Shown here: positions 1 to 64,000 of the stretch, piece by piece | How positions within the stretch are numbered: the first letter of the stretch is position 1 | How the letters are laid out: each line of letters begins with the position of its first letter | Virus record (IMG/VR): IMGVR_UViG_3300018475_000125 | Strand: one strand, 5' to 3' | Length of the DNA stretch: 64,000 nt | DNA from: a virus | The notes under the pieces: generated by a model | What the model saw: only the letters and a program-made list of their open reading frames with translations | Told to the model about the DNA's origin: nothing | Databases searched by the model: none | Made by a program: the position numbers and the translations under genes

Positions 1-378
1 TTTCAGTGGGAGCTGAGTAACCGTCTTTTGGAGAAGTATGATATAATCTGTTTCGAGACGCTGAACCTTCAGGGGATGAGCCGCAGTTTCGGCAGGAAGA
101 TCGGCGAATATGCTCTGTACAGCTTTATTCAGAAGCTGACGTACCTTGCGGAAGCCGCGGGAAAGACCATCATACAGATAGACAGGATGTTCCCGTCTTC
201 GAAACTCTGTTCCTGCTGCGGGTTTAAGAATACGGAGCTGACATTAAGCGACAGGGAGTGGACCTGCCCGCAGTGCGGCAGAAAGCACGACCGGGACATC
301 AATGCCGCTATTAATATACATAACGAAGGAATGGCCCTTTACCATAATCAGGAGAAAGCATGTCCAAAGACAGAGTAG
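1..378 (+). CDS. tnpB: IS200/IS605-family TnpB (OrfB) RNA-guided nuclease, C-terminal part; 5' end lies outside the window
   Basis: C-terminal zinc finger CxxC...CxxC (CSCCG...CPQCG) followed by the RuvC-III motif HDRDINAAINI typical of TnpB/Cas12-like OrfB. The ORF runs to the window edge. Confidence 0.75.
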   Translation, partial: FQWELSNRLLEKYDIICFETLNLQGMSRSFGRKIGEYALYSFIQKLTYLAEAAGKTIIQIDRMFPSSKLCSCCGFKNTELTLSDREWTCPQCGRKHDRDINAAINIHNEGMALYHNQEKACPKTE

Positions 379-2003
379 AAGAGTATCTCGGAAAGAGAGA
401 CTGGCGCATTCAGGAGAATGCCAATTCCAATTACTGTTATCAGAGTCTGATCAGCCACGTTGCCGGGGCGGCGATCGCGGAGCATACCCTGGAGAATGTA
501 TATCCGAAAGAGATAGCGGACCTGCATCGGGACGGCAGTATGCACATCCACGACCTTTCCAACGGCATTGTTCCCTACTGTGCGGGCTGGTCGTTCATGG
601 ATATTCTCCTGAAGGGTTTTGAGGGCGGACCGGGACGCTTGAGGAGTGCGCCTGCGAAGCATCTGGATTCCATACTTGCCCAGCTGATGAACTTCCTGAT
701 CACATTGCAGGGTGAGTGGGCGGGAGCGCAGGCGATCAACTCCTTCGATACCTTTCTGGCTCCGTTCGTCCGTGCGGACAACCTGACGTATGAGCAGGTC
801 CGGCAGGATATTCAGCGGTTCGTGTTCATGCTTAACACCGGAATGCGTCTTGGGCAGGCGAGTTTCACCAACGTAACGCTGGACTGGAACTGTCCGAAGG
901 ACCTGAAGGACACGCCGGTCATTATTGGCGGGGAACCTCACGACGAGTGGACGTATGGGGATTTCCCGGAAGAGATGGCGATGATCAACCGCGCTTTTCT
1001 GGAAGTGATGCTTGAAGGGGACGCCGACGGGCGCATCTTTTCCTTCCCCATCCCGACGTACAGCATGACGCCTGATTTTGACTGGAAGGATGAGAATGCC
1101 CGGCTTTTATTTTTAGCTACGGGCAAGTACGGGCTGCCGTATTTCCAGAATTTCATCAGTTCCGACCGGGACCCCAGTGAAGTGCGCAGCATGTGCTGCC
1201 GTCTTCAGCTTTCCCTCAAGGATCTTCGCCATAAGGGAGGCGGACTGTTCGGCTCCGGCGACAAGACAGGAAGCATTGGCGTAGTGACGCTGAACCTGCC
1301 GCGGATCGGGTATCTCGCGAAGGATAAGGAGGACTTCAGGGCACGGCTGGGATCCCTGCTGGACAGTGCCATGCAGGCTCTGGAACTTAAGCGCGGGGAA
1401 GTGTCGAAGAACTTCGAGAACGGGCTGATGCCTTATTCCAAGATCTACCTTGGTACGCTGGATAATCACTTCCATACCATCGGCACGATCGGGATGCACG
1501 AGATGTGCATGAACTTCCTGGGAAAGGGGATCGAGACAGAAGAAGGACGCGCTTTTGCACTGGAGGTCCTGGAAATGATCCGGGAACGCCTCCAGGAATT
1601 TCAGGAAAAAACAGGGCACCTGTATAATCTGGAAGGTGTCCCGGGCGAGGGAACTTCGTATCGTCTTGCGAAGGAAGACAGAGACCGGTATCCGGAAATG
1701 TACACATCGGGAACGGAGGTGCCGTACTACACGAATTCCTCTCAGCTTCCGGTCGGCTACACGGATGACTTGTTTGAGGCATTGCGGCATCAGGATGAAC
1801 TCCAGTGCGCCTATACCGGCGGAACGGTCTTTCATGCCTATATAGGCGAGCAGGTCGAGGATCCGGAGACAGTGGGCAATCTGGTCCGCAAGGTCTTTGA
1901 GCACTTCCGTATGCCGTATTTCTCCCTGACGCCGACATTCAGTATTTGTCCCGTGCACGGCTACATCCCGGGTGATCACGAGACGTGTCCTTACGATACC
2001 TGA
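360..2003 (+). CDS. nrdD: anaerobic ribonucleoside-triphosphate reductase (class III RNR) NrdD
   Basis: The N-terminus aligns with T4 NrdD (ENANS..., GSMHIHDLS, GVVTLNLPRIGYL). A glycyl-radical-like HGY lies near the C-terminus. The length is 547 aa. Confidence 0.8.
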   Translation: MSKDRVEEYLGKRDWRIQENANSNYCYQSLISHVAGAAIAEHTLENVYPKEIADLHRDGSMHIHDLSNGIVPYCAGWSFMDILLKGFEGGPGRLRSAPAKHLDSILAQLMNFLITLQGEWAGAQAINSFDTFLAPFVRADNLTYEQVRQDIQRFVFMLNTGMRLGQASFTNVTLDWNCPKDLKDTPVIIGGEPHDEWTYGDFPEEMAMINRAFLEVMLEGDADGRIFSFPIPTYSMTPDFDWKDENARLLFLATGKYGLPYFQNFISSDRDPSEVRSMCCRLQLSLKDLRHKGGGLFGSGDKTGSIGVVTLNLPRIGYLAKDKEDFRARLGSLLDSAMQALELKRGEVSKNFENGLMPYSKIYLGTLDNHFHTIGTIGMHEMCMNFLGKGIETEEGRAFALEVLEMIRERLQEFQEKTGHLYNLEGVPGEGTSYRLAKEDRDRYPEMYTSGTEVPYYTNSSQLPVGYTDDLFEALRHQDELQCAYTGGTVFHAYIGEQVEDPETVGNLVRKVFEHFRMPYFSLTPTFSICPVHGYIPGDHETCPYDT

Positions 2004-2011
2004 GGTATTCA

Positions 2012-3091
2012 ATGATCAATTTTCATTTATTGTATAAGGCCGCGCAGGCGGAGCGGATGCTGAAAGAAGCAGGTCCTGCTCCGGGTCCTGCACAGCGGGC
2101 AGCGGGTCCTGTGAAGAATCCGGCGGCAGTGCCGGCTCCGAGGATGAGCACTCTGGATGTTTTGGCGCGGCAGAACGCCAGACCGACGGCGGCGGGTCCT
2201 CCGCCGGGATGGGTCCCGCCTTCCATGCGAAATATCGGACCCGTACCGGTCCCGCGCAGTCCGCAGGGCGGTCCGGCTCCGAAAAGGGTGTACATTCCGC
2301 CTGTGCGTCAGGTTCCTGGATCTGTTACAGGTCCGGGCCGCAAGTTTGCGGCGCTTATAACAAAGGAGACGGAGGCGCAGAACAGGTATCTACGGGATCC
2401 TGCTTCTTTAGTGGAGGGGACACAGCAGGCAGAAGAGGCGTGGCGGGCTGCAGCAGAGAGGGCACAGCGGGAGTATTATCGGAAGCTGTGGGCGGAGGAT
2501 AAGAAACTGGATCCGACACGGCCGCGCTGGTATCACGGCACTCCGCAGACCGGCTTGTATCCTGTACCGCGTTCGGAGAGAGCTTATCTGGATCGGACGT
2601 TTCCTTCGGGCGGCGGATGGACAGGTGAAGGTATCCACGGTACCCACGAGTTTGTGCTGCGTACTACACCGGATGAGCTGCCGTATGCGTTGGGAGTTAT
2701 AGAGCGGTATTCGAAGCATCACGGGGTACGGGTGGCACCCACAACACCGCGGGCTATAAGCGATGGAGCGGAGCAGACAGCGCTCTCGCTGCTTAAGTGG
2801 TGTCCGCGTGGCTTTATTATGCCTTCTCCTCTCAATACTGGTGCCGTGTGGTCAGGCCCGGGTGATCGCGATATGGACTCGTTTTATAAAGAAGACGACG
2901 GCAAGAAGATTGAGCGTTGGGACGGAACCGCGTACGACTATGGAACACGAAGGCGCAGGGCAGATCAGGCTGACGACGACAATTTTTATAATATAGGGAC
3001 ACCGACCCGGTACTCGGATAATGTTAGTCTTGGTGGCAAACAGTGGGAGCCTGTGCGGGGAAATGTCAAGCCTCCGGCGGCTAAGCGGTAG
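2012..3091 (+). CDS. hypothetical Pro-rich protein
   Basis: ORF with a GAGG RBS. The N-terminal half is low-complexity and Pro/Ala/Gly-rich. No recognisable domain. Confidence 0.4.
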   Translation: MINFHLLYKAAQAERMLKEAGPAPGPAQRAAGPVKNPAAVPAPRMSTLDVLARQNARPTAAGPPPGWVPPSMRNIGPVPVPRSPQGGPAPKRVYIPPVRQVPGSVTGPGRKFAALITKETEAQNRYLRDPASLVEGTQQAEEAWRAAAERAQREYYRKLWAEDKKLDPTRPRWYHGTPQTGLYPVPRSERAYLDRTFPSGGGWTGEGIHGTHEFVLRTTPDELPYALGVIERYSKHHGVRVAPTTPRAISDGAEQTALSLLKWCPRGFIMPSPLNTGAVWSGPGDRDMDSFYKEDDGKKIERWDGTAYDYGTRRRRADQADDDNFYNIGTPTRYSDNVSLGGKQWEPVRGNVKPPAAKR

Positions 3092-3097
3092 ATTTAA

Positions 3098-3125
3098 GAC
3101 CCGATTCCTGTCGGGTCTTTTTTTA
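3098..3125 (+). terminator. rho-independent terminator
   Basis: Hairpin GACCCGA / TCGGGTC with loop ttcctg, followed by T8. Confidence 0.7.
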
Positions 3126-3188
3126 TCTCTTGCAGACAGGCGGTTTTTACATAACATAGAGAGGAGTTATTAATAAAAGGAGGTTTTT

Positions 3189-3416
3189 ATGGACACGAAA
3201 CGAAGCACGGTCGAGGAGCTGCTTGCCCGGTTGGCTATTGCGGCGGACACGATCGACGACTGTCTGGTCTTCTTGAGGAGAGCGCAGCTGCGCTCAGATG
3301 AGCAGATAATGGCGGAAGCAAACCTGGGCATGGGGCTGCATTGCCTGTGGGAGACGCTTTCACACGCACAGACAAAGGAACAGGGGAGGATTAAAGATGA
3401 CACTGTCAGCGGATGA
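3189..3416 (+). CDS. hypothetical protein (75 aa)
   Basis: Strong RBS AAAGGAGG 7 nt upstream of the ATG. Confidence 0.45.
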   Translation: MDTKRSTVEELLARLAIAADTIDDCLVFLRRAQLRSDEQIMAEANLGMGLHCLWETLSHAQTKEQGRIKDDTVSG

Positions 3417-3804
3417 GTACAGGAGCAGTCCCTCGCGGATATTCAACGGGTATGCCTGCGGGATGCCGTGCAAGGAACAGGAACAGGTGCAGGCGATCCT
3501 GAAATACATGTCGAAAAAGAAGAACTTCACCGTGGGAGGGGAACGGATGCACTTTTTGGCATGGGCAGTCAGGGAGCTTATCGAGAGCCGGGCGGTCTAT
3601 GCGAAAGGGTCGCCGTTTAAGAGATGGCTTCGGGAATGGGCTTCGAAGATGCGCCCGTCCTGGTATGTCACGCCGCAGGACGGGGGTCCGCTGGGGAACG
3701 ATTCCTACGAGCGGGCGATAGCGGAGACAGTCGCGGATCTGGTCAGGCTCCTTTATCCGGAAGAGCTGGAGGACTGGCTGCCGAAAGAGGCATGGAAGCG
3801 TTGA
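3397..3804 (+). CDS. hypothetical protein (135 aa)
   Basis: ORF overlapping the upstream gene by 20 nt. No recognised domain. Confidence 0.4.
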   Translation: MTLSADEYRSSPSRIFNGYACGMPCKEQEQVQAILKYMSKKKNFTVGGERMHFLAWAVRELIESRAVYAKGSPFKRWLREWASKMRPSWYVTPQDGGPLGNDSYERAIAETVADLVRLLYPEELEDWLPKEAWKR

Positions 3805-3919
3805 ACAGCAAGGGCAGGGATGCCCTTCTTTTTTTTACTTAAAAACATAGGTTTTTGAGGCATATACCATGAGCAACTTATGGTGAGCTGTAAATGATCG
3901 CTTTTTTGAAGGAGAAAGT

Positions 3920-4306
3920 ATGAAAAGAGTAGTTGTGTTTATGGGTATTCTTTTGGCGTCTACTGTTACTGTTACTGCTGGCGAGTTTCCTAAGGGTATT
4001 GGGCGGATTATTGCTGGCAACCCGCCGCGGGAGAAGCCGGTAAAAAAAGAAAAAGTTCTGCCCGATGATCTCGGGCGGATCGTCGCTGGCAACCCGCCGC
4101 GGGAGGAGCCGGCAAAGAAAAATAAGGAGGCGAGAGTTGTGACGGACGAATTGGTCCGCACAATGCTCGGGCTGCCTCCAGCGCCGGAGAAAGAGAGCCC
4201 GGTGCGGAAGATGGATCCGGAAGAACGGATCCAAATTCTGATTGGACCCCCTCCGGCGCCGCAGCCGGATCCGTGGCATCCTGAGTGGAAAGGAGGTCTG
4301 GGGTGA
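3920..4306 (+). CDS. secreted repeat protein (signal peptide plus two GRI[IV]AGNPPRE[KE]P[AV]KK repeats)
   Basis: RBS GAAGGAGAAA. N-terminal hydrophobic signal peptide MKRVVVFMGILLASTVTVTAGE. Internal tandem peptide repeat, Pro-rich C-terminus. Confidence 0.5.
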   Translation: MKRVVVFMGILLASTVTVTAGEFPKGIGRIIAGNPPREKPVKKEKVLPDDLGRIVAGNPPREEPAKKNKEARVVTDELVRTMLGLPPAPEKESPVRKMDPEERIQILIGPPPAPQPDPWHPEWKGGLG

Positions 4307-4875
4307 TCCGGTCCTTCTTTTTCCATCTGATGCTGTTAGTGGCTCTGCCGTTCTTCTGGACGGCGGAGCCGCAGCCGGTTCAAGCCACGGTGCCGGCTGT
4401 TACGGACGAGGTATGGCAGTTAAATTGGTTCGTAGCCTGTCTGAATAGGGTGGGGCTGGAATACTCCGCAGAGGAGGATGACCGGCTCCGGGACAGGGTG
4501 CTGAATTATACACTCTGGCTGCTGGAAACGCGGCCGGAAAGCTACTATTGGGTCTACGACTCTAAGACGGGAGTTTTAGAGAAGTTTGACCCGATGACAG
4601 GAACTCTGTGCTTGTCGTCGCTTTGCCGCGACGCGGGCACGCTGCGCCTCTTTCCTCTGGAGGCGCAGATCGTATGGGATATGTATAAGGTCCCGTATGA
4701 TCATCGGCAATACAGTACAGCCTGGGTCCTCTTGAAGGCTCAGACTGAATACTGTGTTGCCCGTGAGCCGGGGCGGTTCCGGCTTTGGATACTCGCGACG
4801 GAGGAACAACTCCGGAACGAGTACCCGGGTATTTTCCGGCATGAACCGGAGATCCGGGATAGAACAGAAGAATAA
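4303..4875 (+). CDS. secreted hypothetical protein (GTG start overlapping the upstream stop, GTGA)
   Basis: RBS AAAGGAGGT then GTG at 4303. Signal-peptide-like N-terminus (MIRSFFFHLMLLVALPFFW, then an ...A-T cleavage-like site). Confidence 0.4.
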   Translation: MIRSFFFHLMLLVALPFFWTAEPQPVQATVPAVTDEVWQLNWFVACLNRVGLEYSAEEDDRLRDRVLNYTLWLLETRPESYYWVYDSKTGVLEKFDPMTGTLCLSSLCRDAGTLRLFPLEAQIVWDMYKVPYDHRQYSTAWVLLKAQTEYCVAREPGRFRLWILATEEQLRNEYPGIFRHEPEIRDRTEE

Positions 4876-4891
4876 GGATAAGGATAAGTAG

Positions 4892-4917
4892 ACCCGGCAG
4901 TGTGCCGGGTTTTTTTC
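4892..4917 (+). terminator. rho-independent terminator
   Basis: Hairpin ACCCGGCA / TGCCGGGT followed by T7. Confidence 0.7.
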
Positions 4918-4972
4918 GTTTTCATTTAGCGGAGGCGCGTAGGGCGCTCCGTGTAATTTTAAGGAGAAAAAT

Positions 4973-6229
4973 ATGTTGTATTCTGAATTCGCTAAGAGTT
5001 TTAATAAGAAAGCCATTATGTACATTCATAATGGCGGATTCCATGCTGATGACGTTCTGGCTGTAGCACTGGTGAAGGCGGTGCTGCCCAGCGTTTGCTG
5101 GAAGCGGACCCGGCACGTCCCGGACGGTGCCTTCGCGGTGGATGTTGGTGGTGGTCCATACGACCACCACTCCGTGCCGCGCCCGCGGTGGGAGGAGTAT
5201 GACGCCCCGCATTGCGGGGCATCCCGTTTGTGGGTCGACCCCTTCTTTCAGGAGGTCTTCACTCGCCGGTTCGGCGTCGGACCGGCGGGAAGGCGGTGGA
5301 TGGAAGAGACCCTCTTCCTTCCGATTTGTCGGGAGGACAATGGACTGCCCAGCCAGGGCACCAATTTATTGGGTGTAGTCAGGCATATGAACCCTGGCTG
5401 GGACGCGGTCCCGGACCAGGATTTCGAAGATACTTGCTTCGCCGAGGCCGTGGCCTTGGCGGAGAAGGTGCTGGAGGCTTGTATCAATCAAGCTCGGTGC
5501 GTCGACAGGGCCCAGTACGTCCTGGAGGATATTCCGGACGAGGAGATCGTCCGGATCCCCGCCGGGTTGTCCGGCTGGAAGGACCGTTTGTCCGGTAAGA
5601 TCACGAAATTCGTGATCTATCCGGCTTTATCCGGTGGATGGTCGGTGCAAGCCGTACCACCCGCGGCGGACCGGGTGACGGAACAAAAGATTCCGCACCC
5701 GGCGTCCTGGCGAGGACTTCGCAACGAAGCCCTCTCGGAAGCCTCCGGACTTCCTGGCGGTATATTTTGCCACGCGTCTGGCTTCCTGTCTATCTGGCTG
5801 ACGGAAGCGGACGCGTGGCGGGCAGCCCGTTGGATGGTACACAACTCCGGTTCGATTTATGAACCGGAATTGTTTACGGAGGATGCCCTTGCGGATCTTC
5901 GGGACGACGACGTCCAGAAAATTCCCCCGGGACTTAAGGGCTGGGAGCCAATCCTGGCAAACTTCGCGAAGGCGAAGTTCGTGATCGATTGGTATCTTGG
6001 CGCCTGGCGGATCCGCGGTGTACCGTCAAGCCCGGAGCCAGGGGCGCCGGTTAAAGTGCCGTTCCCGAAAGAATGGCACAACAAGATAGAAGGGGAGCTG
6101 GTCCGGGAGACCGGTCTACCCGCCGCGATAGAGTGTCAAGAGGATTATGCCCTCTGGGGTACGATTCTTGACGCGCTGGATGCCGCGCGCCTGGCGATCA
6201 AGTTGTTTGAGGGTGACTCGAAAGAGTAA
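4973..6229 (+). CDS. MYG1/UPF0160-family metal-dependent phosphoesterase-like protein with a duplicated C-terminal module
   Basis: N-terminal HNGGFHADDVLA ... VDVGGGPYDHH matches the MYG1 signature (HxGxFHxDE ... VDVGG..YDHH). RBS AAGGAGAAAAAT. The C-terminal half contains two paralogous modules of about 90 aa (IPAGLSGWKD... and IPPGLKGWEP...). Confidence 0.55.
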   Translation: MLYSEFAKSFNKKAIMYIHNGGFHADDVLAVALVKAVLPSVCWKRTRHVPDGAFAVDVGGGPYDHHSVPRPRWEEYDAPHCGASRLWVDPFFQEVFTRRFGVGPAGRRWMEETLFLPICREDNGLPSQGTNLLGVVRHMNPGWDAVPDQDFEDTCFAEAVALAEKVLEACINQARCVDRAQYVLEDIPDEEIVRIPAGLSGWKDRLSGKITKFVIYPALSGGWSVQAVPPAADRVTEQKIPHPASWRGLRNEALSEASGLPGGIFCHASGFLSIWLTEADAWRAARWMVHNSGSIYEPELFTEDALADLRDDDVQKIPPGLKGWEPILANFAKAKFVIDWYLGAWRIRGVPSSPEPGAPVKVPFPKEWHNKIEGELVRETGLPAAIECQEDYALWGTILDALDAARLAIKLFEGDSKE

Positions 6230-6306
6230 CCTTCGCGAGACCCCAGTCCTCCGGGGGTGTAATAAATACGGAGTTTTTGTTTTTCTATTTTTTTCAGGAG
6301 AGAAAC

Positions 6307-6507
6307 ATGAACGAACAAGACGTTCTGAAGGTCCATGGGTCCCTGTCGACACTGCGTCAGCAGTTTCACGAGTTGGAAGATAAAATCGCCGAGTTGCTGG
6401 CGAATTTTTATGTCTCCCTCAAGTGGACTCAGCTGGACCTCGACGAAGAGTTGGGGCTGCGGGACGCACTGGAGCTGTTGACAGCCGAGCAGGCTGAAGA
6501 GCTGTAG
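6307..6507 (+). CDS. small acidic hypothetical protein (66 aa)
   Basis: ATG with RBS CAGGAGAGAAAC. Helical, acidic. Confidence 0.35.
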   Translation: MNEQDVLKVHGSLSTLRQQFHELEDKIAELLANFYVSLKWTQLDLDEELGLRDALELLTAEQAEEL

Positions 6508-6642
6508 TCTGTTCATAGCCGTGGTGAGGAGTCGTAGGGACCCTCGCCGCGTTTCTCTTTTTTTACCTATTGGAACTCTTTACAGGTTTGGTTTTTCTTT
6601 TATCATAGAAGGAGACACGATACTTTACAGAAAGGGAATGAG

Positions 6643-7344
6643 ATGGGAGTTGGGAATTTACATGGCTTAGAGAAATGCAGTCTGGTAGACTATCCGGGAA
6701 AGATCTCGGCAGTTCTTTTTTTCGGAGGCTGCAATCTGCGGTGCCCGTTCTGTCACAATCCGGCGCTGGTGCTGGATCCGGACAGTCAGCCGCAGGTGTC
6801 GTTTAATGAGTACATCCGGTTCCTGAACGGGCGTAAGGGATTACTGGACATGATCGTCTTTTCCGGAGGCGAACCGACATTGTGTCCAGATCTTGGGGAG
6901 TGGATCTCCGCCGCGAAGACACGGCATTTTGACACGAAGTTGGACACGAACGGAACAAGACCGGAGATCGTGCGGAAGGTGCTGGATGAGCTGAGCCACC
7001 TGTCGCTGGACTTTAAGACCGCTCCGGATCGGATGAGCGAGCTGGGAATGGATTTTCAGGAGAAGTGGCTGGAGACGCTGGATCTGGCGTGCTCCGCCCC
7101 GAACATCCAGCTGGAAGTCCGCACGACGATCCATCCGCAGATCCAGACGGCGGAAGACTTGAAGGCAATGGGCGTGCTTCTGAAAGAGCGCGGCATTACC
7201 CACTGGGTCTGGCAGCAGTTCCGCCGGATCGAGACGGTCGCGGCGGGTTTTGAGACATTGCCGATCTACACGCCGGATAACCTGTTCGATATGGCGGAAG
7301 AGATCCATTGTGATGAACTTCAAATCAAGATTCGCGGTATATAA
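6643..7344 (+). CDS. nrdG: anaerobic ribonucleotide reductase activating protein (radical SAM) NrdG
   Basis: CNLRCPFCHN (CxxxCxxC radical SAM cluster) near the N-terminus and GGEP. Size is typical for NrdG and the gene pairs with nrdD. Confidence 0.8.
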   Translation: MGVGNLHGLEKCSLVDYPGKISAVLFFGGCNLRCPFCHNPALVLDPDSQPQVSFNEYIRFLNGRKGLLDMIVFSGGEPTLCPDLGEWISAAKTRHFDTKLDTNGTRPEIVRKVLDELSHLSLDFKTAPDRMSELGMDFQEKWLETLDLACSAPNIQLEVRTTIHPQIQTAEDLKAMGVLLKERGITHWVWQQFRRIETVAAGFETLPIYTPDNLFDMAEEIHCDELQIKIRGI

Positions 7345-7347
7345 AAG

Positions 7348-7378
7348 AAGGGATCTGAAAAGGATCCCTTTTTTTTCG
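7348..7378 (+). terminator. rho-independent terminator
   Basis: Hairpin AAGGGATC / GATCCCTT followed by T8. Confidence 0.75.
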
Positions 7379-7606
7379 GGTGTGCTATTTACGAGGAAGG
7401 CGGTCTTTGTTGGCAAAGTAGTAACACACAAAGGGTAACTCGAGCAGGAAACCGATGACAGAGAGCAGGTTAGGAATGAGGCAAATAAAAAACATCCAGG
7501 TAAACATACGCAGTGCGGCGTAGGGGTTTCGATAGAACGCTGTCCTGTTACAGTTCTTGTTATTTTTTCAGGAATTTGTTAAACTTTTCTTCTGTGAGGG
7601 AAGTTT

Positions 7607-8119
7607 ATGGATCATGAAAGGCTTAAATCGGCACTGGAGTTATTGTGGGACATTCCCGGGGAATGGACCTGCGGGGAACTGATGTCCCGGTATCCGTCCT
7701 TTATCGATGCGCTGGCGGATGTGCTTCACGCGGCGGGCTACCGGTTTCCGCGGGTATTCTCGTGGGTGCATGAGATCGCGTCCTGGGCAGTGACCGCGGA
7801 GAAGGACAGGAAGTATTATCATATCTACCGGGCAATGGATCATCTTCCGGCGATGGACTCTGAATCGCTTTCGGAGGAGGAGTTTCGGCGGCGGATCGTT
7901 CGGTTATTAATAACCTTCGCGGAGCGTCCCGTACCGGGACAGGATCTTCGGGAGACACACCGGAGGACAGCCTACTTCTCCGCTCTGGTGCGGATACTGG
8001 ATCACCTGAAGCTCTGGGACAGCTCTCTGGCGGAGACGCAGGCATTGATCCGGGATATGAGATGGGGGCGGGTCACAAAAGACGGCATGGACAGGATCGA
8101 AGGACAGCTGAATGGATAA
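7607..8119 (+). CDS. hypothetical protein (170 aa)
   Basis: RBS GAGGGAAG. Its stop overlaps the RNAP gene start by 8 nt. Confidence 0.4.
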   Translation: MDHERLKSALELLWDIPGEWTCGELMSRYPSFIDALADVLHAAGYRFPRVFSWVHEIASWAVTAEKDRKYYHIYRAMDHLPAMDSESLSEEEFRRRIVRLLITFAERPVPGQDLRETHRRTAYFSALVRILDHLKLWDSSLAETQALIRDMRWGRVTKDGMDRIEGQLNG

Positions 8120-11100
8120 CTTGAAGGATTTTCGGGAAGTCGGGGATATTGAAGCTACCCGGCAGGCGATCTGGGATCAGGCATTGGAAGCGGCATCCTC
8201 GCTGGAGCCGGTGAGCAACAGCCGATACACACTGGGGCTGACGGACGTCCGCTGGCAGGGAAAGGACGTCTTCCCGAAGGCGGAGCATAAAAAGGCTCTG
8301 ATGAACGGGACCTATCTGACCCGAAAACTCTCCGGAACGTGGACGCTTACAGACAACGCTACCGGACAGCAGGTCGCCAAACGCCGTACGGTCATTGCGC
8401 ACGTGCCGTATATGACAGATATGGGGACCTTTGTACGCGGCGGGAATGACTACACGCTGGCGCACCAGCTGCGTCTGAAGCCGGGGGTCTACACCCGCTG
8501 GCTGGATAACGGTGAGCTGGAAGCGCATGTGAACGTTTCCAGGGGGCTGGGGCACAAGATCTATCTGGATCCGGCGTCCGGTATCTTCAAGCTCAAGATG
8601 GGGCAGGCTTCTGTTCCGGTAGCCGATGCACTGGAGATCCTCGGTGCTCCGCAGGATAAAATGCGCAAGGCGTGGGGCGAGGAGCTTTACCGGCAAAATA
8701 CATTCAAGCGCGATCCGAAAGCGCTCAACAAGCTCTACGAAAAACTGACTTACGGCAAGGGTGAGGCGCAGACGCAGGAAGAGAAGAAGCTCGCCATTCA
8801 GCAGGCATTCGCAAAGATGGGGCTGGATCCGCAGGTCTCGCAGGTGACGCTCGGTAAGCCGTACTCGGTCGTAGATCCGGATGTTATTCTGGATACGACC
8901 GCCAAGCTCCTGCGCATCAACAAGGGGCTTCAGGATACGGATTCCCGCGACGACATGGCTTTTCAGCGTCTGTTTGGTCCGGAGGATCTCATCGCGGATA
9001 AAATACGCTCTTCCGGTAATCTGATGCGGCAGTATCTCTGGCGGGCATCTCAGCGAAATGCACTGGATAAGATACCTGCGGGAGCTTTTGACGCGAATGT
9101 GGACAGTGTACTTATCGGCACGGGGCTGGGAATGCCTATCGAAGGGATCAACCCGATCGAAACGTTCGATAACCAGTTCCGCGTAACGCGCCTTGGCGAG
9201 GGCGGTATCGCTTCGCTGGACGCGATCCCGGCTTCTGCCAGAAACGTGCATCCTTCCCAGATGGGACTGATCGACCCGATCCGTACGCCGGAATCGCTGA
9301 AAGTCGGTGTGGATGCCCGTCTTGCCGGAAACGTCCGCAAGGGAAAGGACGGGCAGATCTACACACGGCTTCTGGATAAGAAAGGAAACAGTCAGTGGCG
9401 GTCTGCTACGGATATTGCGCAGTATGCCGTAGCGTTTCCGGGAGCGATGCAGTCGCCGTATAACTTCGTTCCGTGCGTGAAGGCCGGACGGATGCTGATG
9501 CTTCCGAAGGCGGAGATCGACTTTGCCTATCCGAATATGCAGTCGGCGCAGCATGCTACCGGGCGGCTGGTGCCGATGACTGCCAACGTAAAAGGGCAGC
9601 GTGCCGTGATGGCCGCCAGAATGCTGACGCAGGCGCTTCCGCTTCAGAACGCGGAGGCTCCGCTGGTCCAGACCGGGATGCCGGATGAGGAAGACAAGAG
9701 CTACGAGGAGCACTACGGCTCCCGCTTTGGGGCGATCCGAGCTACGGAACCGTGTCAGGTCATTGACGCGGGTCCGGATAAGGTGACGGTACGCACGAGG
9801 TCAGGAGAGACCAAAGATATTGAACTCTATCGGGATCTGGTATTCAACCGAAAGACGGGACTGTCTCAGCAGGCGGTAGTCCAGCCCGGCACGGTCCTGA
9901 AGCCGGGGGACCTGATCGCGCGTTCCAACTTCACGGACGACAAGGGTGCGATGGCTGTCGGGATGAATGCCAGGATCGCGTTCCTGCCGTATCAGGGACT
10001 GAACTTTGAAGATGCTATCGTGGTGAGCGAGAGCTTTGCGAAGCGGATGGCGTCGGAGCACTACTACAAGAACCGGCTTGCCGGAGGCTCGGACACGACA
10101 GTCGATACCCAGAAATTCCTTGCCATGAAGCCGGGAATGTACACGAAAGAGCAGACGGCGAACTTTACGGAGGATGGTTTGATCAAGCCGGGCACGGTAG
10201 TGCGTCCTGGCGATCCGCTTATCCTCGCCGTCACGAAGATCGAACCGACAGAGGCGCAGCGAAAGCTCGGAAGAAAGGCGCATTGGCGGGATTCTTCCGT
10301 GAAATGGGAGCACCATGACGACGGGATCGTGACGGATGTCTATCAGGACGCCAAGGGTGCGCAGGTCATCGTAAAATCCCGGCAGGAACTGCAGGTCGCG
10401 GATAAGATCTCCGGGCGGTACGGCAATAAGGGAGTCGTTTCCGCCATCGTTCCGGATGCTGAACTGCCTTCTTTGCCGGATGGAAGCAAGCCGGAGGTGC
10501 TTATGTCCCCTCTGGCGATCGTTGGACGCGTGAATCCAGGCTTTGTTTTGGAGACTCTGCTCGGAAAAATAGCGAAAGTGACCGGCAAACGCTATGCTCT
10601 GAAGGATTTTGGAGGCAGTACGGAGGATGTTGCGCGTTTTGTGGCGGAGGAAGCGAAGAAATACGGCATCAAAGACGTGGAAGACATGATCGATGACTCG
10701 GATCCGGACCATCCGAGGGTCATTCCGCAGGTCCTTAACGGCTACACCTACATGATGAAGCTCCATCACTCTGCGGAATCGAAGGCGCAGGGACGCGGAA
10801 TAGGCTCCTACACCAACGATCTTCAGCCTGCGAAGGGCGGAGATGACGGCGCGAAGAAGATCGGGATGCTGGAACTCTCCGCGCTGCTCAGTCACGGTGC
10901 TCTGAGCAACGTCGCGGACATGAAATACGTCAAAGGGCAGGAAAATCTGGACTATTGGCGGCAGTATACCGCCGGATACAACCCGCCGACACCCCGGATC
11001 CCTTACGTTTACCACAAGTTCGTGAATTTTTTGAAGGGTTCCGGCATTCACGTGCAGCGGGAAGGCTCCAGAGTCCACATTATGGCGCTGACCGCGAAGG

Positions 11101-12497
11101 ATGTGGACCAGATGACCGGCGATAGAGAGCTGAAAGGGGTCAAAGACCCGCGGACGGGACTCATGACGCTGCCTACAGTCGCCTGGGATGACAATTTGAA
11201 GGCACTTCCGGGCGGACTTTTTGATCCGAAGACCACCGGAGGTCACGCAGGGAACCAGTGGTCGTACATTCAGCTCGATCAGCCGTATCCGAACCCTGTC
11301 ATGGAGCAGCCTTTGCGCTTGATGCTCGGTTTGACAGAGAAAGAATTCCGCGATACACTGGCAGGGAAGCATAAATTATCCACAGGGACAGGTCCGGAAG
11401 CGCTTTACGCCGCTGCGAAGGCGCTGAATATCGAAAATGAGCTGATCCGAGCCAGAAATGACATAAAATCGGGCAGAAAAACGTATCGGGACGCTGCGGT
11501 CAAGCGGCTGGGCTACCTTAAATCCGCTCAGAGACTCAAACAGGAGCCGAAAGACTGGTTCCTGACGAAAGTTCCGGTCATTCCGCCCTATTTTCGTCCG
11601 GTTTCCCAGATGGGCGATAAAAAAATGCCGCTTGTTGCGGATGCGAACTACCTCTACAAACAGCTATTTGAAGCAAATCAGGCTTACAGGTATAATAGGC
11701 GCGTGTTTGGTGATGCAGAGTCCGGTGATCTGAGCTTGAACGTCTACGACTCATTCAAAGCGGTAACTGGGCTTGGTGAACCCACTACCTCGGAGCTTCA
11801 GCAGAAGGAAGTGAAGGGACTTTTGAAGTCGATATTCGGTTCCGGACCGAAATATTCGATGATGCAGACCCGTTTGCTCGGAACGCCGGTCGATATGGCG
11901 GGAAGAGGCGTCGTGGTGCCCAATCCGGACTACGATATGGATACGGTAGGCATTCCGGAGAACATCGCATGGGATACTTACAAGCCGTTTGTGATCCGGG
12001 AGCTTCGCAGACACGGCAGAGCGGGCATTCAGGCGATCAATGACGTGGAAAACCGCACGCCGGCAGCCCGTGAGATGCTTCAGAAGGTCATGGCATCACG
12101 TCCCGTGCTTGTAAACCGTGCTCCAACGCTCCACAAGTTCGGGATCATGGCTCTAATGCCGAAATTGATCAAAGGGGACGCCATCCGGGTGAATCCATTT
12201 GTTTATCCGGGCGCTGCGATGGATAATGACGGCGATACGATGGTTTTTCACGTCCCGTCTACGGATGAAGCGGCGCAGGAAGCGATCGAACGGATGCTTC
12301 CATCCAGAAACCTCCTTTCGCCGTCGGATTTTACCGTCATGCCGAAGATCACCAAGGAACATTTGATAGGACTCTACGAATCCACACGCCCCAGACCCGG
12401 AACGCCGACCCGAACCTTCCGAAATTCAGCCGATGTCGTCGCCGCCTGGCGCCGGGGCGATCTGGATCCGCATGAGAAAATAAGAGTAATGGAGTAA
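8112..12497 (+). CDS. multisubunit-type DNA-directed RNA polymerase, fused beta / beta-prime N-terminal (catalytic) subunit
   Basis: Beta-subunit motifs in order: GTFVRGGNDYTLAHQLRLKPGVY (compare E. coli [24 protein letters not shown]), PYQGLNFEDAIVVSE (NFEDA), SGRYGNKGVVS (GRHGNKG). These are followed in the same polypeptide by beta-prime motifs: VIPPYFRPV, NRAPTLHKFG (NRAPTLH), and PGAAMDNDGDTMVFHVP, a variant of the catalytic NADFDGD that keeps all three Asp. Confidence 0.8.
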   Translation: MDNLKDFREVGDIEATRQAIWDQALEAASSLEPVSNSRYTLGLTDVRWQGKDVFPKAEHKKALMNGTYLTRKLSGTWTLTDNATGQQVAKRRTVIAHVPYMTDMGTFVRGGNDYTLAHQLRLKPGVYTRWLDNGELEAHVNVSRGLGHKIYLDPASGIFKLKMGQASVPVADALEILGAPQDKMRKAWGEELYRQNTFKRDPKALNKLYEKLTYGKGEAQTQEEKKLAIQQAFAKMGLDPQVSQVTLGKPYSVVDPDVILDTTAKLLRINKGLQDTDSRDDMAFQRLFGPEDLIADKIRSSGNLMRQYLWRASQRNALDKIPAGAFDANVDSVLIGTGLGMPIEGINPIETFDNQFRVTRLGEGGIASLDAIPASARNVHPSQMGLIDPIRTPESLKVGVDARLAGNVRKGKDGQIYTRLLDKKGNSQWRSATDIAQYAVAFPGAMQSPYNFVPCVKAGRMLMLPKAEIDFAYPNMQSAQHATGRLVPMTANVKGQRAVMAARMLTQALPLQNAEAPLVQTGMPDEEDKSYEEHYGSRFGAIRATEPCQVIDAGPDKVTVRTRSGETKDIELYRDLVFNRKTGLSQQAVVQPGTVLKPGDLIARSNFTDDKGAMAVGMNARIAFLPYQGLNFEDAIVVSESFAKRMASEHYYKNRLAGGSDTTVDTQKFLAMKPGMYTKEQTANFTEDGLIKPGTVVRPGDPLILAVTKIEPTEAQRKLGRKAHWRDSSVKWEHHDDGIVTDVYQDAKGAQVIVKSRQELQVADKISGRYGNKGVVSAIVPDAELPSLPDGSKPEVLMSPLAIVGRVNPGFVLETLLGKIAKVTGKRYALKDFGGSTEDVARFVAEEAKKYGIKDVEDMIDDSDPDHPRVIPQVLNGYTYMMKLHHSAESKAQGRGIGSYTNDLQPAKGGDDGAKKIGMLELSALLSHGALSNVADMKYVKGQENLDYWRQYTAGYNPPTPRIPYVYHKFVNFLKGSGIHVQREGSRVHIMALTAKDVDQMTGDRELKGVKDPRTGLMTLPTVAWDDNLKALPGGLFDPKTTGGHAGNQWSYIQLDQPYPNPVMEQPLRLMLGLTEKEFRDTLAGKHKLSTGTGPEALYAAAKALNIENELIRARNDIKSGRKTYRDAAVKRLGYLKSAQRLKQEPKDWFLTKVPVIPPYFRPVSQMGDKKMPLVADANYLYKQLFEANQAYRYNRRVFGDAESGDLSLNVYDSFKAVTGLGEPTTSELQQKEVKGLLKSIFGSGPKYSMMQTRLLGTPVDMAGRGVVVPNPDYDMDTVGIPENIAWDTYKPFVIRELRRHGRAGIQAINDVENRTPAAREMLQKVMASRPVLVNRAPTLHKFGIMALMPKLIKGDAIRVNPFVYPGAAMDNDGDTMVFHVPSTDEAAQEAIERMLPSRNLLSPSDFTVMPKITKEHLIGLYESTRPRPGTPTRTFRNSADVVAAWRRGDLDPHEKIRVME

Positions 12498-12503
12498 ATA
12501 GGG

Positions 12504-13025
12504 ATGAGTCAGTTTACGATGCAGAAGCAGGCACACGTCCGCCTGATCAAGCTGGCGAACGCGGCTGCGGTTATCCGTAGGACGCGCAGGCAGGTGAAAT
12601 GGGCAAGCGGGACAACACCTGATACCGAGGCTGCTGCACCCAGCGGGGAGGCTACTGCGGCGGCTACGCCCGCGGGACCGCCATCGGAGCCAGTTGTGCC
12701 GAACTCGGATACCGGGGGAGACACCAGCTGGCTTGACTGGGCGAAGACGCCGGCGGGTATTGGTACTTTGGCGGGTGTCGGGATCGGCGGAGCGCTGGGT
12801 GCTTCTCAGTTCGGTCCTTTAGGCGGACTGGTTGGTGCTGCGGCCGGTGGTTTTGTCGGCAATTATGCTGCGCCGTGGTTTACGTCGGAAGATGAGGAGG
12901 GACTTGGTGGTTTGTATATACCGTACACTGCTAACCTGAACTGGTACCCGCAGTCTCCGCCGATCGCCGCTCAGTATGACTGGTCCCGTAAGTGGGATGC
13001 CGCGAGGGGCGCAGACCTGGGGTAG
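12504..13025 (+). CDS. glycine-zipper membrane protein (hypothetical)
   Basis: C-terminal GxxxG-rich segment (GTLAGVGIGGALGASQFGPLGGLVGAAAGGFVG). Pro/Ala/Thr-rich linker. Confidence 0.4.
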   Translation: MSQFTMQKQAHVRLIKLANAAAVIRRTRRQVKWASGTTPDTEAAAPSGEATAAATPAGPPSEPVVPNSDTGGDTSWLDWAKTPAGIGTLAGVGIGGALGASQFGPLGGLVGAAAGGFVGNYAAPWFTSEDEEGLGGLYIPYTANLNWYPQSPPIAAQYDWSRKWDAARGADLG

Positions 13026-13210
13026 ATTCCTGATAACATATCACTCTAGGAAGCTGCTTCAGGCGCAGTTGCCAATGTAGAAGAGAGGGCAATACTGATG
13101 CAGCCGCCGAACTCTAATGAATTACAGCAGGTCCCGCCAGGGGATGTTCTGACTCTGGAGAGTGCCGGATGGCAGCGTATCCAGTGATTACTTTTTTTTA
13201 GGAGACTAAC

Positions 13211-13723
13211 ATGACTACATACATCAAACAGGCTGCAAGCCGAATCAAATTGCACAAGTACGCCAGCGCCGCGAAATGTATCCGCCGGCAGCGTGCCATG
13301 GAGAAGTATGCTTACTTCCTGAAGCAGGCCGAAGAAGAGGACAAGAAAGAGGATTCGAAAAGTGACAAGAAGGACGACAAGAAAGACGGTAAAAAGGGAC
13401 CCGGTTTCTTTAAGACGGTAGGCGGCTATGCGGGTGCTGCTGCTCCGACAGTTGGCGGTGTCGGTCTGGGGTCTCTTTCTGGCTATGGTCTTGCCAAGCT
13501 GTTTGGAGCTAAACATCCGTTGCTGTGGAGCCTAGGCGGGGGTGCTGTAGGAGGACTTGCGGTCAATAAAGATCCGATTCTGGATTTGGCAACACTCGGT
13601 CTGGGCGCACGTGAGCTTAGTCGGCGCGCTAAAGGGAAGTCTGCGCTGTCGAAAACGACGGGGCTCCTTCCAGCGGAGCAGGAGGCTAACGTTAATGCCG
13701 GGTTGGCCAACTTACTCAACTAA
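13211..13723 (+). CDS. glycine-zipper membrane protein (hypothetical), KD-rich N-terminus
   Basis: RBS TAGGAGAC. Lys/Asp repeats (KKDDKKDGKKG) then GGYAGAAAPTVGGVGLGSLSGYGLAKLFGA. Confidence 0.45.
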   Translation: MTTYIKQAASRIKLHKYASAAKCIRRQRAMEKYAYFLKQAEEEDKKEDSKSDKKDDKKDGKKGPGFFKTVGGYAGAAAPTVGGVGLGSLSGYGLAKLFGAKHPLLWSLGGGAVGGLAVNKDPILDLATLGLGARELSRRAKGKSALSKTTGLLPAEQEANVNAGLANLLN

Positions 13724-13735
13724 AGTCAGACGTGT

Positions 13736-14407
13736 ATGATAAAGGGCAGCGCAGCAATACTTTTCTACGAGGCGTATGATGCGGCAACCGGCTTGCGAAA
13801 GCCGGGTGACGCGGCGCAGCATACCGTATTCTATTCCGCGGGAGGCGGTCTGGAGCCGCTCTCTGTAGTGCCGGAGGAACTTTCTTCTTCGGGCGTATAT
13901 ACGTTTACACTTCCTGCGGAGTATACATGGAAGGATACGGCGGTGTGCCTTATCATTTCGGCTTCGGTTGACGTTGTGATTCCACTGATTACGCTTTCGT
14001 TTGAGGAGCAGACGGAAAGGGTACCGGATATAACGGCGCTCTGTGCGGAGCTTCCTGCACGCACTGCGGAAGCAGTACATGCCCGCACGCTGTCCTCTGG
14101 GCAGTCACTTGCAGAGGCTGTGACAGGGGTCAGTACTAAACTGGCGTCTTATCCCGCAGGAGACGACATTGCCTGTAAGCGGGATATTCCGACGGTGGAA
14201 TCTTTGTCGGAGGCATTATTAATAACAGACGTAGGTGCTTTGACACCGGCAGCGTATTCCCTCGGTTCCATGGTCCTGGCGGGTTTCTGCTCTACGATGG
14301 ACCCGCAGACGGGCATTTGGGAGATACGCAAGCCGAACGGTACTCTGGTCGCTTCCAGAAGGTTTTTAACTTCAGATAAGCTGGCACCCGTTGTTGAGGT
14401 ATACTGA
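13736..14407 (+). CDS. hypothetical protein (223 aa)
   Basis: ORF only; no recognised domain. Confidence 0.35.
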   Translation: MIKGSAAILFYEAYDAATGLRKPGDAAQHTVFYSAGGGLEPLSVVPEELSSSGVYTFTLPAEYTWKDTAVCLIISASVDVVIPLITLSFEEQTERVPDITALCAELPARTAEAVHARTLSSGQSLAEAVTGVSTKLASYPAGDDIACKRDIPTVESLSEALLITDVGALTPAAYSLGSMVLAGFCSTMDPQTGIWEIRKPNGTLVASRRFLTSDKLAPVVEVY

Positions 14408-14411
14408 GCGT

Positions 14412-14455
14412 CTTCGGAACGAAGGGCACGGCCGCTGCTGTCGTGCCTTTTTTTT
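14412..14455 (+). terminator. tandem hairpins plus T-tract terminator
   Basis: Two hairpins (CTTCG gaa CGAAG, then GGCACG ... CGTGCC) followed by T8. Confidence 0.6.
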
Positions 14456-14471
14456 AGCTGTTGAGGTAATC

Positions 14472-15494
14472 ATGCAAGAGTATTTACAGGCTGCAGAAGA
14501 TATTGCACAGCTGATACATAAAGGTCGAAAGTATCAGGAGAAGCTGGCAGGTGCGAATCTGGCGGGGGCTTTTGTTTACTGGAAGCCGGAGACCGGTGAA
14601 TTTTCAGTGAGAGTCACAGGCAGGCGGCAGAGAGAGAAAAGGGCGTTTTATAGTCAGGAACTTTATGCCAGCGGGAACTTGCCGTTTTCCAGTTTTCGTG
14701 ATGATACAAATGAAGAGAACGGCTGGGTACTGCTTCGGCATCCGCATAGTTACCGCCCGGCAGAGCAGTTGAAGAAATACGCTTCGTTTATCGATACGCC
14801 AGCTAAACTTTCGTTGACAGGAGCTTTGCTGGGAGGCGGAGCTTTATTTGGGAAGAGCCTGTATGATACCTGGGATCTTCCGGTTCCTTTCAAGTATAAG
14901 CTGCGTCATGCACTAAAGCCTACATTGATTGCAGGCGGGGTTGGGCTTTTGCCCGGGCTAGCGGCGGGTGCGCTTCATAGTTACCAGACGCGTCCTGTAT
15001 TGGAGGATGGTACCCGCGCTCGAAGACCGGAGGTGGGTTTTTTTCGCGCGATGGGGATGACAGAAGACGAGCTTAAAGACGCCTCGCCAACTTATGCAGT
15101 CAAAAAGGAAGTAGAGGAAGCCAGACGACAGGCTTTTGGTAAACGGGCGGAAGTTAATGCCTTTGGGGCTCTGGAGAGAGACGCTTCTTTAATCAATGTA
15201 GACACGTTTAATCGTGCGATCTGGGACGACACCCAGAGCGGCTGGATCCAGCCGGACAACGCCCTGCTGGTATCCAGTACGCTGGAGGCTTCCCGCCCGA
15301 ATAACAGTCCGTTTACTACACCTACTGCCGTAATGGGGACACTGGTAAATGCCGGCATCGGCTGGGCGACATCGGCAGTTGTTGGTAAAACGTTAGGAGC
15401 CTTGAGTATACTGTCTCCTGCTGGAGAACAGAAATTACGCGAGATCGGCACATGGGGAGGGATCATCGACGGACTGGGCGGTTCCTTACATTAA
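14472..15494 (+). CDS. hypothetical protein (340 aa), glycine-zipper segment in the middle
   Basis: Start chosen downstream of the terminator, with RBS GAGGTAATC. The longer ORF-track start would read through the terminator. Confidence 0.45.
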   Translation: MQEYLQAAEDIAQLIHKGRKYQEKLAGANLAGAFVYWKPETGEFSVRVTGRRQREKRAFYSQELYASGNLPFSSFRDDTNEENGWVLLRHPHSYRPAEQLKKYASFIDTPAKLSLTGALLGGGALFGKSLYDTWDLPVPFKYKLRHALKPTLIAGGVGLLPGLAAGALHSYQTRPVLEDGTRARRPEVGFFRAMGMTEDELKDASPTYAVKKEVEEARRQAFGKRAEVNAFGALERDASLINVDTFNRAIWDDTQSGWIQPDNALLVSSTLEASRPNNSPFTTPTAVMGTLVNAGIGWATSAVVGKTLGALSILSPAGEQKLREIGTWGGIIDGLGGSLH

Positions 15495-16345
15495 TTTTGC
15501 TTATTGTCATTCGGTTTAGAAGCGGGATTCATGGATTCCGCTTTTTCTTTTTTAGGTGTTTCAGGAGTTTTGCTGGAAAACAGTCCGTTGAATGAATCGG
15601 CGGCACTGTTGATCGGCTCCCAGCCTTTCCAGCCGTTTTGTCTTGCGGCACCGTAACCTGCGCCGGCAGCGCCGATAACGGCGGCTCCGGTAAGACCCAG
15701 GAGCGGTTTTCCTGCCAGTATTCCGCCCAATGCTACAGGTGCACCCAGTGCCATTGCAGGCGCGGTGTAGTGCATGATGTCAGGTGTGTATGCTTTCGGT
15801 TTATGCCTGAAGCTGCCCTGTGCAGGATCCGCGGAATCCTTTGTAAGAATTCCCTCTCGGATAGCATCGGCCAGGGGTCCTCGATACCAACTGTCCGGCA
15901 GCATATAATATCCGGCACGCAGTCCGAACCAACCGCCGAGGGTAGCATCCATATCCCGCAGAGCGTTTAACGCGGAGCTGCGTATATTCTGCATACCTGG
16001 TGCGGAGAAAAGGCCTGTACGTTTCCCGGCCCACTCATCGACGGCATTTGAGGCAATCATACCCCAGAGGTGCCGGTTTGGCTCGCCGGATGCTCCTGCG
16101 CGCATAAGTAGCTGGAGGGCATTGATCTTTCCTCCATGCTGACTCCGCCAGTCGTTAATGTACTCTCGTGTTTTGGGATCAGAAGCCAGGTACAGCTGTT
16201 GGATACTGGTGGCGTCTGTCCAGTTGTCGTCCCTACCGGTCAGGTGTATCGGGTCTAGAGAAGGCTGCTGTCCAGCCGTCTTGCATCTTTGCATGGTTTG
16301 GGCGTATCTGTTATACTCCGAGAGTTGTTGATAGTAAGTGGTCAT
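15491..16345 (-). CDS. glycine-zipper membrane protein (hypothetical)
   Basis: GAPVALGGILAGKPLLGLTGAAVIGAAGAGYGAA segment. Convergent with the upstream gene. Confidence 0.4.
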   Translation of the reverse strand: MTTYYQQLSEYNRYAQTMQRCKTAGQQPSLDPIHLTGRDDNWTDATSIQQLYLASDPKTREYINDWRSQHGGKINALQLLMRAGASGEPNRHLWGMIASNAVDEWAGKRTGLFSAPGMQNIRSSALNALRDMDATLGGWFGLRAGYYMLPDSWYRGPLADAIREGILTKDSADPAQGSFRHKPKAYTPDIMHYTAPAMALGAPVALGGILAGKPLLGLTGAAVIGAAGAGYGAARQNGWKGWEPINSAADSFNGLFSSKTPETPKKEKAESMNPASKPNDNKQN

Positions 16346-16362
16346 AATTTTGGATTCTAAAC

Positions 16363-16680
16363 ATGGCTAAGGACACGGGACATTACACTGCACTTGATCA
16401 TATTATCAAGTTTATCAAAAATGACCAAGCCTCTCCATTACTTCCAGTCGCTGGATTAGGTGCAGGGGCCTTGACCGGGCTGCTGACCAGAAAGCAGCTT
16501 CCACAGGAAGAGGTCGGCAAGTATCTGTTACGCTGTACCCTGATGGGCGGATTGACCGGGACAGGTGCGGAACTAGCACGTGTAGGAAGTGCAAAGGGAT
16601 GGAAACATCTAACACAGGCAAATAATATTCCGGACGGTGTAGGCGGTGTTATTGTGGATAAGCCGCTCGGGAGAGGGTAA
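16363..16680 (+). CDS. small glycine-zipper membrane protein
   Basis: PVAGLGAGALTGLLT ... GGLTGTGAELARVG segments. Confidence 0.35.
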   Translation: MAKDTGHYTALDHIIKFIKNDQASPLLPVAGLGAGALTGLLTRKQLPQEEVGKYLLRCTLMGGLTGTGAELARVGSAKGWKHLTQANNIPDGVGGVIVDKPLGRG

Positions 16681-16692
16681 AAGGACAAAGCT

Positions 16693-19275
16693 ATGTTAAA
16701 AGTCATATCCAGCGATGCCTGGAAGGATAGTTTATGGAGCGACGAGACGCCGCGGTCGGCACTGATCAAGTGTTCGTCGCGCGGGGTGGTGGACCGGAAG
16801 TCGTTTGTGAAGCGGGCATGTGCTTCGTCAGACGAACTGCTCGACAAGTTCGCGTCCATGGAGAAGAAGCCGGGTGAAGAATATGTGCATTTGATCGGGC
16901 TGGGATCCACGGAAGCATATGGCCCGAACCGGAATGGCGACGGCTTTTCGGAGGAAGCGTGCCGGAAGTATCATCCTACTTTCGTAAAGGATGCGCGGGT
17001 CTATCGCGATCACAAAAACACGGATAAGTCCAAGAGCTACGGACTTGTGAAGGCGTCCGCGTTCAATGAGGCCATGTCCCGTGTGGAGCTGATCGTGGCG
17101 CTGAACGCTACCGAAGCCGCGGCGCGGGCTAATAACGGCTTGCTGGCGGATAAGGAGATGGAGAAACTGGCAGCCGGGAAGGATCTCCCGGTATCGATGG
17201 CCTGTCTTACAAATCCGGACTACCCGATCCTGACGCGTGATAAGGGTTACGTGCCGATCAAGGATATTCAGGTCGGTGATCTTGTGTGGACAAAAGACTC
17301 GGGTTGGAAACCAGTAACGGCGTTGAACCGCCGGAGATATACCGGGCAACTTTGCGAACTGCACATAACAGGGCTTCCCTTTCCGCTGGAGCTGACGGCG
17401 GATCATCTTATGTGGGCGAAGTGTCTGCGCAGTGACAATCCGCGAAAAGAGATCACACGTTTCTTTGCGGGGGACTCGGCGGAGGCAGGTCCGGAGTGGG
17501 TGCCGGCAGAGAAGCTGCAGATCGGTGATTACTTGTTTTATCGCGCTGTATCCAGACACACGGCTTTTGGTGCACTGGATGACACAGAGCTGGCAGCGGT
17601 TCTGGGATACTACATGGCGGAAGGCTATGTCAGTTTTTGCAAAGGGAATCCTAACACGGTAGCTTTCGCGTGTAACGTGAGCGACTCGCTCCCCAGAAAG
17701 GTTCCGAAGTATCTACACGAAATGTGGCCGGAGATTACAGTAAGTATCAGACCGCATCGCAGTTCAGTGCAGGGGCTGGTAGTTTCTGTGTACTCAGCGG
17801 AGCTTGCCCGATTTGTGAATAAGCTGATACGCACGGGCAGTCACGACAAGATTGTCCCGCCGGAAATCAGTAATGCCCGGCGGGAAGTACAGCTTGCGTT
17901 CCTCGGTGCATGGATCGACGGCGACGGCTACGTTGATGACAAAGGGGCGCATATCTCGACTTGCAGCCGGAGTCTTGCGCTGCAGGCTCGCGATTTGGGC
18001 ATGCAATTGGGTTACGCGGTGTCTATTTACTGCATAGATCATACCCGCTGTGCGACCAGTGGAATGAAGAACAGCGGAGTTGAGTTCCAGATCAATTTCG
18101 CGAAACCTGATCTCGCGGAGCTGGCAGCTTATTCGGACAAGATCAGCAGCAGGATACCCGAAGTTACAGATCGAGAGCGAGGCAGCAAGATACGTACGTA
18201 TCAGGACGGATTCTTTGCTTACAAGATTAAGGAGATCCGGTACCGCGCGGTTACGGATATTCAGACGTATAACTTTGAGGTCGCCGATGACCCTTCTTAC
18301 TCCGCGGCGGGATTGATCAGTCATAACTGCAGTGTCCCCTATGATATTTGTTCGTTTTGTGGAAATAAGGCGCAGACCACGGCGGAGTACTGCACCGGGA
18401 CACATGAAGGCGGGAAGTGCCGGGCTGGCGGACTGAAGCACCATATGGGAAAGATCGCCAGTGTGGATGGGAAACTGGTCCAGCTTTATGCGGATAACAC
18501 AAGACCGTCCTTTTTTGACATCTCGCATGTCTTCGTACCGGCCGATCGTATCGCGTACTCTTCCGGCAGACTCACGAAGCAGGCTTCCGCAGGTACACCA
18601 GTAACTTACGGAGGGGCAGAACTTGCCCGTCAGCTGTGCGTGACCGGGGGCGGACACTATATGGAGGATCCGGAGCAGGTCCACGCACTCCAGCTGCTGA
18701 AGAGAGCTGTTGCGGACTTCCATGCCAGACGGCTCTGGGAAAAGCGTGCTTCTTTCCTTTCCGTGCTGAACCACATTCCGCTGAAGAAGGTCGCCGAGGC
18801 GAAGCGGTATTCTTTTGACGCGGTACAGAAAGCATTTCAGGACCTCCATGTCTGCCTGACGCCCAGCCAGTTTGTGCAGTTGACCGGGGATCTTCCGCTG
18901 GAAAAGGCGGCACAGCTCGGAGAGATCATCGCTCCGCTTTCCAATGACTTCTTGGAGAAGTGCGCTGCAGCGCAGGCGCTTCCGAAACCGGCGGTCCACG
19001 CTCCGGAACCGCTTTTCCATTGGGCTGCTTCCCAGAATCTTCCGTCCATTCATCCGGACAGGTTCTTTAAGCAGGCTGCACTGGCGGCGGTTTCTCCGGC
19101 ACCTGATTTTACGCTGAGTCCTGAAGAAGTCTACGCTCTGGGCGAGGATCCTTCGATCCGGAAACTGGCGGCTCAGTATGCTCTGTATAAAGCGGCGTTT
19201 GTTGCCAATCTTCCGTCTTCGCTGCGGGAGACGGCAGCGGAGCTTTTGGTAGGGCGCGACTACACGGGGTTCTGA
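16693..19275 (+). CDS. putative prohead protease (HK97 S78-like) with C-terminal scaffold-like helical domain, interrupted by an intein
   Basis: N-extein RDHKNTDKSKSYGLVKASAFNE...VELIVAL resembles the HK97 gp4 region WNHNTDLVLGRT...LRVTIDL. PVSMA|C...|CSVPY flanks the intein like the S78 GMSFGF serine motif. The C-extein is long and alpha-helical. RBS AAAGGACAAAG. Confidence 0.45.
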   Translation: MLKVISSDAWKDSLWSDETPRSALIKCSSRGVVDRKSFVKRACASSDELLDKFASMEKKPGEEYVHLIGLGSTEAYGPNRNGDGFSEEACRKYHPTFVKDARVYRDHKNTDKSKSYGLVKASAFNEAMSRVELIVALNATEAAARANNGLLADKEMEKLAAGKDLPVSMACLTNPDYPILTRDKGYVPIKDIQVGDLVWTKDSGWKPVTALNRRRYTGQLCELHITGLPFPLELTADHLMWAKCLRSDNPRKEITRFFAGDSAEAGPEWVPAEKLQIGDYLFYRAVSRHTAFGALDDTELAAVLGYYMAEGYVSFCKGNPNTVAFACNVSDSLPRKVPKYLHEMWPEITVSIRPHRSSVQGLVVSVYSAELARFVNKLIRTGSHDKIVPPEISNARREVQLAFLGAWIDGDGYVDDKGAHISTCSRSLALQARDLGMQLGYAVSIYCIDHTRCATSGMKNSGVEFQINFAKPDLAELAAYSDKISSRIPEVTDRERGSKIRTYQDGFFAYKIKEIRYRAVTDIQTYNFEVADDPSYSAAGLISHNCSVPYDICSFCGNKAQTTAEYCTGTHEGGKCRAGGLKHHMGKIASVDGKLVQLYADNTRPSFFDISHVFVPADRIAYSSGRLTKQASAGTPVTYGGAELARQLCVTGGGHYMEDPEQVHALQLLKRAVADFHARRLWEKRASFLSVLNHIPLKKVAEAKRYSFDAVQKAFQDLHVCLTPSQFVQLTGDLPLEKAAQLGEIIAPLSNDFLEKCAAAQALPKPAVHAPEPLFHWAASQNLPSIHPDRFFKQAALAAVSPAPDFTLSPEEVYALGEDPSIRKLAAQYALYKAAFVANLPSSLRETAAELLVGRDYTGF
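17203..18327 (+). other. intein (375 aa) with LAGLIDADG homing endonuclease domain
   Basis: Begins with CLTNPDYPIL (Hint block A), contains two LAGLIDADG motifs (LAAVLGYYMAEGYV and LAFLGAWIDGDGYV), and ends with ...NFEVADDPSYSAAGLISHN followed by extein Cys (SHN|C). In frame with the host ORF. Confidence 0.8.
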
Positions 19276-19445
19276 CATGCAGCCGTTTGATAGTATTTCC
19301 GGCCCCTCCTACTATTCAGAAGCAGGCATCCCGAATCAGCTGGTTGCGGAGGTTTCTGCCGAGCAGCTGGGCGTGACGCCTGCGTCGCTCATCTGGTCAG
19401 ATCCGGGACGGGCAGCCAACATGATCCTTCAGAATCTGGTACGGG

Positions 19446-20078
19446 ATGGACAGCAAAAAAGAAACACTTCGGCGGGTAGGCTTCCGAACGACAAAAACAT
19501 CAATGACCGTGCCCAAGGCTGCCAAACAGCTGGGTGTGTCCGCCGAGTTCCTCCGCGAGGAAATTAAGCGCGGGCACCTGCATACGACGCGCGGTTTTTA
19601 CCGTTACGGGCACGTGGTTCGAGTCAGTTTTCTGGAACTGCGCGAGTACTTTCGGTATCTGGGTCTTGAGCCGTGGCATCTTCGCGGCGCGGAGACCGCG
19701 GCGTATCTTGGCGGTTCCATGAAGGAAGCCGCACGGCGGGACGGTGCTTTGTGGGATCAGTCTCTGCGGCGGTTCCTTACGTTTTTCATTGGGTTTGACG
19801 GATCCTTTATTTTAGGTCCTGACGCGATCCGGTGTCTTCAGGAGGAAGAGCTGGAATTTGCCTGTCGGGACCTGTTCCATTATAATCAGATCGTCTTGAG
19901 GCACCGTCCGTTTTGTTCCCTGCGGTACATAAAGCTGGGCTACGATCGGAAGACACATGAGAAGTCGCGGGAGCTTCAGGAGCAAATGCAGGTTCTGTAT
20001 CCTGGGGTGGTCCAGCGGGTTCCTGCCGATCATTTACTGCGTATGACCTGCATTTCCTGGAGAGACGATAATGGCTGA
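19446..20078 (+). CDS. HTH DNA-binding protein (excisionase/MerR-like HTH_17)
   Basis: MTVPKAAKQLGVSAEFLREEIKRGHLHTTR is a classic AlpA/Xis-type helix-turn-helix. The exact start is uncertain (19446 or 19503). Confidence 0.4.
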   Translation: MDSKKETLRRVGFRTTKTSMTVPKAAKQLGVSAEFLREEIKRGHLHTTRGFYRYGHVVRVSFLELREYFRYLGLEPWHLRGAETAAYLGGSMKEAARRDGALWDQSLRRFLTFFIGFDGSFILGPDAIRCLQEEELEFACRDLFHYNQIVLRHRPFCSLRYIKLGYDRKTHEKSRELQEQMQVLYPGVVQRVPADHLLRMTCISWRDDNG

Positions 20079-20370
20079 GCATTGGCCTGCAATACACAGT
20101 ATGCTGCTTTACGGGCTGTTCGGACTGATAGGCGGGGTTATGAAACTTCTTGAACCGGGGCGCCCTTTTACGTCCCGTCTGGTAGTCTACCGCCTGTTCA
20201 GCAGTTTTGCGGCGGCGATGGCGATCTCCGGCATGATGGCGCTGGTTACGGACAAGGAGAATGTTCTTCTGGCAGCCGGCGTTGTTGGCGGTTTCGCTGG
20301 AAAAACGACGTTTGAGTTTCTTTGCGCGGCAGGCAGAAACGTGATCAAACGCAAGACGGAGGAATTTTAA
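20071..20370 (+). CDS. small membrane protein, possible holin
   Basis: Two predicted TM helices (LLYGLFGLIGGV..., AAAMAISGMMALV...VLLAAGVVGGFAG) and a charged C-terminus. Confidence 0.3.
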   Translation: MAEHWPAIHSMLLYGLFGLIGGVMKLLEPGRPFTSRLVVYRLFSSFAAAMAISGMMALVTDKENVLLAAGVVGGFAGKTTFEFLCAAGRNVIKRKTEEF

Positions 20371-20858
20371 TGCACAAGATACGGAAGCTGCTGGTCGTCG
20401 TAGGGAAGGAAGAAGATACGCTCCATCCTGAATTGGACTGGGACCGGATCAAGGAAAGCCTTTCCGTGGATATGTACCACATTTGTGATGAAGCCGTCTG
20501 TATTCAGGAAGATCTTCCGGATGCCGCCGCAGTGATCCAGTTTGCGGGCTTTGAAAAGCCGTATTCGTGGACTTCCGAACTTGCTGCTGCACAGTGGGGT
20601 GCTCCTCCGGTATTTTACATTGAGCCGGGAGGAGCTGGTTTTTGTATTCGCTACGGTAAACGCAAAGAAGAGGGGCTGGCAGCACGCGCTGTTCCGGACG
20701 CACTTCGGATGCTTTATCAGGAAGGCTTGCAGGAGTACTATGCCCGGCACGCTGCCTTCCTTCTTGCCGCGTTTCTGGCGATGTTATGCGTGATCCTGAT
20801 CCACGGTGTAAAGCATACACTGGCACAGGATCCGCCAATGATCGAGGTTTCAGAATGA
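20370..20858 (+). CDS. hypothetical protein, C-terminal TM helix
   Basis: RBS GGAGGAATTTTA. TAATG overlap with the upstream gene. Confidence 0.4.
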   Translation: MHKIRKLLVVVGKEEDTLHPELDWDRIKESLSVDMYHICDEAVCIQEDLPDAAAVIQFAGFEKPYSWTSELAAAQWGAPPVFYIEPGGAGFCIRYGKRKEEGLAARAVPDALRMLYQEGLQEYYARHAAFLLAAFLAMLCVILIHGVKHTLAQDPPMIEVSE

Positions 20859-21808
20859 ATTCGGATTTCGCGGCTTCCTTTAACCGGTCTCCGGACTGGA
20901 AGTGGAAGCGTGCTCAAAGCATTGTGTCCGGAAGCGGTCCGGCAGCAACGCCGTTCTGGGATACTGAGAACGGCTGTCAGTGGATCCGCCGGGCGGAAGC
21001 GTTCCTTCAGTCGCTGGCGCGGGAAGAAGACCCTGTTATTAATAATGAGCTGATCATTATGTACGGGGACATTTACACAGCGTGGTCCATTTATACGGAC
21101 ACATCCAGCAATTACCGATTTGAGCTGGAGGGGATGATCCTGGCTCGTGTGGAGCGGGAAGAGCTGGCAGTCCGGATCGATATTCCGATTGCGGCCATTA
21201 CCGCTTTTGAGGAGCTTTTCTTTGATGTCCGCGGGAAACTGGAATCCGAATCCTATATTTTGAATTACGTCATTGGTCCGGATATTCAGCGTTTGAAGGA
21301 GAGCAATGTCGGCGCACTATGGAAGCTGTTCGGCTACTATCAGGGTCCGGAAGTCCTTCGCGCGGTCATTTCCAGAACAGTGAATCCGACATTCGCCATG
21401 ACGCCGGATGCGGTAGGTGCCCGGCTGAACGAGGATATTGCCGGTTCCTTCAAGATCTCCTGCGCCATTGCCGCCAAGAAAGCAGGCGGGGGAAACATGG
21501 CGGACAGACAGCTTCTTCAGCTGTTTGCCAAAGTTATGGAAGTGGACAAGATGGAAGACCTTTCCTCCGGATCCTCCAAAGGGCAGATCGCGGAACATAT
21601 TCAGGCGATGCTCGGTACGCTGGGACTTTCCGTCGGCGGGATCCCGAAGACCAACCCGCTTTCCGACTACAAGCATAAACCGGTCGAGCCTCAGTTTCAT
21701 GAGCTTGTCAGCCTGACTCTGACAGGTGAAGCGGAATCGCTGAAAGAGGCCGCCGACTTCAAGTTTCCGATCCCGACCAATCGGGGTCTTCCAACAGCAA
21801 AGGATTAA
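20855..21808 (+). CDS. hypothetical protein (317 aa)
   Basis: ATGA overlap with the upstream gene. No recognised domain. Confidence 0.4.
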   Translation: MNSDFAASFNRSPDWKWKRAQSIVSGSGPAATPFWDTENGCQWIRRAEAFLQSLAREEDPVINNELIIMYGDIYTAWSIYTDTSSNYRFELEGMILARVEREELAVRIDIPIAAITAFEELFFDVRGKLESESYILNYVIGPDIQRLKESNVGALWKLFGYYQGPEVLRAVISRTVNPTFAMTPDAVGARLNEDIAGSFKISCAIAAKKAGGGNMADRQLLQLFAKVMEVDKMEDLSSGSSKGQIAEHIQAMLGTLGLSVGGIPKTNPLSDYKHKPVEPQFHELVSLTLTGEAESLKEAADFKFPIPTNRGLPTAKD

Positions 21809-21810
21809 TC

Positions 21811-23850
21811 ATGCCGTCGATCAATACTCAGGAAAGAGAACAGCTCAGTGCAGCGGTCGAGAAGATCAGCGATTACTGTGCGGAGGGCTGTTCCCCCAAT
21901 ACCGCTATTATTAAGACTGCGAAGGAGATGAATTTGACTCCGGACCGTCTTCCGATACTCGTCAACGCCTACAATGCAGGCGCAACCGCAGATCATTGGG
22001 CACAGCACGATTCGGTGCGCTCAAAGACTGCTTCGTTCCCCATTGCCAATCTTGCGAAGATTCGGAGCGAGCTCTACCCGGATCAGGTCAAGAAAGCGGC
22101 GGCACGGCAGCGTCCCATGCGGGCGGACAATACGTTCAGTCTGTCAGCTGGTGCCCTTTTTCAGAAGGATCCGCTGGATTGCTACCGCGGACAGGTTCCT
22201 ATGCAGAAGACCGCTTCTGTTCCTTCTGCGGATCAGCTCTCCAATACGAACCGGGATCTCCGGCTTCAGCTTCGTTTTACGCAGGAGCAGACGGATGCCG
22301 CGATGGAGCTGGCGAACGCCGAGCTTTATGACCGGATGGATAAACTGGCCGGGATCCTTCGCCGTCCGGAAATGCCTTCGTTTGGCGATATGTGCAAGAC
22401 CGCGGCGGCAGTCTACGGCAAAAAGGGCGGGGAGGTCATGCAGTATATTGCGGAAACGTATCCAACGGTCAAGGTAGCAAAATACTCTCCCAGTACGGAA
22501 CTGCTTCCGGCGACGCATGACTTCTTCAAGCAGTTCGAGGAGGTCCTCAACTCGCTGGATACCTGCGGAAAACTGAAGAACACGCAGGTCATCGTCCGTT
22601 CCAAATGTGCTGCTGTCGAGCAGGAGATGGACGAGGCGTGGAAGTCCGAGATCCACGGTTCTGAGATGCACCGCGCCCTTCTGACTCCGATCCAGGTCAA
22701 GAAAGCTGCTCTGGAAATGAGAAAGGAGGCCTTCCGTGAGGAGCTGGATGCTACGCGCCCTTTCTCGCGTCTGGAAACGATGCTCCATCCTGAATGGCAG
22801 GGGGCTACGGAGCGGGAATACGGTATTCTGAATACGCTGAACGATCCGCTTCACGAAGCGCGTATGCGTAAGATCATGAATGAGTCGCTGTTCATAGACA
22901 TCATGAACTCGGATGAGTTCTTGAAGGAGCAGGATCCGGAGGAAGTTCTGGAAGCGTACAACGACCTTCTGGAGGTAGCTCCGCATCTTCGCGGCAAGAA
23001 GATCCTTGTCCGTCAGGCGCTCAAGGAATATCTTGCTTCAGGCACTCTGGATCTTCCGACAGCGGGACAGCTCACCAAGATGGACGCGGAGGAAGCAGCA
23101 AAGCAGGATCGCCGGTCGCAGGCACAGGCGGACCAGGCTGCCCGGTATGCCGATCAGCGTCAGCGTAAGGAACAATCTGAAAAAGAACTGGCTCAGCGCG
23201 AGCAGTTTGAAAAAGCACGCTGGGAGGCGCAGAAAGAACAGGCTGCCGAGGATCGTGCATTACGCCGAAGTGAGGCGAAACAGCGTCAGAGCAACTGGGA
23301 AGCGGAGCAGCGGACTCGTAAAGAAGAAGCGGAGCAGCGGCAGCGGAACTGGAAGAGGGAACAGAAACTGCGTAAAGCCGAGGCAGCCCAGCGTCAGGTG
23401 AACTGGCAGGCAGATTTCGATGCGCGTCAACGCGAGGCAAACCAGCGTCAGAGCAACTGGAAGGCGGAACAGCAGACGCGCAAAGATGAGGCAGCTCAGC
23501 GTCAAAAGAACTGGGAAGCCGATCAGCTGCTGCGTAGGGATATTGCGCGGAGCGATTATGAGCCTAAGCGGGAAGCACAGGATTATCGACGTGCGTATGA
23601 TGAGTATAAGGAGCAGCGGCGTAAATGGGAACGGAGGCAGGAGGATACTGCCAGAAGAGTTTCATTGGCACGGCAGATGGCTGAAAAAGATTCGCAGTTT
23701 GAGCAGTTCTATCGCGACGCATTAGCGGCGCAGCATAAAGGGTATGTATGGGAACAGGGTGACACCAACGAACCTTTCAACGGCAACTGGGTGGCTGATA
23801 CGGAGCCGACGTTTTCACCTCCAAGTGTGCCCGCGAGTCCGACCTTTTAA
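21811..23850 (+). CDS. coiled-coil protein with 11-residue QRQxNWxAEQxTRKxEA repeats (scaffold-like?)
   Basis: RBS AAAGGATTAATC. The C-terminal third is highly charged with about six tandem peptide repeats. Confidence 0.45.
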   Translation: MPSINTQEREQLSAAVEKISDYCAEGCSPNTAIIKTAKEMNLTPDRLPILVNAYNAGATADHWAQHDSVRSKTASFPIANLAKIRSELYPDQVKKAAARQRPMRADNTFSLSAGALFQKDPLDCYRGQVPMQKTASVPSADQLSNTNRDLRLQLRFTQEQTDAAMELANAELYDRMDKLAGILRRPEMPSFGDMCKTAAAVYGKKGGEVMQYIAETYPTVKVAKYSPSTELLPATHDFFKQFEEVLNSLDTCGKLKNTQVIVRSKCAAVEQEMDEAWKSEIHGSEMHRALLTPIQVKKAALEMRKEAFREELDATRPFSRLETMLHPEWQGATEREYGILNTLNDPLHEARMRKIMNESLFIDIMNSDEFLKEQDPEEVLEAYNDLLEVAPHLRGKKILVRQALKEYLASGTLDLPTAGQLTKMDAEEAAKQDRRSQAQADQAARYADQRQRKEQSEKELAQREQFEKARWEAQKEQAAEDRALRRSEAKQRQSNWEAEQRTRKEEAEQRQRNWKREQKLRKAEAAQRQVNWQADFDARQREANQRQSNWKAEQQTRKDEAAQRQKNWEADQLLRRDIARSDYEPKREAQDYRRAYDEYKEQRRKWERRQEDTARRVSLARQMAEKDSQFEQFYRDALAAQHKGYVWEQGDTNEPFNGNWVADTEPTFSPPSVPASPTF

Positions 23851-23875
23851 CGGTCTTCACTCCGCATAAACTAAC

Positions 23876-23903
23876 AAAAAAGGCGCTTTTCAGCGCCTTT
23901 TTG
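23876..23903. terminator. bidirectional rho-independent terminator between convergent genes
   Basis: A6 then AGGCGCT tttc AGCGCCT then T5, so it can function on either strand. Confidence 0.75.
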
Positions 23904-23916
23904 TTATTAATAATTG

Positions 23917-26142
23917 TTACTTACTGTTATCACTCAGATCCAGCGGTTCCAGTGTTTCGTAATCTGCCTGATTCAGCCGGTTGCGTTTCAGGAAGAGGAC
24001 GACATCGCCGAGGATCTCGAAGAGTTTTTTGAGGTTGGCTTCCAGTTCCGGCAGGTTCTTGGGACCATAGATCTCCTTGAACTGATCGCCTTTCCAGTAA
24101 AAGCGGAAGAGGAGGTCTCCTGCTTCCGTCATGGCGCGAGTCAGTTCTGCGGTCTGCTCGTCGATCATGGAGTCTGTATCACCGGAGGTGTAGAGACTCT
24201 TGAGCATGGAGACATCGAAGATGTCTTTCTGTCCGCTCTGGATCGCCTTATTGACCGCCGCGACATCCTGCGACGCATAGTCGGAGTCGATCGAAATGTA
24301 AGGATCAGCTGAGACATCGTGAGATTTTGTAGTGGAGTATTCCTGCCCGGAAGGGCCTGCTGCCAGACGGTCAGTCAGGATGCCGACAGGGGAATCGTTG
24401 ACCTGCGGGATCGGCGGCGTGACCAGTTCCGCCCGCTTCAGGAAGACTTTACAGGCGCGGGTCGGTTCTGCTCCCGCTTTTTTTAGCAGAGCCTTTGCGG
24501 TTTTTTCGCGAAGTCCGTAATCCTCGACCAGCGATTTGAAACCTTCAAAAGTACTGATCCGGGGACCCTGGTTCAGGCGGCATTCGTCGCCCCAGACGGA
24601 GACTTTCAGCGGTTCCAGTCCGGCATAGGCGGATTCCTTGATCTTCTGTGCTTTTACTGCCTGAGGAAGCTGGTCCAGACCGTTACTTTTCTGGATCAGA
24701 TCCGAATTCAGGTGCAGGTCCAGCAGTTTCATATCCTTGGGAAGTTCCATTGTGTGCTTTGAGACACGGAAGTCGCTTCCTTTCGGAGTTCTGCGTATCG
24801 TCCATTCCATAGAGCGGCAATTATGCCGGTAGCCGTCGTTATACCCGTAGCCGTAGCGCAGCGGAGGTTCTTCCTGTGTTTCGGTTTTGCAGATGATACC
24901 TCTTGTGTAATTATTGAACGGACCATGTACTTCACAGCATCCGCGAAGGACCGCGAAGCAGTCGCTGGGACTGCCGAACGGAAGATTATCGACCCATTTC
25001 ACATAGTCGGCTGTCGGATATTCTTTCGTGCACCAGATCTCGGTCCCGGCGCACTCGCAGTATTCATGACTGGACGGGTTCACGACCAGCATAAAGGGAC
25101 CTTCCGCATCGGAAGAGCGCAGAACGACCATACGGCGGGATTTGCCGGGTTCTACCAACACGTCGTAGATGCCGGTGCCTCTCGGGTTGAAAATGTTTGC
25201 CTTGTTTCCGGAAGCGTCGATGACTTTGGTAACTTCCTCGTCACGGCGGTCATCCTGAACAAGGTATCCTTCCCGCAGCAGCTTTTCTTTTTCTTTATCG
25301 GAGAGTCCGAAGGGGAGAGACGAACCAGAGATGGAAACGGAATAAGAAATGACCTGTACGGAGTTGGCGTATTTGACGTTCGGCTCCGGGAGCGGTTTTA
25401 CTCTCAGCGCAGCGGATTTCCGAAGAATATCACGTTCCGTGAATTCCCGCCGAAGAGCATCGGTTCCTCCGGGGTGGACCTGTTCAAAGGCGGCTTTGAT
25501 CAGCGGATAGGTATCCAGCATTTCCAGTGTGCGCTTCAGCCCGCCGTAGGACGCATATTTGATATGACGAAGCGGATTCAGCTTTTGATGAAGCGAAAAG
25601 GCTTTCTTAGCGAGACTGAATTTGGAATTCCGGGCAATATCCCGGTAGACCGCGTGCCATTCGCGCGGAATGGCAGAGGCGTACTTGGTCGGGATGTCTA
25701 CCAGATCGGTCAGATCCGGTGTGGAAGAACCGGGTGTGGATTTCGGAGCACTGTCGCCGATCATCATCGGCTTTCGGCGAAAGATCTCATTAAGCCACGC
25801 TTCTTTCAGCGGCACCCACAAGTTCTGATCTGCCAGCCGCAGAAGTTCGTGTCCCTTGATCTCTCCGTTGATGCAGAAGGTCGGCGAGAAGAGCTGCATA
25901 CCGTTTACTTTGAATCCGGTCACGCCCAGCACTTTTGTGTCGTCCTCATTTCTCTCCACGACCTGAAAGCCTTGTTCGTACGGCATCAGTGACGGTGCTT
26001 TATCCTGTAGATAGGTATGAGTGAGCTGCCCGAACATTTCTTCCAGCGGAACATCGTTTCCATCACCTCCGAGGGCGGCAGTTTTGTTCAGTACGCGGTT
26101 CCGGATCGATGTTTTCAGTGTATAAGTATCCTTTGTTCGCAT
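23917..26142 (-). CDS. large hypothetical virion protein (741 aa; portal-sized, unassigned)
   Basis: Long ORF. Start chosen at the internal Met (MRTKDTYTL...) preceded by GGAAGAAATT. No motif recognised. Confidence 0.4.
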   Translation of the reverse strand: MRTKDTYTLKTSIRNRVLNKTAALGGDGNDVPLEEMFGQLTHTYLQDKAPSLMPYEQGFQVVERNEDDTKVLGVTGFKVNGMQLFSPTFCINGEIKGHELLRLADQNLWVPLKEAWLNEIFRRKPMMIGDSAPKSTPGSSTPDLTDLVDIPTKYASAIPREWHAVYRDIARNSKFSLAKKAFSLHQKLNPLRHIKYASYGGLKRTLEMLDTYPLIKAAFEQVHPGGTDALRREFTERDILRKSAALRVKPLPEPNVKYANSVQVISYSVSISGSSLPFGLSDKEKEKLLREGYLVQDDRRDEEVTKVIDASGNKANIFNPRGTGIYDVLVEPGKSRRMVVLRSSDAEGPFMLVVNPSSHEYCECAGTEIWCTKEYPTADYVKWVDNLPFGSPSDCFAVLRGCCEVHGPFNNYTRGIICKTETQEEPPLRYGYGYNDGYRHNCRSMEWTIRRTPKGSDFRVSKHTMELPKDMKLLDLHLNSDLIQKSNGLDQLPQAVKAQKIKESAYAGLEPLKVSVWGDECRLNQGPRISTFEGFKSLVEDYGLREKTAKALLKKAGAEPTRACKVFLKRAELVTPPIPQVNDSPVGILTDRLAAGPSGQEYSTTKSHDVSADPYISIDSDYASQDVAAVNKAIQSGQKDIFDVSMLKSLYTSGDTDSMIDEQTAELTRAMTEAGDLLFRFYWKGDQFKEIYGPKNLPELEANLKKLFEILGDVVLFLKRNRLNQADYETLEPLDLSDNSK

Positions 26143-26241
26143 AATTTCTTCCGTATTACAGATGCCTGATTTGCGCGGCATGAAGCCTACAGCACGACGT
26201 ATAATTGCGCAGTATACCTGTTTTCCGGGAAAAGGACAAAA

Positions 26242-26931
26242 TCAGTCCTCAAACAGGTCACGCAGGTTATTTACCCGGATCTCCGGATCCAGAGAAAAGT
26301 AAAGGCTTGGCTTCGGCAGCGTGCGCTGGACACGTTTCTGGAGTACCCACGAATTTACAATATCCGCGCAGTCCATCCACTTGTCCAGAGCACGCTGGGA
26401 CCAGCCTGTGAAGATCTTGAGCTCTTTCAGAAGCCAGGCCAGTTCATAAAGCTGATCCGGAGTAATGTGGCGGACGCGAATATCCTCGGTCAGGGACAGG
26501 ATCGACGACAGCACTCGGCATAGCGCGGCTATTTTTACGACGTCGGTCCCCTGTGCCAGCTGGTTTGTGTAGCGGGGGATACGCTGATCCGACGGCATGC
26601 GCATATCCGGGTTCAGAATGAGTGCGGCGCCTGCGACTTCGATATGTGACCGCAGCATGACTGTTTCAAACGGGAGTCCGGTGTATTGCTGCGCCAGTGA
26701 AAGGAGTGCGGTATGCCATGTGACCTCTGCCAGTTCGGAGACTTCCGGATGCAGTATTTCATAGCCCGGACGGTAGCGGGAACGAAAAACCTCTTCCGTG
26801 AGGTCAGCAGTATCGATCACGAAAGAGGCGAGAGGTTTCCCGCAGTCCGCGATCCTTGAGTTGAGGAGCTCGCGGACAAAACGGGTATTTTCGGAACGGG
26901 ACAACCGGGGACGTGTGTTTTTGTTTTCCAT
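26242..26931 (-). CDS. hypothetical protein (229 aa)
   Basis: ORF only. Confidence 0.4.
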   Translation of the reverse strand: MENKNTRPRLSRSENTRFVRELLNSRIADCGKPLASFVIDTADLTEEVFRSRYRPGYEILHPEVSELAEVTWHTALLSLAQQYTGLPFETVMLRSHIEVAGAALILNPDMRMPSDQRIPRYTNQLAQGTDVVKIAALCRVLSSILSLTEDIRVRHITPDQLYELAWLLKELKIFTGWSQRALDKWMDCADIVNSWVLQKRVQRTLPKPSLYFSLDPEIRVNNLRDLFED

Positions 26932-26967
26932 ATATCACTCTTTCAGGCAAAAGCCCGCCAGAGCGTA

Positions 26968-27390
26968 TCAGGCACGTTCCAGCCAGGCGTTCAGTTCTTC
27001 TTCAATGATTTTGGCGCTCTTGGCACCGACCTTATCCAGAGCTTCGAGCGTCGCGCCGGTGTTGAGATAAGCGGTCAGCTGTTCGATCGTCTGGATGCTG
27101 TTAGCACCAAGGTTCCGGATGGAGGCAGCCGAAAAGCCGGCGGATTCCAGTGTTGTGCCGGCGGCTGCTTCCTGTTTCACTTCTTCGGCAGCTGGTACTT
27201 CGATAACTGCTTCCTGTTTGACTTCTTCCACAGCAGGGGCTTCGATGACCGGCTCCTGTTTGACTTCTTCGGCAGCCGCCGGAGTTTTCGAAGCGTCCGT
27301 TGTGTTGACTTCCAGCAGGTTCAGGTCTTTGCGCTTCAGGAAGCGGATCCCGTACCGGAAAGGGGCTTTGGCTTTGCAGCTCTGAATCAT
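26968..27390 (-). CDS. RNA polymerase alpha-subunit C-terminal-domain-like (HhH) protein with EEVKQE repeats
   Basis: The C-terminal 60 aa (LESAGFSAASIRNLGANSIQTIEQLTAYLNTGATLEALDKVGAKSAKIIEEEL) follow the alpha-CTD helix-hairpin-helix pattern (LELSVRSANCLK..I.T.GDL......ELL...N.G.KSL.EI). Three acidic (A)EEVKQE(A/P)VIE(A/V)PA repeats lie upstream. Confidence 0.4.
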   Translation of the reverse strand: MIQSCKAKAPFRYGIRFLKRKDLNLLEVNTTDASKTPAAAEEVKQEPVIEAPAVEEVKQEAVIEVPAAEEVKQEAAAGTTLESAGFSAASIRNLGANSIQTIEQLTAYLNTGATLEALDKVGAKSAKIIEEELNAWLERA

Positions 27391-27543
27391 AATATTAATC
27401 CTTTTGAATAAATGACTTGCCCTGCAAAGCCTTTACCTTTATTATGGAAGGATAGACTTCTCTGTCAAGGGCGTGAATAAATTCCGATTTGTCAGAATTT
27501 TCAGGATACGTTAAAGTATCAATGTAACGTAAGGTTTCACTAT

Positions 27544-29268
27544 TTGCAAACAGGAGCCGGAATGTCTCAGATTTCCTATATTCGACCGGGCGAGCCGGTC
27601 AGTGCGAGTGTCGCGAACCGACCGGTCAAAGGACTGGCGAATCAGGTCGAGGCGCTGGATCAGGCAATGTCTTCCGCGTCTTTAGGGGAATTGCTGATCC
27701 TCCGGGATATGCCGGTGTCGGAAGATGTCCGCACAGGGATGCCAGTCTATTGGGACGCACTGGAAAGCCGGTTCTGTCCCGCGAGATCCGGAGCGCGGAT
27801 GAACTGCCGGACGGGCGAGTTTGAGTCAGAAGCCTGCACGGACTGCATGGGGCTGGTAAAGGCCAAGCATACCGAGTCCTCCGGAGACATTCTTCTGTTC
27901 GGAGTGACGGACCTTCCTCAGATCCGCGATTTTCTTCCGGAAGGGACAGGGCGGTTCTATCTCGGGACCGACGCGGGAAGTTTGACGTTCACTCCAGGAA
28001 CGATCCAGGCACCGATCGGTGTTTTAATGGGACCTTCCGATCCCTGTGACGAACGGACCCGTGTTTACGTCAACCCGGAGTTTGCCGGCAAACTGACCGG
28101 GCATCATCATTACCGTCATGTTTTGAAACCGGAGAACTGGAAAGCCGCTTCGGAGTTTGCGAATGCTCCCTCAACTGCTGTCTATGCTTACGACATCGAG
28201 AGCGACCCAGACCTGAAGCGTGTCTTTCCCCCGGTCCCTCTTCAGGCGTGCTCCTGCACGATCGACTGGAACGGCAAGACCGATGATGCCTCTGCAATTG
28301 AAGAAACATTTGGCGGACGCGAGATCCCGGTCAATGAGGAGAATTCTTTGATCCGCATCGACTGCTCCGGGATATGGTGGATGTCCTCCGAAATAAGTCC
28401 CTTCGCGCCAGAGACCATGCTGAATGACGAGTCTTGGCGGGGCTTTCGGATCACCCTCCATTTCTCGCGCACCGCCTTTGAGAATTCCAAAGTCTATGTG
28501 ACCTCTCTCCAGCCGGACGAGGATCAGCCGTTTGAGTTTGTGGACTGTCACGGCGACATTGCTTCTACCGGCGAGCTTTTCATTCGATTTACGCTTGGGC
28601 ACCGGTTCCGGAACGCGGAACTTCTTTCCGGTTCAGCTTTAAGCCGGATCAGTGAGGACTGGTATCAGGAACAGGTACCGGTCATTCACGGGATCCGTTC
28701 GACTTCCCGGAATCTGCTCGTTAAGGGAAGTCTTGAGTTTGAGCAGGATCAGAAAGTCTGGCAGCGGGGTCTTCTTGAAGTGACCGCCAGCCCCTATTCC
28801 GAAGACTTTGAACTTCAGCCGCAGATCGTAAAATTGTCTGAGGCGCTTGAAAGTGAGTATTACCAGATACAATATCTTGCACTTCCGTACTCCAGAACCA
28901 GCGCGGTATCCATGAAGATGGAGATACCCGGTAAATTTGGTACGGATCTGAATGTGAGGATGCGGCTGACCTGTCTGGCAAAGCTGGCAGGTCTTTATCC
29001 GGAGATGCAGCTTCACTGCATCCGGCTTCCGCGTCCCGCCGGTGAGACGGTCTCCCTCCCGGCGCACATTACGCCTCAACAGGTCGGGCTGGAGAGTTCC
29101 GTCTCCGTAGAAGCCGACACCCTTTTCGAACTTGAGAGTCAGTCCATACGTGTCAGCGAGGGTGACACTCTGATATGGATCCTGCGCCGTCCGGCTTCCG
29201 CCTCCTATGCTTCGGATGTTGGGCTGGTCCGTATGACAGGCATTTTGAATTCAGGAGATATTTCATGA
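27544..29268 (+). CDS. hypothetical structural protein (574 aa)
   Basis: First gene of the + strand morphogenesis block, after a divergent intergenic region. Confidence 0.4.
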   Translation: MQTGAGMSQISYIRPGEPVSASVANRPVKGLANQVEALDQAMSSASLGELLILRDMPVSEDVRTGMPVYWDALESRFCPARSGARMNCRTGEFESEACTDCMGLVKAKHTESSGDILLFGVTDLPQIRDFLPEGTGRFYLGTDAGSLTFTPGTIQAPIGVLMGPSDPCDERTRVYVNPEFAGKLTGHHHYRHVLKPENWKAASEFANAPSTAVYAYDIESDPDLKRVFPPVPLQACSCTIDWNGKTDDASAIEETFGGREIPVNEENSLIRIDCSGIWWMSSEISPFAPETMLNDESWRGFRITLHFSRTAFENSKVYVTSLQPDEDQPFEFVDCHGDIASTGELFIRFTLGHRFRNAELLSGSALSRISEDWYQEQVPVIHGIRSTSRNLLVKGSLEFEQDQKVWQRGLLEVTASPYSEDFELQPQIVKLSEALESEYYQIQYLALPYSRTSAVSMKMEIPGKFGTDLNVRMRLTCLAKLAGLYPEMQLHCIRLPRPAGETVSLPAHITPQQVGLESSVSVEADTLFELESQSIRVSEGDTLIWILRRPASASYASDVGLVRMTGILNSGDIS

Positions 29269-30254
29269 TAGGCTTATGGAATGTCAACTGGCTGAACCAG
29301 AACTCGCAGCGTTCCTACCCGCTCTCGGACGCAGGCGATAAATGCTCCAGCCTGAGTCCGGATGTCCGTATCCCGGATGACTTTCTTCTGGCGCTTCGGC
29401 TTTCGGTGCATACCGGGCACGATGTCCGCCCGGAGAAGTTTTTTCTGAAGTCGCTGGTCGTTTCTCCTGCCGGATGCACAGTTGCTTTTGGTTATGACGA
29501 CGGGACCGAGTTCGGTCAGGATGCTGCGGTGTGCAGCCTTTCCGCTTCGGAAGAGATCCAGAACTGCCGCCTTTCCGGAGTAGGAAACTTCGAGGATGCC
29601 GTTGGCTATGCGGCATTTAACGGGCAGTGTCCTCTTCTGCGTTCTTTGTCCGGTTACTACTCTTTCTATCCAGCCTCTTCTTATGTCGAGCAGGATTGTG
29701 TCGTGCCGATGCTTCGCGGGGTCTCTTCCGTGCGGGTCAGTGACGGGACTTCCGTTTCGGAGCGGTACTACGGCGACATTGAGATTGTTGAGGGGAGTAA
29801 TGTGCAGATACTTACCGAGCCGACTTCAGACGGCGCGAAGATCATCATTAACGCGCTGGATACTTCCGGATTCAGTACGACGGATGATAAAGACTGTATT
29901 TGCGATCTGAACAAAGAAGATATTCCGATCACCAGTATCGGAGGCGCCTATCCGGGCGCGGACGGTTCGGTGAATTTTGTCGGTTCCGGCTGTCTGGCGA
30001 TCACCGGCTCTGGAAATACGCTGACCTTCTCGGACACCTGCGCGGAACCGGACTGCGGCTGTACGGAATTGGAATCGCTGGCGGCTTCCATAAAGGAGAT
30101 GGAAGACGGCATTGCCGGACTGAACCGCTTTCTGGAATCGCTGTATGAAGTCCTCTTAAGTACCAACGCTGCGGTAACGAGCAGCAATAAAGGCGGCGGC
30201 TGTTCGACCACTTTGACAGACCCCGCATCCCTTCCCGAGATCATACCCTACTGA
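29265..30254 (+). CDS. hypothetical tail/baseplate-associated protein (N-terminal WN..N..RSYP motif)
   Basis: ATGA overlap with the upstream gene. RBS GGAGATATTTC. The N-terminal motif is shared with gene 53418..53744. Confidence 0.4.
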   Translation: MIGLWNVNWLNQNSQRSYPLSDAGDKCSSLSPDVRIPDDFLLALRLSVHTGHDVRPEKFFLKSLVVSPAGCTVAFGYDDGTEFGQDAAVCSLSASEEIQNCRLSGVGNFEDAVGYAAFNGQCPLLRSLSGYYSFYPASSYVEQDCVVPMLRGVSSVRVSDGTSVSERYYGDIEIVEGSNVQILTEPTSDGAKIIINALDTSGFSTTDDKDCICDLNKEDIPITSIGGAYPGADGSVNFVGSGCLAITGSGNTLTFSDTCAEPDCGCTELESLAASIKEMEDGIAGLNRFLESLYEVLLSTNAAVTSSNKGGGCSTTLTDPASLPEIIPY

Positions 30255-30278
30255 TCTGTTATTAATAGCGTAAGTTAT

Positions 30279-30305
30279 ACCGCCGGCATATTCGGCGGTT
30301 TTTTA
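30279..30305 (+). terminator. rho-independent terminator
   Basis: ACCGCCG gcatatt CGGCGGT followed by T6. Confidence 0.75.
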
Positions 30306-30336
30306 TTATAAAATCAGATTCTCATCTGCCGACCTC

Positions 30337-30364
30337 TTGAAACTTTTGTTAAATGTATTATAAT
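30337..30364 (+). promoter_or_regulatory. sigma-70-like promoter (TTGAAA-N16-TATAAT) driving the ATPase/HNH cassette
   Basis: TTGAAA at 30337..30342 and TATAAT at 30359..30364 in an AT-rich island. A GAGGTG RBS lies 6 nt before the ATG at 30399. Confidence 0.55.
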
Positions 30365-30398
30365 GATTATATATGTTTGAAAATAGTCGAGGTGTATC

Positions 30399-31673
30399 AT
30401 GCTTAAGTCGATTCGACTGGAAAATGTGGGTCCGACGCCCGCGTTAACACTGGAATTTGGCTCCAGATTAAATATATTTACAGGGGATAATGGGCTGGGG
30501 AAATCCTTCCTTTTGGATATAGTATGGTTTACTCTGACCCGTTCCTGGCCGGCGGAAGTAAATCCGCGCATAACATCTGGCTTTCCGGCGAGGCTGCACA
30601 CTCCAGGGGAGCCGGCAAAGATACATTTTTCAATGAAGTCGGATCGCATTCGCAGCGGAGAATACACTTATCGTGAAGATGCCTGGGTACCCAAGACCGG
30701 ACGTCCTCATATGCCTGGACTGGTTGTCTATGCACACGTAGACGGTAGTTTCTCTGTATGGGATCCCATGAAAAATTACTGGCAGGATGACGACAGAGAG
30801 CGCAGGCTTCTGCGAACGCGTGCCTTCGTTTTTTCCCCAAGAGACGTGTGGCAGGGGTTAGGTACCAAAACTGTACGATACTGTAATGGCCTGCTGCAGG
30901 ACGTTTACGATTGGCAAAAAGACGCAGACTGGAAGATCAGCATTTTTAATGAGATTCTGGAGATCCTTTCTCCGGCGGACTGTATCTTGAGACTGGGGAC
31001 TCCTGCGAAAATGTCCGTGATGGATACACGCAACATCCCCACACTCGTAATGCCGTATGGCGAGGTTTCCGTACAGCTGGCATCTGCGGGGATTCGACGA
31101 ATTCTATCCTTGGCATATCTTCTGACGTGGACTTTGACGGAGCATGACAGGAACAGCAAACTTCTCGGAAAGGACCCAGTGAGACAGGTCACTTTTCTTA
31201 TGGATGAAGTCGAAGCGCACTTACACCCGCAGTGGCAGAGAAAGATCCTGAATGGACTGCTGGCGGTCTCCGCAAAGACTCTCTCGTCTCCGCTTCAGAT
31301 CCAATACTTTTTGGCTACGCACTCTCCGCTGGTCATGACGTCCTTGGAACCCGTGTTCGACGCCGCAGCCGACAAGTGGTTTGATTTTGAATTAGGAGCA
31401 GATGGCGCAGTATACGTTACAGCAGAGACTTTTGAGAAAAAAGGGGACGCGAATCAGTGGCTTCAGAGTGAGGCGTTTGATCTGGATTCCACGTACTCAC
31501 TTGAAACGTCTGCAGTCATGTCCCGTATGCGGGAATTGATCAACGCGCCTTTAGTAGACCCGTCCGCAGTCAAGGAGCAGTATCAGGAGCTTCTTCGCGT
31601 GCTGCCGGTAAACGATACGTTTCTACTTCGGCTTCAGGCTGTTTGTGCTGCGAAAGGAATTGCTTTGATATGA
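30399..31673 (+). CDS. ABC/SMC-like ATPase (AAA_15/AAA_21 family), Septu PtuA-like
   Basis: N-terminal IRLENVGP...LNIFTGDNGLGKSFLLD (Walker A), FLMDEVEAHLHPQWQ (Walker B/Q), LATHSPLV (H-loop). Confidence 0.6.
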   Translation: MLKSIRLENVGPTPALTLEFGSRLNIFTGDNGLGKSFLLDIVWFTLTRSWPAEVNPRITSGFPARLHTPGEPAKIHFSMKSDRIRSGEYTYREDAWVPKTGRPHMPGLVVYAHVDGSFSVWDPMKNYWQDDDRERRLLRTRAFVFSPRDVWQGLGTKTVRYCNGLLQDVYDWQKDADWKISIFNEILEILSPADCILRLGTPAKMSVMDTRNIPTLVMPYGEVSVQLASAGIRRILSLAYLLTWTLTEHDRNSKLLGKDPVRQVTFLMDEVEAHLHPQWQRKILNGLLAVSAKTLSSPLQIQYFLATHSPLVMTSLEPVFDAAADKWFDFELGADGAVYVTAETFEKKGDANQWLQSEAFDLDSTYSLETSAVMSRMRELINAPLVDPSAVKEQYQELLRVLPVNDTFLLRLQAVCAAKGIALI

Positions 31674-32284
31674 TACCTGTACATCCCCAGCCGGAACCTG
31701 TTCATTTTGATACGGAAGTACGCAAGAAAGGAAGTTTGTGGCTGCTGGAAAATCCGGACGCAAAGTCCGAGAAATTGCCTCCGTACTGGCGGAAGGTCAA
31801 CGAAGCGTTGTGGAGTGCGTACGGAGGGGTGTGTGCCTACCTCGCGGTATATTTTGAATTCGTGACCGGTGCCTCTACAACAGACCATTTTATCCCTAAG
31901 TCGGTAGAGCCGTCATTGGCTTATGAGTGGAGTAATTACCGGCTATCCTCTTTGGGGGCAAACAGGCGAAAGGGTGTGTCTGTAATATTGGACCCGTTTG
32001 ACCTGGAATCAGAATCCTTCTTTCTGGATATTCTGACGGGAGCAGTGTACCCCAATCCTGAAAAGGCACCGGACTATAAACATAGATGTGAGGAGACGAT
32101 CCAGACATTAGGACTGAACGATGCGAGGTGCATCAGTATGCGGTTGGAACATATCCAACAGTATCTTACTTGCGTAGTCTCCGAGGCGTACCTTCAGGCA
32201 AAGTCGCCTTTTGTCTATTACGAGCTTCGACGACAGCGGGTGGTACCTGTCGCCGCGGTACCTCCGGAAGTGTTTACATTATGA
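31670..32284 (+). CDS. HNH endonuclease, Septu PtuB-like partner of the ATPase
   Basis: ATGA overlap with the ATPase stop. HNH core TDHFIPKS...YEWSNYRLSSLGANRRKG (DH ... N ... N..K). Confidence 0.6.
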   Translation: MIPVHPQPEPVHFDTEVRKKGSLWLLENPDAKSEKLPPYWRKVNEALWSAYGGVCAYLAVYFEFVTGASTTDHFIPKSVEPSLAYEWSNYRLSSLGANRRKGVSVILDPFDLESESFFLDILTGAVYPNPEKAPDYKHRCEETIQTLGLNDARCISMRLEHIQQYLTCVVSEAYLQAKSPFVYYELRRQRVVPVAAVPPEVFTL

Positions 32285-33802
32285 TTTAGTATTGTACTTT
32301 ACCGTCACATTCCGCGTATAGAAGACGGTCGTGCGGGAAGTGATCCCTTGTTCCGGGACGTAGGGTACGGAGAGCTTTTGAGAGGCAGCGTCGCGGTAGT
32401 TTTGTCCGGCGGGTCCCCAGGTTTCTGAGGTAAGGTGGATGCTGTCGATCTGCTGTCCGTCCGCGAGCAAAGGATGAAGAACGCGAATGAGTTCTGAGGT
32501 CAAAATGTATCCCGTAAAGCCGGTGCTGTCGATGTAGTTGGCTGCCGCGTGCTGAAGTTCCTCTTCGTTTCCAGCGTCTTTGGACAGTTGAAGCGTGACG
32601 GAGACCCAACAAGGGTAGGCGGATCGAACAAGCGCGTCTTCCGAGACCGGCATCAGAGCGCGGTCGTCAAAGATCTCCTGCGCGGTATGGACGTCCTTCT
32701 GTCCGGCGAAGGTAATATCGAAAGTTTTTGTGTCACCGACGTTTCCGGTAAGTGCTTCATCTTCGGTCTGAAAGCGCAGGTGGAGGATCTGTCCGGCAGT
32801 GAATCCGATCCCGCCGATGACCGTCTGTTCTGAGATCGGCCATGTGCGGTTTTCCAATGATGCCTGCACGGCTCGATAGCAGCCCGGACAGACTTCTGCA
32901 GGAACGGTGACTTCCCACTGTTCCAGACCGTTTCGGATACCGGTAAACATGGCCGGCAAAGGTACTGTTTGATATTCCAGCGCCGTTTTGACGTAAAGGT
33001 CCGCTTTTCCGCCGACGGAGACAGGGAAGATCGTAAGCTGATCCCGTGTCATCTCCTCATCGCCGAATCCGATCACGGACAGGCCGGTTAGTGTGTCGAT
33101 CTTCTGTCGCAGCAGCGCGGCTATCTGGAACCGGTTTCCCCAGCAGGGGGTAGCCATTCCTTCTGCCAGACGGCTGATCATGGCGGTGTTGCTTTCCTCA
33201 TCTCTTCCCGGTGTGAAGTCCTCTGCGGCCCACGCAGCCGTGACGGTTCCCAGATCAGTCAACAGCGTATCCCCTGCGGTAACAGGAGTCAGTATACCGG
33301 CGGTCTCTGCGGTCACAGAGACATTGTACAAAAAAGTACCGTCTTTTGCCGGTGTCAGCCGCGGTGTCTGATTCGATGTTGTGCTGCACACGACGACTGC
33401 TTCATTGACACGGTAGGTATCCGTTCCGAAAGTGAAGCGGGTGTCGCTGGGGATCAGGATCGCCAGATCGCGCTCGAACTGGAGCGTTACGGTTCCGGCC
33501 GTGAACATGGACCCTTTGCGGGAGACATTGTAGTTGGAGAGGATCTTATCAACGACGCTCTCATCAGCCAGCGTCGGGTCCTGCGTTACGGCAAGCAGAC
33601 TTTGAGCGGACTTGTAGCGGTCCAGTTCTGCGGAGGTCTTGGCTGACAGGATGGCGTGCAGGTAGAGCACGATGTCATGCAGTGCGCCTTTAGACACATC
33701 CAGCTCCGGCAGAGCCTCCTGCAGCAGCTGTGCCAGAAGCGTCTGTTTCTGTGCCACTGCTTCCGGAGTGAGTGTGTCCAGATTCTTCAGTTCGATACTC
33801 AT
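32279..33802 (-). CDS. hypothetical structural protein, possibly baseplate J-like (507 aa)
   Basis: Size and composition suggest a baseplate wedge-like protein (weak). The stop abuts the HNH gene stop, making the two genes convergent with no spacer. Confidence 0.3.
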   Translation of the reverse strand: MSIELKNLDTLTPEAVAQKQTLLAQLLQEALPELDVSKGALHDIVLYLHAILSAKTSAELDRYKSAQSLLAVTQDPTLADESVVDKILSNYNVSRKGSMFTAGTVTLQFERDLAILIPSDTRFTFGTDTYRVNEAVVVCSTTSNQTPRLTPAKDGTFLYNVSVTAETAGILTPVTAGDTLLTDLGTVTAAWAAEDFTPGRDEESNTAMISRLAEGMATPCWGNRFQIAALLRQKIDTLTGLSVIGFGDEEMTRDQLTIFPVSVGGKADLYVKTALEYQTVPLPAMFTGIRNGLEQWEVTVPAEVCPGCYRAVQASLENRTWPISEQTVIGGIGFTAGQILHLRFQTEDEALTGNVGDTKTFDITFAGQKDVHTAQEIFDDRALMPVSEDALVRSAYPCWVSVTLQLSKDAGNEEELQHAAANYIDSTGFTGYILTSELIRVLHPLLADGQQIDSIHLTSETWGPAGQNYRDAASQKLSVPYVPEQGITSRTTVFYTRNVTVKYNTKS

Positions 33803-34521
33803 ACTCGCTTGATCTCCAATCCGCTTTCTGTTGTGTTGATCTGTACTCTTGTCCCTGCTGCGGTTCCCGGACGCATTCCAAAGACCAGATGACCATAGGC
33901 ATCTGAATGAACGTGGTTGATACTTTTCAGGCAGACCTGCGGTTCCAGTTCTCCTGCGCAGTTTGCTCTTTTATGAAGTACTTCTCCCATCATATCGATC
34001 CGGATCACATTGTTTCCCATATGCCGCAGGTAGAGCCCGTCCGCCCCGACCAGCCAGACATCGCCGTGCATGGAGTCCTGTCCGGTCCCCAGCGAGGATG
34101 CGCCAATGACGCGGGAAGGTGTGTTGCACCGGGCTGCAAAGGATGCGGCTTCAGGATAAAAGGTGTATTCTCCCGTCTCGATGGAGGCCAGCCAGTTGAG
34201 CCGTACCTTTTCCGAAACGAGGCAGCCCATTCTTCTTTTGCGGTCATTCTGAAAGTAAAGCACATCCGGTATTGCCGTGCGGTCCAGTTCGCAGGAGGCG
34301 CTGTCAGCCTCCGACGTAACGGTCAGGACGATACGATTGTTCTGTACCTGGATCCTGGAAAGGTACGGCATTCCTTCCGGGAAACAAAGCCCCGCATCCA
34401 AAAAAATATTCTCCGGAATCACCAGCGTTCCGGTTACATCAGTCAGGGTCGCCGTATCCATGAACGGATACCGGGTCTTCTCATACTGGTCCCTGAATTC
34501 CTGAAAAATTACTCTTGGCAT
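33799..34521 (-). CDS. hypothetical structural protein (240 aa)
   Basis: Start at the Met preceded by GAAGGAGATCT. The ORF-track start is further upstream. Confidence 0.4.
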   Translation of the reverse strand: MPRVIFQEFRDQYEKTRYPFMDTATLTDVTGTLVIPENIFLDAGLCFPEGMPYLSRIQVQNNRIVLTVTSEADSASCELDRTAIPDVLYFQNDRKRRMGCLVSEKVRLNWLASIETGEYTFYPEAASFAARCNTPSRVIGASSLGTGQDSMHGDVWLVGADGLYLRHMGNNVIRIDMMGEVLHKRANCAGELEPQVCLKSINHVHSDAYGHLVFGMRPGTAAGTRVQINTTESGLEIKRV

Positions 34522-34618
34522 AAGATCTCCTTCAGGCTGCAGTATACGCAACTTTTTCCGCATCTCCAACTTTTGGACGAAAGGCTTTTCGGAGGTAGGA
34601 TACGGCAAAGGAGAGCAT

Positions 34619-34999
34619 ATGAAAAACACATTCAGAATACGGGATGACCAGAGCATCTGGAACAAAAGCACGCTGGCGCACTTTCTGGACAATCGCCCGA
34701 TCAGCTTTGGAGAGCCGTCTCAGGACGATCTTCCGGAAACGGTCGTACCGCTGGAACTTTTGCGCGGACTGACGGGGCAGCATCTTTCGATCGTGCGCAT
34801 AAAGGATTCTGCCGAAACGCAGGACCTCTTCGCATTTCTGCCTTTGCTGAAGCATCTGGTGCCGGCCGGAAAGCAGCTGATCGTGTTCCGGGAGCTGGAA
34901 CCCTCGGAAGACCGGACGGAGCTCTCCTTCTTTGAAACGGACTTCATTGCGGAAGTCCTTGATGCAGAAGACAGACTTTCAGGAGCGGTGCACGAATGA
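34619..34999 (+). CDS. hypothetical protein (126 aa)
   Basis: RBS AAAGGAGAGCAT. Confidence 0.4.
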   Translation: MKNTFRIRDDQSIWNKSTLAHFLDNRPISFGEPSQDDLPETVVPLELLRGLTGQHLSIVRIKDSAETQDLFAFLPLLKHLVPAGKQLIVFRELEPSEDRTELSFFETDFIAEVLDAEDRLSGAVHE

Positions 35000-36696
35000 T
35001 CGAACGCTGTATTAAAACGAATCTCGGAAATAACCTGCTGAATATTGATGTGGTGGAGTACACCACGATGTTTCCGGGTGAGAGCAAGGCGGTCAACGTA
35101 CCCAAAGGCGATTACCGGAATTTTGTAGGCGAGGATCTCTGTACACCGATCGAAGGCGTTACCGAGAGTATCGAGATCCCTGCCGTGCCGCGCGTGGATC
35201 CGATGGCTCCAACAGCCAGTACGATACCGATCCCGGAGGCAGTCATTGCTTCGATCCTTCCCTGCGAGCAGGAAGGCTATTATCCTTGCCCTGAGATCTA
35301 CCTCTACAACACGCTTCTGGACCCGGAAGATGAGGGAGATCAGGAGACCTTTGAGAAGTACGCGGAGGATGATCAGGTCATTCCTGTGAAGTGGGAAACG
35401 GAGGATATTGAGCTGGAAGGGGAACTTCTGGTGAAGCTGGACGCGCAGTCTGTCTGCTGCTGTGAAGCTATCGAGAATGAGGATCCGGAGGACCATATCG
35501 ATATGTTTCAGATCCAGGGCTGGCGTCCGGGAAGCGGCTGCGTTCGCCGAAGGGAATACAAACTGCGCGCGGTCCCGATCAATGAAACACCTTGCTACAG
35601 CGTGCATCAGCTGGTGCTGGACTGGGAAGACAAGATCTGCGGCAAGAAAGTGGATGAAGGCACGGAGCCGCTGATGCCGCCGGAGTTCCAGATCCAGCAG
35701 GAAGACTTGCAGAGTAAAGAGCTTTTCTCGACAGAGGAGCCTTTTTCTGTAATTTTGGGTCCTTTTACGAAGATCCTTGGAGACGGGACGGGCCAGGAGT
35801 CTACACTTACATTTCCGCATATGCAGTATACGATCGACTGCGGCAGAACGACAGTGGAAGAAGTCGGCTCCAGCTCCATTTCTCTGGGGAAGATCGACTA
35901 CAGCCGGCTTATTAACGTGCCGGAGCATTACGCGAAACCGATCGTAAACTCTCCCTGCGAGTGCTTCTACGCTTATGACATTTACTACGGCGCGGAAGCA
36001 GTTGGGCGAGTCATCAATGAAAATCTGGAAGTTTATGCGGACGGCGAAGGCGGGTACCTGTGCCCTACGACAGGAATTTTACGGCTTACGAATGTGACGC
36101 AAACGGAAACTGGAGCTGTCTGTCCGACCGAGTACAACCTGGAGTTCCGCTGCGGAAGACTGGTATCCTGGGAACCGTATACTCAAGCACCGCCTACCGT
36201 ACTGACGACGGAAACGGTCTCAAACGTTACGGCCTCGGACAATATCCTGACGCTTAAACGAGACGAACTGGAATTCTGCGGCGGCATCTATACCGACAAA
36301 AATCCGGCATCTGACATCAAGGCCGTGTTCACCCTGGAAAAGGAAGAGGCGTCAGGAACTGAAAAAACGTTAGAGACAAGTATGGCGGGTGCCGGCGCGT
36401 TTGATTTAGATTGCGAGCTGTCGCTTACCTACACTGCGGAAGAGATCGAGATCCCGGTAGGCAGTCCTACGATAGAAGGCTGCACCTTAACCTGGGAGAC
36501 CAGAACGCTGAAGGTGATCACCGGTGTTGCTTTGAAGGCAGACGGTGTCGGCTTTGGTGAAAATGGAAATACTGTAAGGCTGACAGCTTCCGGCATACTT
36601 GCGGCGCACAAGCACACGGTAGAACTGCCCGCGCAGGGTGAACACACGCACAAAATCGTGATCAACGTGCAGAAGGAGGAGCAGGAAAATGCCTGA
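34996..36696 (+). CDS. hypothetical structural protein (566 aa), acidic, Cys-containing
   Basis: ATGA overlap with the upstream gene. No recognised domain. Confidence 0.4.
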   Translation: MIERCIKTNLGNNLLNIDVVEYTTMFPGESKAVNVPKGDYRNFVGEDLCTPIEGVTESIEIPAVPRVDPMAPTASTIPIPEAVIASILPCEQEGYYPCPEIYLYNTLLDPEDEGDQETFEKYAEDDQVIPVKWETEDIELEGELLVKLDAQSVCCCEAIENEDPEDHIDMFQIQGWRPGSGCVRRREYKLRAVPINETPCYSVHQLVLDWEDKICGKKVDEGTEPLMPPEFQIQQEDLQSKELFSTEEPFSVILGPFTKILGDGTGQESTLTFPHMQYTIDCGRTTVEEVGSSSISLGKIDYSRLINVPEHYAKPIVNSPCECFYAYDIYYGAEAVGRVINENLEVYADGEGGYLCPTTGILRLTNVTQTETGAVCPTEYNLEFRCGRLVSWEPYTQAPPTVLTTETVSNVTASDNILTLKRDELEFCGGIYTDKNPASDIKAVFTLEKEEASGTEKTLETSMAGAGAFDLDCELSLTYTAEEIEIPVGSPTIEGCTLTWETRTLKVITGVALKADGVGFGENGNTVRLTASGILAAHKHTVELPAQGEHTHKIVINVQKEEQENA

Positions 36697-37156
36697 ACTG
36701 GATCTGCGGAATATCTGTCCTGAAGGAAACATCACCTTTAATGGAGAGGTGATCGACTGCGGGTGTGAAGAGCAGGAATGCTACAGCAGAGGAATGACGT
36801 GCGGCTGCTGCGGAAATTTCTCGTACCTGGACAAGTCCGTGACTTGGTCGGATTTTACTGCTGGGCTGGTTTCCTGTCCCATTGAAGGCTGTGGGAAGAC
36901 AACTAAAGGTCAACCCCCCGTTGCCCTGGACTGCTCCTCTCCGGCAGTCAGTGATGCGTACTCTACGTTTCATGAGTTTGGATCTGGTGTGTGTCGTGGA
37001 CTGAACCGAAACTCCGGATACTATGAAATGTTCGACGATGCCTGCGAGGCCCTACAGCACTGTGACGCGGATACGATACTGGATTGGTGCGGGAACAGGC
37101 TCAGTGATGCGGACGTCGAGTGGTGCAGACGTCAAGCGATGCAGACAATAGAATGA
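36689..37156 (+). CDS. Cys-rich hypothetical protein (155 aa)
   Basis: About 18 Cys, including CGCEEQEC and CGCCGN. Confidence 0.4.
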   Translation: MPELDLRNICPEGNITFNGEVIDCGCEEQECYSRGMTCGCCGNFSYLDKSVTWSDFTAGLVSCPIEGCGKTTKGQPPVALDCSSPAVSDAYSTFHEFGSGVCRGLNRNSGYYEMFDDACEALQHCDADTILDWCGNRLSDADVEWCRRQAMQTIE

Positions 37157-37162
37157 GGGTCT

Positions 37163-37522
37163 ATGAATTGTAATTTTCAACAGCGGGATGAAAAGTATGC
37201 GGTCTGCACTGCCTGCGGCAGAAAGATCCGCGCTCATTTGGTGGGTCACGTCGCGGTAAAATGCCGCGGTACATCGAAACCTTCTCTCTTAAATCAGGCG
37301 GCGAACTACGCGAAAGCGGTCACGCAGCATGTTTTAACAGGAAGTCAGACAAGGACAGACGAGGAAGTCTCCGAGCTGATGCAGCTGTGTGAGTCCTGTG
37401 AACACTATGACCAGCAGATCGGACGGTGCGGCGTCTGCGGCTGCCGGTGCAATAAAAGCAAAAGCGCGTGGCTCAACAAGCTGAGAATGGCTTCCCAGCA
37501 TTGCCCGAAAGGAAAATGGTAA
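37163..37522 (+). CDS. Cys-rich putative zinc-binding protein (119 aa)
   Basis: CTACG...CESCEH...CGVCGCRC...CPKG; multiple CxxC pairs. Confidence 0.4.
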   Translation: MNCNFQQRDEKYAVCTACGRKIRAHLVGHVAVKCRGTSKPSLLNQAANYAKAVTQHVLTGSQTRTDEEVSELMQLCESCEHYDQQIGRCGVCGCRCNKSKSAWLNKLRMASQHCPKGKW

Positions 37523-38196
37523 TGACAGATAAATGTGTGAAAAACCCGACTTCGGTCGAAGAACTTTTTTCGGCGTGGGATGCTCCGGAGGATATGACTT
37601 CCCGCTGGGAGTGCCCGGATACCCGCTGGCAAAGTTCTCCCAGTGCTCTCACAGACCTGATCGCACAGATCTTACAGCAATACTTTTCGGATCCGCTTAA
37701 CTTCACGAATGATGAGCTTCGTGCCCTGATCCAGTCGCAGAAGCCCTTTGTGACGCAGATGACGCACATCGATCCGAAGAATGCCGGACAGCTTCCAAAG
37801 ATCGCGGTGGAGTTCACCGGTTCTCAGCAGGATGAACGACGATTTGGTCGTGATAATCAGATAGACTATAATATCCGCAACAGTACTGGAACCTTCTTTA
37901 CCGTCTGGCGTGTTCAGCTGCGCGTTGACATCATTGCTAAAAACAAACGGGAGGCGATCCTGTTGGGTGAGTCCGTCTGTCGGCTGTTCAACCATCATCG
38001 GACGACTGTCATGCAGATGCTCGCAGCGTATGATCTTGTTATTTCCCAGTTCCAGGGAGCTCAGGTTCTGGGAGAGGACGCAGCCAACGGTTTCCAGACC
38101 AGTCTTGGTCTGGTGATCACCGCGCCGGATAAATGGTATCTCTCAGAAGCAGCTCCAAGACTCAAACGTATCAGTAACTCTATATATAGGGAATAA
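37516..38196 (+). CDS. hypothetical protein (226 aa)
   Basis: RBS AAAGGAAA then ATG. Overlaps the upstream stop. Confidence 0.4.
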   Translation: MVMTDKCVKNPTSVEELFSAWDAPEDMTSRWECPDTRWQSSPSALTDLIAQILQQYFSDPLNFTNDELRALIQSQKPFVTQMTHIDPKNAGQLPKIAVEFTGSQQDERRFGRDNQIDYNIRNSTGTFFTVWRVQLRVDIIAKNKREAILLGESVCRLFNHHRTTVMQMLAAYDLVISQFQGAQVLGEDAANGFQTSLGLVITAPDKWYLSEAAPRLKRISNSIYRE

Positions 38197-38198
38197 TT

Positions 38199-41195
38199 AT
38201 GGCTTATGTAAAACCTCAAGTGCTGGTGTTCCAGGAGTTCACCAACGCGGCAGCCTCTATCGCTGCAGACCTCCCTGCCTGGATCGTCGGGCAAAATGCC
38301 GAGATCCATGAACGCGGCGAGGCAGTGGTGGGGGACTACGCGGACTATCGCGGAAGCAACGTGGATACGGTCCTTCCGAATCTCTCTGCAGGAAGCAAGG
38401 TCGAGGAGGATTCGGTACATATTTACGTCGATGACGCTCTCATTCAGTATTGTGAGATTCCGGCGGCAGATACGGCAGCGGAGGATGCTGTGTATGCTTA
38501 CTGCATGACAGAAGCTCCGAATCAGCTGGTCTTCAATAACTTCAATGTAAAGGAGAACGGCAATTTTGCCCGTGCAGCTGAACTTGGAACTCGTGATGTG
38601 CAGATCGGTGATACGATCCGCATCTCTGGTTACGGTGCCGCGGTAGCAGGTGCTTCTGAGTGTGCCGAAGTTTCTTTCGATACCCGGGTCGTGGATTTTG
38701 CGGTGACGGTCGCAGACAGTACGATCATGGATCCGGCACGGAAGACTAACAAGGCAGGAACTTCTACGGCTTCCTGCTCGATCGCGTCCGCAGAACTGGG
38801 AACATATACTGGTTCTCTTGCGGAAGAGCATTATCAGGTATACGTAGACAAGAACAGCCTGACGTACTGGGTCGCTTCCGCATCCGATACGGATAACTAC
38901 CCGTCGAGTGCTGCAGCTATTCAGCAGCGGGATGGTAAATACATCTTCAAGATCGGAACTCAGGGAATGACCGCTTCGATCGCTGAGGCGGATCTTACTG
39001 GTGACTTCACTGTCTCTGTAACCAGTGGAACTTCAACTGCCTCGAATACGCCGTTCCGCACGGACCTTTACACCGGTCCGTATGAAGGCATCACACTGTC
39101 TGGCGAATACGATCCGCTTCCGACCGGTTTCCTGTCGCAGGTATACAAGATCACGGTCACTGGAAAGCATAACACGACTGCCTGTTCCAATCTGGAACTG
39201 CGCATCATCTCCGAAAGCGGTCTGGACAACCAGTACAAGGTACAGGCTCTTTCGGACGGAAGCGGCAATTTCACATTCAACGTGACTGGTGATGGAAATG
39301 TTACCGCGACGCTCACGGCAGAAGCCTTCGCGAACGTTACCGTCGGAACGCAGTGGGCCTACACGCTCACCGGCGCGTACAATCCGGCGAAACTTGTCGT
39401 GGATAAAGAGAAATCCAACTACAGCGGTGACGAGGATACCCTGTATATTATCAGCTGCATTTCCGGCGGCGAGATCACTACAGAGAGCACGGCGGAAAAG
39501 GCGCCTGTTCTTGCGTATCAGACACTTTCCGGCTCCGACTACCGTTCTGGGATCACAGTGGCGAAGGCAGGGCAGGCTATTGAAACAGCTTTGGGCTTGA
39601 ACTTCTCTTTTGAAGCCGGGCAGATCGCGTTGAATGAGACCTGGATCGTTCGGGTCCTTTCCGGAAAAAATACGGAAGTGCGTGCCCTGGTCCTGAGTGA
39701 CTCTTTGCCGCAGGAGATCCAGACGACTTCTGAGATCATTCCGATCGGCGTGAAGTTCTGTGTTGTTCGTGATGTGGAACTGACAGAGGGTGTAGAGATC
39801 GACGGTACACAGCTTAAGATCGACACGCTTACTGCGAAAGTACACCTGGAAGAATTCCAGAGTATCTCCGGGCAGCTGATCGACCTCCAGATCCTTAGCG
39901 GCACTATCTCGGCTGCCTATCGTGAATGGGTAGCGGACGGTGTTGCTTCGATCAACTGGATCGCATCGATCAATGAACTGGAAGCCATTCCTGGGCCTTT
40001 GACTCCGGATAATCCGCTGAAGTATGCCCTTTACAAGGCGCTTTCCAACTCCAACGGCAGTCCGGTAGCGTATACCAATGTGCAGGACGATACGCAGGAT
40101 GGCTGGGCGGAAGCCTTTGGTGCCGCTTCCGGTTCCCGCGAAGTCTATGCACTGGCTCCGATCACGCAGGATATTAATATCCTGAAGTTAGCGGCGGCTG
40201 CCGTTCAGCAGGATTCTAATGAAGAGACCTGCGCCTGGAAGATCTGCTATCTCAACACAGCCGTTCCGGACAAGATCCAGGTCGTGGGACGAGATACCAG
40301 CTTCGACGGCAACTCCGTGATCGCGCTTATGAATACGAAGGGTCTGGTACAGATCACGTCGAAGTATCAGGCGAAGGCGAATGCTTCACTGGAAAGTGTA
40401 AAACCGGGCGATATTGTAAAGTTCTACACGGGCTTTAATTTTACGGAATATGTGATCGACAGTGTCTCCGGGGATACATTCAAAGTACAGAATCCTCCCG
40501 CAGCAGGAATCGTCGTTCCGTCGATTATCGAGATCGAACATACGCTTACGAAGAATGAGCAGGTCGAGTATATTGCGAATATTGCACAGAGTTTCGCGCA
40601 TCGGCGTGTGAACTTCATCTGGCCGGATGCGGTTAGTGAGGGGACGTACACACTTCCGGGAAGTATGCTTTGCGCGGCGGTTGCAGGACTCGCATCCGGT
40701 GTACTCCCGCATCAGGGACTGACCCGTGTCGCTGTTGCCGGATTTGACGGGCTGCTTCATACAGCCGGCTACTTTACAGAAACACAGCTGAATACGCTGG
40801 CAGAAGCAGGCGTCTGGATCGTGGTCCGTGATGACGACGGTACGATCTACACACGGCATGCCCGAACGACAGATGCTACGAGTTTGACTTATGCAGAAGA
40901 AATGATCACACGTAACGTGGACCACATTTCCTTCGCGATCCGTCAGCTTCTGGAACCGTACATTGGCGTAACGAACGTAACGGACGAGACGATCGGGAAT
41001 ATCCGAACGCGTTTGCTTTACTACCTGATGCACATCAGTGAGAACAGCTATTCGGCCGTCGGTCCTCAGCTTACCTGGTACCAGATCGTAGACATTTCGC
41101 AGGATCCTCTGCTTCTGGACCGCATCAATGTGATCGTCTCCGGTACAGTACCGAAGGCTGTCAATAATATTGAATTCCACATTCAGGCTGGCTGA
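38199..41195 (+). CDS. large virion protein, candidate major capsid protein with inserted domains (998 aa)
   Basis: Largest structural ORF, Thr/Ser/Gly-rich with repetitive beta-rich segments in the middle. The MCP assignment is by position and size only. Confidence 0.3.
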   Translation: MAYVKPQVLVFQEFTNAAASIAADLPAWIVGQNAEIHERGEAVVGDYADYRGSNVDTVLPNLSAGSKVEEDSVHIYVDDALIQYCEIPAADTAAEDAVYAYCMTEAPNQLVFNNFNVKENGNFARAAELGTRDVQIGDTIRISGYGAAVAGASECAEVSFDTRVVDFAVTVADSTIMDPARKTNKAGTSTASCSIASAELGTYTGSLAEEHYQVYVDKNSLTYWVASASDTDNYPSSAAAIQQRDGKYIFKIGTQGMTASIAEADLTGDFTVSVTSGTSTASNTPFRTDLYTGPYEGITLSGEYDPLPTGFLSQVYKITVTGKHNTTACSNLELRIISESGLDNQYKVQALSDGSGNFTFNVTGDGNVTATLTAEAFANVTVGTQWAYTLTGAYNPAKLVVDKEKSNYSGDEDTLYIISCISGGEITTESTAEKAPVLAYQTLSGSDYRSGITVAKAGQAIETALGLNFSFEAGQIALNETWIVRVLSGKNTEVRALVLSDSLPQEIQTTSEIIPIGVKFCVVRDVELTEGVEIDGTQLKIDTLTAKVHLEEFQSISGQLIDLQILSGTISAAYREWVADGVASINWIASINELEAIPGPLTPDNPLKYALYKALSNSNGSPVAYTNVQDDTQDGWAEAFGAASGSREVYALAPITQDINILKLAAAAVQQDSNEETCAWKICYLNTAVPDKIQVVGRDTSFDGNSVIALMNTKGLVQITSKYQAKANASLESVKPGDIVKFYTGFNFTEYVIDSVSGDTFKVQNPPAAGIVVPSIIEIEHTLTKNEQVEYIANIAQSFAHRRVNFIWPDAVSEGTYTLPGSMLCAAVAGLASGVLPHQGLTRVAVAGFDGLLHTAGYFTETQLNTLAEAGVWIVVRDDDGTIYTRHARTTDATSLTYAEEMITRNVDHISFAIRQLLEPYIGVTNVTDETIGNIRTRLLYYLMHISENSYSAVGPQLTWYQIVDISQDPLLLDRINVIVSGTVPKAVNNIEFHIQAG

Positions 41196-41261
41196 TATAT
41201 TTAAGAGACAATGCCGGGCGGTCTGTTGCCAGTTCGCCCGGACTTTCAAGGAGAATCATAT

Positions 41262-41963
41262 ATGGCAGAGAATTCCATTATCGTACCGGGAACCGGGTTC
41301 GAGTGGGGCAACAGCGTTACAGGGTCGTGCGTTGTGATCAAGATCACAACGCGCAATCGAGCGGGAACCGGAAATGCACAGAACTTGCTCCAGGGCCTGG
41401 TGGCTCAGCAGGTCCAGGCCCAGATCCAGAAATCCACGAAGCAGCTGTATGAGGTAGGTACCACCAACTACTACCTGGTCGAAGGACGTCCTCAAGGCAC
41501 AGGTACAATTCAGCATGTGTTGGGTCCGAATACGAAAGACATCTGGGAAAGCATTGAAGGCTTTGCTAACGTTTGTAACGCTACGGATCTTGAGGTGAGT
41601 TCTACCGGCTGTACCTGCAGAGACACGGAGACGACGGCCAGTGCTGTTATGTTCGTCGGCGGGCTTCTGAACTCCATGCAGGTGTCTGCAAACGCGCAGG
41701 ACTTCGTACTGATGAGCAATCTTGGCTTTATGTTCTTTGACCTGCAAAAGACAGAACCCTCAGCCCCAGCCCAGAATAACAACGCAGGGAACCACGCAGG
41801 GAACAACGCGGGGAACAACGCAGGGAACAACGCGGGGAACAACGCAGGGAACAACGCGGGGAACAACGCGGGTGACAACAACGCGAGGGGGGACAACGCG
41901 GAGGCACTGAATCAGCAGATGCAGGGAGTGAATAGAGACAACGCGGCGGTACTGAATCGGTAG
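41262..41963 (+). CDS. virion-associated protein with C-terminal NAGN tandem repeats
   Basis: RBS CAAGGAGAATCATAT. The C-terminus encodes about eight (NAGN) units from a 12-nt DNA tandem repeat. Confidence 0.45.
   Translation: MAENSIIVPGTGFEWGNSVTGSCVVIKITTRNRAGTGNAQNLLQGLVAQQVQAQIQKSTKQLYEVGTTNYYLVEGRPQGTGTIQHVLGPNTKDIWESIEGFANVCNATDLEVSSTGCTCRDTETTASAVMFVGGLLNSMQVSANAQDFVLMSNLGFMFFDLQKTEPSAPAQNNNAGNHAGNNAGNNAGNNAGNNAGNNAGNNAGDNNARGDNAEALNQQMQGVNRDNAAVLNR
41781..41876 (+). repeat. 12-nt tandem repeat (AACGCRGGGAAC), about 8 copies
   Basis: Read directly from the sequence: aacgcagggaac / aacgcggggaac alternating. Confidence 0.85.
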
Positions 41964-42091
41964 ATGCAGGGGGGGCGAACAACGCGCAGGAGCTGAACCG
42001 GCGAATGCAGGCGCTGCCAGGGGTGTAGATATGACGCAGCCTGAGGGCGGCGGCAACGGTTTCTTGCCGGAAGGGGTCGGCTTCTAATAGT

Positions 42092-42517
42092 CTAACCTGT
42101 TTTCATCTTTCTAACTTTCTTTGCCTGTTCGATCATTCCGGACGGGTAATCTTTCATAAACTTGTCATAGAGTCCATTGGTCTCTATGACATTTTCATTA
42201 TATCCGTGTGCCAGCAGGCGAGGCACAGTTGTATGTCTTAACAGGAACGCACGTTCACTGGCACTGATTTGTCCTGCCTGAAAGCGCAGCGCGGCAATTT
42301 CACCTGCCAGACCTCCTCCGCCTTTCAGCTGATCCAGATATTCTTTTTGCAGTTTCTCCGTATCAAAGCGTTTGCTGTGATATTCTCGTACGGAGTACTT
42401 TTCGGAGGGAACATACCAGCCGCGGGCTCCAGTTTCCTGTATGCTTTTCTGATTCTCCTGAGCTTGTTTTGAGCGAGTTTCCAGCCATTGTGTGAAGTTT
42501 TCATTCAAATACTGCAT
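42092..42517 (-). CDS. hypothetical protein (141 aa) downstream of the sigma factor
   Basis: Start placed at the Met just after the sigma gene stop. Confidence 0.35.
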   Translation of the reverse strand: MQYLNENFTQWLETRSKQAQENQKSIQETGARGWYVPSEKYSVREYHSKRFDTEKLQKEYLDQLKGGGGLAGEIAALRFQAGQISASERAFLLRHTTVPRLLAHGYNENVIETNGLYDKFMKDYPSGMIEQAKKVRKMKTG

Positions 42518-42518
42518 G

Positions 42519-43274
42519 TCATCCTCCAAATAAATCGTAGCGGGAGTCATCATTCAGCTGGTCATAAATCTTTTTCTTATGCTGACTGACCGCAGCCTGT
42601 GAGATCTTCAAACTTTGCGCGATTTCTGAAGGTGTCATGACTGGCTGTCCGTGCATCCCGAGCATTCTTTCCATCACAGCTTTCTGCCGATCAGGAAGAC
42701 TGTCGTAGACGTATTCCTGCCAGGCTGCTTCTGCTTTATCTTCACCGAGAATGTTTCCATGCAGATACATACTGTTTCCGGTATCGCTGTTATTAATAGA
42801 CGACTCATATATAGGTCCTCCAAAGGACGTCCATTTCTGAATGTTTTTCAAAGGGATCCCGGTTCTATCCGCGATCTCCATCATGGACGGGAACCTGCCG
42901 AGCTCGTCAGTCAGTTCCTTTTCAGCTTCTGCAATAGCTCTCTGTCCCAGAGCCATGCGTTCCGGGATCTGAATAATATTTTGCTCTGCTCCGACAACTC
43001 GATGTAGTCCGCGCATTTGTCCATAGAGATAATTTTTAACGTTAGATGTTTCCGGATCGTACTTGCGCATGTAGGCCATGGCCATCATGTTGGCTTTTGC
43101 ACGAAGTACCTGATTAGAAGGAGATCCTCCCGCCGCCAGAATAGCATGGTCGATCCACGGCTGGATCTTTTTTAATAGTGCCGCATTGTTTTCCGGGGAG
43201 TTCCAGTCACTCTTCCATTGAACGTATACATCCTGAAGTTCGGGCTCGAGCATCATGCTGTTTTTTCCTTGCAA
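42519..43274 (-). CDS. RNA polymerase sigma factor, sigma-70 family (regions 2-4)
   Basis: Region 4 HTH LPDRQKAVMERMLGMHGQPVMTPSEIAQSLKISQAAVSQHKKKIYDQL. Region 3-like RFPSMMEIADRTGIPLKNIQKW. Region 2-like VLRAKANMMAMAYMRKY. The start may be at 43253, giving a TGATG overlap with the upstream gene. Confidence 0.65.
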   Translation of the reverse strand: MQGKNSMMLEPELQDVYVQWKSDWNSPENNAALLKKIQPWIDHAILAAGGSPSNQVLRAKANMMAMAYMRKYDPETSNVKNYLYGQMRGLHRVVGAEQNIIQIPERMALGQRAIAEAEKELTDELGRFPSMMEIADRTGIPLKNIQKWTSFGGPIYESSINNSDTGNSMYLHGNILGEDKAEAAWQEYVYDSLPDRQKAVMERMLGMHGQPVMTPSEIAQSLKISQAAVSQHKKKIYDQLNDDSRYDLFGG

Positions 43275-44914
43275 TAAAGTGAGGCTTCTGTATAGTCTGC
43301 CCGCCAGGCATCTTCATATAGCAGCGTTGTTATTCCGTTTGTTTCCTGCCGCAGCTCGTCAGTCCGCAGATTATTAATAACATAGCGGGTACTGACGCTG
43401 CTGCTTGTGATCTCACAGGTCACAAACTGGATCGTGCCGTAGACAAAGCCGGTGTCCCGTGTTTGCAGATCGGCGGTCGGCAGAGGGATTGCGACTATAT
43501 CTCCGGGAACGAGATCCAGCTTCAAAGGAGTTTTCACAGAGATCGAGAAGTCCTTCGTCATCTCCTGCAGGTAGCAGGTGTTTACGAATGCCTGACACAA
43601 CTGATCCAGGGAAGAGACCTGTACTGCCGACGATGCCGCCTCTTCTGCCTTTTTTACTGCTTCTCTGGAGGCAAAGGACAGAGTGGCTGGACGCTGTCCT
43701 GTAAAAGTATTATACTGACTTTGCAGCATGTCTGCCAACCAGCCGGGCATAAAGCATCCTTTCAGCACTCCCGGCTTCAACTCCTGCGGGCAGCGGAATG
43801 TGGTCAGTTCTGCGTCTGCGGACACGCCGGGAATGGGCTTACTGACTCCTTCGACGTCACGGACAGCCAGGATCATACCGCCAAGTACCGTGTTTGTCAG
43901 GCGGCGGTATTGAAACTGAGTAATCATGTTTAACGGGATCACACGGGACTGCTTCGGGTGTACTCCCAGTCCAAACCCTGGAACGATATACCCTTTGTTC
44001 ACTGTAGGTACCAGCCCGAGGCCAAGTGCCGGCAGTAACAGTGAGATCAGTTTCTGCCAGATAGTCACACCGATGCAGGCGCTGTAATCGAGAGCGCTGA
44101 TCCAGTTTGCCATACCTCTTCGCAGAGCCTCCTGCGCTGGTGTATCGGGTATGAGTGAATTCGGTAGCGTGCCATACTGCTCGCAGTCGATCTTCTCAAG
44201 TGCAGTGCGTGTACAGTTTAACAGATCCTTTGAGACATAGCCCGGGTCTGTCTTTTTCAGTGTAGCTACATCATCCAGTGTGCTCAGCAGGAGGTTTTTA
44301 AGTGCCTGACCCGGATGACTTAGCTTCGTGGAACGCAGTTTCGCAGCAGCTTGCTCCGCAGCACTCCACGCGACTGCGTCCGGCAGTCCTGCGGAAATAT
44401 TCGGTTCGGTATTGTTTATACGGAAGAGAGTGTTGCAGGAAAGGTCCCCTGGGTTTTCCGGGGAACTCAACCGGTGCAGTACCGGAAAAATATGCAGGTC
44501 TGCCAGCCAATGTGTCAGGTGCAGGGTATGCTGCCCCGTAGACACGCCCAGTGCCGATGTCCATCCGATTATGTAGCCCTTAAAGAGACACAGAACTTCC
44601 CCTGAGTCCGTGCTGGGTAATCCTTCCAGAGAATGACTGCTTTCAAGACAAACCGCGACAGGTGTCCGCTGAGCATAGGCGGCACGAAGAGCACTCTGTG
44701 ACTCGTCAGCGTAGCTGCATGGCTGTGTGGGGTCTGTGATTTTGATCCCGGCCGGTACCCGCAGGACTAGGGATGGGATCATGTTGACAGCATAAACGAT
44801 TTGTGCGCCAACAGCTTCTCCAAGTTCGTTTCCGAGTTTTCTATCCGCGACCGCGCCGTCCCCTGCCAATGTCCAGATGGTAAGCCGCAGATTGGAAAAA
44901 TGCAGTTCACTCAT
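43253..44914 (-). CDS. hypothetical virion protein (553 aa)
   Basis: ORF in the minus-strand morphogenesis operon. Confidence 0.4.
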   Translation of the reverse strand: MSELHFSNLRLTIWTLAGDGAVADRKLGNELGEAVGAQIVYAVNMIPSLVLRVPAGIKITDPTQPCSYADESQSALRAAYAQRTPVAVCLESSHSLEGLPSTDSGEVLCLFKGYIIGWTSALGVSTGQHTLHLTHWLADLHIFPVLHRLSSPENPGDLSCNTLFRINNTEPNISAGLPDAVAWSAAEQAAAKLRSTKLSHPGQALKNLLLSTLDDVATLKKTDPGYVSKDLLNCTRTALEKIDCEQYGTLPNSLIPDTPAQEALRRGMANWISALDYSACIGVTIWQKLISLLLPALGLGLVPTVNKGYIVPGFGLGVHPKQSRVIPLNMITQFQYRRLTNTVLGGMILAVRDVEGVSKPIPGVSADAELTTFRCPQELKPGVLKGCFMPGWLADMLQSQYNTFTGQRPATLSFASREAVKKAEEAASSAVQVSSLDQLCQAFVNTCYLQEMTKDFSISVKTPLKLDLVPGDIVAIPLPTADLQTRDTGFVYGTIQFVTCEITSSSVSTRYVINNLRTDELRQETNGITTLLYEDAWRADYTEASLYCKEKTA

Positions 44915-45366
44915 GCTCTGACTCCAACCAGTTCCAGCCGAAACGTGTCCAGATCTTCCTGAACGGAAGATACATTACGGGTGCATTTGATAAGGTAGAC
45001 CCTGTATGTTATGCCGTTGAGCAGCATTTTGAACCAGCTCTTTAGTGTACCAGATTTGGACTGTGAGTAGAGTTCCATCAGCGGATCGGAGGTGCCGTCT
45101 GACTCAGAGCAGGCGTCGTAACAGGTCACACCGGATAACGTGATCCTTTCTGGTTTATCCCCGGCAGTGTACATATAAATGTCATTGCCAAGCGTAGACA
45201 TCGTAACGTTGTTTTCTGCACTGGCTATGGATATATCCAGCACCATCAGATTATACCCCTGACGCAGGTCAGGATCACCCAGCTGAAAGGTTACGGCGGT
45301 ACCGACCTTATTCTCACTACGTACACCGGCTCCGCGTTTTGTTTGTTGTATGACACTGCTAGACAT
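44911..45366 (-). CDS. hypothetical small structural protein (151 aa)
   Basis: Start at the Met downstream of the 621-aa gene stop. Confidence 0.4.
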   Translation of the reverse strand: MSSSVIQQTKRGAGVRSENKVGTAVTFQLGDPDLRQGYNLMVLDISIASAENNVTMSTLGNDIYMYTAGDKPERITLSGVTCYDACSESDGTSDPLMELYSQSKSGTLKSWFKMLLNGITYRVYLIKCTRNVSSVQEDLDTFRLELVGVRA

Positions 45367-47224
45367 TTCCGGCAATCTCCGCTCTAAGGTCCTTGGTATT
45401 GGCGATAACGACACGTATTGAATTATCCTCTGCCTGGAATTTAGCCACCAGGTCGCGAATACCTGAGCCCAGCAGACTGGTTATCGCTTCGGCAGTCCCG
45501 GGGGCTGTCTCTACTGCAGGGACCACGGGTGAGTTTTTCTCTGACGCAGGCGATGCCTCTGAAGGAGGTGTACCTGTAGATCCAGCAGAGGACTTGGGTG
45601 CTGCAGTTTCGGTACCCGATACCAGAGCAGGATCCGATGCCGACTCAGCTCTAGCTTTAACATGTTCTTTAGCTTCCGCGTTAGAAAGGGTCCGTATAGC
45701 CTTCAATAATGCCACGGCGGACTGTTTGTCTCCATTTGCCCACGTTTCCGCTAAAGCGGGAAGTTTTTCTGCGGTAAGGGACGAGAGCTCGGTAAAAAGT
45801 GCAGCTTCAACCTCTCCACGGGACAGATTATTGGTCGAAATGCCCAGATCACTGGCGAGATTTTTGACCTGCTTATCACTAAGGTTCTCCGGATCTGTTA
45901 CCCCGAACAGGAGCTGCAGCATTTCTTTGGAGCTCTTCTGGATACTGGCACCGAAGAGAATCGTCTGCAAGCCTGCTTGTGTATTCGTTTCAGCAAGTAA
46001 GCCTTGAATCTGTTTTTCGTTCAGCCCATAACCTTTTCCTTTTAGCAGATTGGCTGCAAACGTGAGGATCCCTCCCTCGGCATCTAATGCGGCCTGCAAG
46101 GTACTATTCTCCGGGAGCGGCAGGATTCTGCTCAGGTGCGCCTCCATCGCGATCCGCCGACTGGCTGCGTCATCAAGAGCACGGGTGTAGTCGAAAGATT
46201 CCAGCGTCATGTTTGCCAGCCCTGTAACTGCCCGCATGCCTTGTTCCACACCGATCGCATTGACTACCAGCTGATCACCTTCAAGTGCATCTATCACGTC
46301 GTTCTGACCTGCGTTTTGCAGCCGTGTGCGCTCCCGAGGGGTGAGTTCCCGTTTGTTAGAAAGCAGCTCTTTAATATCCTGAGAGGTAAAGCCAGTGCTT
46401 ATGAGTGCGGTGGCGGCATCGATCGCGGCAGTCTTCTGATCTTTGGAAACTCTGCCTTCCAGAGCTTTTTCCCATTCGTAACGGGCAGCGTCTCCTGTCA
46501 TATTTTCGAGTACATTCCACTGGTTGGAGGTGCGGTGTGCCGTCATAGCGGCAGCCTGACTATCCGCGGCGGACAGACTATTACGAATAGCCTGCTGCCC
46601 CCCGCGAGTGAAGTGGGAATCAAAGGATTCAGAGCTATACCCTGCATTCATCCAGCGGTCTCGCAGCGTTTCCCGCTCGGCAATAAGCTGGTAGTCGTCC
46701 TTTGTACCTTGTCCGGAGCGGATACGTTTTGCGGTCTCTGCGAGACCGAGTTTCTGGAGTGTGGCTTCGTCCTGACTTAGGATCCAGGCGGCGTTTTCCA
46801 TATAGTCCGAGGCAAAGATCCTGGAAGCGACTTGTGCGGACTGTGCCATACTGCGATTTGGATCGAAATCCGTGGAACTTCCGGAGTGCATATTACTGTA
46901 GTGCAGCATTTGAGCAAATTCCGTAGCCCTTCCAATTTCTTCGGAGGACACGCCCAGCTTTTGCAGCTGCTGTCCTACTGCCTGTGCTATGGAGACAGTG
47001 CGTTCCAGCGTTATATCATTAGCCTGCGTCCAGCGTATGTTCCTGCTGGCTTGTTCTGCTGCATTTTCAGCATTCAAATTCGTGCTTCCAAGCAGTTGTG
47101 CGAACTGTTGCGCGGCTTCAAGTTCCTGACCAGGCTTGAAGAATTTATCGAAGTCCGACAACCCTTGTGCAGCTGTCTGGATGGCACTTAAATCCCGAAG
47201 CCGTTCAGCGACATCTGTTTCCAA
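45359..47224 (-). CDS. long alpha-helical virion protein (621 aa; tape-measure/internal-protein-like)
   Basis: Predominantly helical, Ala/Leu/Glu/Gln-rich. Ser/Pro/Thr-rich low-complexity segment near the C-terminus. Confidence 0.35.
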   Translation of the reverse strand: METDVAERLRDLSAIQTAAQGLSDFDKFFKPGQELEAAQQFAQLLGSTNLNAENAAEQASRNIRWTQANDITLERTVSIAQAVGQQLQKLGVSSEEIGRATEFAQMLHYSNMHSGSSTDFDPNRSMAQSAQVASRIFASDYMENAAWILSQDEATLQKLGLAETAKRIRSGQGTKDDYQLIAERETLRDRWMNAGYSSESFDSHFTRGGQQAIRNSLSAADSQAAAMTAHRTSNQWNVLENMTGDAARYEWEKALEGRVSKDQKTAAIDAATALISTGFTSQDIKELLSNKRELTPRERTRLQNAGQNDVIDALEGDQLVVNAIGVEQGMRAVTGLANMTLESFDYTRALDDAASRRIAMEAHLSRILPLPENSTLQAALDAEGGILTFAANLLKGKGYGLNEKQIQGLLAETNTQAGLQTILFGASIQKSSKEMLQLLFGVTDPENLSDKQVKNLASDLGISTNNLSRGEVEAALFTELSSLTAEKLPALAETWANGDKQSAVALLKAIRTLSNAEAKEHVKARAESASDPALVSGTETAAPKSSAGSTGTPPSEASPASEKNSPVVPAVETAPGTAEAITSLLGSGIRDLVAKFQAEDNSIRVVIANTKDLRAEIAGNV

Positions 47225-49446
47225 CGCAGCACCGCCTGCAAATGCAATAATTTTCTGAGCTGCATGCTTTCTAGCCCGCTCTGCTGCGGATGTGCCTGAC
47301 TCCTGGGCATACTGTCGTAGCAGCTGTACGGCGTCGGTATCTGATGGTGCCGGGTTATCTCGGATAGTAAGTCTCGTACTGCCTGCGCAGAGGCTTCTTT
47401 TGCGGATGTTACTTCGTTCTCCGCGATATTGGAAGACGTTCTTCCCTTATCTTCAGGCAAATTTTTCCATTCGTCCTCTGTGATGAGCTTTCCTTCTGCA
47501 TCGTAGTAACGCATAACGAAGTTCTCATCTTTGAGTGTACCGTCGTCGTTATATAGCTTATCACCATGAAAGTTGTTAGCATCCAGCATATCTGAAAGCA
47601 CTGCACTTTCGATCTGACGTGTGAACTGTTTTTTCTGCGCTTCAGAGAGCCGTTTGATCCCGCGAAGGACATCCGTATCTCCCCGAAGCACATAGCGGTC
47701 TGTCTGAAGTCCTGTGTTGCGCATAACCGTGAGGGCTTCTTGATAGTCTGCTGCTTTTGCCCACGCGTTTTCCCGGGTAGGTCCTGCGGCTGCCAGCTGT
47801 GCGAACTGTCCGAACATCAGCATGGCTTCAGTAGACAGGGAACCGTCTACCGCTGTATCATAAAGTCCTGCGTAGTCCCCGTGGGGTCCTACAAACAAAG
47901 AGGAAGCCATTTCGTCTATGTTTTGCAGGATCTGCTTGTATTCAGGCTTCGTGGCCGCGATCTGCGTCAGCATCTGCTGCCGCAGCGCCTTTGTCATAGG
48001 GCTGTTATAGATCTGAACGATTTGCCGGGCAGTGTCGTCATGCAGATCGATATTCAGTTTTTTTGCCAGCTGCTGGATATTACGCATTCCGGCTTGTGTC
48101 TGCCGTTCCGATACATCACCTAGGGCTTCTGCGCGGTTCCAGACGAGCATTCGATTCAAAATCTGCTCATCCAGGGCTGTACTGGTGTTGTATCTGGATT
48201 CCAGTGAAAAGAGTTCGCCGAAGGCATTTTTTACGTCACCTGCCATGCTGCCGAACCAGCTGCCTACACCGAGCAGGGTATCGTAGCCTGTGCCAAACGT
48301 ACTGTGCGCCGTATCTGCGATCCATTGCGCAGGCACACGTAAAAAGGAAGGCAGTGCGTCAATACCTGACTCTACTGCTGCTTTCGAGAAGTCTACTTTT
48401 TTATTGTTATCTTTTGCCCACTTATTCAGGTTGCCGATCAGTGTGCGGGCACCCTTCATCGGATCCTGAAGTGCTTCGGGAGTGTAGACGTCGGCCAGCT
48501 GATTCAGGAATTCTTCGTTTTTCATTCCATTCGTCTGCGCCAGTGTATGCAGACGAGTGAAAGTCTGACTTACATTGTCTCCGAAAAAAGCCATCGGGAT
48601 CGTATCCAGCAACAGCTGCGACGCATACTGTTTCTGATGCTTTGTTCGATAGTCGCCGTACTCCTTGTGGTTTAACCAGTCGCTATTCCCGTGCGTCAAC
48701 TCGGCTATCTGCTCATCGAGGTGCGGCACAATGGCAGCCAGAACACGAAGCGGATTGTCCGAAAGCTGAGAGGGCAGCATATTAACATCCACGCCTGCCC
48801 GTCGGACGGCCGTGAACAATAAGGACTCTGGCATAATTCCATCGGGTAGATCCTCAAGCTCGTCATTAAGCATTTCGAAAACCTGACGTGGCTGTTCGGG
48901 CAGCGACGACAGCAGGTTTTCTATTACGCGGGGCCGCCAGTCATTTATTACGTGGGACAACTGGTCCTTGATCTTAGATGCTTTGGCCTTAGCTTGAGCT
49001 ATGGTAGCCTCGAACGAGGCTGCAGACGTTGAAGGTTTATTATCGGGTTTTGTGTTCTCTGCCGAGGGGGCCGGCTCAACCGAGGGCTGTAACTTGTCAG
49101 AGGAAATAGACATATCCGCAGGAGAGCCGGCAGTATCGCCCTCCGGCATGCCCTGTACCGGCTCATCCGATACAGATAGATCAAGCTCATCACTGTCGGC
49201 ATTGCGCAAATCAACACCTTGCGCAGTGGCCTCCGCTTGGACAGTCGAGTCATCGAGTGCCTTTTGAATAGCAGTAACACCCCGGACGAGGTCCAGGGTA
49301 TCTTCATCACATTGCGACACTGCCTCTATAAACGCAGTAATTTCGTCCGGAGTGGCATCCCCGTTGTTAATCTTAACTGCCCGTTCATTAATCTGTGTCA
49401 GCGTCAGTTTTTGTGTGTCGTCCTGCTGTGCCATATACCTGTTCAT
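47188..49446 (-). CDS. long alpha-helical virion protein (752 aa; tape-measure-like)
   Basis: Helical composition, adjacent to another long helical gene. Confidence 0.35.
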   Translation of the reverse strand: MNRYMAQQDDTQKLTLTQINERAVKINNGDATPDEITAFIEAVSQCDEDTLDLVRGVTAIQKALDDSTVQAEATAQGVDLRNADSDELDLSVSDEPVQGMPEGDTAGSPADMSISSDKLQPSVEPAPSAENTKPDNKPSTSAASFEATIAQAKAKASKIKDQLSHVINDWRPRVIENLLSSLPEQPRQVFEMLNDELEDLPDGIMPESLLFTAVRRAGVDVNMLPSQLSDNPLRVLAAIVPHLDEQIAELTHGNSDWLNHKEYGDYRTKHQKQYASQLLLDTIPMAFFGDNVSQTFTRLHTLAQTNGMKNEEFLNQLADVYTPEALQDPMKGARTLIGNLNKWAKDNNKKVDFSKAAVESGIDALPSFLRVPAQWIADTAHSTFGTGYDTLLGVGSWFGSMAGDVKNAFGELFSLESRYNTSTALDEQILNRMLVWNRAEALGDVSERQTQAGMRNIQQLAKKLNIDLHDDTARQIVQIYNSPMTKALRQQMLTQIAATKPEYKQILQNIDEMASSLFVGPHGDYAGLYDTAVDGSLSTEAMLMFGQFAQLAAAGPTRENAWAKAADYQEALTVMRNTGLQTDRYVLRGDTDVLRGIKRLSEAQKKQFTRQIESAVLSDMLDANNFHGDKLYNDDGTLKDENFVMRYYDAEGKLITEDEWKNLPEDKGRTSSNIAENEVTSAKEASAQAVRDLLSEITRHHQIPTPYSCYDSMPRSQAHPQQSGLESMQLRKLLHLQAVLRWKQMSLNGFGI

Positions 49447-49759
49447 ACGCCTGTTTTAGACGTTCATAAGGGTTGTCGGTTTCTTCGTCTTCTATCTCCG
49501 GCAGGTGCAGCATTTTCAGCAGTAATGCTCGATTATGCCGCAGCCGCGCGTAGTTTTTCTTTCTGGAGTCTTCATCCGCCATTACCGTGGAAATAACACA
49601 GTGGAGTGCGGAATGCGCCGCTGCGGTTGCTTGATTCAGACGGTACAATTCCTCGATAATAAGTTTCAGCCTTGTAAAGTAATTCGGTCCGACTGCCGCG
49701 AAGTTGAACCTTCCGGTAGCCGCTGCCTGCAGGATCATGCCGAAGTCGGACCGTGCCAA
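49388..49759 (-). CDS. hypothetical protein (123 aa)
   Basis: ORF only. Overlaps its neighbours. Confidence 0.3.
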   Translation of the reverse strand: MARSDFGMILQAAATGRFNFAAVGPNYFTRLKLIIEELYRLNQATAAAHSALHCVISTVMADEDSRKKNYARLRHNRALLLKMLHLPEIEDEETDNPYERLKQAYEQVYGTAGRHTKTDADTD

Positions 49760-50793
49760 AAATCCTTATCATACAACTCCTGCTGCAGACGGATGAGCAG
49801 CCGGTTAAACTCCTTCCAGTGTTCTATAAGCTCCTGCTGAAGCTCTACAGAGGTGATCATTCGGTTGTACCACTTCTCCATGAAATATTCCAGCCTCGTA
49901 TGTGTTGTATCCGGGTTGAACTCGAAACTCCATACTGACGGAACTACAGGGGCGGTCAACTGAACTTCTGGTGCGTATTGGATCGCTTTCAGCGAGAGAG
50001 CAGTGTGATACTGATTAAACTTCCGGTTCGCGACAGGGATGATATTCAGTTTCTGTTCCTGCTGCTCCTTGGAAAAGAGCTCAATAAACAATTCCTCCTC
50101 TTCAGAAGACGAGGTCTTGAAAGTCACCTGGCACAGCCCGCCCCAGCAGGAATAGGTTTTGGTGAATGCAGGCCCGCCAAGAACATAAACAAGGTACGCT
50201 CTCTGATCACTGAGGTCCAGTTCCGCAGGTGTATACTCCTGACTCAGGTTCCATTTGCAGCAGGGGCATACTGCGGGAGGCAGTTGTGCGTTATTAATAG
50301 CAAGAGGTGAGGGCTTTGGTTCTTCCAGTTCTTCCAGTTCTTCCTCTAATTCTTCCTCCGATGCTTCATCTTCCAGAATACGGGCTTCTGACTGGATCCG
50401 GTCTACTTCTGCCTGAATTGCGGCTTCTTTGATCTGACGCATTACTCCCTGGTCTTCATCAGTGATCCGGAACTGATCTCCGAGACTCTCTTCTGCGGCT
50501 GTCAGGGCATTTTCTTTCTCCTGGATCTTCCGCACGGCACTCTGTAGAGTCAGCAGTACTTCCGGGTGTTTCAGAGCCGCTCTTACACTGTCCGGACGGG
50601 ATGGGAGTCCCAATGTCTGAAACACTGCTCCGAAATATTCCGGAAGCTGCCCGGGAATAGCTCCGCCTTCTTTCCAGCCGACTTCTTTCAGGCTTTCACG
50701 TACCCATGCTCCGGCGGTTGCCCGCAGCGACACCGGCTTCTGTATGTCAAGGATCTTGTGAAGATTCAGCAAATCAGCATTCATACTTTCCAT
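49735..50793 (-). CDS. hypothetical protein with acidic EELEEELEELEE stretch (352 aa)
   Basis: ORF only. Confidence 0.4.
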   Translation of the reverse strand: MESMNADLLNLHKILDIQKPVSLRATAGAWVRESLKEVGWKEGGAIPGQLPEYFGAVFQTLGLPSRPDSVRAALKHPEVLLTLQSAVRKIQEKENALTAAEESLGDQFRITDEDQGVMRQIKEAAIQAEVDRIQSEARILEDEASEEELEEELEELEEPKPSPLAINNAQLPPAVCPCCKWNLSQEYTPAELDLSDQRAYLVYVLGGPAFTKTYSCWGGLCQVTFKTSSSEEEELFIELFSKEQQEQKLNIIPVANRKFNQYHTALSLKAIQYAPEVQLTAPVVPSVWSFEFNPDTTHTRLEYFMEKWYNRMITSVELQQELIEHWKEFNRLLIRLQQELYDKDFWHGPTSA

Positions 50794-50805
50794 AAATCAC
50801 TCCTG

Positions 50806-53421
50806 TTAAAGTACCTTCCAGGTATCTAAATTTTTGATCTCCGGCTTATTATACTGGGGATCCTTGTACTCCGCAACCGGCTCATTTCCAGACCATCTTT
50901 GCTTTGGTAGCCCTCTGGAAGTAAGATTGGAATCCTGAGTCACAAGGCACGGTTTTTCTTTGAGATACTTTTTACCCGGATAAGGATGTTCTCCTTTTCC
51001 AGAAGAGGTAGTTACTGTCGTTTCTGTCCATGTCTCTATACCGGAGCTGCAGATAAGCTGCCAGTTGTCTGCGTAGATGTAGAAAGATTCAGGAAGATCC
51101 AGTTCCTCGTCTGTTCGAAAACTGAAGCCGGCACCAGTCAGGACTTCGGAATATCCGGGACGCCCTTTGTCATAGAATTGGGATTGAACGATACCAGAGC
51201 GGTTTTTCTGCTGCGCTTGTACGTTTTCTGATTCAATACGGGTTTGCGCTTGTCGCAGCCGTGTATCAAACGCGGCAGCGGTCTCGTCCTTCAGCGGAGA
51301 AACGTAGATTTTGGTGACGGCGTCTTTCGTATACACGTGCGTGCCGGAATAGAATCCGCCTCCGGCGTCTACCTGCTTTTGAAAGGTACCGCTGCCGTTG
51401 CATAGGAGCTGTCCAGGCAGCGTGTGCTGATCTTTCAGGGATTCCTGCACCGCTTCTACACGCCCAGCTTCAAAATCGCCCCAGTTAAGCGCGTGCCGTG
51501 TCTTGATAAAATCCAGCTTCTCTGTACTTTGTGTAAAAAGTCTTCCGCGTCCGGCATCCAGCATCATCCCGCCGCCTTGCCCCTCGACCCCTGCTCTTGC
51601 GAAGACAGTATTCGCCAGCATAGAGAGAGTACCTTTTGCCGTTTTAATAACGACACCGCCGGTCTCGATTTGTTCTCCCGCGCTAGTGAAATCCATGGAT
51701 CCCCGCCCTTTACTTTCGATCACGACACCGGATCGGGAACCTTCATTACCTCCGAGAAGCTCCAGATTTTTTTCCGCTTTTATGCGAACAGAACCTTTTG
51801 TAGTTGTGAGGTCTGCGTGTTTTCGTGTCCTTAAATTTAAGTCGCGCCCGGACCATATCTGTGTGTCTTTCCCTGATCGGATCCAGATCCCGCCCGGTGC
51901 GGAGATGGTTATCTGCCCTCCGGACATCCGTAATTCTGAACCATATCCATCTTGAAGCACGACCCCTCCATCCGGAAGGAGATGCAGCCCTGCCTCCGCC
52001 GGAGTATACTTCTGTTCTGTGTTTTCCAGCCGCGTAGACCAGTCCGCAGGGTAGTCAATCAGCTGGCGAGAGTGCAGTTCTTTTATTTTTTTGGACAGAT
52101 CCCAGACTGGCGTATCCTTTATTACATCCCGTATCTCCGGTACATACCACTCTTTTCGATGGAAAAGAAGGGGTGCGACAAGTTTATAGTTCAGGGTGTA
52201 GGCTGCATAATCCCGAATCCCCATCAGGCTCTGCATCAGCTTTGAAGTATCCGTCGCAGTAAAGTCCGGCTCGCCCTTAATCACTATCTGGGCATGTGTG
52301 AAGTCGTAATTGTCTCTGGTATCGCCTTTAAGTGGGTCTTCGGTAAGCTCGATTCGTTGTATAGAAGGAAGGACACCTCGCTTGGTAATCGAGATACCTT
52401 TGGACGACTCAATACTGAGGAAACCGTCACTGTGCTGAGCGATTCGGGAAAGTGCCTTTTGATCTGGTTCCTTTTTGCCATATTCCGCTACCTTACTATC
52501 CGCAGGCGGTGCCAGGATCCACGATTGTTTTCCCTGCCCCAGCCAGCCGCCAAGTTCTATAACGCGATGAAAAGGTTTCGCTTGCTGTACGACCGGCTCT
52601 GTGAATGAGCGGGCATCATTGTGCAGATCCATCCACTTCTCATTAAATTCAACAATATCAGAGGACGGTTTGTGGTAGTAGCCAAAAGATTCCCAGGGGT
52701 TTAAGCAGTGACCCGAGTATTCAATATATTCCCCATGATCGTTTAATTGTTCCTCATAGCTTCCAGAGGTAATTTTCTGATAGTTGATCCCGGCTATTCT
52801 GAGCAGGGAATCGTCGCGGAAGGCCCAGAGACCGGTTGCGTCATTCACAGACATCAAAGTCATGAAAGGATCCAGAAACAGTTTAGGCCCTGCGGGGGAG
52901 CCAACATAGAATTCACCTGCGTCGTACCTCTGCACCGGCATACCATGTGTCCAGCGCGGAAGATATGAATTGGGGTCCAGACTATAAAGCGACTTTTGGA
53001 AAGCCTCCTCACGCCGAAAGTTTTCAGAGTGCGTGATCAGAGTACGCAGATCCGCGTCGTTATATCGGGACCGTTCCCCGTATTTCCCCAGAATGACTGC
53101 ATCGAGCATATCTGTTTGACAGGCGAGCAATACCAGATCTCCAGGACAATACCCAGGCGAACATTGTACCATACCTCCGGTTGTCATGAGCGGATGCGCA
53201 ATACGAATACCATTTTGCGCAGTATTTACCTTGTAGATATTTTCACCCAGACATGCGTCTGCTATCGTTCCAATACACAAGATCATACCGTTGTTTCTGA
53301 AAGAAAATTCACGCATTCGACTTTGCCCGGCAGGATCCTTGGGAATATCCCCGGGCGGGAGCATCCCGGAAAGCTGCGTGAAGTTCTCGAAGCAATAGTT
53401 GGCAAATTCCTGTAGATTCAT
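50806..53421 (-). CDS. tail spike/fiber or baseplate spike protein with beta-helix repeats (871 aa)
   Basis: The C-terminal half has repetitive Gly-rich beta-helix-like units (SGGQITISAPGGIWIRSGKD, GSVRIKAEKNLELLGGNEGS, GVVIESKGRGSMDF, GGVVIKTAKGTL). ATGA overlap with the upstream gene. Confidence 0.45.
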   Translation of the reverse strand: MNLQEFANYCFENFTQLSGMLPPGDIPKDPAGQSRMREFSFRNNGMILCIGTIADACLGENIYKVNTAQNGIRIAHPLMTTGGMVQCSPGYCPGDLVLLACQTDMLDAVILGKYGERSRYNDADLRTLITHSENFRREEAFQKSLYSLDPNSYLPRWTHGMPVQRYDAGEFYVGSPAGPKLFLDPFMTLMSVNDATGLWAFRDDSLLRIAGINYQKITSGSYEEQLNDHGEYIEYSGHCLNPWESFGYYHKPSSDIVEFNEKWMDLHNDARSFTEPVVQQAKPFHRVIELGGWLGQGKQSWILAPPADSKVAEYGKKEPDQKALSRIAQHSDGFLSIESSKGISITKRGVLPSIQRIELTEDPLKGDTRDNYDFTHAQIVIKGEPDFTATDTSKLMQSLMGIRDYAAYTLNYKLVAPLLFHRKEWYVPEIRDVIKDTPVWDLSKKIKELHSRQLIDYPADWSTRLENTEQKYTPAEAGLHLLPDGGVVLQDGYGSELRMSGGQITISAPGGIWIRSGKDTQIWSGRDLNLRTRKHADLTTTKGSVRIKAEKNLELLGGNEGSRSGVVIESKGRGSMDFTSAGEQIETGGVVIKTAKGTLSMLANTVFARAGVEGQGGGMMLDAGRGRLFTQSTEKLDFIKTRHALNWGDFEAGRVEAVQESLKDQHTLPGQLLCNGSGTFQKQVDAGGGFYSGTHVYTKDAVTKIYVSPLKDETAAAFDTRLRQAQTRIESENVQAQQKNRSGIVQSQFYDKGRPGYSEVLTGAGFSFRTDEELDLPESFYIYADNWQLICSSGIETWTETTVTTSSGKGEHPYPGKKYLKEKPCLVTQDSNLTSRGLPKQRWSGNEPVAEYKDPQYNKPEIKNLDTWKVL

Positions 53422-53744
53422 CGCACACCTCCAAACACACAAAAGCCGTTCCAGGCCTCATTGTCCATATTCCAGACGCACTGGCTTTCTTCCGAGTCCG
53501 GAACCCGGAAGGTCAGCGTACTGCGAAGCGGTCCGCTGAAAGCGGAGGTCATGAAAGTGTAGAGCCGGAAGCCGTCACCTGTGTGTTTCTGGTGGAGCCA
53601 TACTTCCGGGTTTTCGAATTCCGGGTTCACGATAAAGAAACGGGCATCAAGGATCTCATCAGGTCTCAGGCCGGAAGCCTCCGGATTTTCCTGAAACGGA
53701 TAACTTCGATGACTGTTTGCGGTGTTCCAGTCTGAAATAGCCAT
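53418..53744 (-). CDS. small protein with N-terminal WNTANSHRSYP motif (108 aa)
   Basis: RBS AAGGAGAATT. The N-terminus is paralogous to the start of gene 29265..30254. Confidence 0.4.
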   Translation of the reverse strand: MAISDWNTANSHRSYPFQENPEASGLRPDEILDARFFIVNPEFENPEVWLHQKHTGDGFRLYTFMTSAFSGPLRSTLTFRVPDSEESQCVWNMDNEAWNGFCVFGGVR

Positions 53745-53826
53745 AATTCTCCTTTTGCTGCGGATAAAAGTTTCAGGTATACTACGGGAAATGTAACACA
53801 CAGCTACCTTTTTGACAAGGATATGA

Positions 53827-54543
53827 ATGATGCCTTATAACTACAGAAACTTGAATCAATGGTATCAGCCGATGGCTTATCGCGGTTATAAGCAGGCAGC
53901 GTCTGCTCCCATGCCTATGGATCCGGCCATGATGGGCGGTGCTCCGCCTATGGATCCGGCGATGATGGGCGGTGCTCCACCTATGGACCCCGCCATGATG
54001 GGTGGTGCTCCGCCTATGGATCCTGCCATGATGGGCGGTGCTCCGCCTATGGATCCGGCGATGATGGGCGGTGCCCCTCCGATGGATCCGGCTGCCGCGA
54101 TGGGACTTCCGCCGTCCGCTCCGCCTCCGGGAGGAGATCCGGCTGCCGCGGGAGGAGATCCTGCCGCCGCGGATGCCGGCGGGAAGAAGAGTAAAAAGCA
54201 GCAGAGTGATGAAACGATGCAGCAGATCCTCACCGCCCTGTACAACATGCAGGTCCAGCTGGCTGTGTTGATGAAAGCCGTTGGTGCAGAGATCCCGCCG
54301 GAAGTTCTGATCATGCCTCCGGGTGCCGGCGGTCCGGACATCTCGCAGCCGATTCCGAAGATGGTGGACCTTGGAGGCGGCGGAGAAGCGGCTCCGGAAG
54401 CGGCTGCCGAAGGTGCTCCTCCAGTCGTGGAACCGGGCGGCGAACCGCAGATCGGTGGTGAAATGCCCAAGACAGGAAGCCTGAAAGATATTCTCTTCAG
54501 ACGTGATTCTTTACGGGATATTCTGTTCTCTTACGGCTACTAA
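53827..54543 (+). CDS. low-complexity repeat protein (6x MDPAMMGGAPP)
   Basis: 33-nt tandem DNA repeat encoding MDPAMMGGAPP six times. Gly/Pro/Ala-rich throughout. Confidence 0.45.
   Translation: MMPYNYRNLNQWYQPMAYRGYKQAASAPMPMDPAMMGGAPPMDPAMMGGAPPMDPAMMGGAPPMDPAMMGGAPPMDPAMMGGAPPMDPAAAMGLPPSAPPPGGDPAAAGGDPAAADAGGKKSKKQQSDETMQQILTALYNMQVQLAVLMKAVGAEIPPEVLIMPPGAGGPDISQPIPKMVDLGGGGEAAPEAAAEGAPPVVEPGGEPQIGGEMPKTGSLKDILFRRDSLRDILFSYGY
53917..54115 (+). repeat. 33-nt tandem repeat, 6 copies
   Basis: atggatccggccatgatgggcggtgctccgcct repeated with few substitutions. Confidence 0.85.
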
Positions 54544-54585
54544 GAAAAAAAGGGCGGTCTTCTGTGACCGCCCGGTCTTTTATAG
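54544..54585. terminator. bidirectional terminator between convergent genes
   Basis: A7, then GGGCGGTC ttctgt GACCGCCC, then a T-rich tract. Confidence 0.65.
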
Positions 54586-54589
54586 CTTT

Positions 54590-55333
54590 CTAAAATGGCT
54601 CTGTTGTACCGCATAGACCTGCGGCCGCGAGCCATCGATCGATCTCTACTTCCGTTAGCCGTGAAGACACGGGCTCAGGGTACAGATGGTTATTTCGTCC
54701 GCATGAATCCGCCCAGCACAGATCCCGAATGAACACGAGCGCCATTGGGTCACAGACGCTGCCGGACAGTACATACGAAGCCCACATGCGGACCTCTTTT
54801 TGGGAGGTCCCGCTCAGTGCGCTCCAACGCTGCCGTATTGGACGGCTGTTTTGGAAATATTCCTGAAGCGTTTCCGGCGGAACAAGCTCCTTCAACCCGG
54901 CTTCCGGATCCTGAAGCCAGTCCTCTGGAAGCTGAAACATAGCCCGAAGGTATTCAGCTGCGAAAGACAGGGGCAATTCCTCGTTGTCCTGATATTTCCG
55001 CAGAAACCGTTGACCAAGCAAAAAACCTGTCAGATCCAGAATCGGAAGTCCTCGGGCTCGGTCGAGCAGTGCTTGAAGATTACGGACTTTTTCTTCTTTG
55101 AACGCAGCCCGCAGTCGGGTCGGCTCCGGGAGGATGAGCCCAGCGGAGGAGGCAAGCGGTTGACGCAGCCAGGATCTACATTGCTTCACTTCACAGGACC
55201 ACCGCTTCTGCCCTTCCAGCGTATACTCCTCTTCCGGATACGGGCGATACAGCTCCCTCAGAAAACCGGACGCCATCTGCAGTGCAATAGATGTAAACGT
55301 ATCCCGATCCAGATCGTTAGTCCTGGAACACAT
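54590..55333 (-). CDS. hypothetical protein (247 aa)
   Basis: ORF only. Confidence 0.4.
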   Translation of the reverse strand: MCSRTNDLDRDTFTSIALQMASGFLRELYRPYPEEEYTLEGQKRWSCEVKQCRSWLRQPLASSAGLILPEPTRLRAAFKEEKVRNLQALLDRARGLPILDLTGFLLGQRFLRKYQDNEELPLSFAAEYLRAMFQLPEDWLQDPEAGLKELVPPETLQEYFQNSRPIRQRWSALSGTSQKEVRMWASYVLSGSVCDPMALVFIRDLCWADSCGRNNHLYPEPVSSRLTEVEIDRWLAAAGLCGTTEPF

Positions 55334-55434
55334 AATTAACTCCTTTTGTTCTTTCTCCCCTCTCTACTCAAGAAACAGAGATTCCCGTCCGATAGACTGA
55401 ATAGCTAAAACTGTACTTGAATGAAAGGGATTAT

Positions 55435-55851
55435 ATGGGTTCATCTCTTAAGCGCGACGTTCGTTCGCTAAAATCGGTATTACGTGAAGTGTATAAAACT
55501 TCGTGCGGCACGGACCGGGCATTAGATCTTGCTGCTCTGACGACACGTCTACAAGTACTGGAAGGATACTCCGTGGAGGCAGTAGCGGAGACAGTGAGTC
55601 TGTTAATTTCCAGCGGATGTTTGGAGCACAAGCTCTATGGTATAAATACACCTGTGGCGGATGCGCCCGATGGAAAGGGGCATTTCTCCAGGGGTCACAG
55701 TATTCTTCGCTGTACCGAGCGGGGGTTGGTCTTGCTTGGCATATGCACGGATGCGCATATTAATCAACTCTGTGACGTTGAAACAGACCAGGAGGCTGTC
55801 CAGCAGATCCTTGTATGGACGCACAGGGAGGAAACAGAAAACCACAGCTAA
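55435..55851 (+). CDS. hypothetical protein (138 aa)
   Basis: ATG with RBS GAAAGGGATT. The ORF-track start is TTG. Confidence 0.35.
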   Translation: MGSSLKRDVRSLKSVLREVYKTSCGTDRALDLAALTTRLQVLEGYSVEAVAETVSLLISSGCLEHKLYGINTPVADAPDGKGHFSRGHSILRCTERGLVLLGICTDAHINQLCDVETDQEAVQQILVWTHREETENHS

Positions 55852-56497
55852 GCAGCAGTTCTTTGGTACTTGCGTAATCCCACGGCGCAGCGCTGCCCAG
55901 GAATTTCTTCCGAAGCTCCATTCCGGCATTCTTGTCGATCACCTCGAGATCTTCCGCTGCAGCGATCAGGCGTTCCGTTCCTGTTTGATCTCGAAACCAG
56001 GTGCCGGGTATTTCCTCTCCGGCTGTAAGACAGGCTTCTGCGAGCAGGCGGGTAAACCTGCTGTCAAGGTTCCATAGAAGATCCCGGTAGTCATCAGAAG
56101 ACAACGAATTCCACCTTTCCAGTGTCTCCTGATGTCTTTCGTAATAGGGGCGCAGCTGTTTCAACACGGAATACTCTGGAATGTCCTTCCGTAAGAATGT
56201 ATCTGGAGGCAGCACAAGCGCGATGCGTGTCCATTCTGCTATATGTTCTACAGCGGGTGTTTCCGAAGAGAGGATCCAGCTTAAGTGTCTTCCGAAATTA
56301 GGGTATGCTGCGTGGATCGTACCGTAAGATCGGTGGATCCAGTGGATCTGCTGTGATGCTTCTGCCCCAAATTCACGTTTAGAGAGGCTTCCGTCGTCCA
56401 GCACCTGCGACTGGTATTTCTGTATCAGGCTCAACCCAAGCAGTATTCGGATCTTCTCTACATCCTCTGGAAAACGCCGATTCCTGTCCGTAATCAT
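55760..56497 (-). CDS. hypothetical protein (245 aa)
   Basis: ORF only. The 3' part overlaps 55435..55851, so one of the two may be shorter. Confidence 0.35.
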   Translation of the reverse strand: MITDRNRRFPEDVEKIRILLGLSLIQKYQSQVLDDGSLSKREFGAEASQQIHWIHRSYGTIHAAYPNFGRHLSWILSSETPAVEHIAEWTRIALVLPPDTFLRKDIPEYSVLKQLRPYYERHQETLERWNSLSSDDYRDLLWNLDSRFTRLLAEACLTAGEEIPGTWFRDQTGTERLIAAAEDLEVIDKNAGMELRKKFLGSAAPWDYASTKELLLSCGFLFPPCASIQGSAGQPPGLFQRHRVD

Positions 56498-56580
56498 CCG
56501 GGCTCCTTTCTGAGATTGCTTATTAATAACTCTTCATTATAATAAGCGAAAACACATCCTGCGCAAGAGGAGGACTTGTT

Positions 56581-56775
56581 ATGCTTTATTTGGGAACTAT
56601 CATCTTTACGGCAGCGGTTCTTATTCAATTCAGGAGAGTTTATATGCAGTATCAGACCCAATTTAAGGCACCGTCACAGACGGAAACAGAAGCGAGGTCC
56701 GCGAGCTCCGGCAGAGGCGGGCGAAGGTCCAGCTCAGCGTGCTCGCACAGCCTCGGGGAGAGGAGCAGCCTCTGA
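56581..56775 (+). CDS. small protein with N-terminal TM helix (64 aa)
   Basis: Strong RBS AAGAGGAGGA. TM helix LYLGTIIFTAAVLI, then a Ser/Arg/Gly-rich tail. Confidence 0.35.
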   Translation: MLYLGTIIFTAAVLIQFRRVYMQYQTQFKAPSQTETEARSASSGRGGRRSSSACSHSLGERSSL

Positions 56776-56782
56776 TACCGGA

Positions 56783-56862
56783 GTCTATTGCTCAAATTTT
56801 GTGATTTTTTGAGCAATAGACTGTTCTTATGCACAAATTTTTCGATTTTTTGAGCAATAGAC
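56783..56862. repeat. palindrome plus about 28-nt direct repeats (iteron/operator-like)
   Basis: GTCTATTGCTCAAA ttttgtgatttt TTGAGCAATAGAC (inverted repeat), with the right arm and its flank repeated about 40 nt downstream (caaatttt[gt/tc]gattttttgagcaatagac twice). Confidence 0.8.
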
Positions 56863-57154
56863 CGGGAGCTGCCCGGGCACGGTTCTCACAAGATGGAGGC
56901 CGTGTTTCTTTTTTAGCTGTCACAGTCTGCCGCCTGTCTTAATATGCCGGTAACAGATCCATACCCAAGACTACATAATCGCAGTGGCCTGTGCCGCCCC
57001 AGTAAGACGATAATAAACCGCCTCTACCTGCCCTTTTCCTTGCAGACCTCGACGATTTCTGCCGGTTTATGTCCGGACGCTAAACTTTCTCCTCTATTCA
57101 TCCGAACAATTAGACGGTATGCTGTGAAACATTTGGTCTAAGCAAGGAGCTGAC

Positions 57155-57574
57155 ATGCTGAACCGGAACAGGTGTCTTTTGAAATTGTTACTATCATACG
57201 CTGACTACAGCAATTCGATTACAGAGTATCTGGTTGATGAGACAGAGATACCCTTCGATCCGCAGACGGTACGCAGTCATCTGGAATGGCTGGAGCTGCG
57301 CGGGTACACAGTCCGCTCCCCGGTAAAAGAACCTGTATATCGATCATCCTCTGAAAATAGGTGCGGCTGCTACCGAATCAGTCCGCTTACGGAGCGTGGT
57401 GAAGAGTACCTGCGGCAGCTCAAGCGAAACTGGCTGCGCAGGTTTCTAGAAGCGGCACCGGACTCAACACTCTGGCTTCTCGTCCTCCGGATACTTGAAC
57501 TGGTAGGGGCCGCGACGATCCTGGGCGAGTATCTCGTCCCGATGTTCCATTATATAGAGCGCGTCTTCAAATAG
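57155..57574 (+). CDS. winged-helix transcriptional regulator-like protein
   Basis: RBS AAGGAGCTGAC. The segment VRSHLEWLELRGYTVRSPV resembles a wHTH recognition helix and wing. Confidence 0.35.
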   Translation: MLNRNRCLLKLLLSYADYSNSITEYLVDETEIPFDPQTVRSHLEWLELRGYTVRSPVKEPVYRSSSENRCGCYRISPLTERGEEYLRQLKRNWLRRFLEAAPDSTLWLLVLRILELVGAATILGEYLVPMFHYIERVFK

Positions 57575-57697
57575 GCGGTTTATGTACCACCCGGCCGTCC
57601 TGAATTCGTGACACAGATCCGCTGTGATCTTTTTCCGCAGCCAGCAGCTGTAGCACCAGTTACCAAATGCGAGGGCGATAAGTATCAGGTTCATCAT
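57464..57697 (-). CDS. small membrane protein (extent uncertain)
   Basis: RBS GGAGGAGGG then ATGATG. TM helix LILIALAFGNW. The 3' end overlaps the convergent regulator gene. Confidence 0.3.
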   Translation of the reverse strand: MMNLILIALAFGNWCYSCWLRKKITADLCHEFRTAGWYINRLFEDALYIMEHRDEILAQDRRGPYQFKYPEDEKPEC

Positions 57698-57896
57698 TCT
57701 GTCCCTCCTCCGTGCCTTTTGCTAAAAAGTCCGCCTCCGCGCGGCCAAGTCTTCTCTCGGTATCCCGCACCATCGCGCGTGTCCTGCCGGAGATCCTGTG
57801 CAAGTTGGCGTGCAGTCCGCGATTTTTCCAGAACGACAGAAGGATAAACACCAGACACAGGATCTGGCCCCATTCCACATGATAGTCCATAACCAT
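57660..57896 (-). CDS. small membrane protein (78 aa)
   Basis: Strong RBS AGGAGGTAATGG. TM helix ILCLVFILLSFW. Confidence 0.4.
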   Translation of the reverse strand: MVMDYHVEWGQILCLVFILLSFWKNRGLHANLHRISGRTRAMVRDTERRLGRAEADFLAKGTEEGQNDEPDTYRPRIW

Positions 57897-58025
57897 TACC
57901 TCCTAAAAATACCTTCTGTTCTATAATGGACTGCCGGAGTCTCTTGTCAAGTTGTCTGTGCTGCTTCTCTTAAAAACCGGGATTCAGGCAATCTTATCTG
58001 TCTGTCTTGCCAGTAACGCTGTTGT

Positions 58026-59201
58026 TCATTCAGAACTCCTTTGGCGGACGTCGACCAGCATTAGAAAATCTGCTACAGACATAAGCCACTTCTGCTGTAT
58101 AGTTTTGTATGAATGATGAATGGCACGCGGAACAACGAGCTGCAGGTTCCTCTGCTGCATTTCCTCCGTTTGTGATATACTGATCGCACCTTCCAGTGTC
58201 AGGAGATGTTTATGCTGAATACGGTCCGCCTCCGCGAGAACCTGTCTCCAGCGGTCTTTACAGGTACTCTTCGCTCCGAGCATTGTCAAACACTTTGTCG
58301 GGAAGTCAGAGTTTTTGTATTCCTCAATACCTGGAAAAATAAAATCCGGTTTAGACTTGTTCTCGGTAACAGGTGCACGGGTATAACGCAGTCCCCTATC
58401 CGTCAGCAGGCATTCAAAATGGTTCTCCAGTGCGAATCCGACGCGCGACTTTCTTCTATTGTGTACAGATAACGAAAATTGAATAAACTCATCCGTAGTC
58501 GAAAATCCGTGTTGAATACGTTTTTTTACCAGACAGTCTTCCAGTGTACGGAACAAACTCTCTTCACGCTCCATCCACGCCATCAGGACACTATCCGGGT
58601 CATCCCGGGAGTCCACGTCAGGGAGCGTGCTTCGTGCGTATTCAGAAAATGTTTTGGTACGCGGAAAGGTTCCCCGAAAACGTGCCAGCATATCATCTAA
58701 ACAGGCGTCTGTCTCGCTGGGTAGCGTAATGCCGATCTGTTCCAGAATACTGCGCGTGACCCACTCTATTTGGCGATTCGCTGGTTTGTATTGTGATTCC
58801 TTATCTAGTCCGAGCATCCACCGCAGCTGCGTATCGATTAAGGTATCCGCAGGTACCAGAAGAATCAAAACAGACTGGTTCGGCAGTATCCCAAAAAAGA
58901 GAGAGTCTCCTGCGCTCATTCTGTCGGTCACAGGGTTTGTCTCATAAAAAAGCCGGTATTCCGAGCGGCTGGGATGCTTTTCGCGGGCATCGTACCAGGT
59001 TACGTTTCCAGAGGAGGATGCCTGGATTCCGTCATCGGTAACATAAAGGTATACAGCCGACAGCTGTCTGCGCTCATTACCCAGCACTGCACGCATGGTA
59101 GCCACGCCGTTGAACTCGTGCTGGCGGCAGGACCTATCGCCTGCTTCGCCCGATACAACCGACTTAACGAGTGCGCCGCGGATATACTGTTCCAGTTTCA
59201 T
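58026..59201 (-). CDS. type II restriction endonuclease, EcoRII-like (N-terminal effector-like domain plus catalytic domain)
   Basis: ATGA-coupled to the upstream m5C MTase and paired with a Dcm-like MTase. Catalytic-domain-like region ...KPDFIFPG...KSTCKDRW.... The N-terminal about 150 aa is reminiscent of the EcoRII-N DNA-binding domain. RBS AAGGAGA. Confidence 0.5.
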
Positions 59202-60142
59202 GTCAGTCTCCTTACGATCCTTTCGGCTATCTGTGCTATAAGCGGCACAACAACGGAATTGCCGAACTGCTTGTACGCACGAGTGTCCGACACTGGAATC
59301 ACAAAGGAGTCTGGAAACCCCATAAGTCTGGCACACTCTCGAGGGGTCAGTCTGCGCGGGTTCCTTCCGCCGTCCTGGGGGATAAGGATCTCCGAACCGT
59401 CCTTATAATATCGGGCACTCAGCGTCCGGGTCACACCATCCAGATCTGCCAGTCCATAGCCGAAGCCGTTCCCGGCCGCTCTATGCTTTTCTGCATAGCC
59501 CTGAAGGTAGGACCAGAGTTTATCTGTAAGTGTATACTTCGGATCAACTTCCGTATCAAGAATATCCCGCACTTTCGGCTTCGGGGTGCACGGTACAAGA
59601 TCAAAGTTGAATACAGGCTCTCCTTCACGAAAACCAACGATCACGATACGCTCCCGGTGCTGCGGCACAAACAGCTGTCCATCGAGCACCTGATAAAACA
59701 CGCGGTACCCCAGGTCCTGCAATGAGTCGAGGATGACTCGAAATGTATTTCCTCGATCATGACTTTTCAGGTTCTTCACATTTTCCAGCATAAACGCTCG
59801 AGGTTTTTTCTCTTTCAGGATACGGCAGACATCGAAAAACAGTGTTCCCTGCGTCTCATCCTCAAAACCGGTAGCACGCCCCAGACTATTCTTCTTAGAG
59901 ACGCCTGCGATGGAAAACGGTTGGCATGGGAAACCACCTGTCAGGATCTCATGATCCGGAATATCCGCTGAGCAAACCTTTGTAATATCCCCGTCCGGCA
60001 GCTCCCCAAAATTCGCCTGATAGGTTTTTTGAGCATATGTGTCCCACTCACTGGAGTAGACGCACTGACATCCAGCCTGTTCGAAGCCCAGTCTGATACC
60101 GCCGATCCCGGCAAATAAATCGATAAATGTAAGTTTCTTCAT
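59198..60142 (-). CDS. DNA (cytosine-5)-methyltransferase, Dcm-like
   Basis: Motif I FAGIGG, motif [13 protein letters not shown], QxRxR, and a C-terminal target-recognition domain similar to Dcm/EcoRII MTase. RBS AGGAGG. Confidence 0.85.
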
Positions 60143-60222
60143 AATTCCTCCTGATTCATGAGATTATAGTAAACTGCGAGCCGGCTGTCAATAGGTCTTT
60201 TTTGCTAGGAGTATCTATAGCG

Positions 60223-60258
60223 GACTGTCTTGACAGTCATACCGTCTCTCTTAATATA
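60223..60258 (+). promoter_or_regulatory. sigma-70-like promoter (TTGACA-N16-TAATAT) embedded in a perfect 7-bp inverted repeat
   Basis: GACTGTC tt GACAGTC (60223..60238). The -35 TTGACA is formed by the palindrome centre. -10 TAATAT at 60252..60257. Confidence 0.55.
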
Positions 60259-60293
60259 CTGATAGCATAGATGTAGTGAGTAAAGGAGGAGAT

Positions 60294-60575
60294 ATGAGAG
60301 AATCTTTTTGCGGGCTGGTGTGCGCCTTGCGGGAAAAAGGGTTTGACGAGCGGAAGAGGGGGCCTTACGGTACTGCGCTGGTCTCCTGTCGTCCGTTCGG
60401 GAAAAAGCTGACGGTTTCTCTGGACCGCGCGGACGACTACAGTCTTGCGATCCAGGCGCACCGCTTCGGGACGCCTATATCCTTTACAGGGGAGCTGGCA
60501 GGCAGTAAGATCCGGGACCCGGCGGACATCAGGATCGTGCAGGATATTTCTGGTTTGGAAGACCTTTTTAATTAG
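60294..60575 (+). CDS. small hypothetical protein (93 aa) preceding the SPFH gene
   Basis: RBS AAAGGAGGAGAT then ATG. Confidence 0.45.
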   Translation: MRESFCGLVCALREKGFDERKRGPYGTALVSCRPFGKKLTVSLDRADDYSLAIQAHRFGTPISFTGELAGSKIRDPADIRIVQDISGLEDLFN

Positions 60576-60586
60576 GAGATTCGATA

Positions 60587-61462
60587 ATGGATGATGATGT
60601 GAAACAGGTTTTGCGGCAGGTACTTTGCCGCGGCAAATGGCTCGGTTTAGTCCTTCTTCTGGCGGTCGTGCTGTGGTCCGGTGTCACGATAGTGCCGCCC
60701 GGGCATTCCGGCGTTGTCGTGAGGCTCGGCGAAGTACAGCCGGAACCGCTGGCGGAGGGGGTCCATCTGGTGATACCGTTCGTGACCAGTGTGAAAATGA
60801 GCAGCGTACAGACCCAGCTGTGCGAGGTGAACTCGGAAGGGTCCACAAAGGATCTGCAGATCGTTTCCACCACACTGGCCTTGAACTACGCGCTTGCACG
60901 TGAGCAGACGCCGGCGCTCTTTCAGACCGTTGGCGTGGATTATCAGAGTAAGATCATCGTACCGGCAGTCATGGAGGTCTTCAAGTCTCAGACTGCCCGC
61001 TACACGGCCGAGGAGCTGGTCACAAAGCGCGAGGAACTCTCACAGGCGATCCGTACTGCGCTGGAAGAGCGGCTCTGTGCTCGCGGATTGCGGGTAGAGG
61101 CCATATCCCTGACGGATTTCCGGTTCTCCCGGACTTTCGATGAGGCGGTCGAGCAGAAGATCGCGGCGGAACAGGCGGCGCTGACGGCGAAAAATGAACT
61201 TGAGAAGATCCGGGTAGAGGCCGAGAAAACAGTCGTGACCGCGCAGGGCGAAGCGGATGCGGCTAAAGCCAGAGCCGAAGGCGAGGCGGAGGCTGTACGG
61301 ATCAAGACCGAGGCCGAAGCGGAGGCGGTCCGGCAGCTGGGGACAGCACTGAAAGAAAACCAGCCTGTCCTTTACTATGAGGGACTCCGCAAGTGGGACG
61401 GGCAGCTTCCGACACACATTCTCGGAACTCCGCCTGTTCCGACGTTCGAGACGTCAAAATAA
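60587..61462 (+). CDS. SPFH/band-7 (prohibitin/HflC-like) membrane protein
   Basis: N-terminal TM helix, then IVPPGHSGVVVRLGE...PFVTSVKMSSVQTQ..., then a C-terminal coiled coil (AEQAALTAKNELEKIRVEAEK...), all typical of band-7 proteins. Confidence 0.7.
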   Translation: MDDDVKQVLRQVLCRGKWLGLVLLLAVVLWSGVTIVPPGHSGVVVRLGEVQPEPLAEGVHLVIPFVTSVKMSSVQTQLCEVNSEGSTKDLQIVSTTLALNYALAREQTPALFQTVGVDYQSKIIVPAVMEVFKSQTARYTAEELVTKREELSQAIRTALEERLCARGLRVEAISLTDFRFSRTFDEAVEQKIAAEQAALTAKNELEKIRVEAEKTVVTAQGEADAAKARAEGEAEAVRIKTEAEAEAVRQLGTALKENQPVLYYEGLRKWDGQLPTHILGTPPVPTFETSK

Positions 61463-61478
61463 GACGAGCACCCTGTTT

Positions 61479-61508
61479 GCGGAAGGGAGAACCCCTTCCG
61501 CTTTTTTA
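61479..61508 (+). terminator. rho-independent terminator
   Basis: GCGGAAGGG agaac CCCTTCCGC followed by T6. Confidence 0.8.
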
Positions 61509-61670
61509 TTAATATGTCAGATATAAGGGGGAAAATATGAATTATACGCTGAAGGTCTGCGGGATGGGTCGAATCGAGGAGTACGATGACTAGCGTAAGT
61601 AAAGAAGAGCATGTCCGATCATATTCTGTAGTCAATACCTTAAAAAGGGACATTTTTGCGGGAAGCCCCA

Positions 61671-61699
61671 TTGACAAACGGCATATTATCCTGTAAGAT
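61671..61699 (+). promoter_or_regulatory. sigma-70-like promoter (TTGACA-N17-TAAGAT)
   Basis: Consensus -35 with a near-consensus -10, located 30 nt upstream of the ATPase start. Confidence 0.55.
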
Positions 61700-61727
61700 G
61701 GTAGCACTGTCGTACCTTACTTACTGA

Positions 61728-62954
61728 ATGGAGTTTGAGATGATCACACGCCTGACCGTAGAAAACTTTGGTCCAATTCGAAAATGTGAACTTGAATTTG
61801 GCGATTTAACTGTCGTTGTCGGACCGCAGGCCAGCGGTAAGAGTCTTCTGCTGCAGCTTTATCATTTTTTGGAAGATGCCGAGGCGGTCTACCAGCTCTA
61901 CCGGCGGAATAATTGTGACTGGCGGGATGTCTCCGATGCAGTGCTGGCAACGAAACTTTTCCATGAGCTGTACTTCGGAGAAGGACTATCTTCGCTTATG
62001 CTCTCGTCTGAATCCCAAAAGATCCGGACAGACGGCAGGGTTCAGGATCTTCAGCAGCTGATTCTGAAGAAATCTGAACAAAAGAATACTTCCGCTTTCT
62101 ATATTCCGGCGCAGCGTACACTTGCGTTTCAGAACGGATGGCCTCGACAGTTTTCTTCCTATGCGTTTGGAACGCCCTTTTCCCTAAGATTTTTCAGTGA
62201 GACACTTTGGAATCTTGTTGATTCCTTTGCCGCGGAAGCATCACACTCTCTGTTTCCGGTAGAAAAGCGGCTCAAGCAGGAATTTCGCAGGAACATCGAT
62301 CAGTCAATTTACTGGGGGGCTTCCGTTCAAATACACAAAGACGCGAACACTGGAGCTAAAAGTATTCAGCTGGCACAGAAAGACAGCCGTGGCATCGGGT
62401 ACAATGCGTGGTCGTCCGGTCAGCGTGAGTTTACGCCTTTGTTGCTGGGATGCTATCACCTTATGCCGCCCCGGCAGAAGCGAAAGTGCGAGAGGATCCA
62501 CACGGTCATTATTGAAGAACCCGAGATGGGACTGCATCCTCAGGCGATCGTCAGTTTCTTTCAGCTTGTGCTCGAGCTGCTCTGGAGAAACTACCGTATC
62601 ATTCTATCGACACACTCCGATGTGATCCTGAATCTTGTCTGGGCACTGGTGAACCTGCAGAAGCTGCATCATAAAAATCCGGATTGCGGATATACTGCCT
62701 TCACTGATATATTCAGCCTGCCAAGGAAAAAACCGATTCTTGCGGTTTTTAACTCGATCATTCGAAAGTCCTTCAGGACATATTCCTTCAGCCATCTAAA
62801 AGATGGTGTTACACTTCAGGACATCTCAACGCTGGATCCCGCTTCTGCTGACCAGACTATCTCCGGCTGGGGAGGACTTACCGGAATTACCGATAAGGTC
62901 GTCTCCATTATTGGACAGAACTATGCGGAGGAGGGGTATGAAGATGGAGTTTGA
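61728..62954 (+). CDS. ABC/SMC-like ATPase (AAA_15/AAA_21 family), orphan defence-type ATPase
   Basis: LTVENFGPI...VVVGPQASGKSLLLQ (Walker A), IIEEPEMGLHPQ (Walker B), ILSTHSDVIL (H-loop). There is no room for a fused nuclease domain. Confidence 0.6.
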   Translation: MEFEMITRLTVENFGPIRKCELEFGDLTVVVGPQASGKSLLLQLYHFLEDAEAVYQLYRRNNCDWRDVSDAVLATKLFHELYFGEGLSSLMLSSESQKIRTDGRVQDLQQLILKKSEQKNTSAFYIPAQRTLAFQNGWPRQFSSYAFGTPFSLRFFSETLWNLVDSFAAEASHSLFPVEKRLKQEFRRNIDQSIYWGASVQIHKDANTGAKSIQLAQKDSRGIGYNAWSSGQREFTPLLLGCYHLMPPRQKRKCERIHTVIIEEPEMGLHPQAIVSFFQLVLELLWRNYRIILSTHSDVILNLVWALVNLQKLHHKNPDCGYTAFTDIFSLPRKKPILAVFNSIIRKSFRTYSFSHLKDGVTLQDISTLDPASADQTISGWGGLTGITDKVVSIIGQNYAEEGYEDGV

Positions 62955-63145
62955 GAAAGTGATTGCCTCTGCCGGACTCCGGTATCACTCTGGACTCCAG
63001 GCAATGCCGGGTAAAGACCGGCAAAGGATTCAGGTGGTGAAGGATTAATAAAACGAACGCTGAAATCGCAAAAATGGTAGATGTTTGAGTACAGACAATT
63101 TAAGTATGAGCAAGACAAAAACCACAATATTAAAAATTTTTAGAC

Positions 63146-63352
63146 GTGATGAACGTCCCCCGTTTTTGCCCTAAATGTAAACGTGAAATAGACATGCCAA
63201 TTATATGGGGTTGCGGCTGGGACCTGAATTCGTTCGGAGTGCACCCGTGCCCGAATTGCGGCTATAGCGGATATTTAGAAACCGTAACGGGTGAAGATGG
63301 AGATGGAACTGTTTGGCAATATGACTATTCAGAACCGGAACCGGAGGAATAA
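63146..63352 (+). CDS. small zinc-ribbon protein (68 aa)
   Basis: CPKC ... CPNC pairs. Acidic C-terminus. Confidence 0.4.
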   Translation: MMNVPRFCPKCKREIDMPIIWGCGWDLNSFGVHPCPNCGYSGYLETVTGEDGDGTVWQYDYSEPEPEE

Positions 63353-63354
63353 AA

Positions 63355-63612
63355 ATGAGAGAATCATACGAGTATTTATTAAAACCTTGTCCGATGTGCG
63401 GGTCACATCGTTTGGTAGTAGAAAGAGATGAAAAGAATCAGGACAAAGTGGCAATCGTTTGCCAGAAATGTTATTGCCAGACGATGTTTTCCGGTTTTTA
63501 TCCGGATATTGTCGCTAGATGGAACAGCCGAACAAACGACAAAGGTGAGGCGAATATCAGACCATGTACACCACCACCAAAGCACCAACCCGGACATTGG
63601 CGCGCTTGGTAA
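63355..63612 (+). CDS. Lar-family (restriction alleviation) zinc-ribbon protein
   Basis: N-terminal LLKPCPMCGSHRLVV ... CQKCYC matches the Lar-family LKPCPFCG signature. RBS GGAGGAATAAAA. Confidence 0.5.
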   Translation: MRESYEYLLKPCPMCGSHRLVVERDEKNQDKVAIVCQKCYCQTMFSGFYPDIVARWNSRTNDKGEANIRPCTPPPKHQPGHWRAW

Positions 63613-63957
63613 GCACAGAACATCATAATCGCTGCGATTGCAGGCGTTGAAGGACCGCTGCCCCGTCTGAAACTGGAATAACAAACACGGGCAAACAGGA
63701 TTTCCAACTGATTTTCTCGGATACTGGACACGACGGCTGTTCCCGGTATAATAAAGCAGCTGCAGTCGATCGCATACCTCGGCGCAAGGCAGAAGGCTCT
63801 GTGCATCGCGTACAACCTGTCTGCCCTCTGTGCCTTCCAGGAAAATTTGAACTTTCTGTAACACCCGCCCGTTCTTTTTTACAGGACCCCCTTGAAGTTT
63901 TTCGGGGATGTGGTTTAATGAAGAAAAAGAACGAATTTTACAGAAAGGAACCGAAAA

Positions 63958-64000
63958 TGTATTACCTCTCGATCCTCGGCAAAGATATGGGACCGTTCAC
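63958..64000 (+). CDS. start of a hypothetical gene (3' end outside the window)
   Basis: RBS AAAGGAACCGAAA then ATG. Open to the window end. Confidence 0.3.

Follow-up and report, generated by a model that had tools for sequence, protein, structure and literature searches.

The viral record IMGVR_UViG_3300018475_000125, whose whole stretch of 64,000 nucleotides is called the window here, contains one open reading frame (ORF) of 1461 aa that carries motifs of both large subunits of cellular RNA polymerase (RNAP). This raises the question of whether a phage encodes β and the catalytic part of β′ as a single polypeptide and, if so, what kind of enzyme this polypeptide would serve. Considering the results described below, we propose that the product of the ORF is the large catalytic subunit in a phage bacterial-type multisubunit RNAP that is carried in the virion, and we assign a probability of roughly 75% to this explanation as a whole, packaging included. 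The features concerned are collected in Table 1.

Table 1. Features of the window discussed in the text, with positions in the window and the basis of each assignment.
Feature	Position	Strand	Basis
Candidate promoter element (uncertain), palindrome TTATTAATAA	7904..7913	.	Position relative to the fusion-gene start (207 nt upstream)
Fused RNAP subunit gene (β + N-terminal ~45% of β′)	8112..12497	+	ORF list, Pfam, NCBIfam, PDB matches
Complete though compact β module (residues ~1-984); fork (Rpb2_3), flap region, catalytic barrel	8112..11063	+	PDB alignments
GRYGNKG motif, residues 768-774, counterpart of GRHGNKG in cellular β	10413..10433	+	Translation
Fusion junction, residues ~979-1000: last β strand, two-residue turn, first β′ strand	11046..11111	+	Family profile, AlphaFold2
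β′ N-terminal module, residues ~985-1461, ending at E. coli β′ ~550	11064..12494	+	Profile alignment, Foldseek
NRAPTLH motif, residues 1335-1341	12114..12134	+	Translation
Mg-binding heptad AMDNDGD, residues 1369-1375 (NADFDGD in cellular enzymes)	12216..12236	+	Translation, family alignment
754-aa protein; homologue directly follows the β′ C-terminal-half gene in 84 related loci	23917..26181	-	tblastn synteny
Sigma-70-family factor, 251 aa, probable promoter-specificity subunit	42519..43274	-	Pfam, subfamily and superfamily models

There is an 8-nt overlap between the fusion ORF, which starts with ATG, and the stop end of the ORF before it, and GAAGGA lies upstream of the start; elsewhere in the window, at least one probable 1-nt indel was observed, at 45359..49446. 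Matches in Pfam, NCBIfam and the PDB agreed on one 1461-aa polypeptide combining β with the catalytic N-terminal part of β′, as the preliminary description of this DNA had claimed, and the searches with RpoB and RpoC domain models that it had suggested (Pfam, NCBIfam) mapped the domain boundaries and indicated that the motifs are not spurious. Pfam recognized Rpb2 domain 3 (PF04565; residues 344-405, E 7.5e-7), Rpb2 domain 6 (PF00562; residues 582-902, E 7.7e-50) and Rpb1 domain 2 (PF00623; residues 1321-1394, E 4.3e-21), and gave a sub-threshold match to Rpb1 domain 1. The NCBIfam rpoB models spanned residues 199-982, rpoC_TIGR aligned residues 1075-1460 with its positions 143-534 of 1147, and the best NCBIfam scores came from PRK09603 and PRK14844, the models of natural β/β′ fusions. 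Residues 25-981 aligned with residues 31-1056 of a cyanobacterial β (8gzg_C), and the β alignment reached the natural C-terminus of bacterial β (residue 1267 of 1269 in 9n9p_C). The fork, the catalytic double-psi barrel with GRxGNKG and a collinear full-length match, all features of RpoB, were thus found; because the scores did not reach the equivalog cut-offs of NCBIfam (265 vs 896 bits), however, the module is regarded as a divergent homologue of β and not as an orthologue. The fusion protein was ~25-30% identical to bacterial subunits.

In the β′ module, the family profile aligned to residues 160-550 of the E. coli subunit (10ma_J) and residues 149-540 of that of B. subtilis (6wvj_D), and the top Foldseek matches of the structural model were cyanobacterial and plastid RpoC1 and bacterial β′ (E 2e-29). 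The module keeps the stretch that aligns with the clamp helices. What has been deleted is the zinc-binding domain, whose loss was absent from the preliminary description: ~30 profile positions replace ~95 residues (54-148, B. subtilis numbering), and residues 1035-1075 of the translation contain no cluster of Cys. The ORF stops 86 residues past the last catalytic Asp, and of the hallmarks of RpoC it contains the catalytic domain and lacks the zinc-binding domain and Rpb1 domains 4-5 with the bridge helix and the trigger loop. At the junction, β′ residues 19-53 (B. subtilis numbering) directly follow the β C-terminus in the family profile (A4). An AlphaFold2 prediction of this junction, proposed earlier as a check, has one strand at model residues 420-425 and another at 428-433, and its 10-residue blocks here have pLDDT values of 61-85; where β meets β′, the model forms an ordered hairpin, and its fold matched bacterial β and RpoC1/β′. 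Alignments and model together showed a predicted protein in which a complete, compact β is joined head to tail, essentially without a linker, to an N-terminal portion of β′.

The motifs GTFVRGG, LNFEDAIVV, GRYGNKG, NRAPTLH and AAMDNDGDTM were read in the translation; of the motifs quoted in the preliminary description, the fork (GTFVRGG), NFEDA, NRAPTLH and AAMDNDGDTM were recovered, but GRHGNKG has to be corrected to GRYGNKG. In an alignment of 18 family sequences, G768, G771 and K773 of the latter were invariant and G774 nearly so, and we take the motif to have the catalytic role known generally from RNA polymerases. N1335, R1336, A1337, P1338 and L1340 of NRAPTLH were also invariant in the family alignment, as were D1371, D1373, G1374 and D1375 of the heptad, whose three aspartates never vary; besides this triad, ~190 positions of the fusion protein were invariant. 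AMDNDGD, which differs from NADFDGD at three positions, occurred in 3 of 190 sequences, all of the same strain, that of the window phage. Relatives have GADFDGD, NADFDGD or NMDFDGD, and other members of the same subclade keep the canonical NADFDGD. The variant active site noted earlier therefore does consist of the Asp triad in an unusual heptad, but it is a strain-level substitution and not a family trait.

Homologues of the fusion protein numbered 634 at E<=1e-10, nearly all of 1450-1550 aa. Metagenomic members aligned with it at 100% coverage and 47-74% identity. Among cultured phages, the fusion was found in Salmonella phage Arash (gp206, annotated as 'RNA polymerase subunit beta'), whose host is Salmonella Typhimurium, and in Vibrio phages D69, D148 and D181. 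These phages likewise have β and β′-N in one protein of ~1525 aa that is alike over 94-99% of its length, D-x-D-G-D (as AADYDGD), a sigma gene nearby (the sigma factors of Arash are gp10 and gp196) and the fusion gene within a virion-structure module, though their fusion proteins are only ~30% identical to that of the window phage (Arash, 30% at 99% coverage). In terms of the Arash-like family as defined here, the window phage has the whole-length collinearity and lacks a gene for the β′ C-terminal half a few kb downstream. The architecture had been called unusual; it does differ from the phiKZ split, but >600 protein clusters share it, as do 195 stretches in IMG/VR. The fused β/β′-N design was shown, at the level of predicted proteins, to be conserved across a large phage family.

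The natural fusions of Helicobacter and Wolbachia (PRK09603, PRK14844) have the same head-to-tail joining of the β C-terminus to the β′ N-terminus. However, they are ~2840-2890 aa long and contain all of β′, whereas the phage fusion stops at β′ ~550 and, unlike them, is without the zinc-binding domain; it scored 282-312 bits against cut-offs of 4632-5372 and matched the models up to ~1940-1947 of 2839-2890, and so is not a full fusion of this type. In cyanobacteria and plastids, β′ is likewise broken after the catalytic domain, into γ/RpoC1 and RpoC2, and γ models matched the fusion protein at E 3e-45 (γ positions 180-558). The phage protein nevertheless falls outside γ (RpoC1): γ/RpoC1 stands alone whereas the phage N-terminal β′ half is fused to β, and the phage break lies ~68 residues before that of γ, the alignment ending at γ 554-558 of 624-626. 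Phages of the phiKZ/AR9 type share the break of β′ just after the catalytic double-psi barrel (PMC7824862). Their two-barrel enzymes have N- and C-terminal β′ pieces, a virion-packaged form and no α or ω, and these phages have β in 2-3 polypeptides, no sigma homologue and two enzyme sets (PMC7824862; PMC13282480). In contrast, the window phage has β whole and fused, sigma-70-family genes and one enzyme set seen, and its polymerase is much closer in sequence to bacterial enzymes. The mReC phages (Weinheimer & Aylward, 2020) resemble it in being tailed and in having a bacterial-type, deeply branching β and β′ among virion genes. That set was chosen for separate β and β′ proteins of >=800 aa each (e.g. 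904 and 1011 aa) with NADxDGD, and the paper does not mention a fusion (Weinheimer & Aylward, 2020); the window phage differs in its single fused gene and its heptad AMDNDGD. No description of the fusion was found in the mReC paper, jumbo-phage reviews, the Arash paper or the 'moraphage' paper, a search that covered work outside paywalls.

We suggest that the active centre of this polymerase would be completed by a separate polypeptide of ~625 aa with the bridge helix and trigger loop, and that promoters would be recognized by phage sigma-70-family factors such as the 251-aa product in Table 1. In bacteria, the β flap and the β′ clamp helices are the docking sites of sigma, and the regions aligned to both are kept in the fusion. 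The α dimer has an assembly role in bacterial RNAP, which the covalent link between β and β′-N may replace. By analogy with Arash, the virion head probably carries this enzyme, which would be injected to start host-independent early transcription. In purified Arash virions, gp206 had the highest count of spectra (3516), with 1210 for gp216 and 467 for the sigma factor gp10, and the authors, who do not describe gp206 as a fusion, conceded that abundant proteins may be carried over into the preparation (PMC10585845). The abundance of the fusion, the C-terminal half and sigma in these virions suggests a packaged sigma-dependent RNA polymerase.

An alternative of lower but still appreciable probability is that the polymerase is active but not packaged, being made after infection to transcribe middle or late genes, as the non-virion enzymes of phiKZ/AR9 do. 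Packaging is documented in the distant Arash only, with the carry-over just mentioned, and the one polymerase set seen could serve any temporal class. Against this, the Arash orthologue is the top virion protein by spectra and is accompanied by its partner and a sigma factor (PMC10585845), and the fusion gene is embedded among virion-structure genes in relatives and in the window, where the genes around it are of the tail sheath, baseplate and prohead type.

The packaged multisubunit polymerase favoured here would need the remainder of β′. A separate gene for ~625 aa, found 1-6 kb downstream of the fusion gene at 70 of the 84 related loci, encodes this remainder, bridge helix and trigger loop included; Rpb1 domain 5 is present in Arash gp216 and D69_0264; and every other clade of the fusion family encodes its own β′ C-terminal half. 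In several cases, clusters of the fusion and of the C-terminal half had longest contigs of equal size. Whereas the C-terminal half lies 0.6-6.6 kb downstream in Arash and D69, the window phage has none within the sequence examined. Its absence from the ORF and the window, as stated in the preliminary description, was borne out by tblastn and phmmer searches in which the Arash and D69 C-terminal halves served as queries, by a 63-sequence profile (--max) on all six-frame ORFs of the window, and by hhalign against three unannotated window proteins (553, 621 and 574 aa). The profile also found no such gene in the 10 kb upstream and 6 kb downstream of the window on a 170-kb JGI contig, and five relatives from the subclade had none within ±10 kb of their fusion genes, or within a contiguous 44 kb in one case. 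When the 63-sequence HMM was run on six-frame ORFs of the subclade loci (L003, L085-L088, L216, L217, L219 and L225), its sole match was a tail-fibre-like protein of L003, which was weak (E 9e-5) and was judged spurious. In a set of 5.8 billion proteins and its 50%-identity representatives, the matches listed for the C-terminal-half profile were all of the sister clade; in a calibration with the fusion protein, subclade members always ranked below the sister clade, and this was so even for the 40-aa segments conserved best. In IMG/VR, a degenerate DNA pattern for the trigger loop gave at least 120 matches, many apparently unrelated, and a scan of GTDB genomes gave two sister-clade-like loci only.

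The gene of the 754-aa protein, which marks the position of the C-terminal-half gene in related loci, is inverted in the window and without this neighbour, and 22 kb more of a relative's genome, reached through homologues of the protein, was still without a β′ C-terminal-half gene. The 754-aa protein had no Pfam, PHROG, NCBIfam or PDB match, its AlphaFold2 model was of low confidence (pTM 0.32), and no Foldseek match was better than E 0.2; a guess that it is a portal protein was supported by nothing in the sequence or fold searches. The sequence inspected amounts to at most 80 kb. The genome of the window phage is at least 170 kb, and the partner gene is therefore probably encoded elsewhere in it.

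It is improbable that the subclade has lost the polymerase together with the partner, the protein persisting in the virion in a structural, injected or DNA-binding role. No partner gene was present in the reachable sequence of six subclade contigs, the ancestral partner position is rearranged with its downstream neighbour inverted, the heptad is a variant, and the subclade evolves faster, being more diverged from outgroups than the sister clade is. However, the three catalytic aspartates, GRYGNKG, NRAPTLH and the family-invariant residues are all retained, NADFDGD persists in other subclade members, and less than half of the genome has been inspected. The ORF was uninterrupted and identical or nearly so in five independent assemblies (JGI, ENA and Logan; different samples), which differed by 27 synonymous and 4 nonsynonymous codon changes, and the fusion protein was 73% identical to its closest relative, compared to 30-55% for the products of neighbouring genes. 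On this sequence evidence, the gene is under strong current purifying selection and is the best-conserved gene of its neighbourhood, which also argues against a lost polymerase. Rather remote is the variant in which the canonical C-terminal half has been lost in the subclade and the fusion uses a non-homologous supplier of the bridge helix and trigger loop, or acts without them as a minimal two-barrel polymerase; a true loss would offer a natural experiment on the dispensability of conserved active-centre machinery.

Very unlikely is the idea that the fusion protein works with the β′, α or sigma of the host instead of phage partners. The window yielded no partner gene, and a phage sigma factor could redirect the host core enzyme, as proposed for jumbo phages without a polymerase (PMC13282480). 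Nevertheless, a fusion that already contains the N-terminal half cannot draw on the C-terminal half alone of a full-length host β′, C-terminal halves are encoded by all other clades of the family, and the identity to bacterial subunits is low. Finally, an assembly chimera, raised earlier as a possibility, or a sequencing frameshift merging adjacent rpoB-like and rpoC-like genes is refuted to the point of a negligible chance because, though the probable indel makes local sequence errors possible in the window, the same unbroken ORF recurs in the independent assemblies, >600 homologues of equal length include finished genomes of cultured phages, and the junction aligns family-wide as a direct continuation from the β C-terminus to the β′ N-terminus.

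Multisubunit RNAPs of phages are currently pictured in two models, the fragmented, sigma-less phiKZ/AR9 enzymes and the mReC enzymes with separate β and β′. The fusion family would add a third, widespread design, in which a whole β is tied covalently to the catalytic half of β′ and the remainder is a second protein, with sigma-70-family factors and no clear α or ω seen; in Arash, all three proteins are abundant in the virion. If this is true biochemically, the family would provide a bacterial-type polymerase that is compact, depends on sigma and forms without α, useful for studies of assembly and promoter recognition, and a second, independent injected multisubunit polymerase; it would also show that a sigma gene in a large phage need not signal a redirected host core enzyme.

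The sigma-70-family gene reported earlier was confirmed by Sigma70_r3 and r4 (Pfam) and, at E 9e-12, by a match to the SigB/F/G subfamily; residues 60-240 of its product were covered by the sigma70 superfamily model. One relative (L217) has a 46%-identical orthologue at a distance of 9 kb from its fusion gene, and the sigma factor of the window may likewise belong with the fused polymerase. The α-CTD-like character ascribed to a helix-hairpin-helix (HhH) protein found weak, sub-threshold backing (HHH_8, E 0.0068; α model, E 2.3e-4), the α-subunit model matching in its CTD region at 20 bits vs a cut-off of 277; there was no PDB α match for this protein, and no match was found for its 229-aa neighbour as an α-like subunit. 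No clear α or ω homologue was present in the ~40 larger window ORFs scanned. The earlier suggestion that the phage encodes most of a transcription apparatus was thus not borne out for the window, with the C-terminal half not found, no clear α or ω among the scanned ORFs and a weak α-CTD. As regards promoters, TTATTAATAA occurred in 11 copies in the window vs 1.03 expected, and in two relatives (L086 and L003) its core precedes the fusion gene by 23-46 nt.

The ORF that had been proposed to join RNAP beta to the N-terminal part of beta-prime was confirmed as a single plus-strand gene encoding 1461 aa. Its ATG start and the stop of the ORF before it overlap in ATGGATAA, with GAAGGA upstream. In Pfam, Rpb2 domain 3, Rpb2 domain 6 and Rpb1 domain 2 each exceeded the gathering score, and the match to Rpb1 domain 1 was weak. 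NCBIfam rpoB models spanned residues ~199-982 and rpoC models residues 1075-1460, the best scores being those of models of natural beta/beta-prime fusions. The translation contains the motifs listed in the preliminary description with one exception: the beta motif is GRYGNKG, not GRHGNKG. The fusion protein is a two-barrel catalytic protein with all conserved catalytic residues.

An assembly chimera or a frameshift was also considered; JGI, ENA and Logan assemblies of different samples all contain this ORF, and thus it is not an artefact. Codons 1-1297 were identical to those of a 170,682-bp JGI contig, and five assemblies differed at 27 synonymous and four nonsynonymous codons. The nearest distinct relative showed 73% identity in the fusion gene vs 30-55% in the flanking genes. 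The fusion protein is under purifying selection. A search of 5.8 billion proteins returned 634 homologues at E<=1e-10, nearly all of 1450-1550 aa and many on contigs of 180-213 kb, and IMG/VR held 195 matching stretches. The same architecture, at ~30% identity, was found in the cultured Salmonella phage Arash (gp206) and Vibrio phages D69, D148 and D181.

Among solved structures, beta and beta-prime chains of bacteria were nearer than phage enzymes. Residues ~25-981 are collinear with beta (cyanobacterial 8gzg_C, 31-1056), the alignment extending to the final residues of bacterial beta and running gap-free through the flap region. In a profile built from the C-terminal 520 residues of the family, the first conserved beta-prime segment (Bacillus subtilis 19-53) aligned directly after the beta C-terminus, indicating that the two are joined head to tail without a real linker. 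The alignment restarts at beta-prime 149 and ends at 540 (E. coli 160-550); ~65 beta-prime residues, the zinc-binding domain among them, are absent, and the catalytic barrel and the region aligned to the clamp helices are both kept. The protein ends 86 residues past the last catalytic aspartate, ~68 residues ahead of the cyanobacterial gamma/beta-prime break. When residues 560-1461 were modelled with AlphaFold2 (mean pLDDT 71.8), the strand that ends beta and the one that opens beta-prime formed a single hairpin, with a junction pLDDT of 61-85 in ten-residue blocks. Foldseek matched the model to RpoC1/gamma, bacterial beta-prime and bacterial beta (E down to 2e-29), with low global TM-scores, as expected for a multi-domain fragment.

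The active site had been described as a variant. The variant is real, but the tally of the heptad over 190 family members restricts it to a strain-level change at non-liganding positions: GADFDGD occurred in 118 members, NADFDGD in 48, NMDFDGD in five (including 73-74%-identical relatives), NLDYDGD in five, AADYDGD in three (Arash and D69 among them), GADNDGD in one and AMDNDGD in three, all of the window phage's strain. D-x-D-G-D was invariant.

The C-terminal half of beta-prime, said to be missing, was indeed not found in searches of the window. Rpb1 domain 5 lies in Arash gp216 (606 aa) and D69_0264 (609 aa), and of 84 fetched loci, 70 had a gene for a ~625-aa homologue of these at 1-6 kb downstream from the fusion gene, the downstream sequence being too short in most of the other 14. 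Several clusters of fusion proteins and C-terminal halves had longest contigs of equal size. In a neighbour-joining tree of fusion proteins, the window grouped with the relatives L003, L086 and L085 (L087 being the same strain); this subclade, to which L216 and L217 (60-66% identity) belong, is sister to the large main clade, and the partner gene is adjacent in every outgroup. On the 170-kb contig, neither the 10 kb upstream of the window nor the 6 kb downstream yielded the partner, and none was found within ±10 kb of the fusion gene in five subclade relatives (44 kb contiguous in one). For the window phage, the sequence searched amounts to no more than ~80 kb, against a genome size of at least 170 kb. 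Two large protein searches for it were both saturated by the sister clade. Synteny places a rearrangement at exactly the expected partner position in the window phage: a gene that stands directly behind the partner in 84 other loci is inverted here among other neighbours. This gene encodes the ~750-aa member of a three-gene block kept in the subclade, and sequence and fold searches with its product gave no match. On the simplest reading, the partner gene has probably moved elsewhere in the genome.

Between the fusion gene and the gene for the C-terminal half, other clades encode a low-complexity protein rich in Pro, Gly and Met (e.g. PPMDPSMMGG repeats); the Gly/Ala-rich protein right after the window's fusion gene may be its counterpart. 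Two GTDB contigs encoding the family's C-terminal half, VBAH01000059.1 (L224; 199,122 bp) and RGVZ01000138.1 (L223), are filed as bacterial MAG contigs (Alphaproteobacteria bacterium; 'bacterium') and are probably mis-binned phage genomes.

Coordinates of features in the window and in loci of related phages (L numbers)
Feature	Window	Strand	Relatives and remarks
NrdD, anaerobic ribonucleotide reductase	360..2003		after TnpB
MYG1-family exonuclease	4973..6229
Radical-SAM protein	6643..7344
TnpB-containing region	1..7344		L088 8859..10019 listed alongside
Fusion gene	8112..12497	+	1461 aa
Gly/Ala-rich protein	12504..13025		173 aa
Pro/Gly/Met-rich protein			L005 14295..15080; L083 15345..15929
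Intein-bearing protein	16693..19275	+	860 aa
Three-gene block (~140-aa helix-hairpin-helix, ~230-aa, ~750-aa proteins)	23917..27390	-	L225 8735..12238
Gene following partner elsewhere	23917..26181	-
Alpha-CTD-like candidate	26968..27390	-
Sigma-70-family gene	42519..43274	-
Two overlapping ORFs	45359..49446	-	752 and 621 aa
EcoRII-C endonuclease domain protein	58026..59336		island
DNA methylase	59198..60142		island
Band_7 protein	60587..61462		island
AAA_15/AAA_21 ATPase	61728..62954		island
Defence-like island	58026..62954
Palindrome TTATTAATAA	3167, 7904, 14216, 21036, 23904, 30259, 42790, 43371, 50291, 56520, 61506		L003 9955, 14424; L086 5728, 10149

The sigma-70-family gene proved a genuine family member, and L217 has an orthologue at 9 kb from its own fusion gene. 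For the proposed alpha-CTD-like protein, the helix-hairpin-helix and alpha-CTD-region matches were sub-threshold, and no PDB alpha matched. No clear alpha or omega homologue was seen among roughly 40 larger window ORFs scanned, and the published Arash list names only beta, beta-prime and sigma (PMC10585845).

We propose the following scenario. The core enzyme probably consists of the fusion protein and the separate beta-prime C-terminal polypeptide, and is probably served by phage sigma factors, as both sigma docking regions are kept. The covalent beta/beta-prime-N link may replace alpha-mediated assembly; bacterial polymerase tolerates such tethering. The enzyme is probably packaged and then injected. 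The fusion gene's neighbours in the window are sheath, baseplate and prohead-type genes. In Arash virions, spectral counts were 3516 for gp206 (the highest), 1210 for gp216 and 467 for sigma gp10, counts that the authors relate to early transcription or, alternatively, to carry-over (PMC10585845).

Helicobacter/Wolbachia-type fusions share the junction but include the entire beta-prime. In cyanobacteria and plastids, beta-prime breaks slightly further downstream and its front half is not joined to beta. The phiKZ/AR9 enzymes break beta-prime at a comparable place, but their beta is also split and no sigma homologue is encoded (PMC7824862; PMC13282480). Selection of the mReC set called for separate beta and beta-prime proteins, each 800 aa or longer, and for NADxDGD; a fusion is not mentioned in the mReC paper. 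Our literature search found no paper describing the beta/beta-prime-N architecture, and gp206 is annotated as a beta subunit, nothing more; such proteins are already in databases but not characterised as fusions.

LAGLIDADG inteins are carried by several homologues of the fusion gene that are 1930-2200 aa long (P0005, P0007, P0008 and P0064), and in two of these no intact D-x-DGD string is present. Among C-terminal-half representatives (P0241-P0390), many align to the profile in two or three pieces that resume near positions ~199/210 and ~337, a pattern compatible with insertions, for example inteins; both polymerase genes may be intein hot spots. Elsewhere in the window, an intein with Hint and LAGLIDADG domains splits the counterpart of L003's 488-aa protein after residue ~173; the 855-aa homologue in L086 has a LAGLIDADG domain too. 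Judging by its N-terminus, the host protein may be a prohead protease or core protein.

The AT-rich palindrome TTATTAATAA, counted with one mismatch allowed, occurs 11 times vs 1.03 expected in the 54% GC window. A copy 207 nt upstream of the fusion gene was noted here, with the core just past terminator-like hairpins; in the two closest relatives the core is 23-46 nt upstream of that gene. The palindrome was not found in main-clade loci. It may be a subclade-specific promoter element.

In the minus-strand block containing the sigma gene, two ORFs in different frames overlap by 37 nt where the 170-kb JGI contig has one 1358-aa gene. The window's start-to-stop span for that gene is 4076 nt (3n+2), which together with the single call points to a 1-nt indel. 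Its origin would be a sequencing error or a genuine shift of frame. The exact sequence of the ATPase in the defence-like island was found only on short contigs, longer contigs carrying a 404-aa version. An IS605-type TnpB gene ends within the first ~380 bases of the window, and the gene set of this region hints at an anaerobic host.

Follow-up and report, generated by a model that had tools for sequence, protein, structure and literature searches.

The window analysed here, a 64,000-nt stretch of viral DNA (IMG/VR record IMGVR_UViG_3300018475_000125), contains an open reading frame at 16693..19275 on the (+) strand, on which all features described below also lie. It begins with ATG and specifies a precursor of 860 amino acids (94.9 kDa), composed of an N-extein (aa 1-170; 16693..17202) holding the NRNGDGF, His and Ser motifs and the first half of a predicted protease fold, an intein, and a C-extein (aa 546-860; 18328..19272) whose first residue is the +1 cysteine C546, followed by the stop codon. 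Public gene callers have annotated the same 860-residue protein on 24 or more metagenome contigs, which come from several samples and measure up to 170 kb. Since the identical ORF occurs on contigs from different samples, it belongs to a circulating phage.

The class-1 intein is 375 residues in length (42.0 kDa), and extends from Cys1 to Asn375 of the element (aa 171-545; 17203..18327). It begins with CLTNPDYPIL, the initial Cys171 lying directly after VSMA and being conserved in all aligned carriers, and ends with YSAAGLISHN, Asn545 being followed by C546 as Cys+1. Block B is found as LELTADHLMW (aa 232-241; 17386..17415), a TxxH motif whose Thr and His are also present in mini-intein alleles. 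The two LAGLIDADG motifs reported in the preliminary description are indeed there, LAAVLGYYMAEGYV (aa 300-313; 17590..17631) and LAFLGAWIDGDGYV (aa 401-414; 17893..17934), each with its acidic residue kept, and blocks F/G (YNFEVADDPSYSAAGLISHN; 18268..18327) close the element with His-Asn.

Intein profiles recovered the endonuclease more firmly than the splicing domain. Pfam LAGLIDADG_3 matched aa 398-446 at 30.4 bits against a cutoff of 22.5 (E 4.7e-7), but Hint_2 (26.6 bits; cutoff 28.4) and NCBIfam intein_Cterm (TIGR01443; aa 525-546, 13 bits against 15.6) fell just below their cutoffs; Hint scored 14.1. Hint_2 is above threshold in related intein carriers. Further NCBIfam matches are to the intein parts of the RNR, RFC and VMA models, the endonuclease domain aligns with PI-PkoII, and tblastn aligns the 375 residues over their full length with annotated phage inteins of methyltransferases, NrdD and helicases (21-25% identity). 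The scores just under cutoff would suit a Hint/LAGLIDADG remnant that has decayed or does not splice, or else a bacterial intein-like domain, in which case the 860-residue protein would work unspliced or the gene would be dead. We find this barely credible, because the full class-1 residue set is present (Cys1, block B Thr and His, penultimate His, terminal Asn and Cys+1), both LAGLIDADG motifs have intact acidic residues, and the ORF recurs unchanged on the contigs mentioned above; moreover, an exhaustive search yielded dozens of diverged full-length carriers that keep the same boundary residues. Judged by these residues, the insert is a canonical class-1 LAGLIDADG intein, for which both splicing and homing endonuclease activity are predicted.

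Removal of the intein leaves a product of 485 amino acids, which can be aligned over its whole length with hundreds of homologues that lack an intein. More than 1000 homologues of the extein were found, the close ones measuring 480-508 residues and aligning at 100% coverage, and in the alignment with these the gap closes to the residue between SMA and C. The proposed boundaries (C171 to SHN545, then C546) and the reconstituted junction PVSMA-CSVPY are thus confirmed. When the window was searched by tblastn with gp222 of Salmonella phage Arash, the Vibrio D69 protein and that of a 230-kb relative, each match fell into two pieces bracketing 17203-18327. The match to phrog_2774 likewise rose from 39 to 55 bits on removal of the intein, and then spans the junction. 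A syntenic locus (L006) is free of the intein, its empty site lying between ...AGTATGGCG and TGTAGTGTACCG.... The junction peptide predicted for the spliced protein of the window reads ...LPVSMACSVPYDICSF.... The intein does not stand out as foreign by its base composition (GC 0.53, against 0.57 for the exteins).

The extein itself is marked by a small number of strongly conserved motifs. In GPNRNGDGF (16921..16947) residues N79, N81 and D83 are invariant, and "NRN" is common to this motif and to VNRNKRLY of T4 gp21, at the same position in the fold. The RDHKNTD motif (aa 105-111, within VYRDHKNTD) contains the predicted catalytic His, H107 (codon 17011..17013); no other His is invariant throughout the wide family. 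S168 (codon 17194..17196), in LPVSMA, is the predicted nucleophile; it stands two residues before the intein, and the Ser of VSM(A/G) is invariant across the wider family. Downstream of the intein lies a zinc-ribbon-like cluster, DICSFCGNKAQTTAEYCTGTHEGGKC (18343..18420), of which four Cys are invariant in the jumbo-phage subfamily and three across the wide family, and which is predicted to bind zinc. It is followed by FFDISHVFVPADRIAY (18511..18558), on a strand equivalent to T4 VGVDAV; this contains D609 (extein D234), the predicted third member of the triad, which is Glu in the actinophage homologues.

An AF2 model of the extein (pLDDT 80.8) displays the characteristic prohead-protease fold of T4 gp21, HK97 gp4 and assemblin. 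Protease folds were returned by Foldseek against the PDB, where 5jbl occupied ranks one to three, at an E-value of only ~0.1, and the BFVD structure search gave prohead proteases as well. The nearest solved fold is that of T4 gp21, not HK97. The resemblance to HK97-type (S78) prohead proteases noted originally is supported as regards the general fold, but not as regards membership of the S78 family, for which there is no Pfam match.

At the sequence level the protein is isolated. The spliced extein matched no Pfam family at E<=10, Peptidase_S77 (PF03420) and S78 included; NCBIfam and PHROGs scans gave no link to known proteases, and phmmer and hmmsearch against PDB sequences gave no protease match. 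Both local and global hhalign runs against T4 gp21 alone or against an alignment of 20 sequences of the gp21 family returned a probability of about 1% or less. The same Pfam search gave no protease family for any of six distant homologues (Bxz1 gp95, Stormageddon gp13, E3 gp77, Finch gp17, Arash gp222 and D69). There is consequently no statistically significant sequence link between the extein and any known protease family. The sole hit, a six-residue resemblance of SSRGV/L (aa 28-32) to T4 VSSRGL, was discarded as chance, since it precedes the His and falls in a segment of low confidence.

H107, S168 and D/E234 are invariant throughout the family, in jumbo phages as in actinophages (~25% identity), and fall on the secondary-structure elements that bear H85, S140 and D168 in a T4-like gp21 model. 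From the order of secondary structure and the conservation, we predict that these residues are equivalent to the catalytic residues of T4, where the triad of this type is His-Ser-Asp (PMC5694885). The preliminary description had read RDHKNTD and VSMA as the His and Ser motifs of the protease; the invariance of the His and the Ser and their T4-like order support this. Protease activity, with H107, S168 and D234 in these roles, would follow from the equivalence.

The location of the homologues is congruent with a function in head formation, as is the presence of Arash gp222 in the virion proteome. In Stormageddon, E3, Finch and Bxz1 they lie between the portal and major head genes, two of them being annotated as protease; the Arash gene is also part of a head module, and in the 230-kb relative the major capsid gene is found 3 kb downstream. 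In the window, the genes around the protease are ordered differently from those of the relatives. The neighbours here could not be annotated: scans with PHROGs and Pfam recognised no major capsid or portal gene among them, BLASTP gave no match of a 317-aa neighbour to the Arash capsid protein, and tblastn searches of the window with Arash, D69 and L013 proteins yielded no homologue of the major capsid gene.

One might argue that the extein retains the protease fold but is a pseudo-protease, a non-enzymatic structural or scaffold protein of the head with a protease as its ancestor, the intein merely interrupting a conserved structural motif. Arash gp222, which was recovered in the virion proteome at 85% coverage, is annotated only as "structural protein", the extein has no sequence-level match to any protease family, and it bears a large additional C-terminal domain. 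Diverged protease paralogues do exist in giant phages, SPN3US gp117 being an example (PMC5694885). Nevertheless, the predicted catalytic positions are strictly conserved as His, Ser and an acidic residue over sequences with ~25% identity, relatives have inteins directly beside H107 and S168, which are typical intein sites, and neither in the window nor in the homologous head modules of actinophages was a second candidate for the prohead protease recognised. We therefore consider the loss of enzymatic function unlikely.

Between the protease fold and the C-terminal domain the model shows a low-confidence linker (extein 239-281; 18532..18660). Within it, at 18610-18627, the conserved motif (G/S)AELA is a candidate site of autocleavage. 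The last 200 residues form a compact, confidently modelled helical domain (extein 285-485, 22 kDa; 18670..19272) with the conserved tail YALYK..F...LLVGRDY, which agrees with the earlier view of the C-extein as long and helical. No informative match to this domain was obtained, and no similarity to any known scaffold was seen in searches that included Pfam and PHROGs. The domain may serve in capsid targeting or act like a scaffold, and the fused scaffold suggested earlier, which would make the protein a fusion of the herpesvirus UL26 or P2 gpO type, is a candidate reading.

Intein hosts catalogued to date are mostly enzymes of replication, repair, nucleotide metabolism and packaging. Literature searches yielded no relevant report of a prohead, head or capsid maturation protease with an intein, in agreement with the preliminary description, which had supposed that one in such a protein would be uncommon. 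Within the family itself, however, the present intein is no rarity and represents one of five recurrent insertion sites. The sites, mapped from hmmsearch domain coordinates, are all in invariant motifs of metagenomic relatives: site "a" is in GPNRNGDGF, site "b" directly after H107 (four relatives), and sites "d" and "e" are in the Cys cluster. Single genes of the family carry up to three inteins, and those inserts at the family sites that were tested were confirmed as inteins by Pfam. At the site occupied in the window, several lineages have mini-inteins of 128-149 residues that lack the endonuclease. No intein is present in 114 of the 120 best extein matches, and exteins 95-96% identical occur both with and without one. 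The protease family is thus an intein hot spot that has gone unreported.

In our judgement, the gene very probably belongs to an uncultivated jumbo myovirus and encodes its prohead serine protease, into which a mobile class-1 intein has been inserted. The enzyme would be produced as a 95-kDa precursor, in which the beta-strand bearing the nucleophile S168 is broken after A170 by a 375-residue HINT and LAGLIDADG element. Splicing would commence with an N-S acyl shift at Cys171, continue with trans-thioesterification to Cys546 and cyclisation of Asn545, and be completed by an S-N shift that finishes ligation. The expected products are a free endonuclease of 42 kDa and a protease of 53 kDa that contains VSMA-CSVPY at its junction. 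Only in the spliced protein would there be a contiguous fold uniting H107, S168, D234 (extein numbering) and the four-Cys insert. In co-infections, the endonuclease would cut intein-free alleles, into which the intein is then copied. Homing of this kind would account for the occupation of the same site in many diverged lineages, and the homing cycle for mini-inteins devoid of endonuclease and for near-identical empty alleles. The mechanism is an ordinary one, in a host that is unusual and heavily invaded.

As the intein interrupts the strand of the nucleophile, an inactive precursor is to be expected, and one may ask whether the intein acts as a conditional switch, with redox-, zinc- or assembly-sensitive splicing delaying activation of the protease until the prohead is built. 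Cys1 and Cys+1 adjoin the four-Cys cluster, mini-inteins without endonuclease are kept at the same site in several lineages, and some relatives have inteins right after the predicted catalytic His; a precedent could be seen in T4 gp21, which is produced in a self-inhibited form (PMC9958956). We regard such a switch as quite unlikely. The intein must be dispensable, since most close homologues do without one and alleles of 95-96% identity exist in both states; the occurrence of full-size, mini and empty alleles is what an ordinary homing cycle predicts, and there is no indication of conditional splicing. Very unlikely, in our opinion, is the stronger form of this proposal, namely that inteins have been co-opted throughout the jumbo-phage protease family as obligatory post-translational locks on a dangerous enzyme, their splicing, perhaps under the influence of zinc, redox state or assembly of the prohead, timing capsid maturation. 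If true, insertions at the catalytic Ser, the His and the zinc-binding Cys would keep the protease inert, and the persistence of mini-inteins lacking the endonuclease would be explained.

Interpreted as a mobile intein within a prohead protease, the locus adds a protease of virion maturation to the hosts known for inteins. The insertion sites independently mark the functional residues of the host, namely the His, the Ser, the NRNGDGF loop and the zinc cysteines. A protease family so far invisible to sequence annotation, with members in jumbo phages and over 200 sequenced genomes of actinophages, can now be annotated. The full-size, mini and empty alleles constitute a natural set for study of the homing cycle, the mini-inteins (128-149 aa) are compact natural examples in a Cys-rich context, and the system lends itself to testing whether splicing can set the time at which a protease becomes active.

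Among known proteases, HK97 gp4 and the herpesvirus assemblins belong to the wider clan of capsid maturation serine proteases. The extein differs from HK97 gp4 (MEROPS S78) in having no match to Pfam Peptidase_S78, and from the assemblins (S21), in which the third catalytic residue is His, in its predicted Asp/Glu, as in T4. T4 gp21 (MEROPS S77, PF03420, PDB 5JBL), the nearest in fold, has no detectable sequence or profile similarity to the extein. It does not possess the four-Cys zinc-ribbon-like insert, which in the extein comprises ~35-40 residues after the Ser strand, and the disordered linker and 200-residue helical C-terminal domain are likewise found only in the extein; our literature search found no report of an intein in the T4-type proteases. 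True but distant homologues of the N-terminal 250 residues are the actinophage "capsid maturation protease" fusions (phrog_2774) of Gordonia phage Stormageddon (gp13), Rhodococcus phage E3 (gp77) and Mycobacterium phage Bxz1 (gp95), at 24-27% identity and with the same invariant residues, Cys cluster included. Unlike the 485-residue extein, they are 900-1370 residues in length with unrelated C-terminal extensions; no inteins were present in the records seen, most of which are annotated as hypothetical.

The intein, for its part, resembles other class-1 LAGLIDADG inteins such as the Pol-2 intein of Thermococcus kodakarensis, from which PI-PkoII derives (PDB 2CW7), in architecture and boundary chemistry. 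The relatives found in cultured phages all reside in enzymes of nucleotide metabolism or DNA processing, and none in a protease. A survey of actinobacteriophages (bioRxiv 10.1101/2025.01.02.630785) describes inteins in the terminase large subunit, portal, minor capsid and tape measure genes, with a sporadic distribution and in mini or full forms, and the word "protease" does not appear in it. Compared with these morphogenesis-gene inteins, the present case concerns one protease family, invaded at five insertion sites and with as many as three inteins in a gene.

An ORF encoding 860 residues and beginning with ATG is located on the plus strand of the window (16693-19275), with AAGGA approximately 9 nt upstream of the start. 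At least 24 metagenome contigs of up to 170 kb, drawn from different samples, encode the identical protein, and an 860-residue cluster representative with 98% identity is also on record, so that an assembly artefact can be dismissed. The intein occupies residues 171-545: its first residue is the Cys of CLTNPDYPIL, its last the Asn of LISHN, and Cys546 comes next. Within it lie block B (LELTADHLMW) and a pair of LAGLIDADG motifs, LAAVLGYYMAEGYV and LAFLGAWIDGDGYV. All coordinates of the ORF, the intein boundaries and the motifs in the preliminary description proved correct. No second copy of the intein was found within the 64-kb window. An antisense ORF (17794-19278, minus strand; 494 residues) with an Arg-rich translation lies opposite the latter half of the gene, and is most likely a spurious frame.

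A Pfam scan of the ORF placed LAGLIDADG_3 above its curated cutoff (30.4 versus 22.5 bits) and Hint_2 slightly below (26.6 versus 28.4 bits). The NCBIfam matches were limited to the intein portions of models for intein-containing RNR, RFC, V-ATPase and Tes, and the intein C-terminal model matched weakly at residues 525-546. PI-PkoII aligns with the endonuclease part, while all 375 residues match, end to end and with 21-25% identity, annotated cultured-phage inteins residing in DNA methyltransferases, NrdD, helicases and RNR alpha. The decisive test is the excision of residues 171-545. The spliced product of 485 residues has more than 1000 homologues, the closest being 480-508 residues in length with 100% query coverage and up to 72% identity, and in the intein-free homologues the gap closes to the exact residue, SMA being joined to C, which bears out the intein recognized from the sequence alone. 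Removal of the intein raises the match to phrog_2774 from 39 to 55 bits, the match then spanning the splice junction. The tblastn matches of Arash gp222, Vibrio D69 and a 230-kb relative each fall into two pieces flanking 17203-18327, and a syntenic locus lacks the intein. A weak match (E 0.026) of phrog_18299, "head maturation protease," covers residues 492-539, where the intein has its C-terminal splicing region; this family may contain an intein-bearing protease.

An exhaustive phmmer search with the whole ORF against 1.84 billion representatives gave 5533 matches at E≤1e-3, of which 771 reached E≤1e-30. The top matches include dozens of proteins of 830-900 residues, whose alignment (33-49% identity) runs without a break across N-extein, intein and C-extein, and also proteins of 1200-1600 residues. 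When 267 members were mapped onto an HMM of the intein-free family, 110 possessed at least one insertion of 80 or more residues (two in nine members, three in one), a sample skewed to carriers, the intein having been part of the query; of the 120 best matches to the extein alone, six are carriers. Five insertion sites were recognized, numbered here on the spliced extein, all of them in invariant motifs: site a, after residue 77, between EAYG and (C/S)NRNGDGF (n=14); site b, directly past the predicted catalytic H107, between YRDH and CN.. (n=4); site c, that of the window, after residue 170, between VSM(A/S) and C (n=93); site d, before C178, the first putative zinc Cys (n=6); and site e, before C192, the third (n=1). 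Hint, Intein_splicing and LAGLIDADG domains were confirmed by Pfam in representatives of every site. The member with three inteins (P0261; 1605 residues) has them at a, c and e; those with two carry them at a and c (P0251, P0254, P0255, P0278, P0279, P0322 and P0379), b and d (P0334) or a and d (P0383). The automatic mapping placed three more large insertions (P0357, P0387 and P0313) in none of these classes, the one in P0313 being, by eye, two inteins at c and e.

At site c, 14 of the insertions are mini-inteins (128 to <250 residues) and 79 are of at least 250 residues; there are at least two lineages, C..(D/N)P..P(I/V)LT, as in the window (n=70), and C..AGTLV (n=14). Intein-bearing and intein-free exteins may share 95-96% identity (P0016 and P0009; P0021 and P0011). 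In P0011, the intein-free partner of P0021 at 95% identity, Ala replaces the +1 Cys (SMA followed by ARVPFD), which could make the site unsuitable for splicing upon re-invasion. Full-size, degenerate, mini and empty alleles together are what a homing cycle predicts, and the intein of the window is one case of a recurrent phenomenon within the family.

In the papers searched on phage and jumbo- or huge-phage inteins we found none described in a prohead, head or capsid maturation protease; one may still have been published. In a recent survey of actinophage inteins the hosts include terminase, portal, minor capsid and tape measure as well as many enzymes, and a protease is nowhere mentioned (bioRxiv 10.1101/2025.01.02.630785). 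The intein mechanism is entirely conventional; what is new is the type of host, the hot spot with five sites, and an unannotated family of putative proteases bearing a zinc-ribbon-like insert.

The source of the window is a large myovirus with genes for NrdD, a fused RNA polymerase beta/beta', tail sheath protein and baseplate wedge protein; homologues occur on contigs of 200-230 kb. A single ORF encoding 1461 residues (8112-12497, plus strand) combines beta (Rpb2 domains 3 and 6) and beta' (Rpb1 domain 2) segments, and is a fused, compact phage RNA polymerase of the multisubunit type; the beta' fragment of a relative (P0244) has an intein of its own. Upstream, also on the plus strand, are genes for NrdD (360-2003), here without an intein, a MYG1/UPF0160-like exonuclease domain protein (4973-6229) and an NrdG/QueE-like radical-SAM protein (6643-7344). 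The 230-kb relative has a major capsid gene of the Arash type 3 kb downstream of the protease gene; no homologue of it was found in the 64-kb window. Three genes downstream of the protease gene here (20855-26181) are upstream of it in that relative (3088-8710), one of them inverted. A 679-residue protein (21811-23850, plus strand), whose homologue adjoins the protease gene in the relative, contains a long, highly repetitive, coiled-coil-like stretch rich in Gln, Arg and Glu ("QRQ.NW.AEQ" units), and could be a scaffold candidate.

With a limit as loose as E≤10 the spliced extein had no match in Pfam, and PDB sequences gave none either to the single sequence or to a profile of 61 sequences. The AlphaFold2 model (61 sequences; mean pLDDT 80.8) predicts with confidence an alpha/beta domain (extein residues ~60-236) and a helical C-terminal domain (285-485), joined by a disordered linker (239-281). 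Distant homologues in the cultured phages Stormageddon, E3, Finch and Bxz1 are located between the portal and major head genes, and two of these are annotated as capsid maturation or prohead protease; the Arash homologue gp222, part of the virion proteome of this Salmonella phage, has never been so annotated. The overall interpretation, an intein in a prohead protease, is supported with three corrections, concerning recurrence, the fold relative and the scaffold: membership of S78 is not demonstrable, the relatives in fold being T4 gp21 and the assemblins, and the proposed scaffold fusion in the C-terminal region is unproven. The C-terminal domain and its conserved tail may target the enzyme to the prohead.

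The intein breaks the predicted nucleophile strand two residues past S168. The +1 Cys is native to the family: 57 of 61 intein-free sequences have Cys at this position, and four have Ala. The N-extein holds the His and Ser, and the C-extein the acidic residue and the Cys cluster; with the predicted catalytic parts so divided, an active enzyme would therefore need splicing. Class-1 splicing via Cys171, Asn545 and Cys546 would convert a 94.9-kDa precursor into a 52.9-kDa protease, the presumptive head-maturation enzyme, and a 42.0-kDa LAGLIDADG endonuclease, which would carry the element into empty alleles during co-infection.

In an alignment extending from jumbo phages to actinophages (the latter at 24-27% identity), the invariant positions are N79, N81, D83, F97, H107, N109, G117, S168 and M169 in the N-extein, and C178, S179, C181, N183, A185, C192, F232, F233, S236, V238, P241, A242 and D243 in the C-extein, and position 234 is occupied by Asp or Glu throughout. 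No His other than H107 is invariant across the whole alignment, H66 and H94 being so only within the jumbo-phage subfamily. T4-type proteases cut after Glu, and because of this a possible autocleavage site is the conserved (G/S)AELA motif (18610-18627; residues 640-645 of the precursor), which has its Glu in 53 of 61 sequences and lies in an otherwise variable, low-confidence linker. The N-terminal motif SSRG(L/V), here SSRGV (16774-16788; residues 28-32), resembles the catalytic-serine motif VSSRGL of T4 gp21; as it precedes the His and lies in a low-confidence region, the likeness is probably due to chance. The N-terminus of T4 gp21 reportedly blocks the enzyme (PMC9958956), and the T4-type triad is His-Ser-Asp (PMC5694885).

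Profile-profile comparison of the extein and gp21 families gave no signal, and a model of a T4-like gp21 was compared with that of the extein by the order of secondary-structure elements. Both present a long strand, an NRN loop, a long helix and a short strand, with the His three to four residues further on, and then a beta-hairpin and a helix. The Ser-bearing strand follows eight residues after this helix (T4 GVS140SRG; extein PVS168MAC; actinophages VSMG), and a later strand has the acidic residue (T4 VGVD168AV; extein FFD234IS). The positions of H85 and S140, the catalytic residues of gp21, were confirmed in its sequence. This matching order, together with residue conservation, makes the assignment of H107, S168 and D234 as catalytic residues well supported, if not proven. 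Unlike T4 gp21, the family possesses a C-terminal helical domain and, directly after the Ser strand, a cluster of four Cys (C178, C181, C192 and C201), forming a zinc-ribbon-like insert (CxxC...C...C; 18343-18420, residues 551-576 of the precursor) immediately past the +1 Cys; in distant members the last ligand is apparently C-x-H, with His replacing the fourth Cys.

Follow-up and report, generated by a model that had tools for sequence, protein, structure and literature searches.

Stand-alone type I Septu systems, composed of PtuA and PtuB, were reported in Bacillus and E. coli by Doron and colleagues in 2018 and are represented by the structures 8EE4 and 8EEA. To our knowledge, no member of the short PtuA subfamily (424 aa; PDLC00307/PDLC00348) has been functionally tested. 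Among the Septu systems that have been dissected, EcB88 loses defence upon mutation of the PtuA Walker A/B residues K43 or D316 or of the PtuB residues H75 or N91 (PMC13096335), and published accounts describe the nuclease activity as DNA nicking in one system and as tRNA-Tyr cleavage in another (PMC12819146, PMC13096335). A homologous ATPase-nuclease pair forms the PtuAB effector of type I-A retrons (Ec78/Eco7, Ec83), and the OLD-family/ABC-ATPase pairs of Gabija (GajAB) and PARIS (AriAB) likewise join an AAA_15/AAA_21 ATPase to a nuclease. The locus described here lies within a 64-kb stretch of viral DNA, the whole of which was analysed and is referred to as the window; its segment 30255..32284 is very probably a self-contained, horizontally acquired cassette of the moron type, through which a large tailed phage carries type I Septu in its stand-alone form (Table 1).

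Table 1. Features of the Septu cassette and its flanks (positions in the window)
Feature	Position	Strand	Description
Left flank, outside the cassette: 329-aa gene	29265..30254	+	Conserved phage gene, no assigned family
Terminator-like hairpin and T run	30279..30305	+	8-bp stem 30279-30299, 6 G-C pairs
Predicted sigma-70-type promoter TTGAAA-16-TATAAT	30337..30364	+	In 32% GC intergenic island
Shine-Dalgarno-like GAGGTG	30389..30394	+	4 nt 5' of ptuA ATG, from sequence
ptuA, 424 aa	30399..31673	+	ABC-type (AAA_15/AAA_21) ATPase
ptuB, 204 aa counted from ATG	31670..32284	+	HNH (beta-beta-alpha-Me) nuclease
Right flank, outside the cassette: baseplate J/gp47-like gene	32279..33802	-	Convergent to ptuB

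Identity of the ATPase-nuclease pair

An initial annotation, made from the nucleotide sequence, had proposed a Septu PtuAB-like pair at this locus, and comparison with the PADLOC profile HMMs bore the proposal out over the full length of both proteins: PtuA matches PDLC00307 at 3.5e-138 (residues 1-419 of 424 on profile positions 1-420 of 424), and PtuB matches PDLC00348 at 1.2e-64 (residues 1-191 on profile positions 1-192 of 198). The genes are adjacent and co-oriented in the order A then B, which is also the order of the overlapping or abutting pairs in L017 and L020, both bacterial homologues, and ptuB is translationally coupled to ptuA via the ATGA start/stop overlap at 31670-31673 that had been recognised from the outset. 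With both profiles, the gene order, the motifs, and the folds in agreement, assignment of the pair to type I Septu by the PADLOC/DefenseFinder definition is supported.

The predicted ATPase motifs can be read in the PtuA translation, where GDNGLGKS (residues 29-36), DEVEAHLHPQ (269-278), and ATHSP (306-310) supply a Walker A motif (G29-S36, with K35), a Walker B motif (D269/E270), and an H-loop (H308); K35, D269, E270, and H308 are unchanged across 20 homologues. Pfam matches to AAA_21 (9e-15) and AAA_15 (1.6e-12) both exceed the family cutoff. The AF2 model of PtuA (pLDDT 86.6) retrieves only PtuA chains among its first 49 matches in a Foldseek search of the PDB, the best being 8eea_D from the E. 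coli Septu PtuA (2e-18, TM 0.59). Structural alignment places identity to solved Septu PtuA at ~15-16%, and it is only within the C-terminal ABC region that the sequence resembles those of the solved proteins (E 6e-8 to 3e-5). The PtuA of the window and its database copy are one residue apart (T17A).

In PtuB, the expected HNH motifs are present as DHFIPKS (residues 72-78), N89, and NRRKG (98-102), making D72/H73, N89, and N98 the catalytic candidates; H73, N89, N98, and K101 are unchanged across 28 homologues. All of the first 12 Foldseek matches of the PtuB model in the PDB are PtuB chains (TM 0.5-0.6), the model having a pLDDT of 73 and a poor active-site loop (pLDDT <50 at residues 71-79 and 93-101). 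By sequence, similarity to solved PtuB is not significant (E 0.05), and the match to TIGR02646 (3.4e-12, 46.6 bits) falls slightly below the cutoff of 52.15. A read-through origin of the 13-residue C-terminal tail, from the phage flank, was rejected, as the closest bacterial PtuB, that of L017, is also 204 aa long and carries a similar tail.

Several related ATPase families were weighed against this assignment. The pair might instead serve the DNA or RNA metabolism of the phage itself, through degradation of the host genome or tRNA during takeover or through SbcC/Rad50/RecF-like repair or packaging. Something is lent to this reading by the resemblance of the N-terminal Walker A stretch to RecF, RecN, Rad50, and SMC_N, by the nucleotide-metabolism genes of the phage (NrdD and MYG1-like), and by the DNA-nicking or host tRNA-cleaving activity of Septu nucleases (PMC12819146, PMC13096335), which is in principle open to exploitation by a phage. 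The RecF/RecN/Rad50 matches, however, extend over ~45 residues, all within PtuA residues 1-48, and their 9-25 bits compare with cutoffs of 172-1087, with SMC_N at 20.7 against a cutoff of 40; moreover, five related phages have the flanks without the cassette, and the cassette has a host-type promoter rather than membership of a phage operon. A metabolic role is accordingly very improbable. The initial annotation had named a RecF/RecN/SbcC housekeeping family or a lack of HNH catalytic residues as grounds against Septu; what was found are partial, sub-cutoff matches confined to the Walker A stretch, for which the RecF/RecN/SbcC/Rad50 SMC-like candidate was dropped, and HNH residues that are present and invariant in the subfamily.

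Retron PtuA and PtuB chains stand among the top sequence and fold matches of the window pair. Association with a type I-A retron was nevertheless rejected, in that no reverse transcriptase adjoins ptuAB (the neighbours are the 329-aa phage gene and baseplate J), no msr/msd RNA or other Rfam element was matched in the window, and the NCBIfam retron Ec78 equivalogs score far under their cutoffs (69 against 500 for PtuA and 41 against 150 for PtuB). Likewise, the N-terminal extension or helical flap described for retron PtuA (PMC12819146) has left no trace in the window PtuA model, and the CxxC zinc-finger cysteines of retron-type PtuB are absent (CAYL in place of CAYC), C55 being the sole invariant cysteine of the PtuB subfamily.

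Boundaries, empty site, and carrier genome

The regulatory signals listed in the initial annotation, namely a terminator, a promoter in an AT-rich island, and a GAGGTG ribosome-binding site, were all located (Table 1). The terminator-like hairpin, with a fold energy of -13.9 kcal/mol (z = -2.3 against shuffles), is the end of the upstream g568-g329 transcription unit and the left boundary of the inserted segment. The predicted promoter, a consensus match in which 11/12 positions agree with TTGACA/TATAAT, ranks in the best two among the sigma-70-like sites of the window. Terminator and promoter are the only contents of the 144-nt spacer upstream of ptuA, and there is room for neither in the relative L014, whose flanking genes overlap.

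On the right, the convergent gene was correctly anticipated to be baseplate-like (it passes the Pfam cutoff for Baseplate_J at 2e-11 and matches phrog_6, the baseplate wedge family, at 6e-13), although the supposed zero spacer is really a 6-nt overlap between the baseplate J stop codon and the end of ptuB. The cassette had also been placed between tail and baseplate genes; the baseplate side of this description holds, whereas the upstream genes at 27562..29268 and 29265..30254 match no Pfam or PHROG family, and because they lack a recognisable function the description is half shown.

Comparison with related phages, which the initial annotation had suggested as a check, was informative. Five relatives (L014, L015, L016, L026, and L027), with a baseplate J identity of 37-49%, keep all or most of the tested flanking genes at 27-55% identity, and the cassette was not found in any of them by tblastn (E <= 1e-3), so that it is dispensable for the life cycle of the lineage. 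In L014, the flanking genes have the same convergent arrangement as in the window, the stops of the left-flank gene and baseplate J share TTAA, and the left-flank 329-aa gene ends in the C-terminus ...IIPY* common to both genomes; this junction is the exact empty site for the cassette. The equivalent junction of L015 holds three different small genes, and because these match no Pfam family, position is the one observation behind the idea of an insertion hotspot. Around the cassette, no target-site duplications or terminal inverted repeats were seen beyond short repeats at chance level. The cassette is intact in all of the ~24 near-identical contigs read, which come from about 34 assembly blocks.

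The lower local GC that had been noted initially is real and modest, at 0.50 for the cassette against 0.53-0.56 in the adjoining structural genes (GC3 0.53 against 0.60-0.64), with a GC of 0.32 in the intergenic stretch upstream. As several further genes within the window are as GC-poor as the cassette, composition by itself is weak evidence. The characteristics of a phage moron are nonetheless present together: a promoter and a terminator (by consensus and fold), conserved flanking genes, absence from relatives, and deviant GC3.

Homologues number in the thousands, and the nearest PtuAB pairs (56%/50% identity) occur in bacterial chromosomal contexts. In the closest homologues looked up (PtuA identity 56% and 52%), a PtuB of 204-205 aa overlaps or abuts ptuA; one of these pairs lies beside purD and sugar-metabolism genes and the other within a toxin/helicase-rich island. 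Among the homologues that carry a taxon label, the nearest are annotated as Victivallales and Oligosphaeraceae. No match was obtained in the GenBank phage collection by megablast of 24000-40000 or tblastn of PtuA, and in IMG/VR the baseplate J and PtuA queries reached very distant loci only (L001-L003).

The donor context bears upon the possibility that the insert is a selfish mobile element, in which PtuB would be a free-standing homing endonuclease of the HNH type, aided by the ATPase, that inserted itself beside the baseplate gene and persists by homing or addiction instead of by protection against other phages. Homing endonucleases of this type often lie between the structural genes of phages, PtuB has weak matches to PHROG HNH endonucleases (5e-5 to 5e-4), the junction is variable, with other small genes there in L015, and a LAGLIDADG intein resides in the same genome. 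Set against these points are the far stronger full-length match of PtuB (1.2e-64), the constant pairing of its gene with PtuA, the bacterial-chromosomal setting of the nearest homologues (one in a toxin/helicase-rich island, rather than at phage homing sites), the lack of a GenBank phage relative with a PtuA homologue, and a promoter and terminator of its own that are moron-like and atypical of homing genes. Homing thus seems very improbable as an explanation of the locus, and acquisition of a complete Septu cassette is the reading retained.

The element that hosts the cassette is a large phage-type genome. Its recognised genes include baseplate J, a tail sheath, a fused RNA polymerase beta/beta', a sigma factor, and NrdD with its activase (NrdG), along with a MYG1-like gene and an intein-bearing gene with a LAGLIDADG domain; of ~40 other window ORFs compared with PHROG and Pfam, few could be assigned a structural role. 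Near-identical carrier contigs (for example JGI 3300032167 Ga0224413_10000878) reach 170-187 kb and none is longer, which fits an independent genome of roughly such size. Aside from Septu, at least two defence-type cassettes are found within 64 kb, including an EcoRII-type R-M system (type II) and a defence-type ATPase, PDC-M56A, at 58-63 kb, at the right end of the window.

Some of these observations could also suit a locus that is not strictly phage-borne, such as a prophage remnant, a tailocin, or a contractile-injection-system island, in which case ptuAB would simply belong to a defence island of the host. The contig of one relative has been binned as a Planctomycetia MAG, a Phage_integrase gene lies near the tail module in L027, the R-M system and ATPase sit at the window end, and PHROG and Pfam searches of the window identified neither a capsid nor a portal or terminase gene. 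Such an origin is unlikely, however, given the fused multisubunit RNA polymerase, sigma factor, NrdD/NrdG, and intein-bearing gene in the window, the want of a bacterial-family match for almost all window ORFs, the near-identical copies in about 34 assembly blocks on contigs of <=170-187 kb, and the nature of the remotest relative detected, a 169-kb viral contig in IMG/VR.

Proposed function in inter-phage competition

The captured Septu cassette may reasonably be supposed, as the initial annotation envisaged, to serve in inter-phage competition. Because similarity to solved PtuA is partial and similarity to solved PtuB is not significant, the target, trigger, and oligomeric state of the short subfamily are extrapolated, and the defence activity, trigger, and target of the window PtuAB are putatively assigned by analogy. 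If published work on other Septu systems is a guide, PtuA would oligomerise and hold PtuB via C-terminal helices (PMC12819146), and the complex would stay silent in uninfected, ATP-replete cells. Activation may then come from some component of a rival phage and release the HNH nuclease, by which replication of the competitor would be aborted or slowed; stand-alone Septu reportedly responds to a protein of the tail fibre (PMC12819146).

The anatomy of the cassette suggests how it might be expressed. Host RNA polymerase could transcribe it from the sigma-70 promoter with no need for the phage RNA polymerase, either early in infection or in a carrier or lysogenic state. The interval from the stop of baseplate J to ptuA holds no minus-strand terminator; therefore, late transcripts of the baseplate genes would continue across the cassette in antisense, which could reduce its expression at late stages. 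A more ambitious and rather doubtful proposition is that the carrier is a virulent, RNA-polymerase-encoding phage (~170-190 kb) whose several host-promoter immune cassettes exclude co-infecting phages during lytic infection, with Septu switched on early via the host polymerase and off late via baseplate antisense transcription. If true, this would amount to multi-layered 'immunity' in a non-temperate phage, and the Septu trigger would have to tell the tail proteins of the carrier from those of competitors.

Comparison with known systems

That a phage has here taken over an immune system of bacteria is clear and comes as no surprise, phage-borne Septu having already been documented. DefenseFinder surveys have reported Septu in 17 cultured phage genomes (bioRxiv 10.64898/2026.05.06.722914) and in gut myoviruses (bioRxiv 10.1101/2024.10.26.620412), and most carriers known from them are temperate and lambdoid, 85% of carriers having a single system (bioRxiv 10.64898/2026.05.06.722914). 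The cassette leaves the understanding of Septu and of phage-borne defence in general unchanged; its value is that it shows cleanly, in nature, the capture of bacterial immunity by a phage, with an empty site identifiable in a relative, and that it adds a data point on the frequency and location of defence systems in non-lambdoid phages. The short PtuAB subfamily is, in addition, a candidate for functional work.

Like other phage-borne defence modules (Septu in Lambdavirus, P2 Old, lambda RexAB, and phage R-M systems), the cassette is a promoter-gene-terminator unit set between conserved phage genes and absent from relatives, although the reported phage Septu carriers are mostly lambdoid and the present carrier is a phage of ~170-190 kb that encodes an RNA polymerase. 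Gabija GajAB and PARIS AriAB differ in their partners, which are a Toprim/DUF4435 or helicase protein rather than an HNH nuclease, and the weak PADLOC AriA matches of the window ATPase (1e-18) trail its PtuA match by over 100 orders of magnitude. Lastly, the closest likeness is to stand-alone type I Septu, with which the window pair shares a two-gene operon of an ABC-ATPase followed by an HNH nuclease without a reverse transcriptase or ncRNA, as well as the Walker A/B and H-N-H residue classes essential in EcB88; the stand-alone systems differ in having a PtuA of 465-552 aa, as against 424 aa here, in the CxxC cysteines that the window PtuB lacks, and in being carried on a bacterial chromosome, whereas the window cassette is carried by a large uncultured phage.

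Identity and anatomy of the gene pair

We show here, from sequence, an intact stand-alone Septu gene pair, ptuA and ptuB, with autonomous, predicted expression signals, and the cassette is very probably a genuine, horizontally acquired Septu system. The PtuAB identity proposed in the initial annotation was upheld by PADLOC profiles, with full-length matches of PtuA to PDLC00307 (PtuA1|PtuA; 3.5e-138) and of PtuB to PDLC00348 (PtuB1|PtuB; 1.2e-64). Pfam assigned AAA_21, AAA_15 and AAA_23 to PtuA and no family to PtuB, and matches to the NCBIfam equivalogs of retron Ec78 PtuA/PtuB fell far below cutoff. A housekeeping SMC-like ATPase of the RecF/RecN/SbcC type, which the annotation had named as the counter-reading, was rejected: matches to RecF, RecN and Rad50 were confined to the Walker A region (~45 residues) and scored 9-25 bits against cutoffs of at least 172. 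The HNH catalytic residues, whose presence had also been in question, were found on alignment (H73, N89 and N98) and are invariant, with C55 and K101, among 28 PtuB homologues; across 20 PtuA homologues, Walker A G29-K35, Walker B D269/E270 and H308 are likewise invariant.

The AlphaFold model of PtuA (pLDDT 86.6) best matched the PtuA chain of the solved E. coli Septu (8eea_D; 2e-18), the remainder of the top 49 structural matches being other PtuA chains, and PtuB chains accounted for 12/12 top structural matches to the PtuB model (pLDDT 73, weak over the active-site loop). Direct sequence similarity to solved proteins is low for the C-terminal part of PtuA (E 6e-8 to 3e-5) and not significant between PtuB and solved PtuB proteins, so the pair represents a diverged, shorter Septu subfamily. 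To our knowledge, no member of this short PtuAB subfamily has been experimentally tested.

Coordinates of the cassette, its downstream neighbour and other recognised genes in the window
Feature	Position	Strand	Details
NrdD anaerobic ribonucleotide reductase	360-2003		Pfam 3e-160
MYG1-like exonuclease family protein	4973-6229		
Radical-SAM activase-like protein	6643-7344		
RNAP beta/beta'-like fused ORF	8112-12497		1461 aa; Rpb2 (beta) domains 3 and 6 + Rpb1 (beta') domain 2
Intein-bearing gene	16693-19275		860 aa; Hint + LAGLIDADG_3 domains
Upstream spacer	30255-30398		32% GC; holds hairpin, promoter, GAGGTG
Terminator-like hairpin	30279-30299, then T run		8-bp stem, 6 G-C pairs
Predicted promoter TTGAAA-16-TATAAT	30337-30364		in upstream spacer
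ptuA	30399..31673	+	424 aa
ptuB	31670 (ATG)..32284	+	204 aa
Baseplate_J/gp47-like gene	32279..33802	-	Pfam 2e-11; phrog_6 6e-13
Sigma factor (sigma-70 region 3/4 protein)	42519-43274	-	
EcoRII-C-type restriction endonuclease	58026-59336	-	
C5 cytosine methyltransferase	59198-60142	-	PADLOC MTase_II/DrmMII about 1e-150
SPFH/Band 7 protein	60587-61462		
AAA_15/AAA_21 ATPase	61728-62954		full-length match to candidate defence protein PDC-M56A, 3.4e-122

The terminator, promoter, ribosome-binding site, two ORFs and motifs all lie where the initial annotation had placed them (PtuA: GDNGLGKS 29-36, DEVEAHLHPQ 269-278, ATHSP 306-310; PtuB: DHFIPKS 72-78, N89, NRRKG 98-102). The hairpin folds at -13.9 kcal/mol (z = -2.3), the promoter is among the two best sigma-70-like matches in a scan of the whole 64-kb window, GAGGTG stands 4 nt 5' of the ptuA ATG, and the ORFs share an ATGA start/stop overlap. 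Downstream, the convergent baseplate-like gene stands as described, but in place of the zero spacer it overlaps the ptuB 3' end by 6 nt. The lower local GC also holds against the immediate neighbours (0.50 vs 0.53-0.56; GC3 0.53 vs 0.60-0.64); because other window genes are equally GC-poor, composition serves as supporting evidence only.

Relatives and the empty site

Baseplate J has 24 detectable relatives in a 5.8-billion-protein collection, and five of these (L014, L015, L016, L026 and L027; 37-49% identity) were compared. Homologues from both flanks (g741, g229, g568, g329, g240, baseplate J and g126; 27-55% identity) are kept in L014, L015, L016 and L027, among which sheath and g140 homologues occur in L014-L016 only; L026 keeps the baseplate-J side only (g240, baseplate J, g126, g566, sheath), its upstream genes being different. 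This comparison, which the initial annotation had proposed, found the cassette absent from 5/5 loci: tblastn (E <= 1e-3) detected neither PtuA nor PtuB in any of them. In L014, arranged convergently like the window, the stop codons of g329 (29265..30254, + strand in the window) and baseplate J share TTAA, and this junction is the exact empty site.

In L015, L016 and L027, g329, g240 and baseplate J have a collinear arrangement, with tight packing in L016 and L027. Relative to these three loci, the two-gene block g240 + baseplate J (32279-34521 in the window) is inverted in the window and L014, an inversion common to both, given their convergent arrangement vs the collinear one in L016 and L027; the cassette sits at the convergent junction thereby created. 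Three unrelated genes on the minus strand, encoding proteins of 87, 71 and 230 aa to which Pfam assigns no family, lie at the equivalent L015 junction (5523-7138), and the g329 3' boundary is suggestive of a recurrent site for accessory genes. Both flanking proteins have intact C-termini in the window, and neither a duplication nor an inverted repeat was found at the cassette boundaries. A Phage_integrase family gene is located at 12147-13169 in the distant relative L027 (baseplate J 38% identity), a few kb downstream of the baseplate/tail genes, so that the phage group may include temperate members.

Carrier genome and origin of the pair

The window is a phage-type genome that also encodes baseplate J, a 998-aa tail sheath homologue and a weak VgrG/DUF2345-like protein; the majority of the remaining ORFs are without any match, and the 64 kb yielded no recognisable capsid, portal, terminase or integrase. 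NrdD and the radical-SAM activase-like protein point to an anaerobic host, the 1461-aa ORF is a predicted fused phage-type multisubunit RNAP, and the Hint and LAGLIDADG_3 domains indicate a putative intein with a homing endonuclease within a phage gene. The locus recurs nearly unchanged in ~34 assembly blocks (JGI, ENA, Logan), on contigs of up to 170-187 kb and none longer, and the cassette is intact in all ~24 near-identical contigs read.

A second group of defence-type genes occupies 58026-62954. A perfect TTGACA-17-TATAAT at 60191 (-), the other of the window's two best sigma-70-like matches, precedes the methyltransferase / restriction-modification operon. The exact PDC-M56A protein occurs on short contigs only (2-6 kb), its left-hand neighbours differ in a further locus (L022), and its surroundings suggest a variable region.

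Between an oxidoreductase gene and purD on a bacterial-looking contig lies the nearest PtuA (56% identity) with an adjacent PtuB (50%, gapless, also 204 aa). The next pair examined (PtuA 52%) belongs to a toxin/helicase-rich island, and Pseudomonas, Dickeya, Pectobacterium and many further bacteria have more distant homologues (~45-48%) on their chromosomes. Given these bacterial-looking contexts and chromosomal homologues, ptuA and ptuB were very probably taken up jointly from a bacterial source. L003 (IMG/VR UViG_2894682665_000002) encodes, at 10001-11296, an ATPase resembling PtuA (34% identity, E 2e-72); the gene lies at the edge of this 47-kb viral contig, which stops before the possible PtuB position, and is possibly another virus-borne Septu-like gene.

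Proposed role and comparison with known Septu systems

By analogy with studied Septu systems, PtuA oligomers would sequester PtuB via the C-terminal helices of PtuA, with the nuclease restrained by ATP; a phage protein, reportedly a tail fibre, would activate the stand-alone system, whereupon the HNH nuclease would nick DNA or cleave tRNA-Tyr and lessen phage production (PMC12819146; PMC13096335). Judging from the anatomy, the host-type promoter would make the cassette available to host RNA polymerase for early expression, or for expression in any carrier state. On the minus strand, the stretch from the baseplate J stop (32279) to the ptuA start is free of predicted terminators (nearest, 30211-30196), so late transcripts of the g240-baseplate J operon would run antisense across ptuB and ptuA. 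The benefit of the cassette would likely be the exclusion of competing phages, which is how phage-borne defence systems are usually interpreted (bioRxiv 10.64898/2026.05.06.722914).

Phage-encoded defence systems, including Septu, are already documented; DefenseFinder surveys list 17 cultured phage genomes with Septu, chiefly Lambdavirus (bioRxiv 10.64898/2026.05.06.722914), and also report the system in gut myoviruses (bioRxiv 10.1101/2024.10.26.620412). The departures seen here are matters of detail: a large uncultured phage that encodes a predicted RNA polymerase of its own serves as carrier, the PtuAB proteins form a short subfamily not known to include an experimentally tested member, and a second defence-type gene group is present at 58-63 kb. 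In the experimentally studied stand-alone Septu EcB88, defence is abolished by mutating Walker A/B residues, or PtuB H75 and N91 (PMC13096335), and the same residue classes (Walker A/B; PtuB H, N) are invariant in the cassette's homologues.
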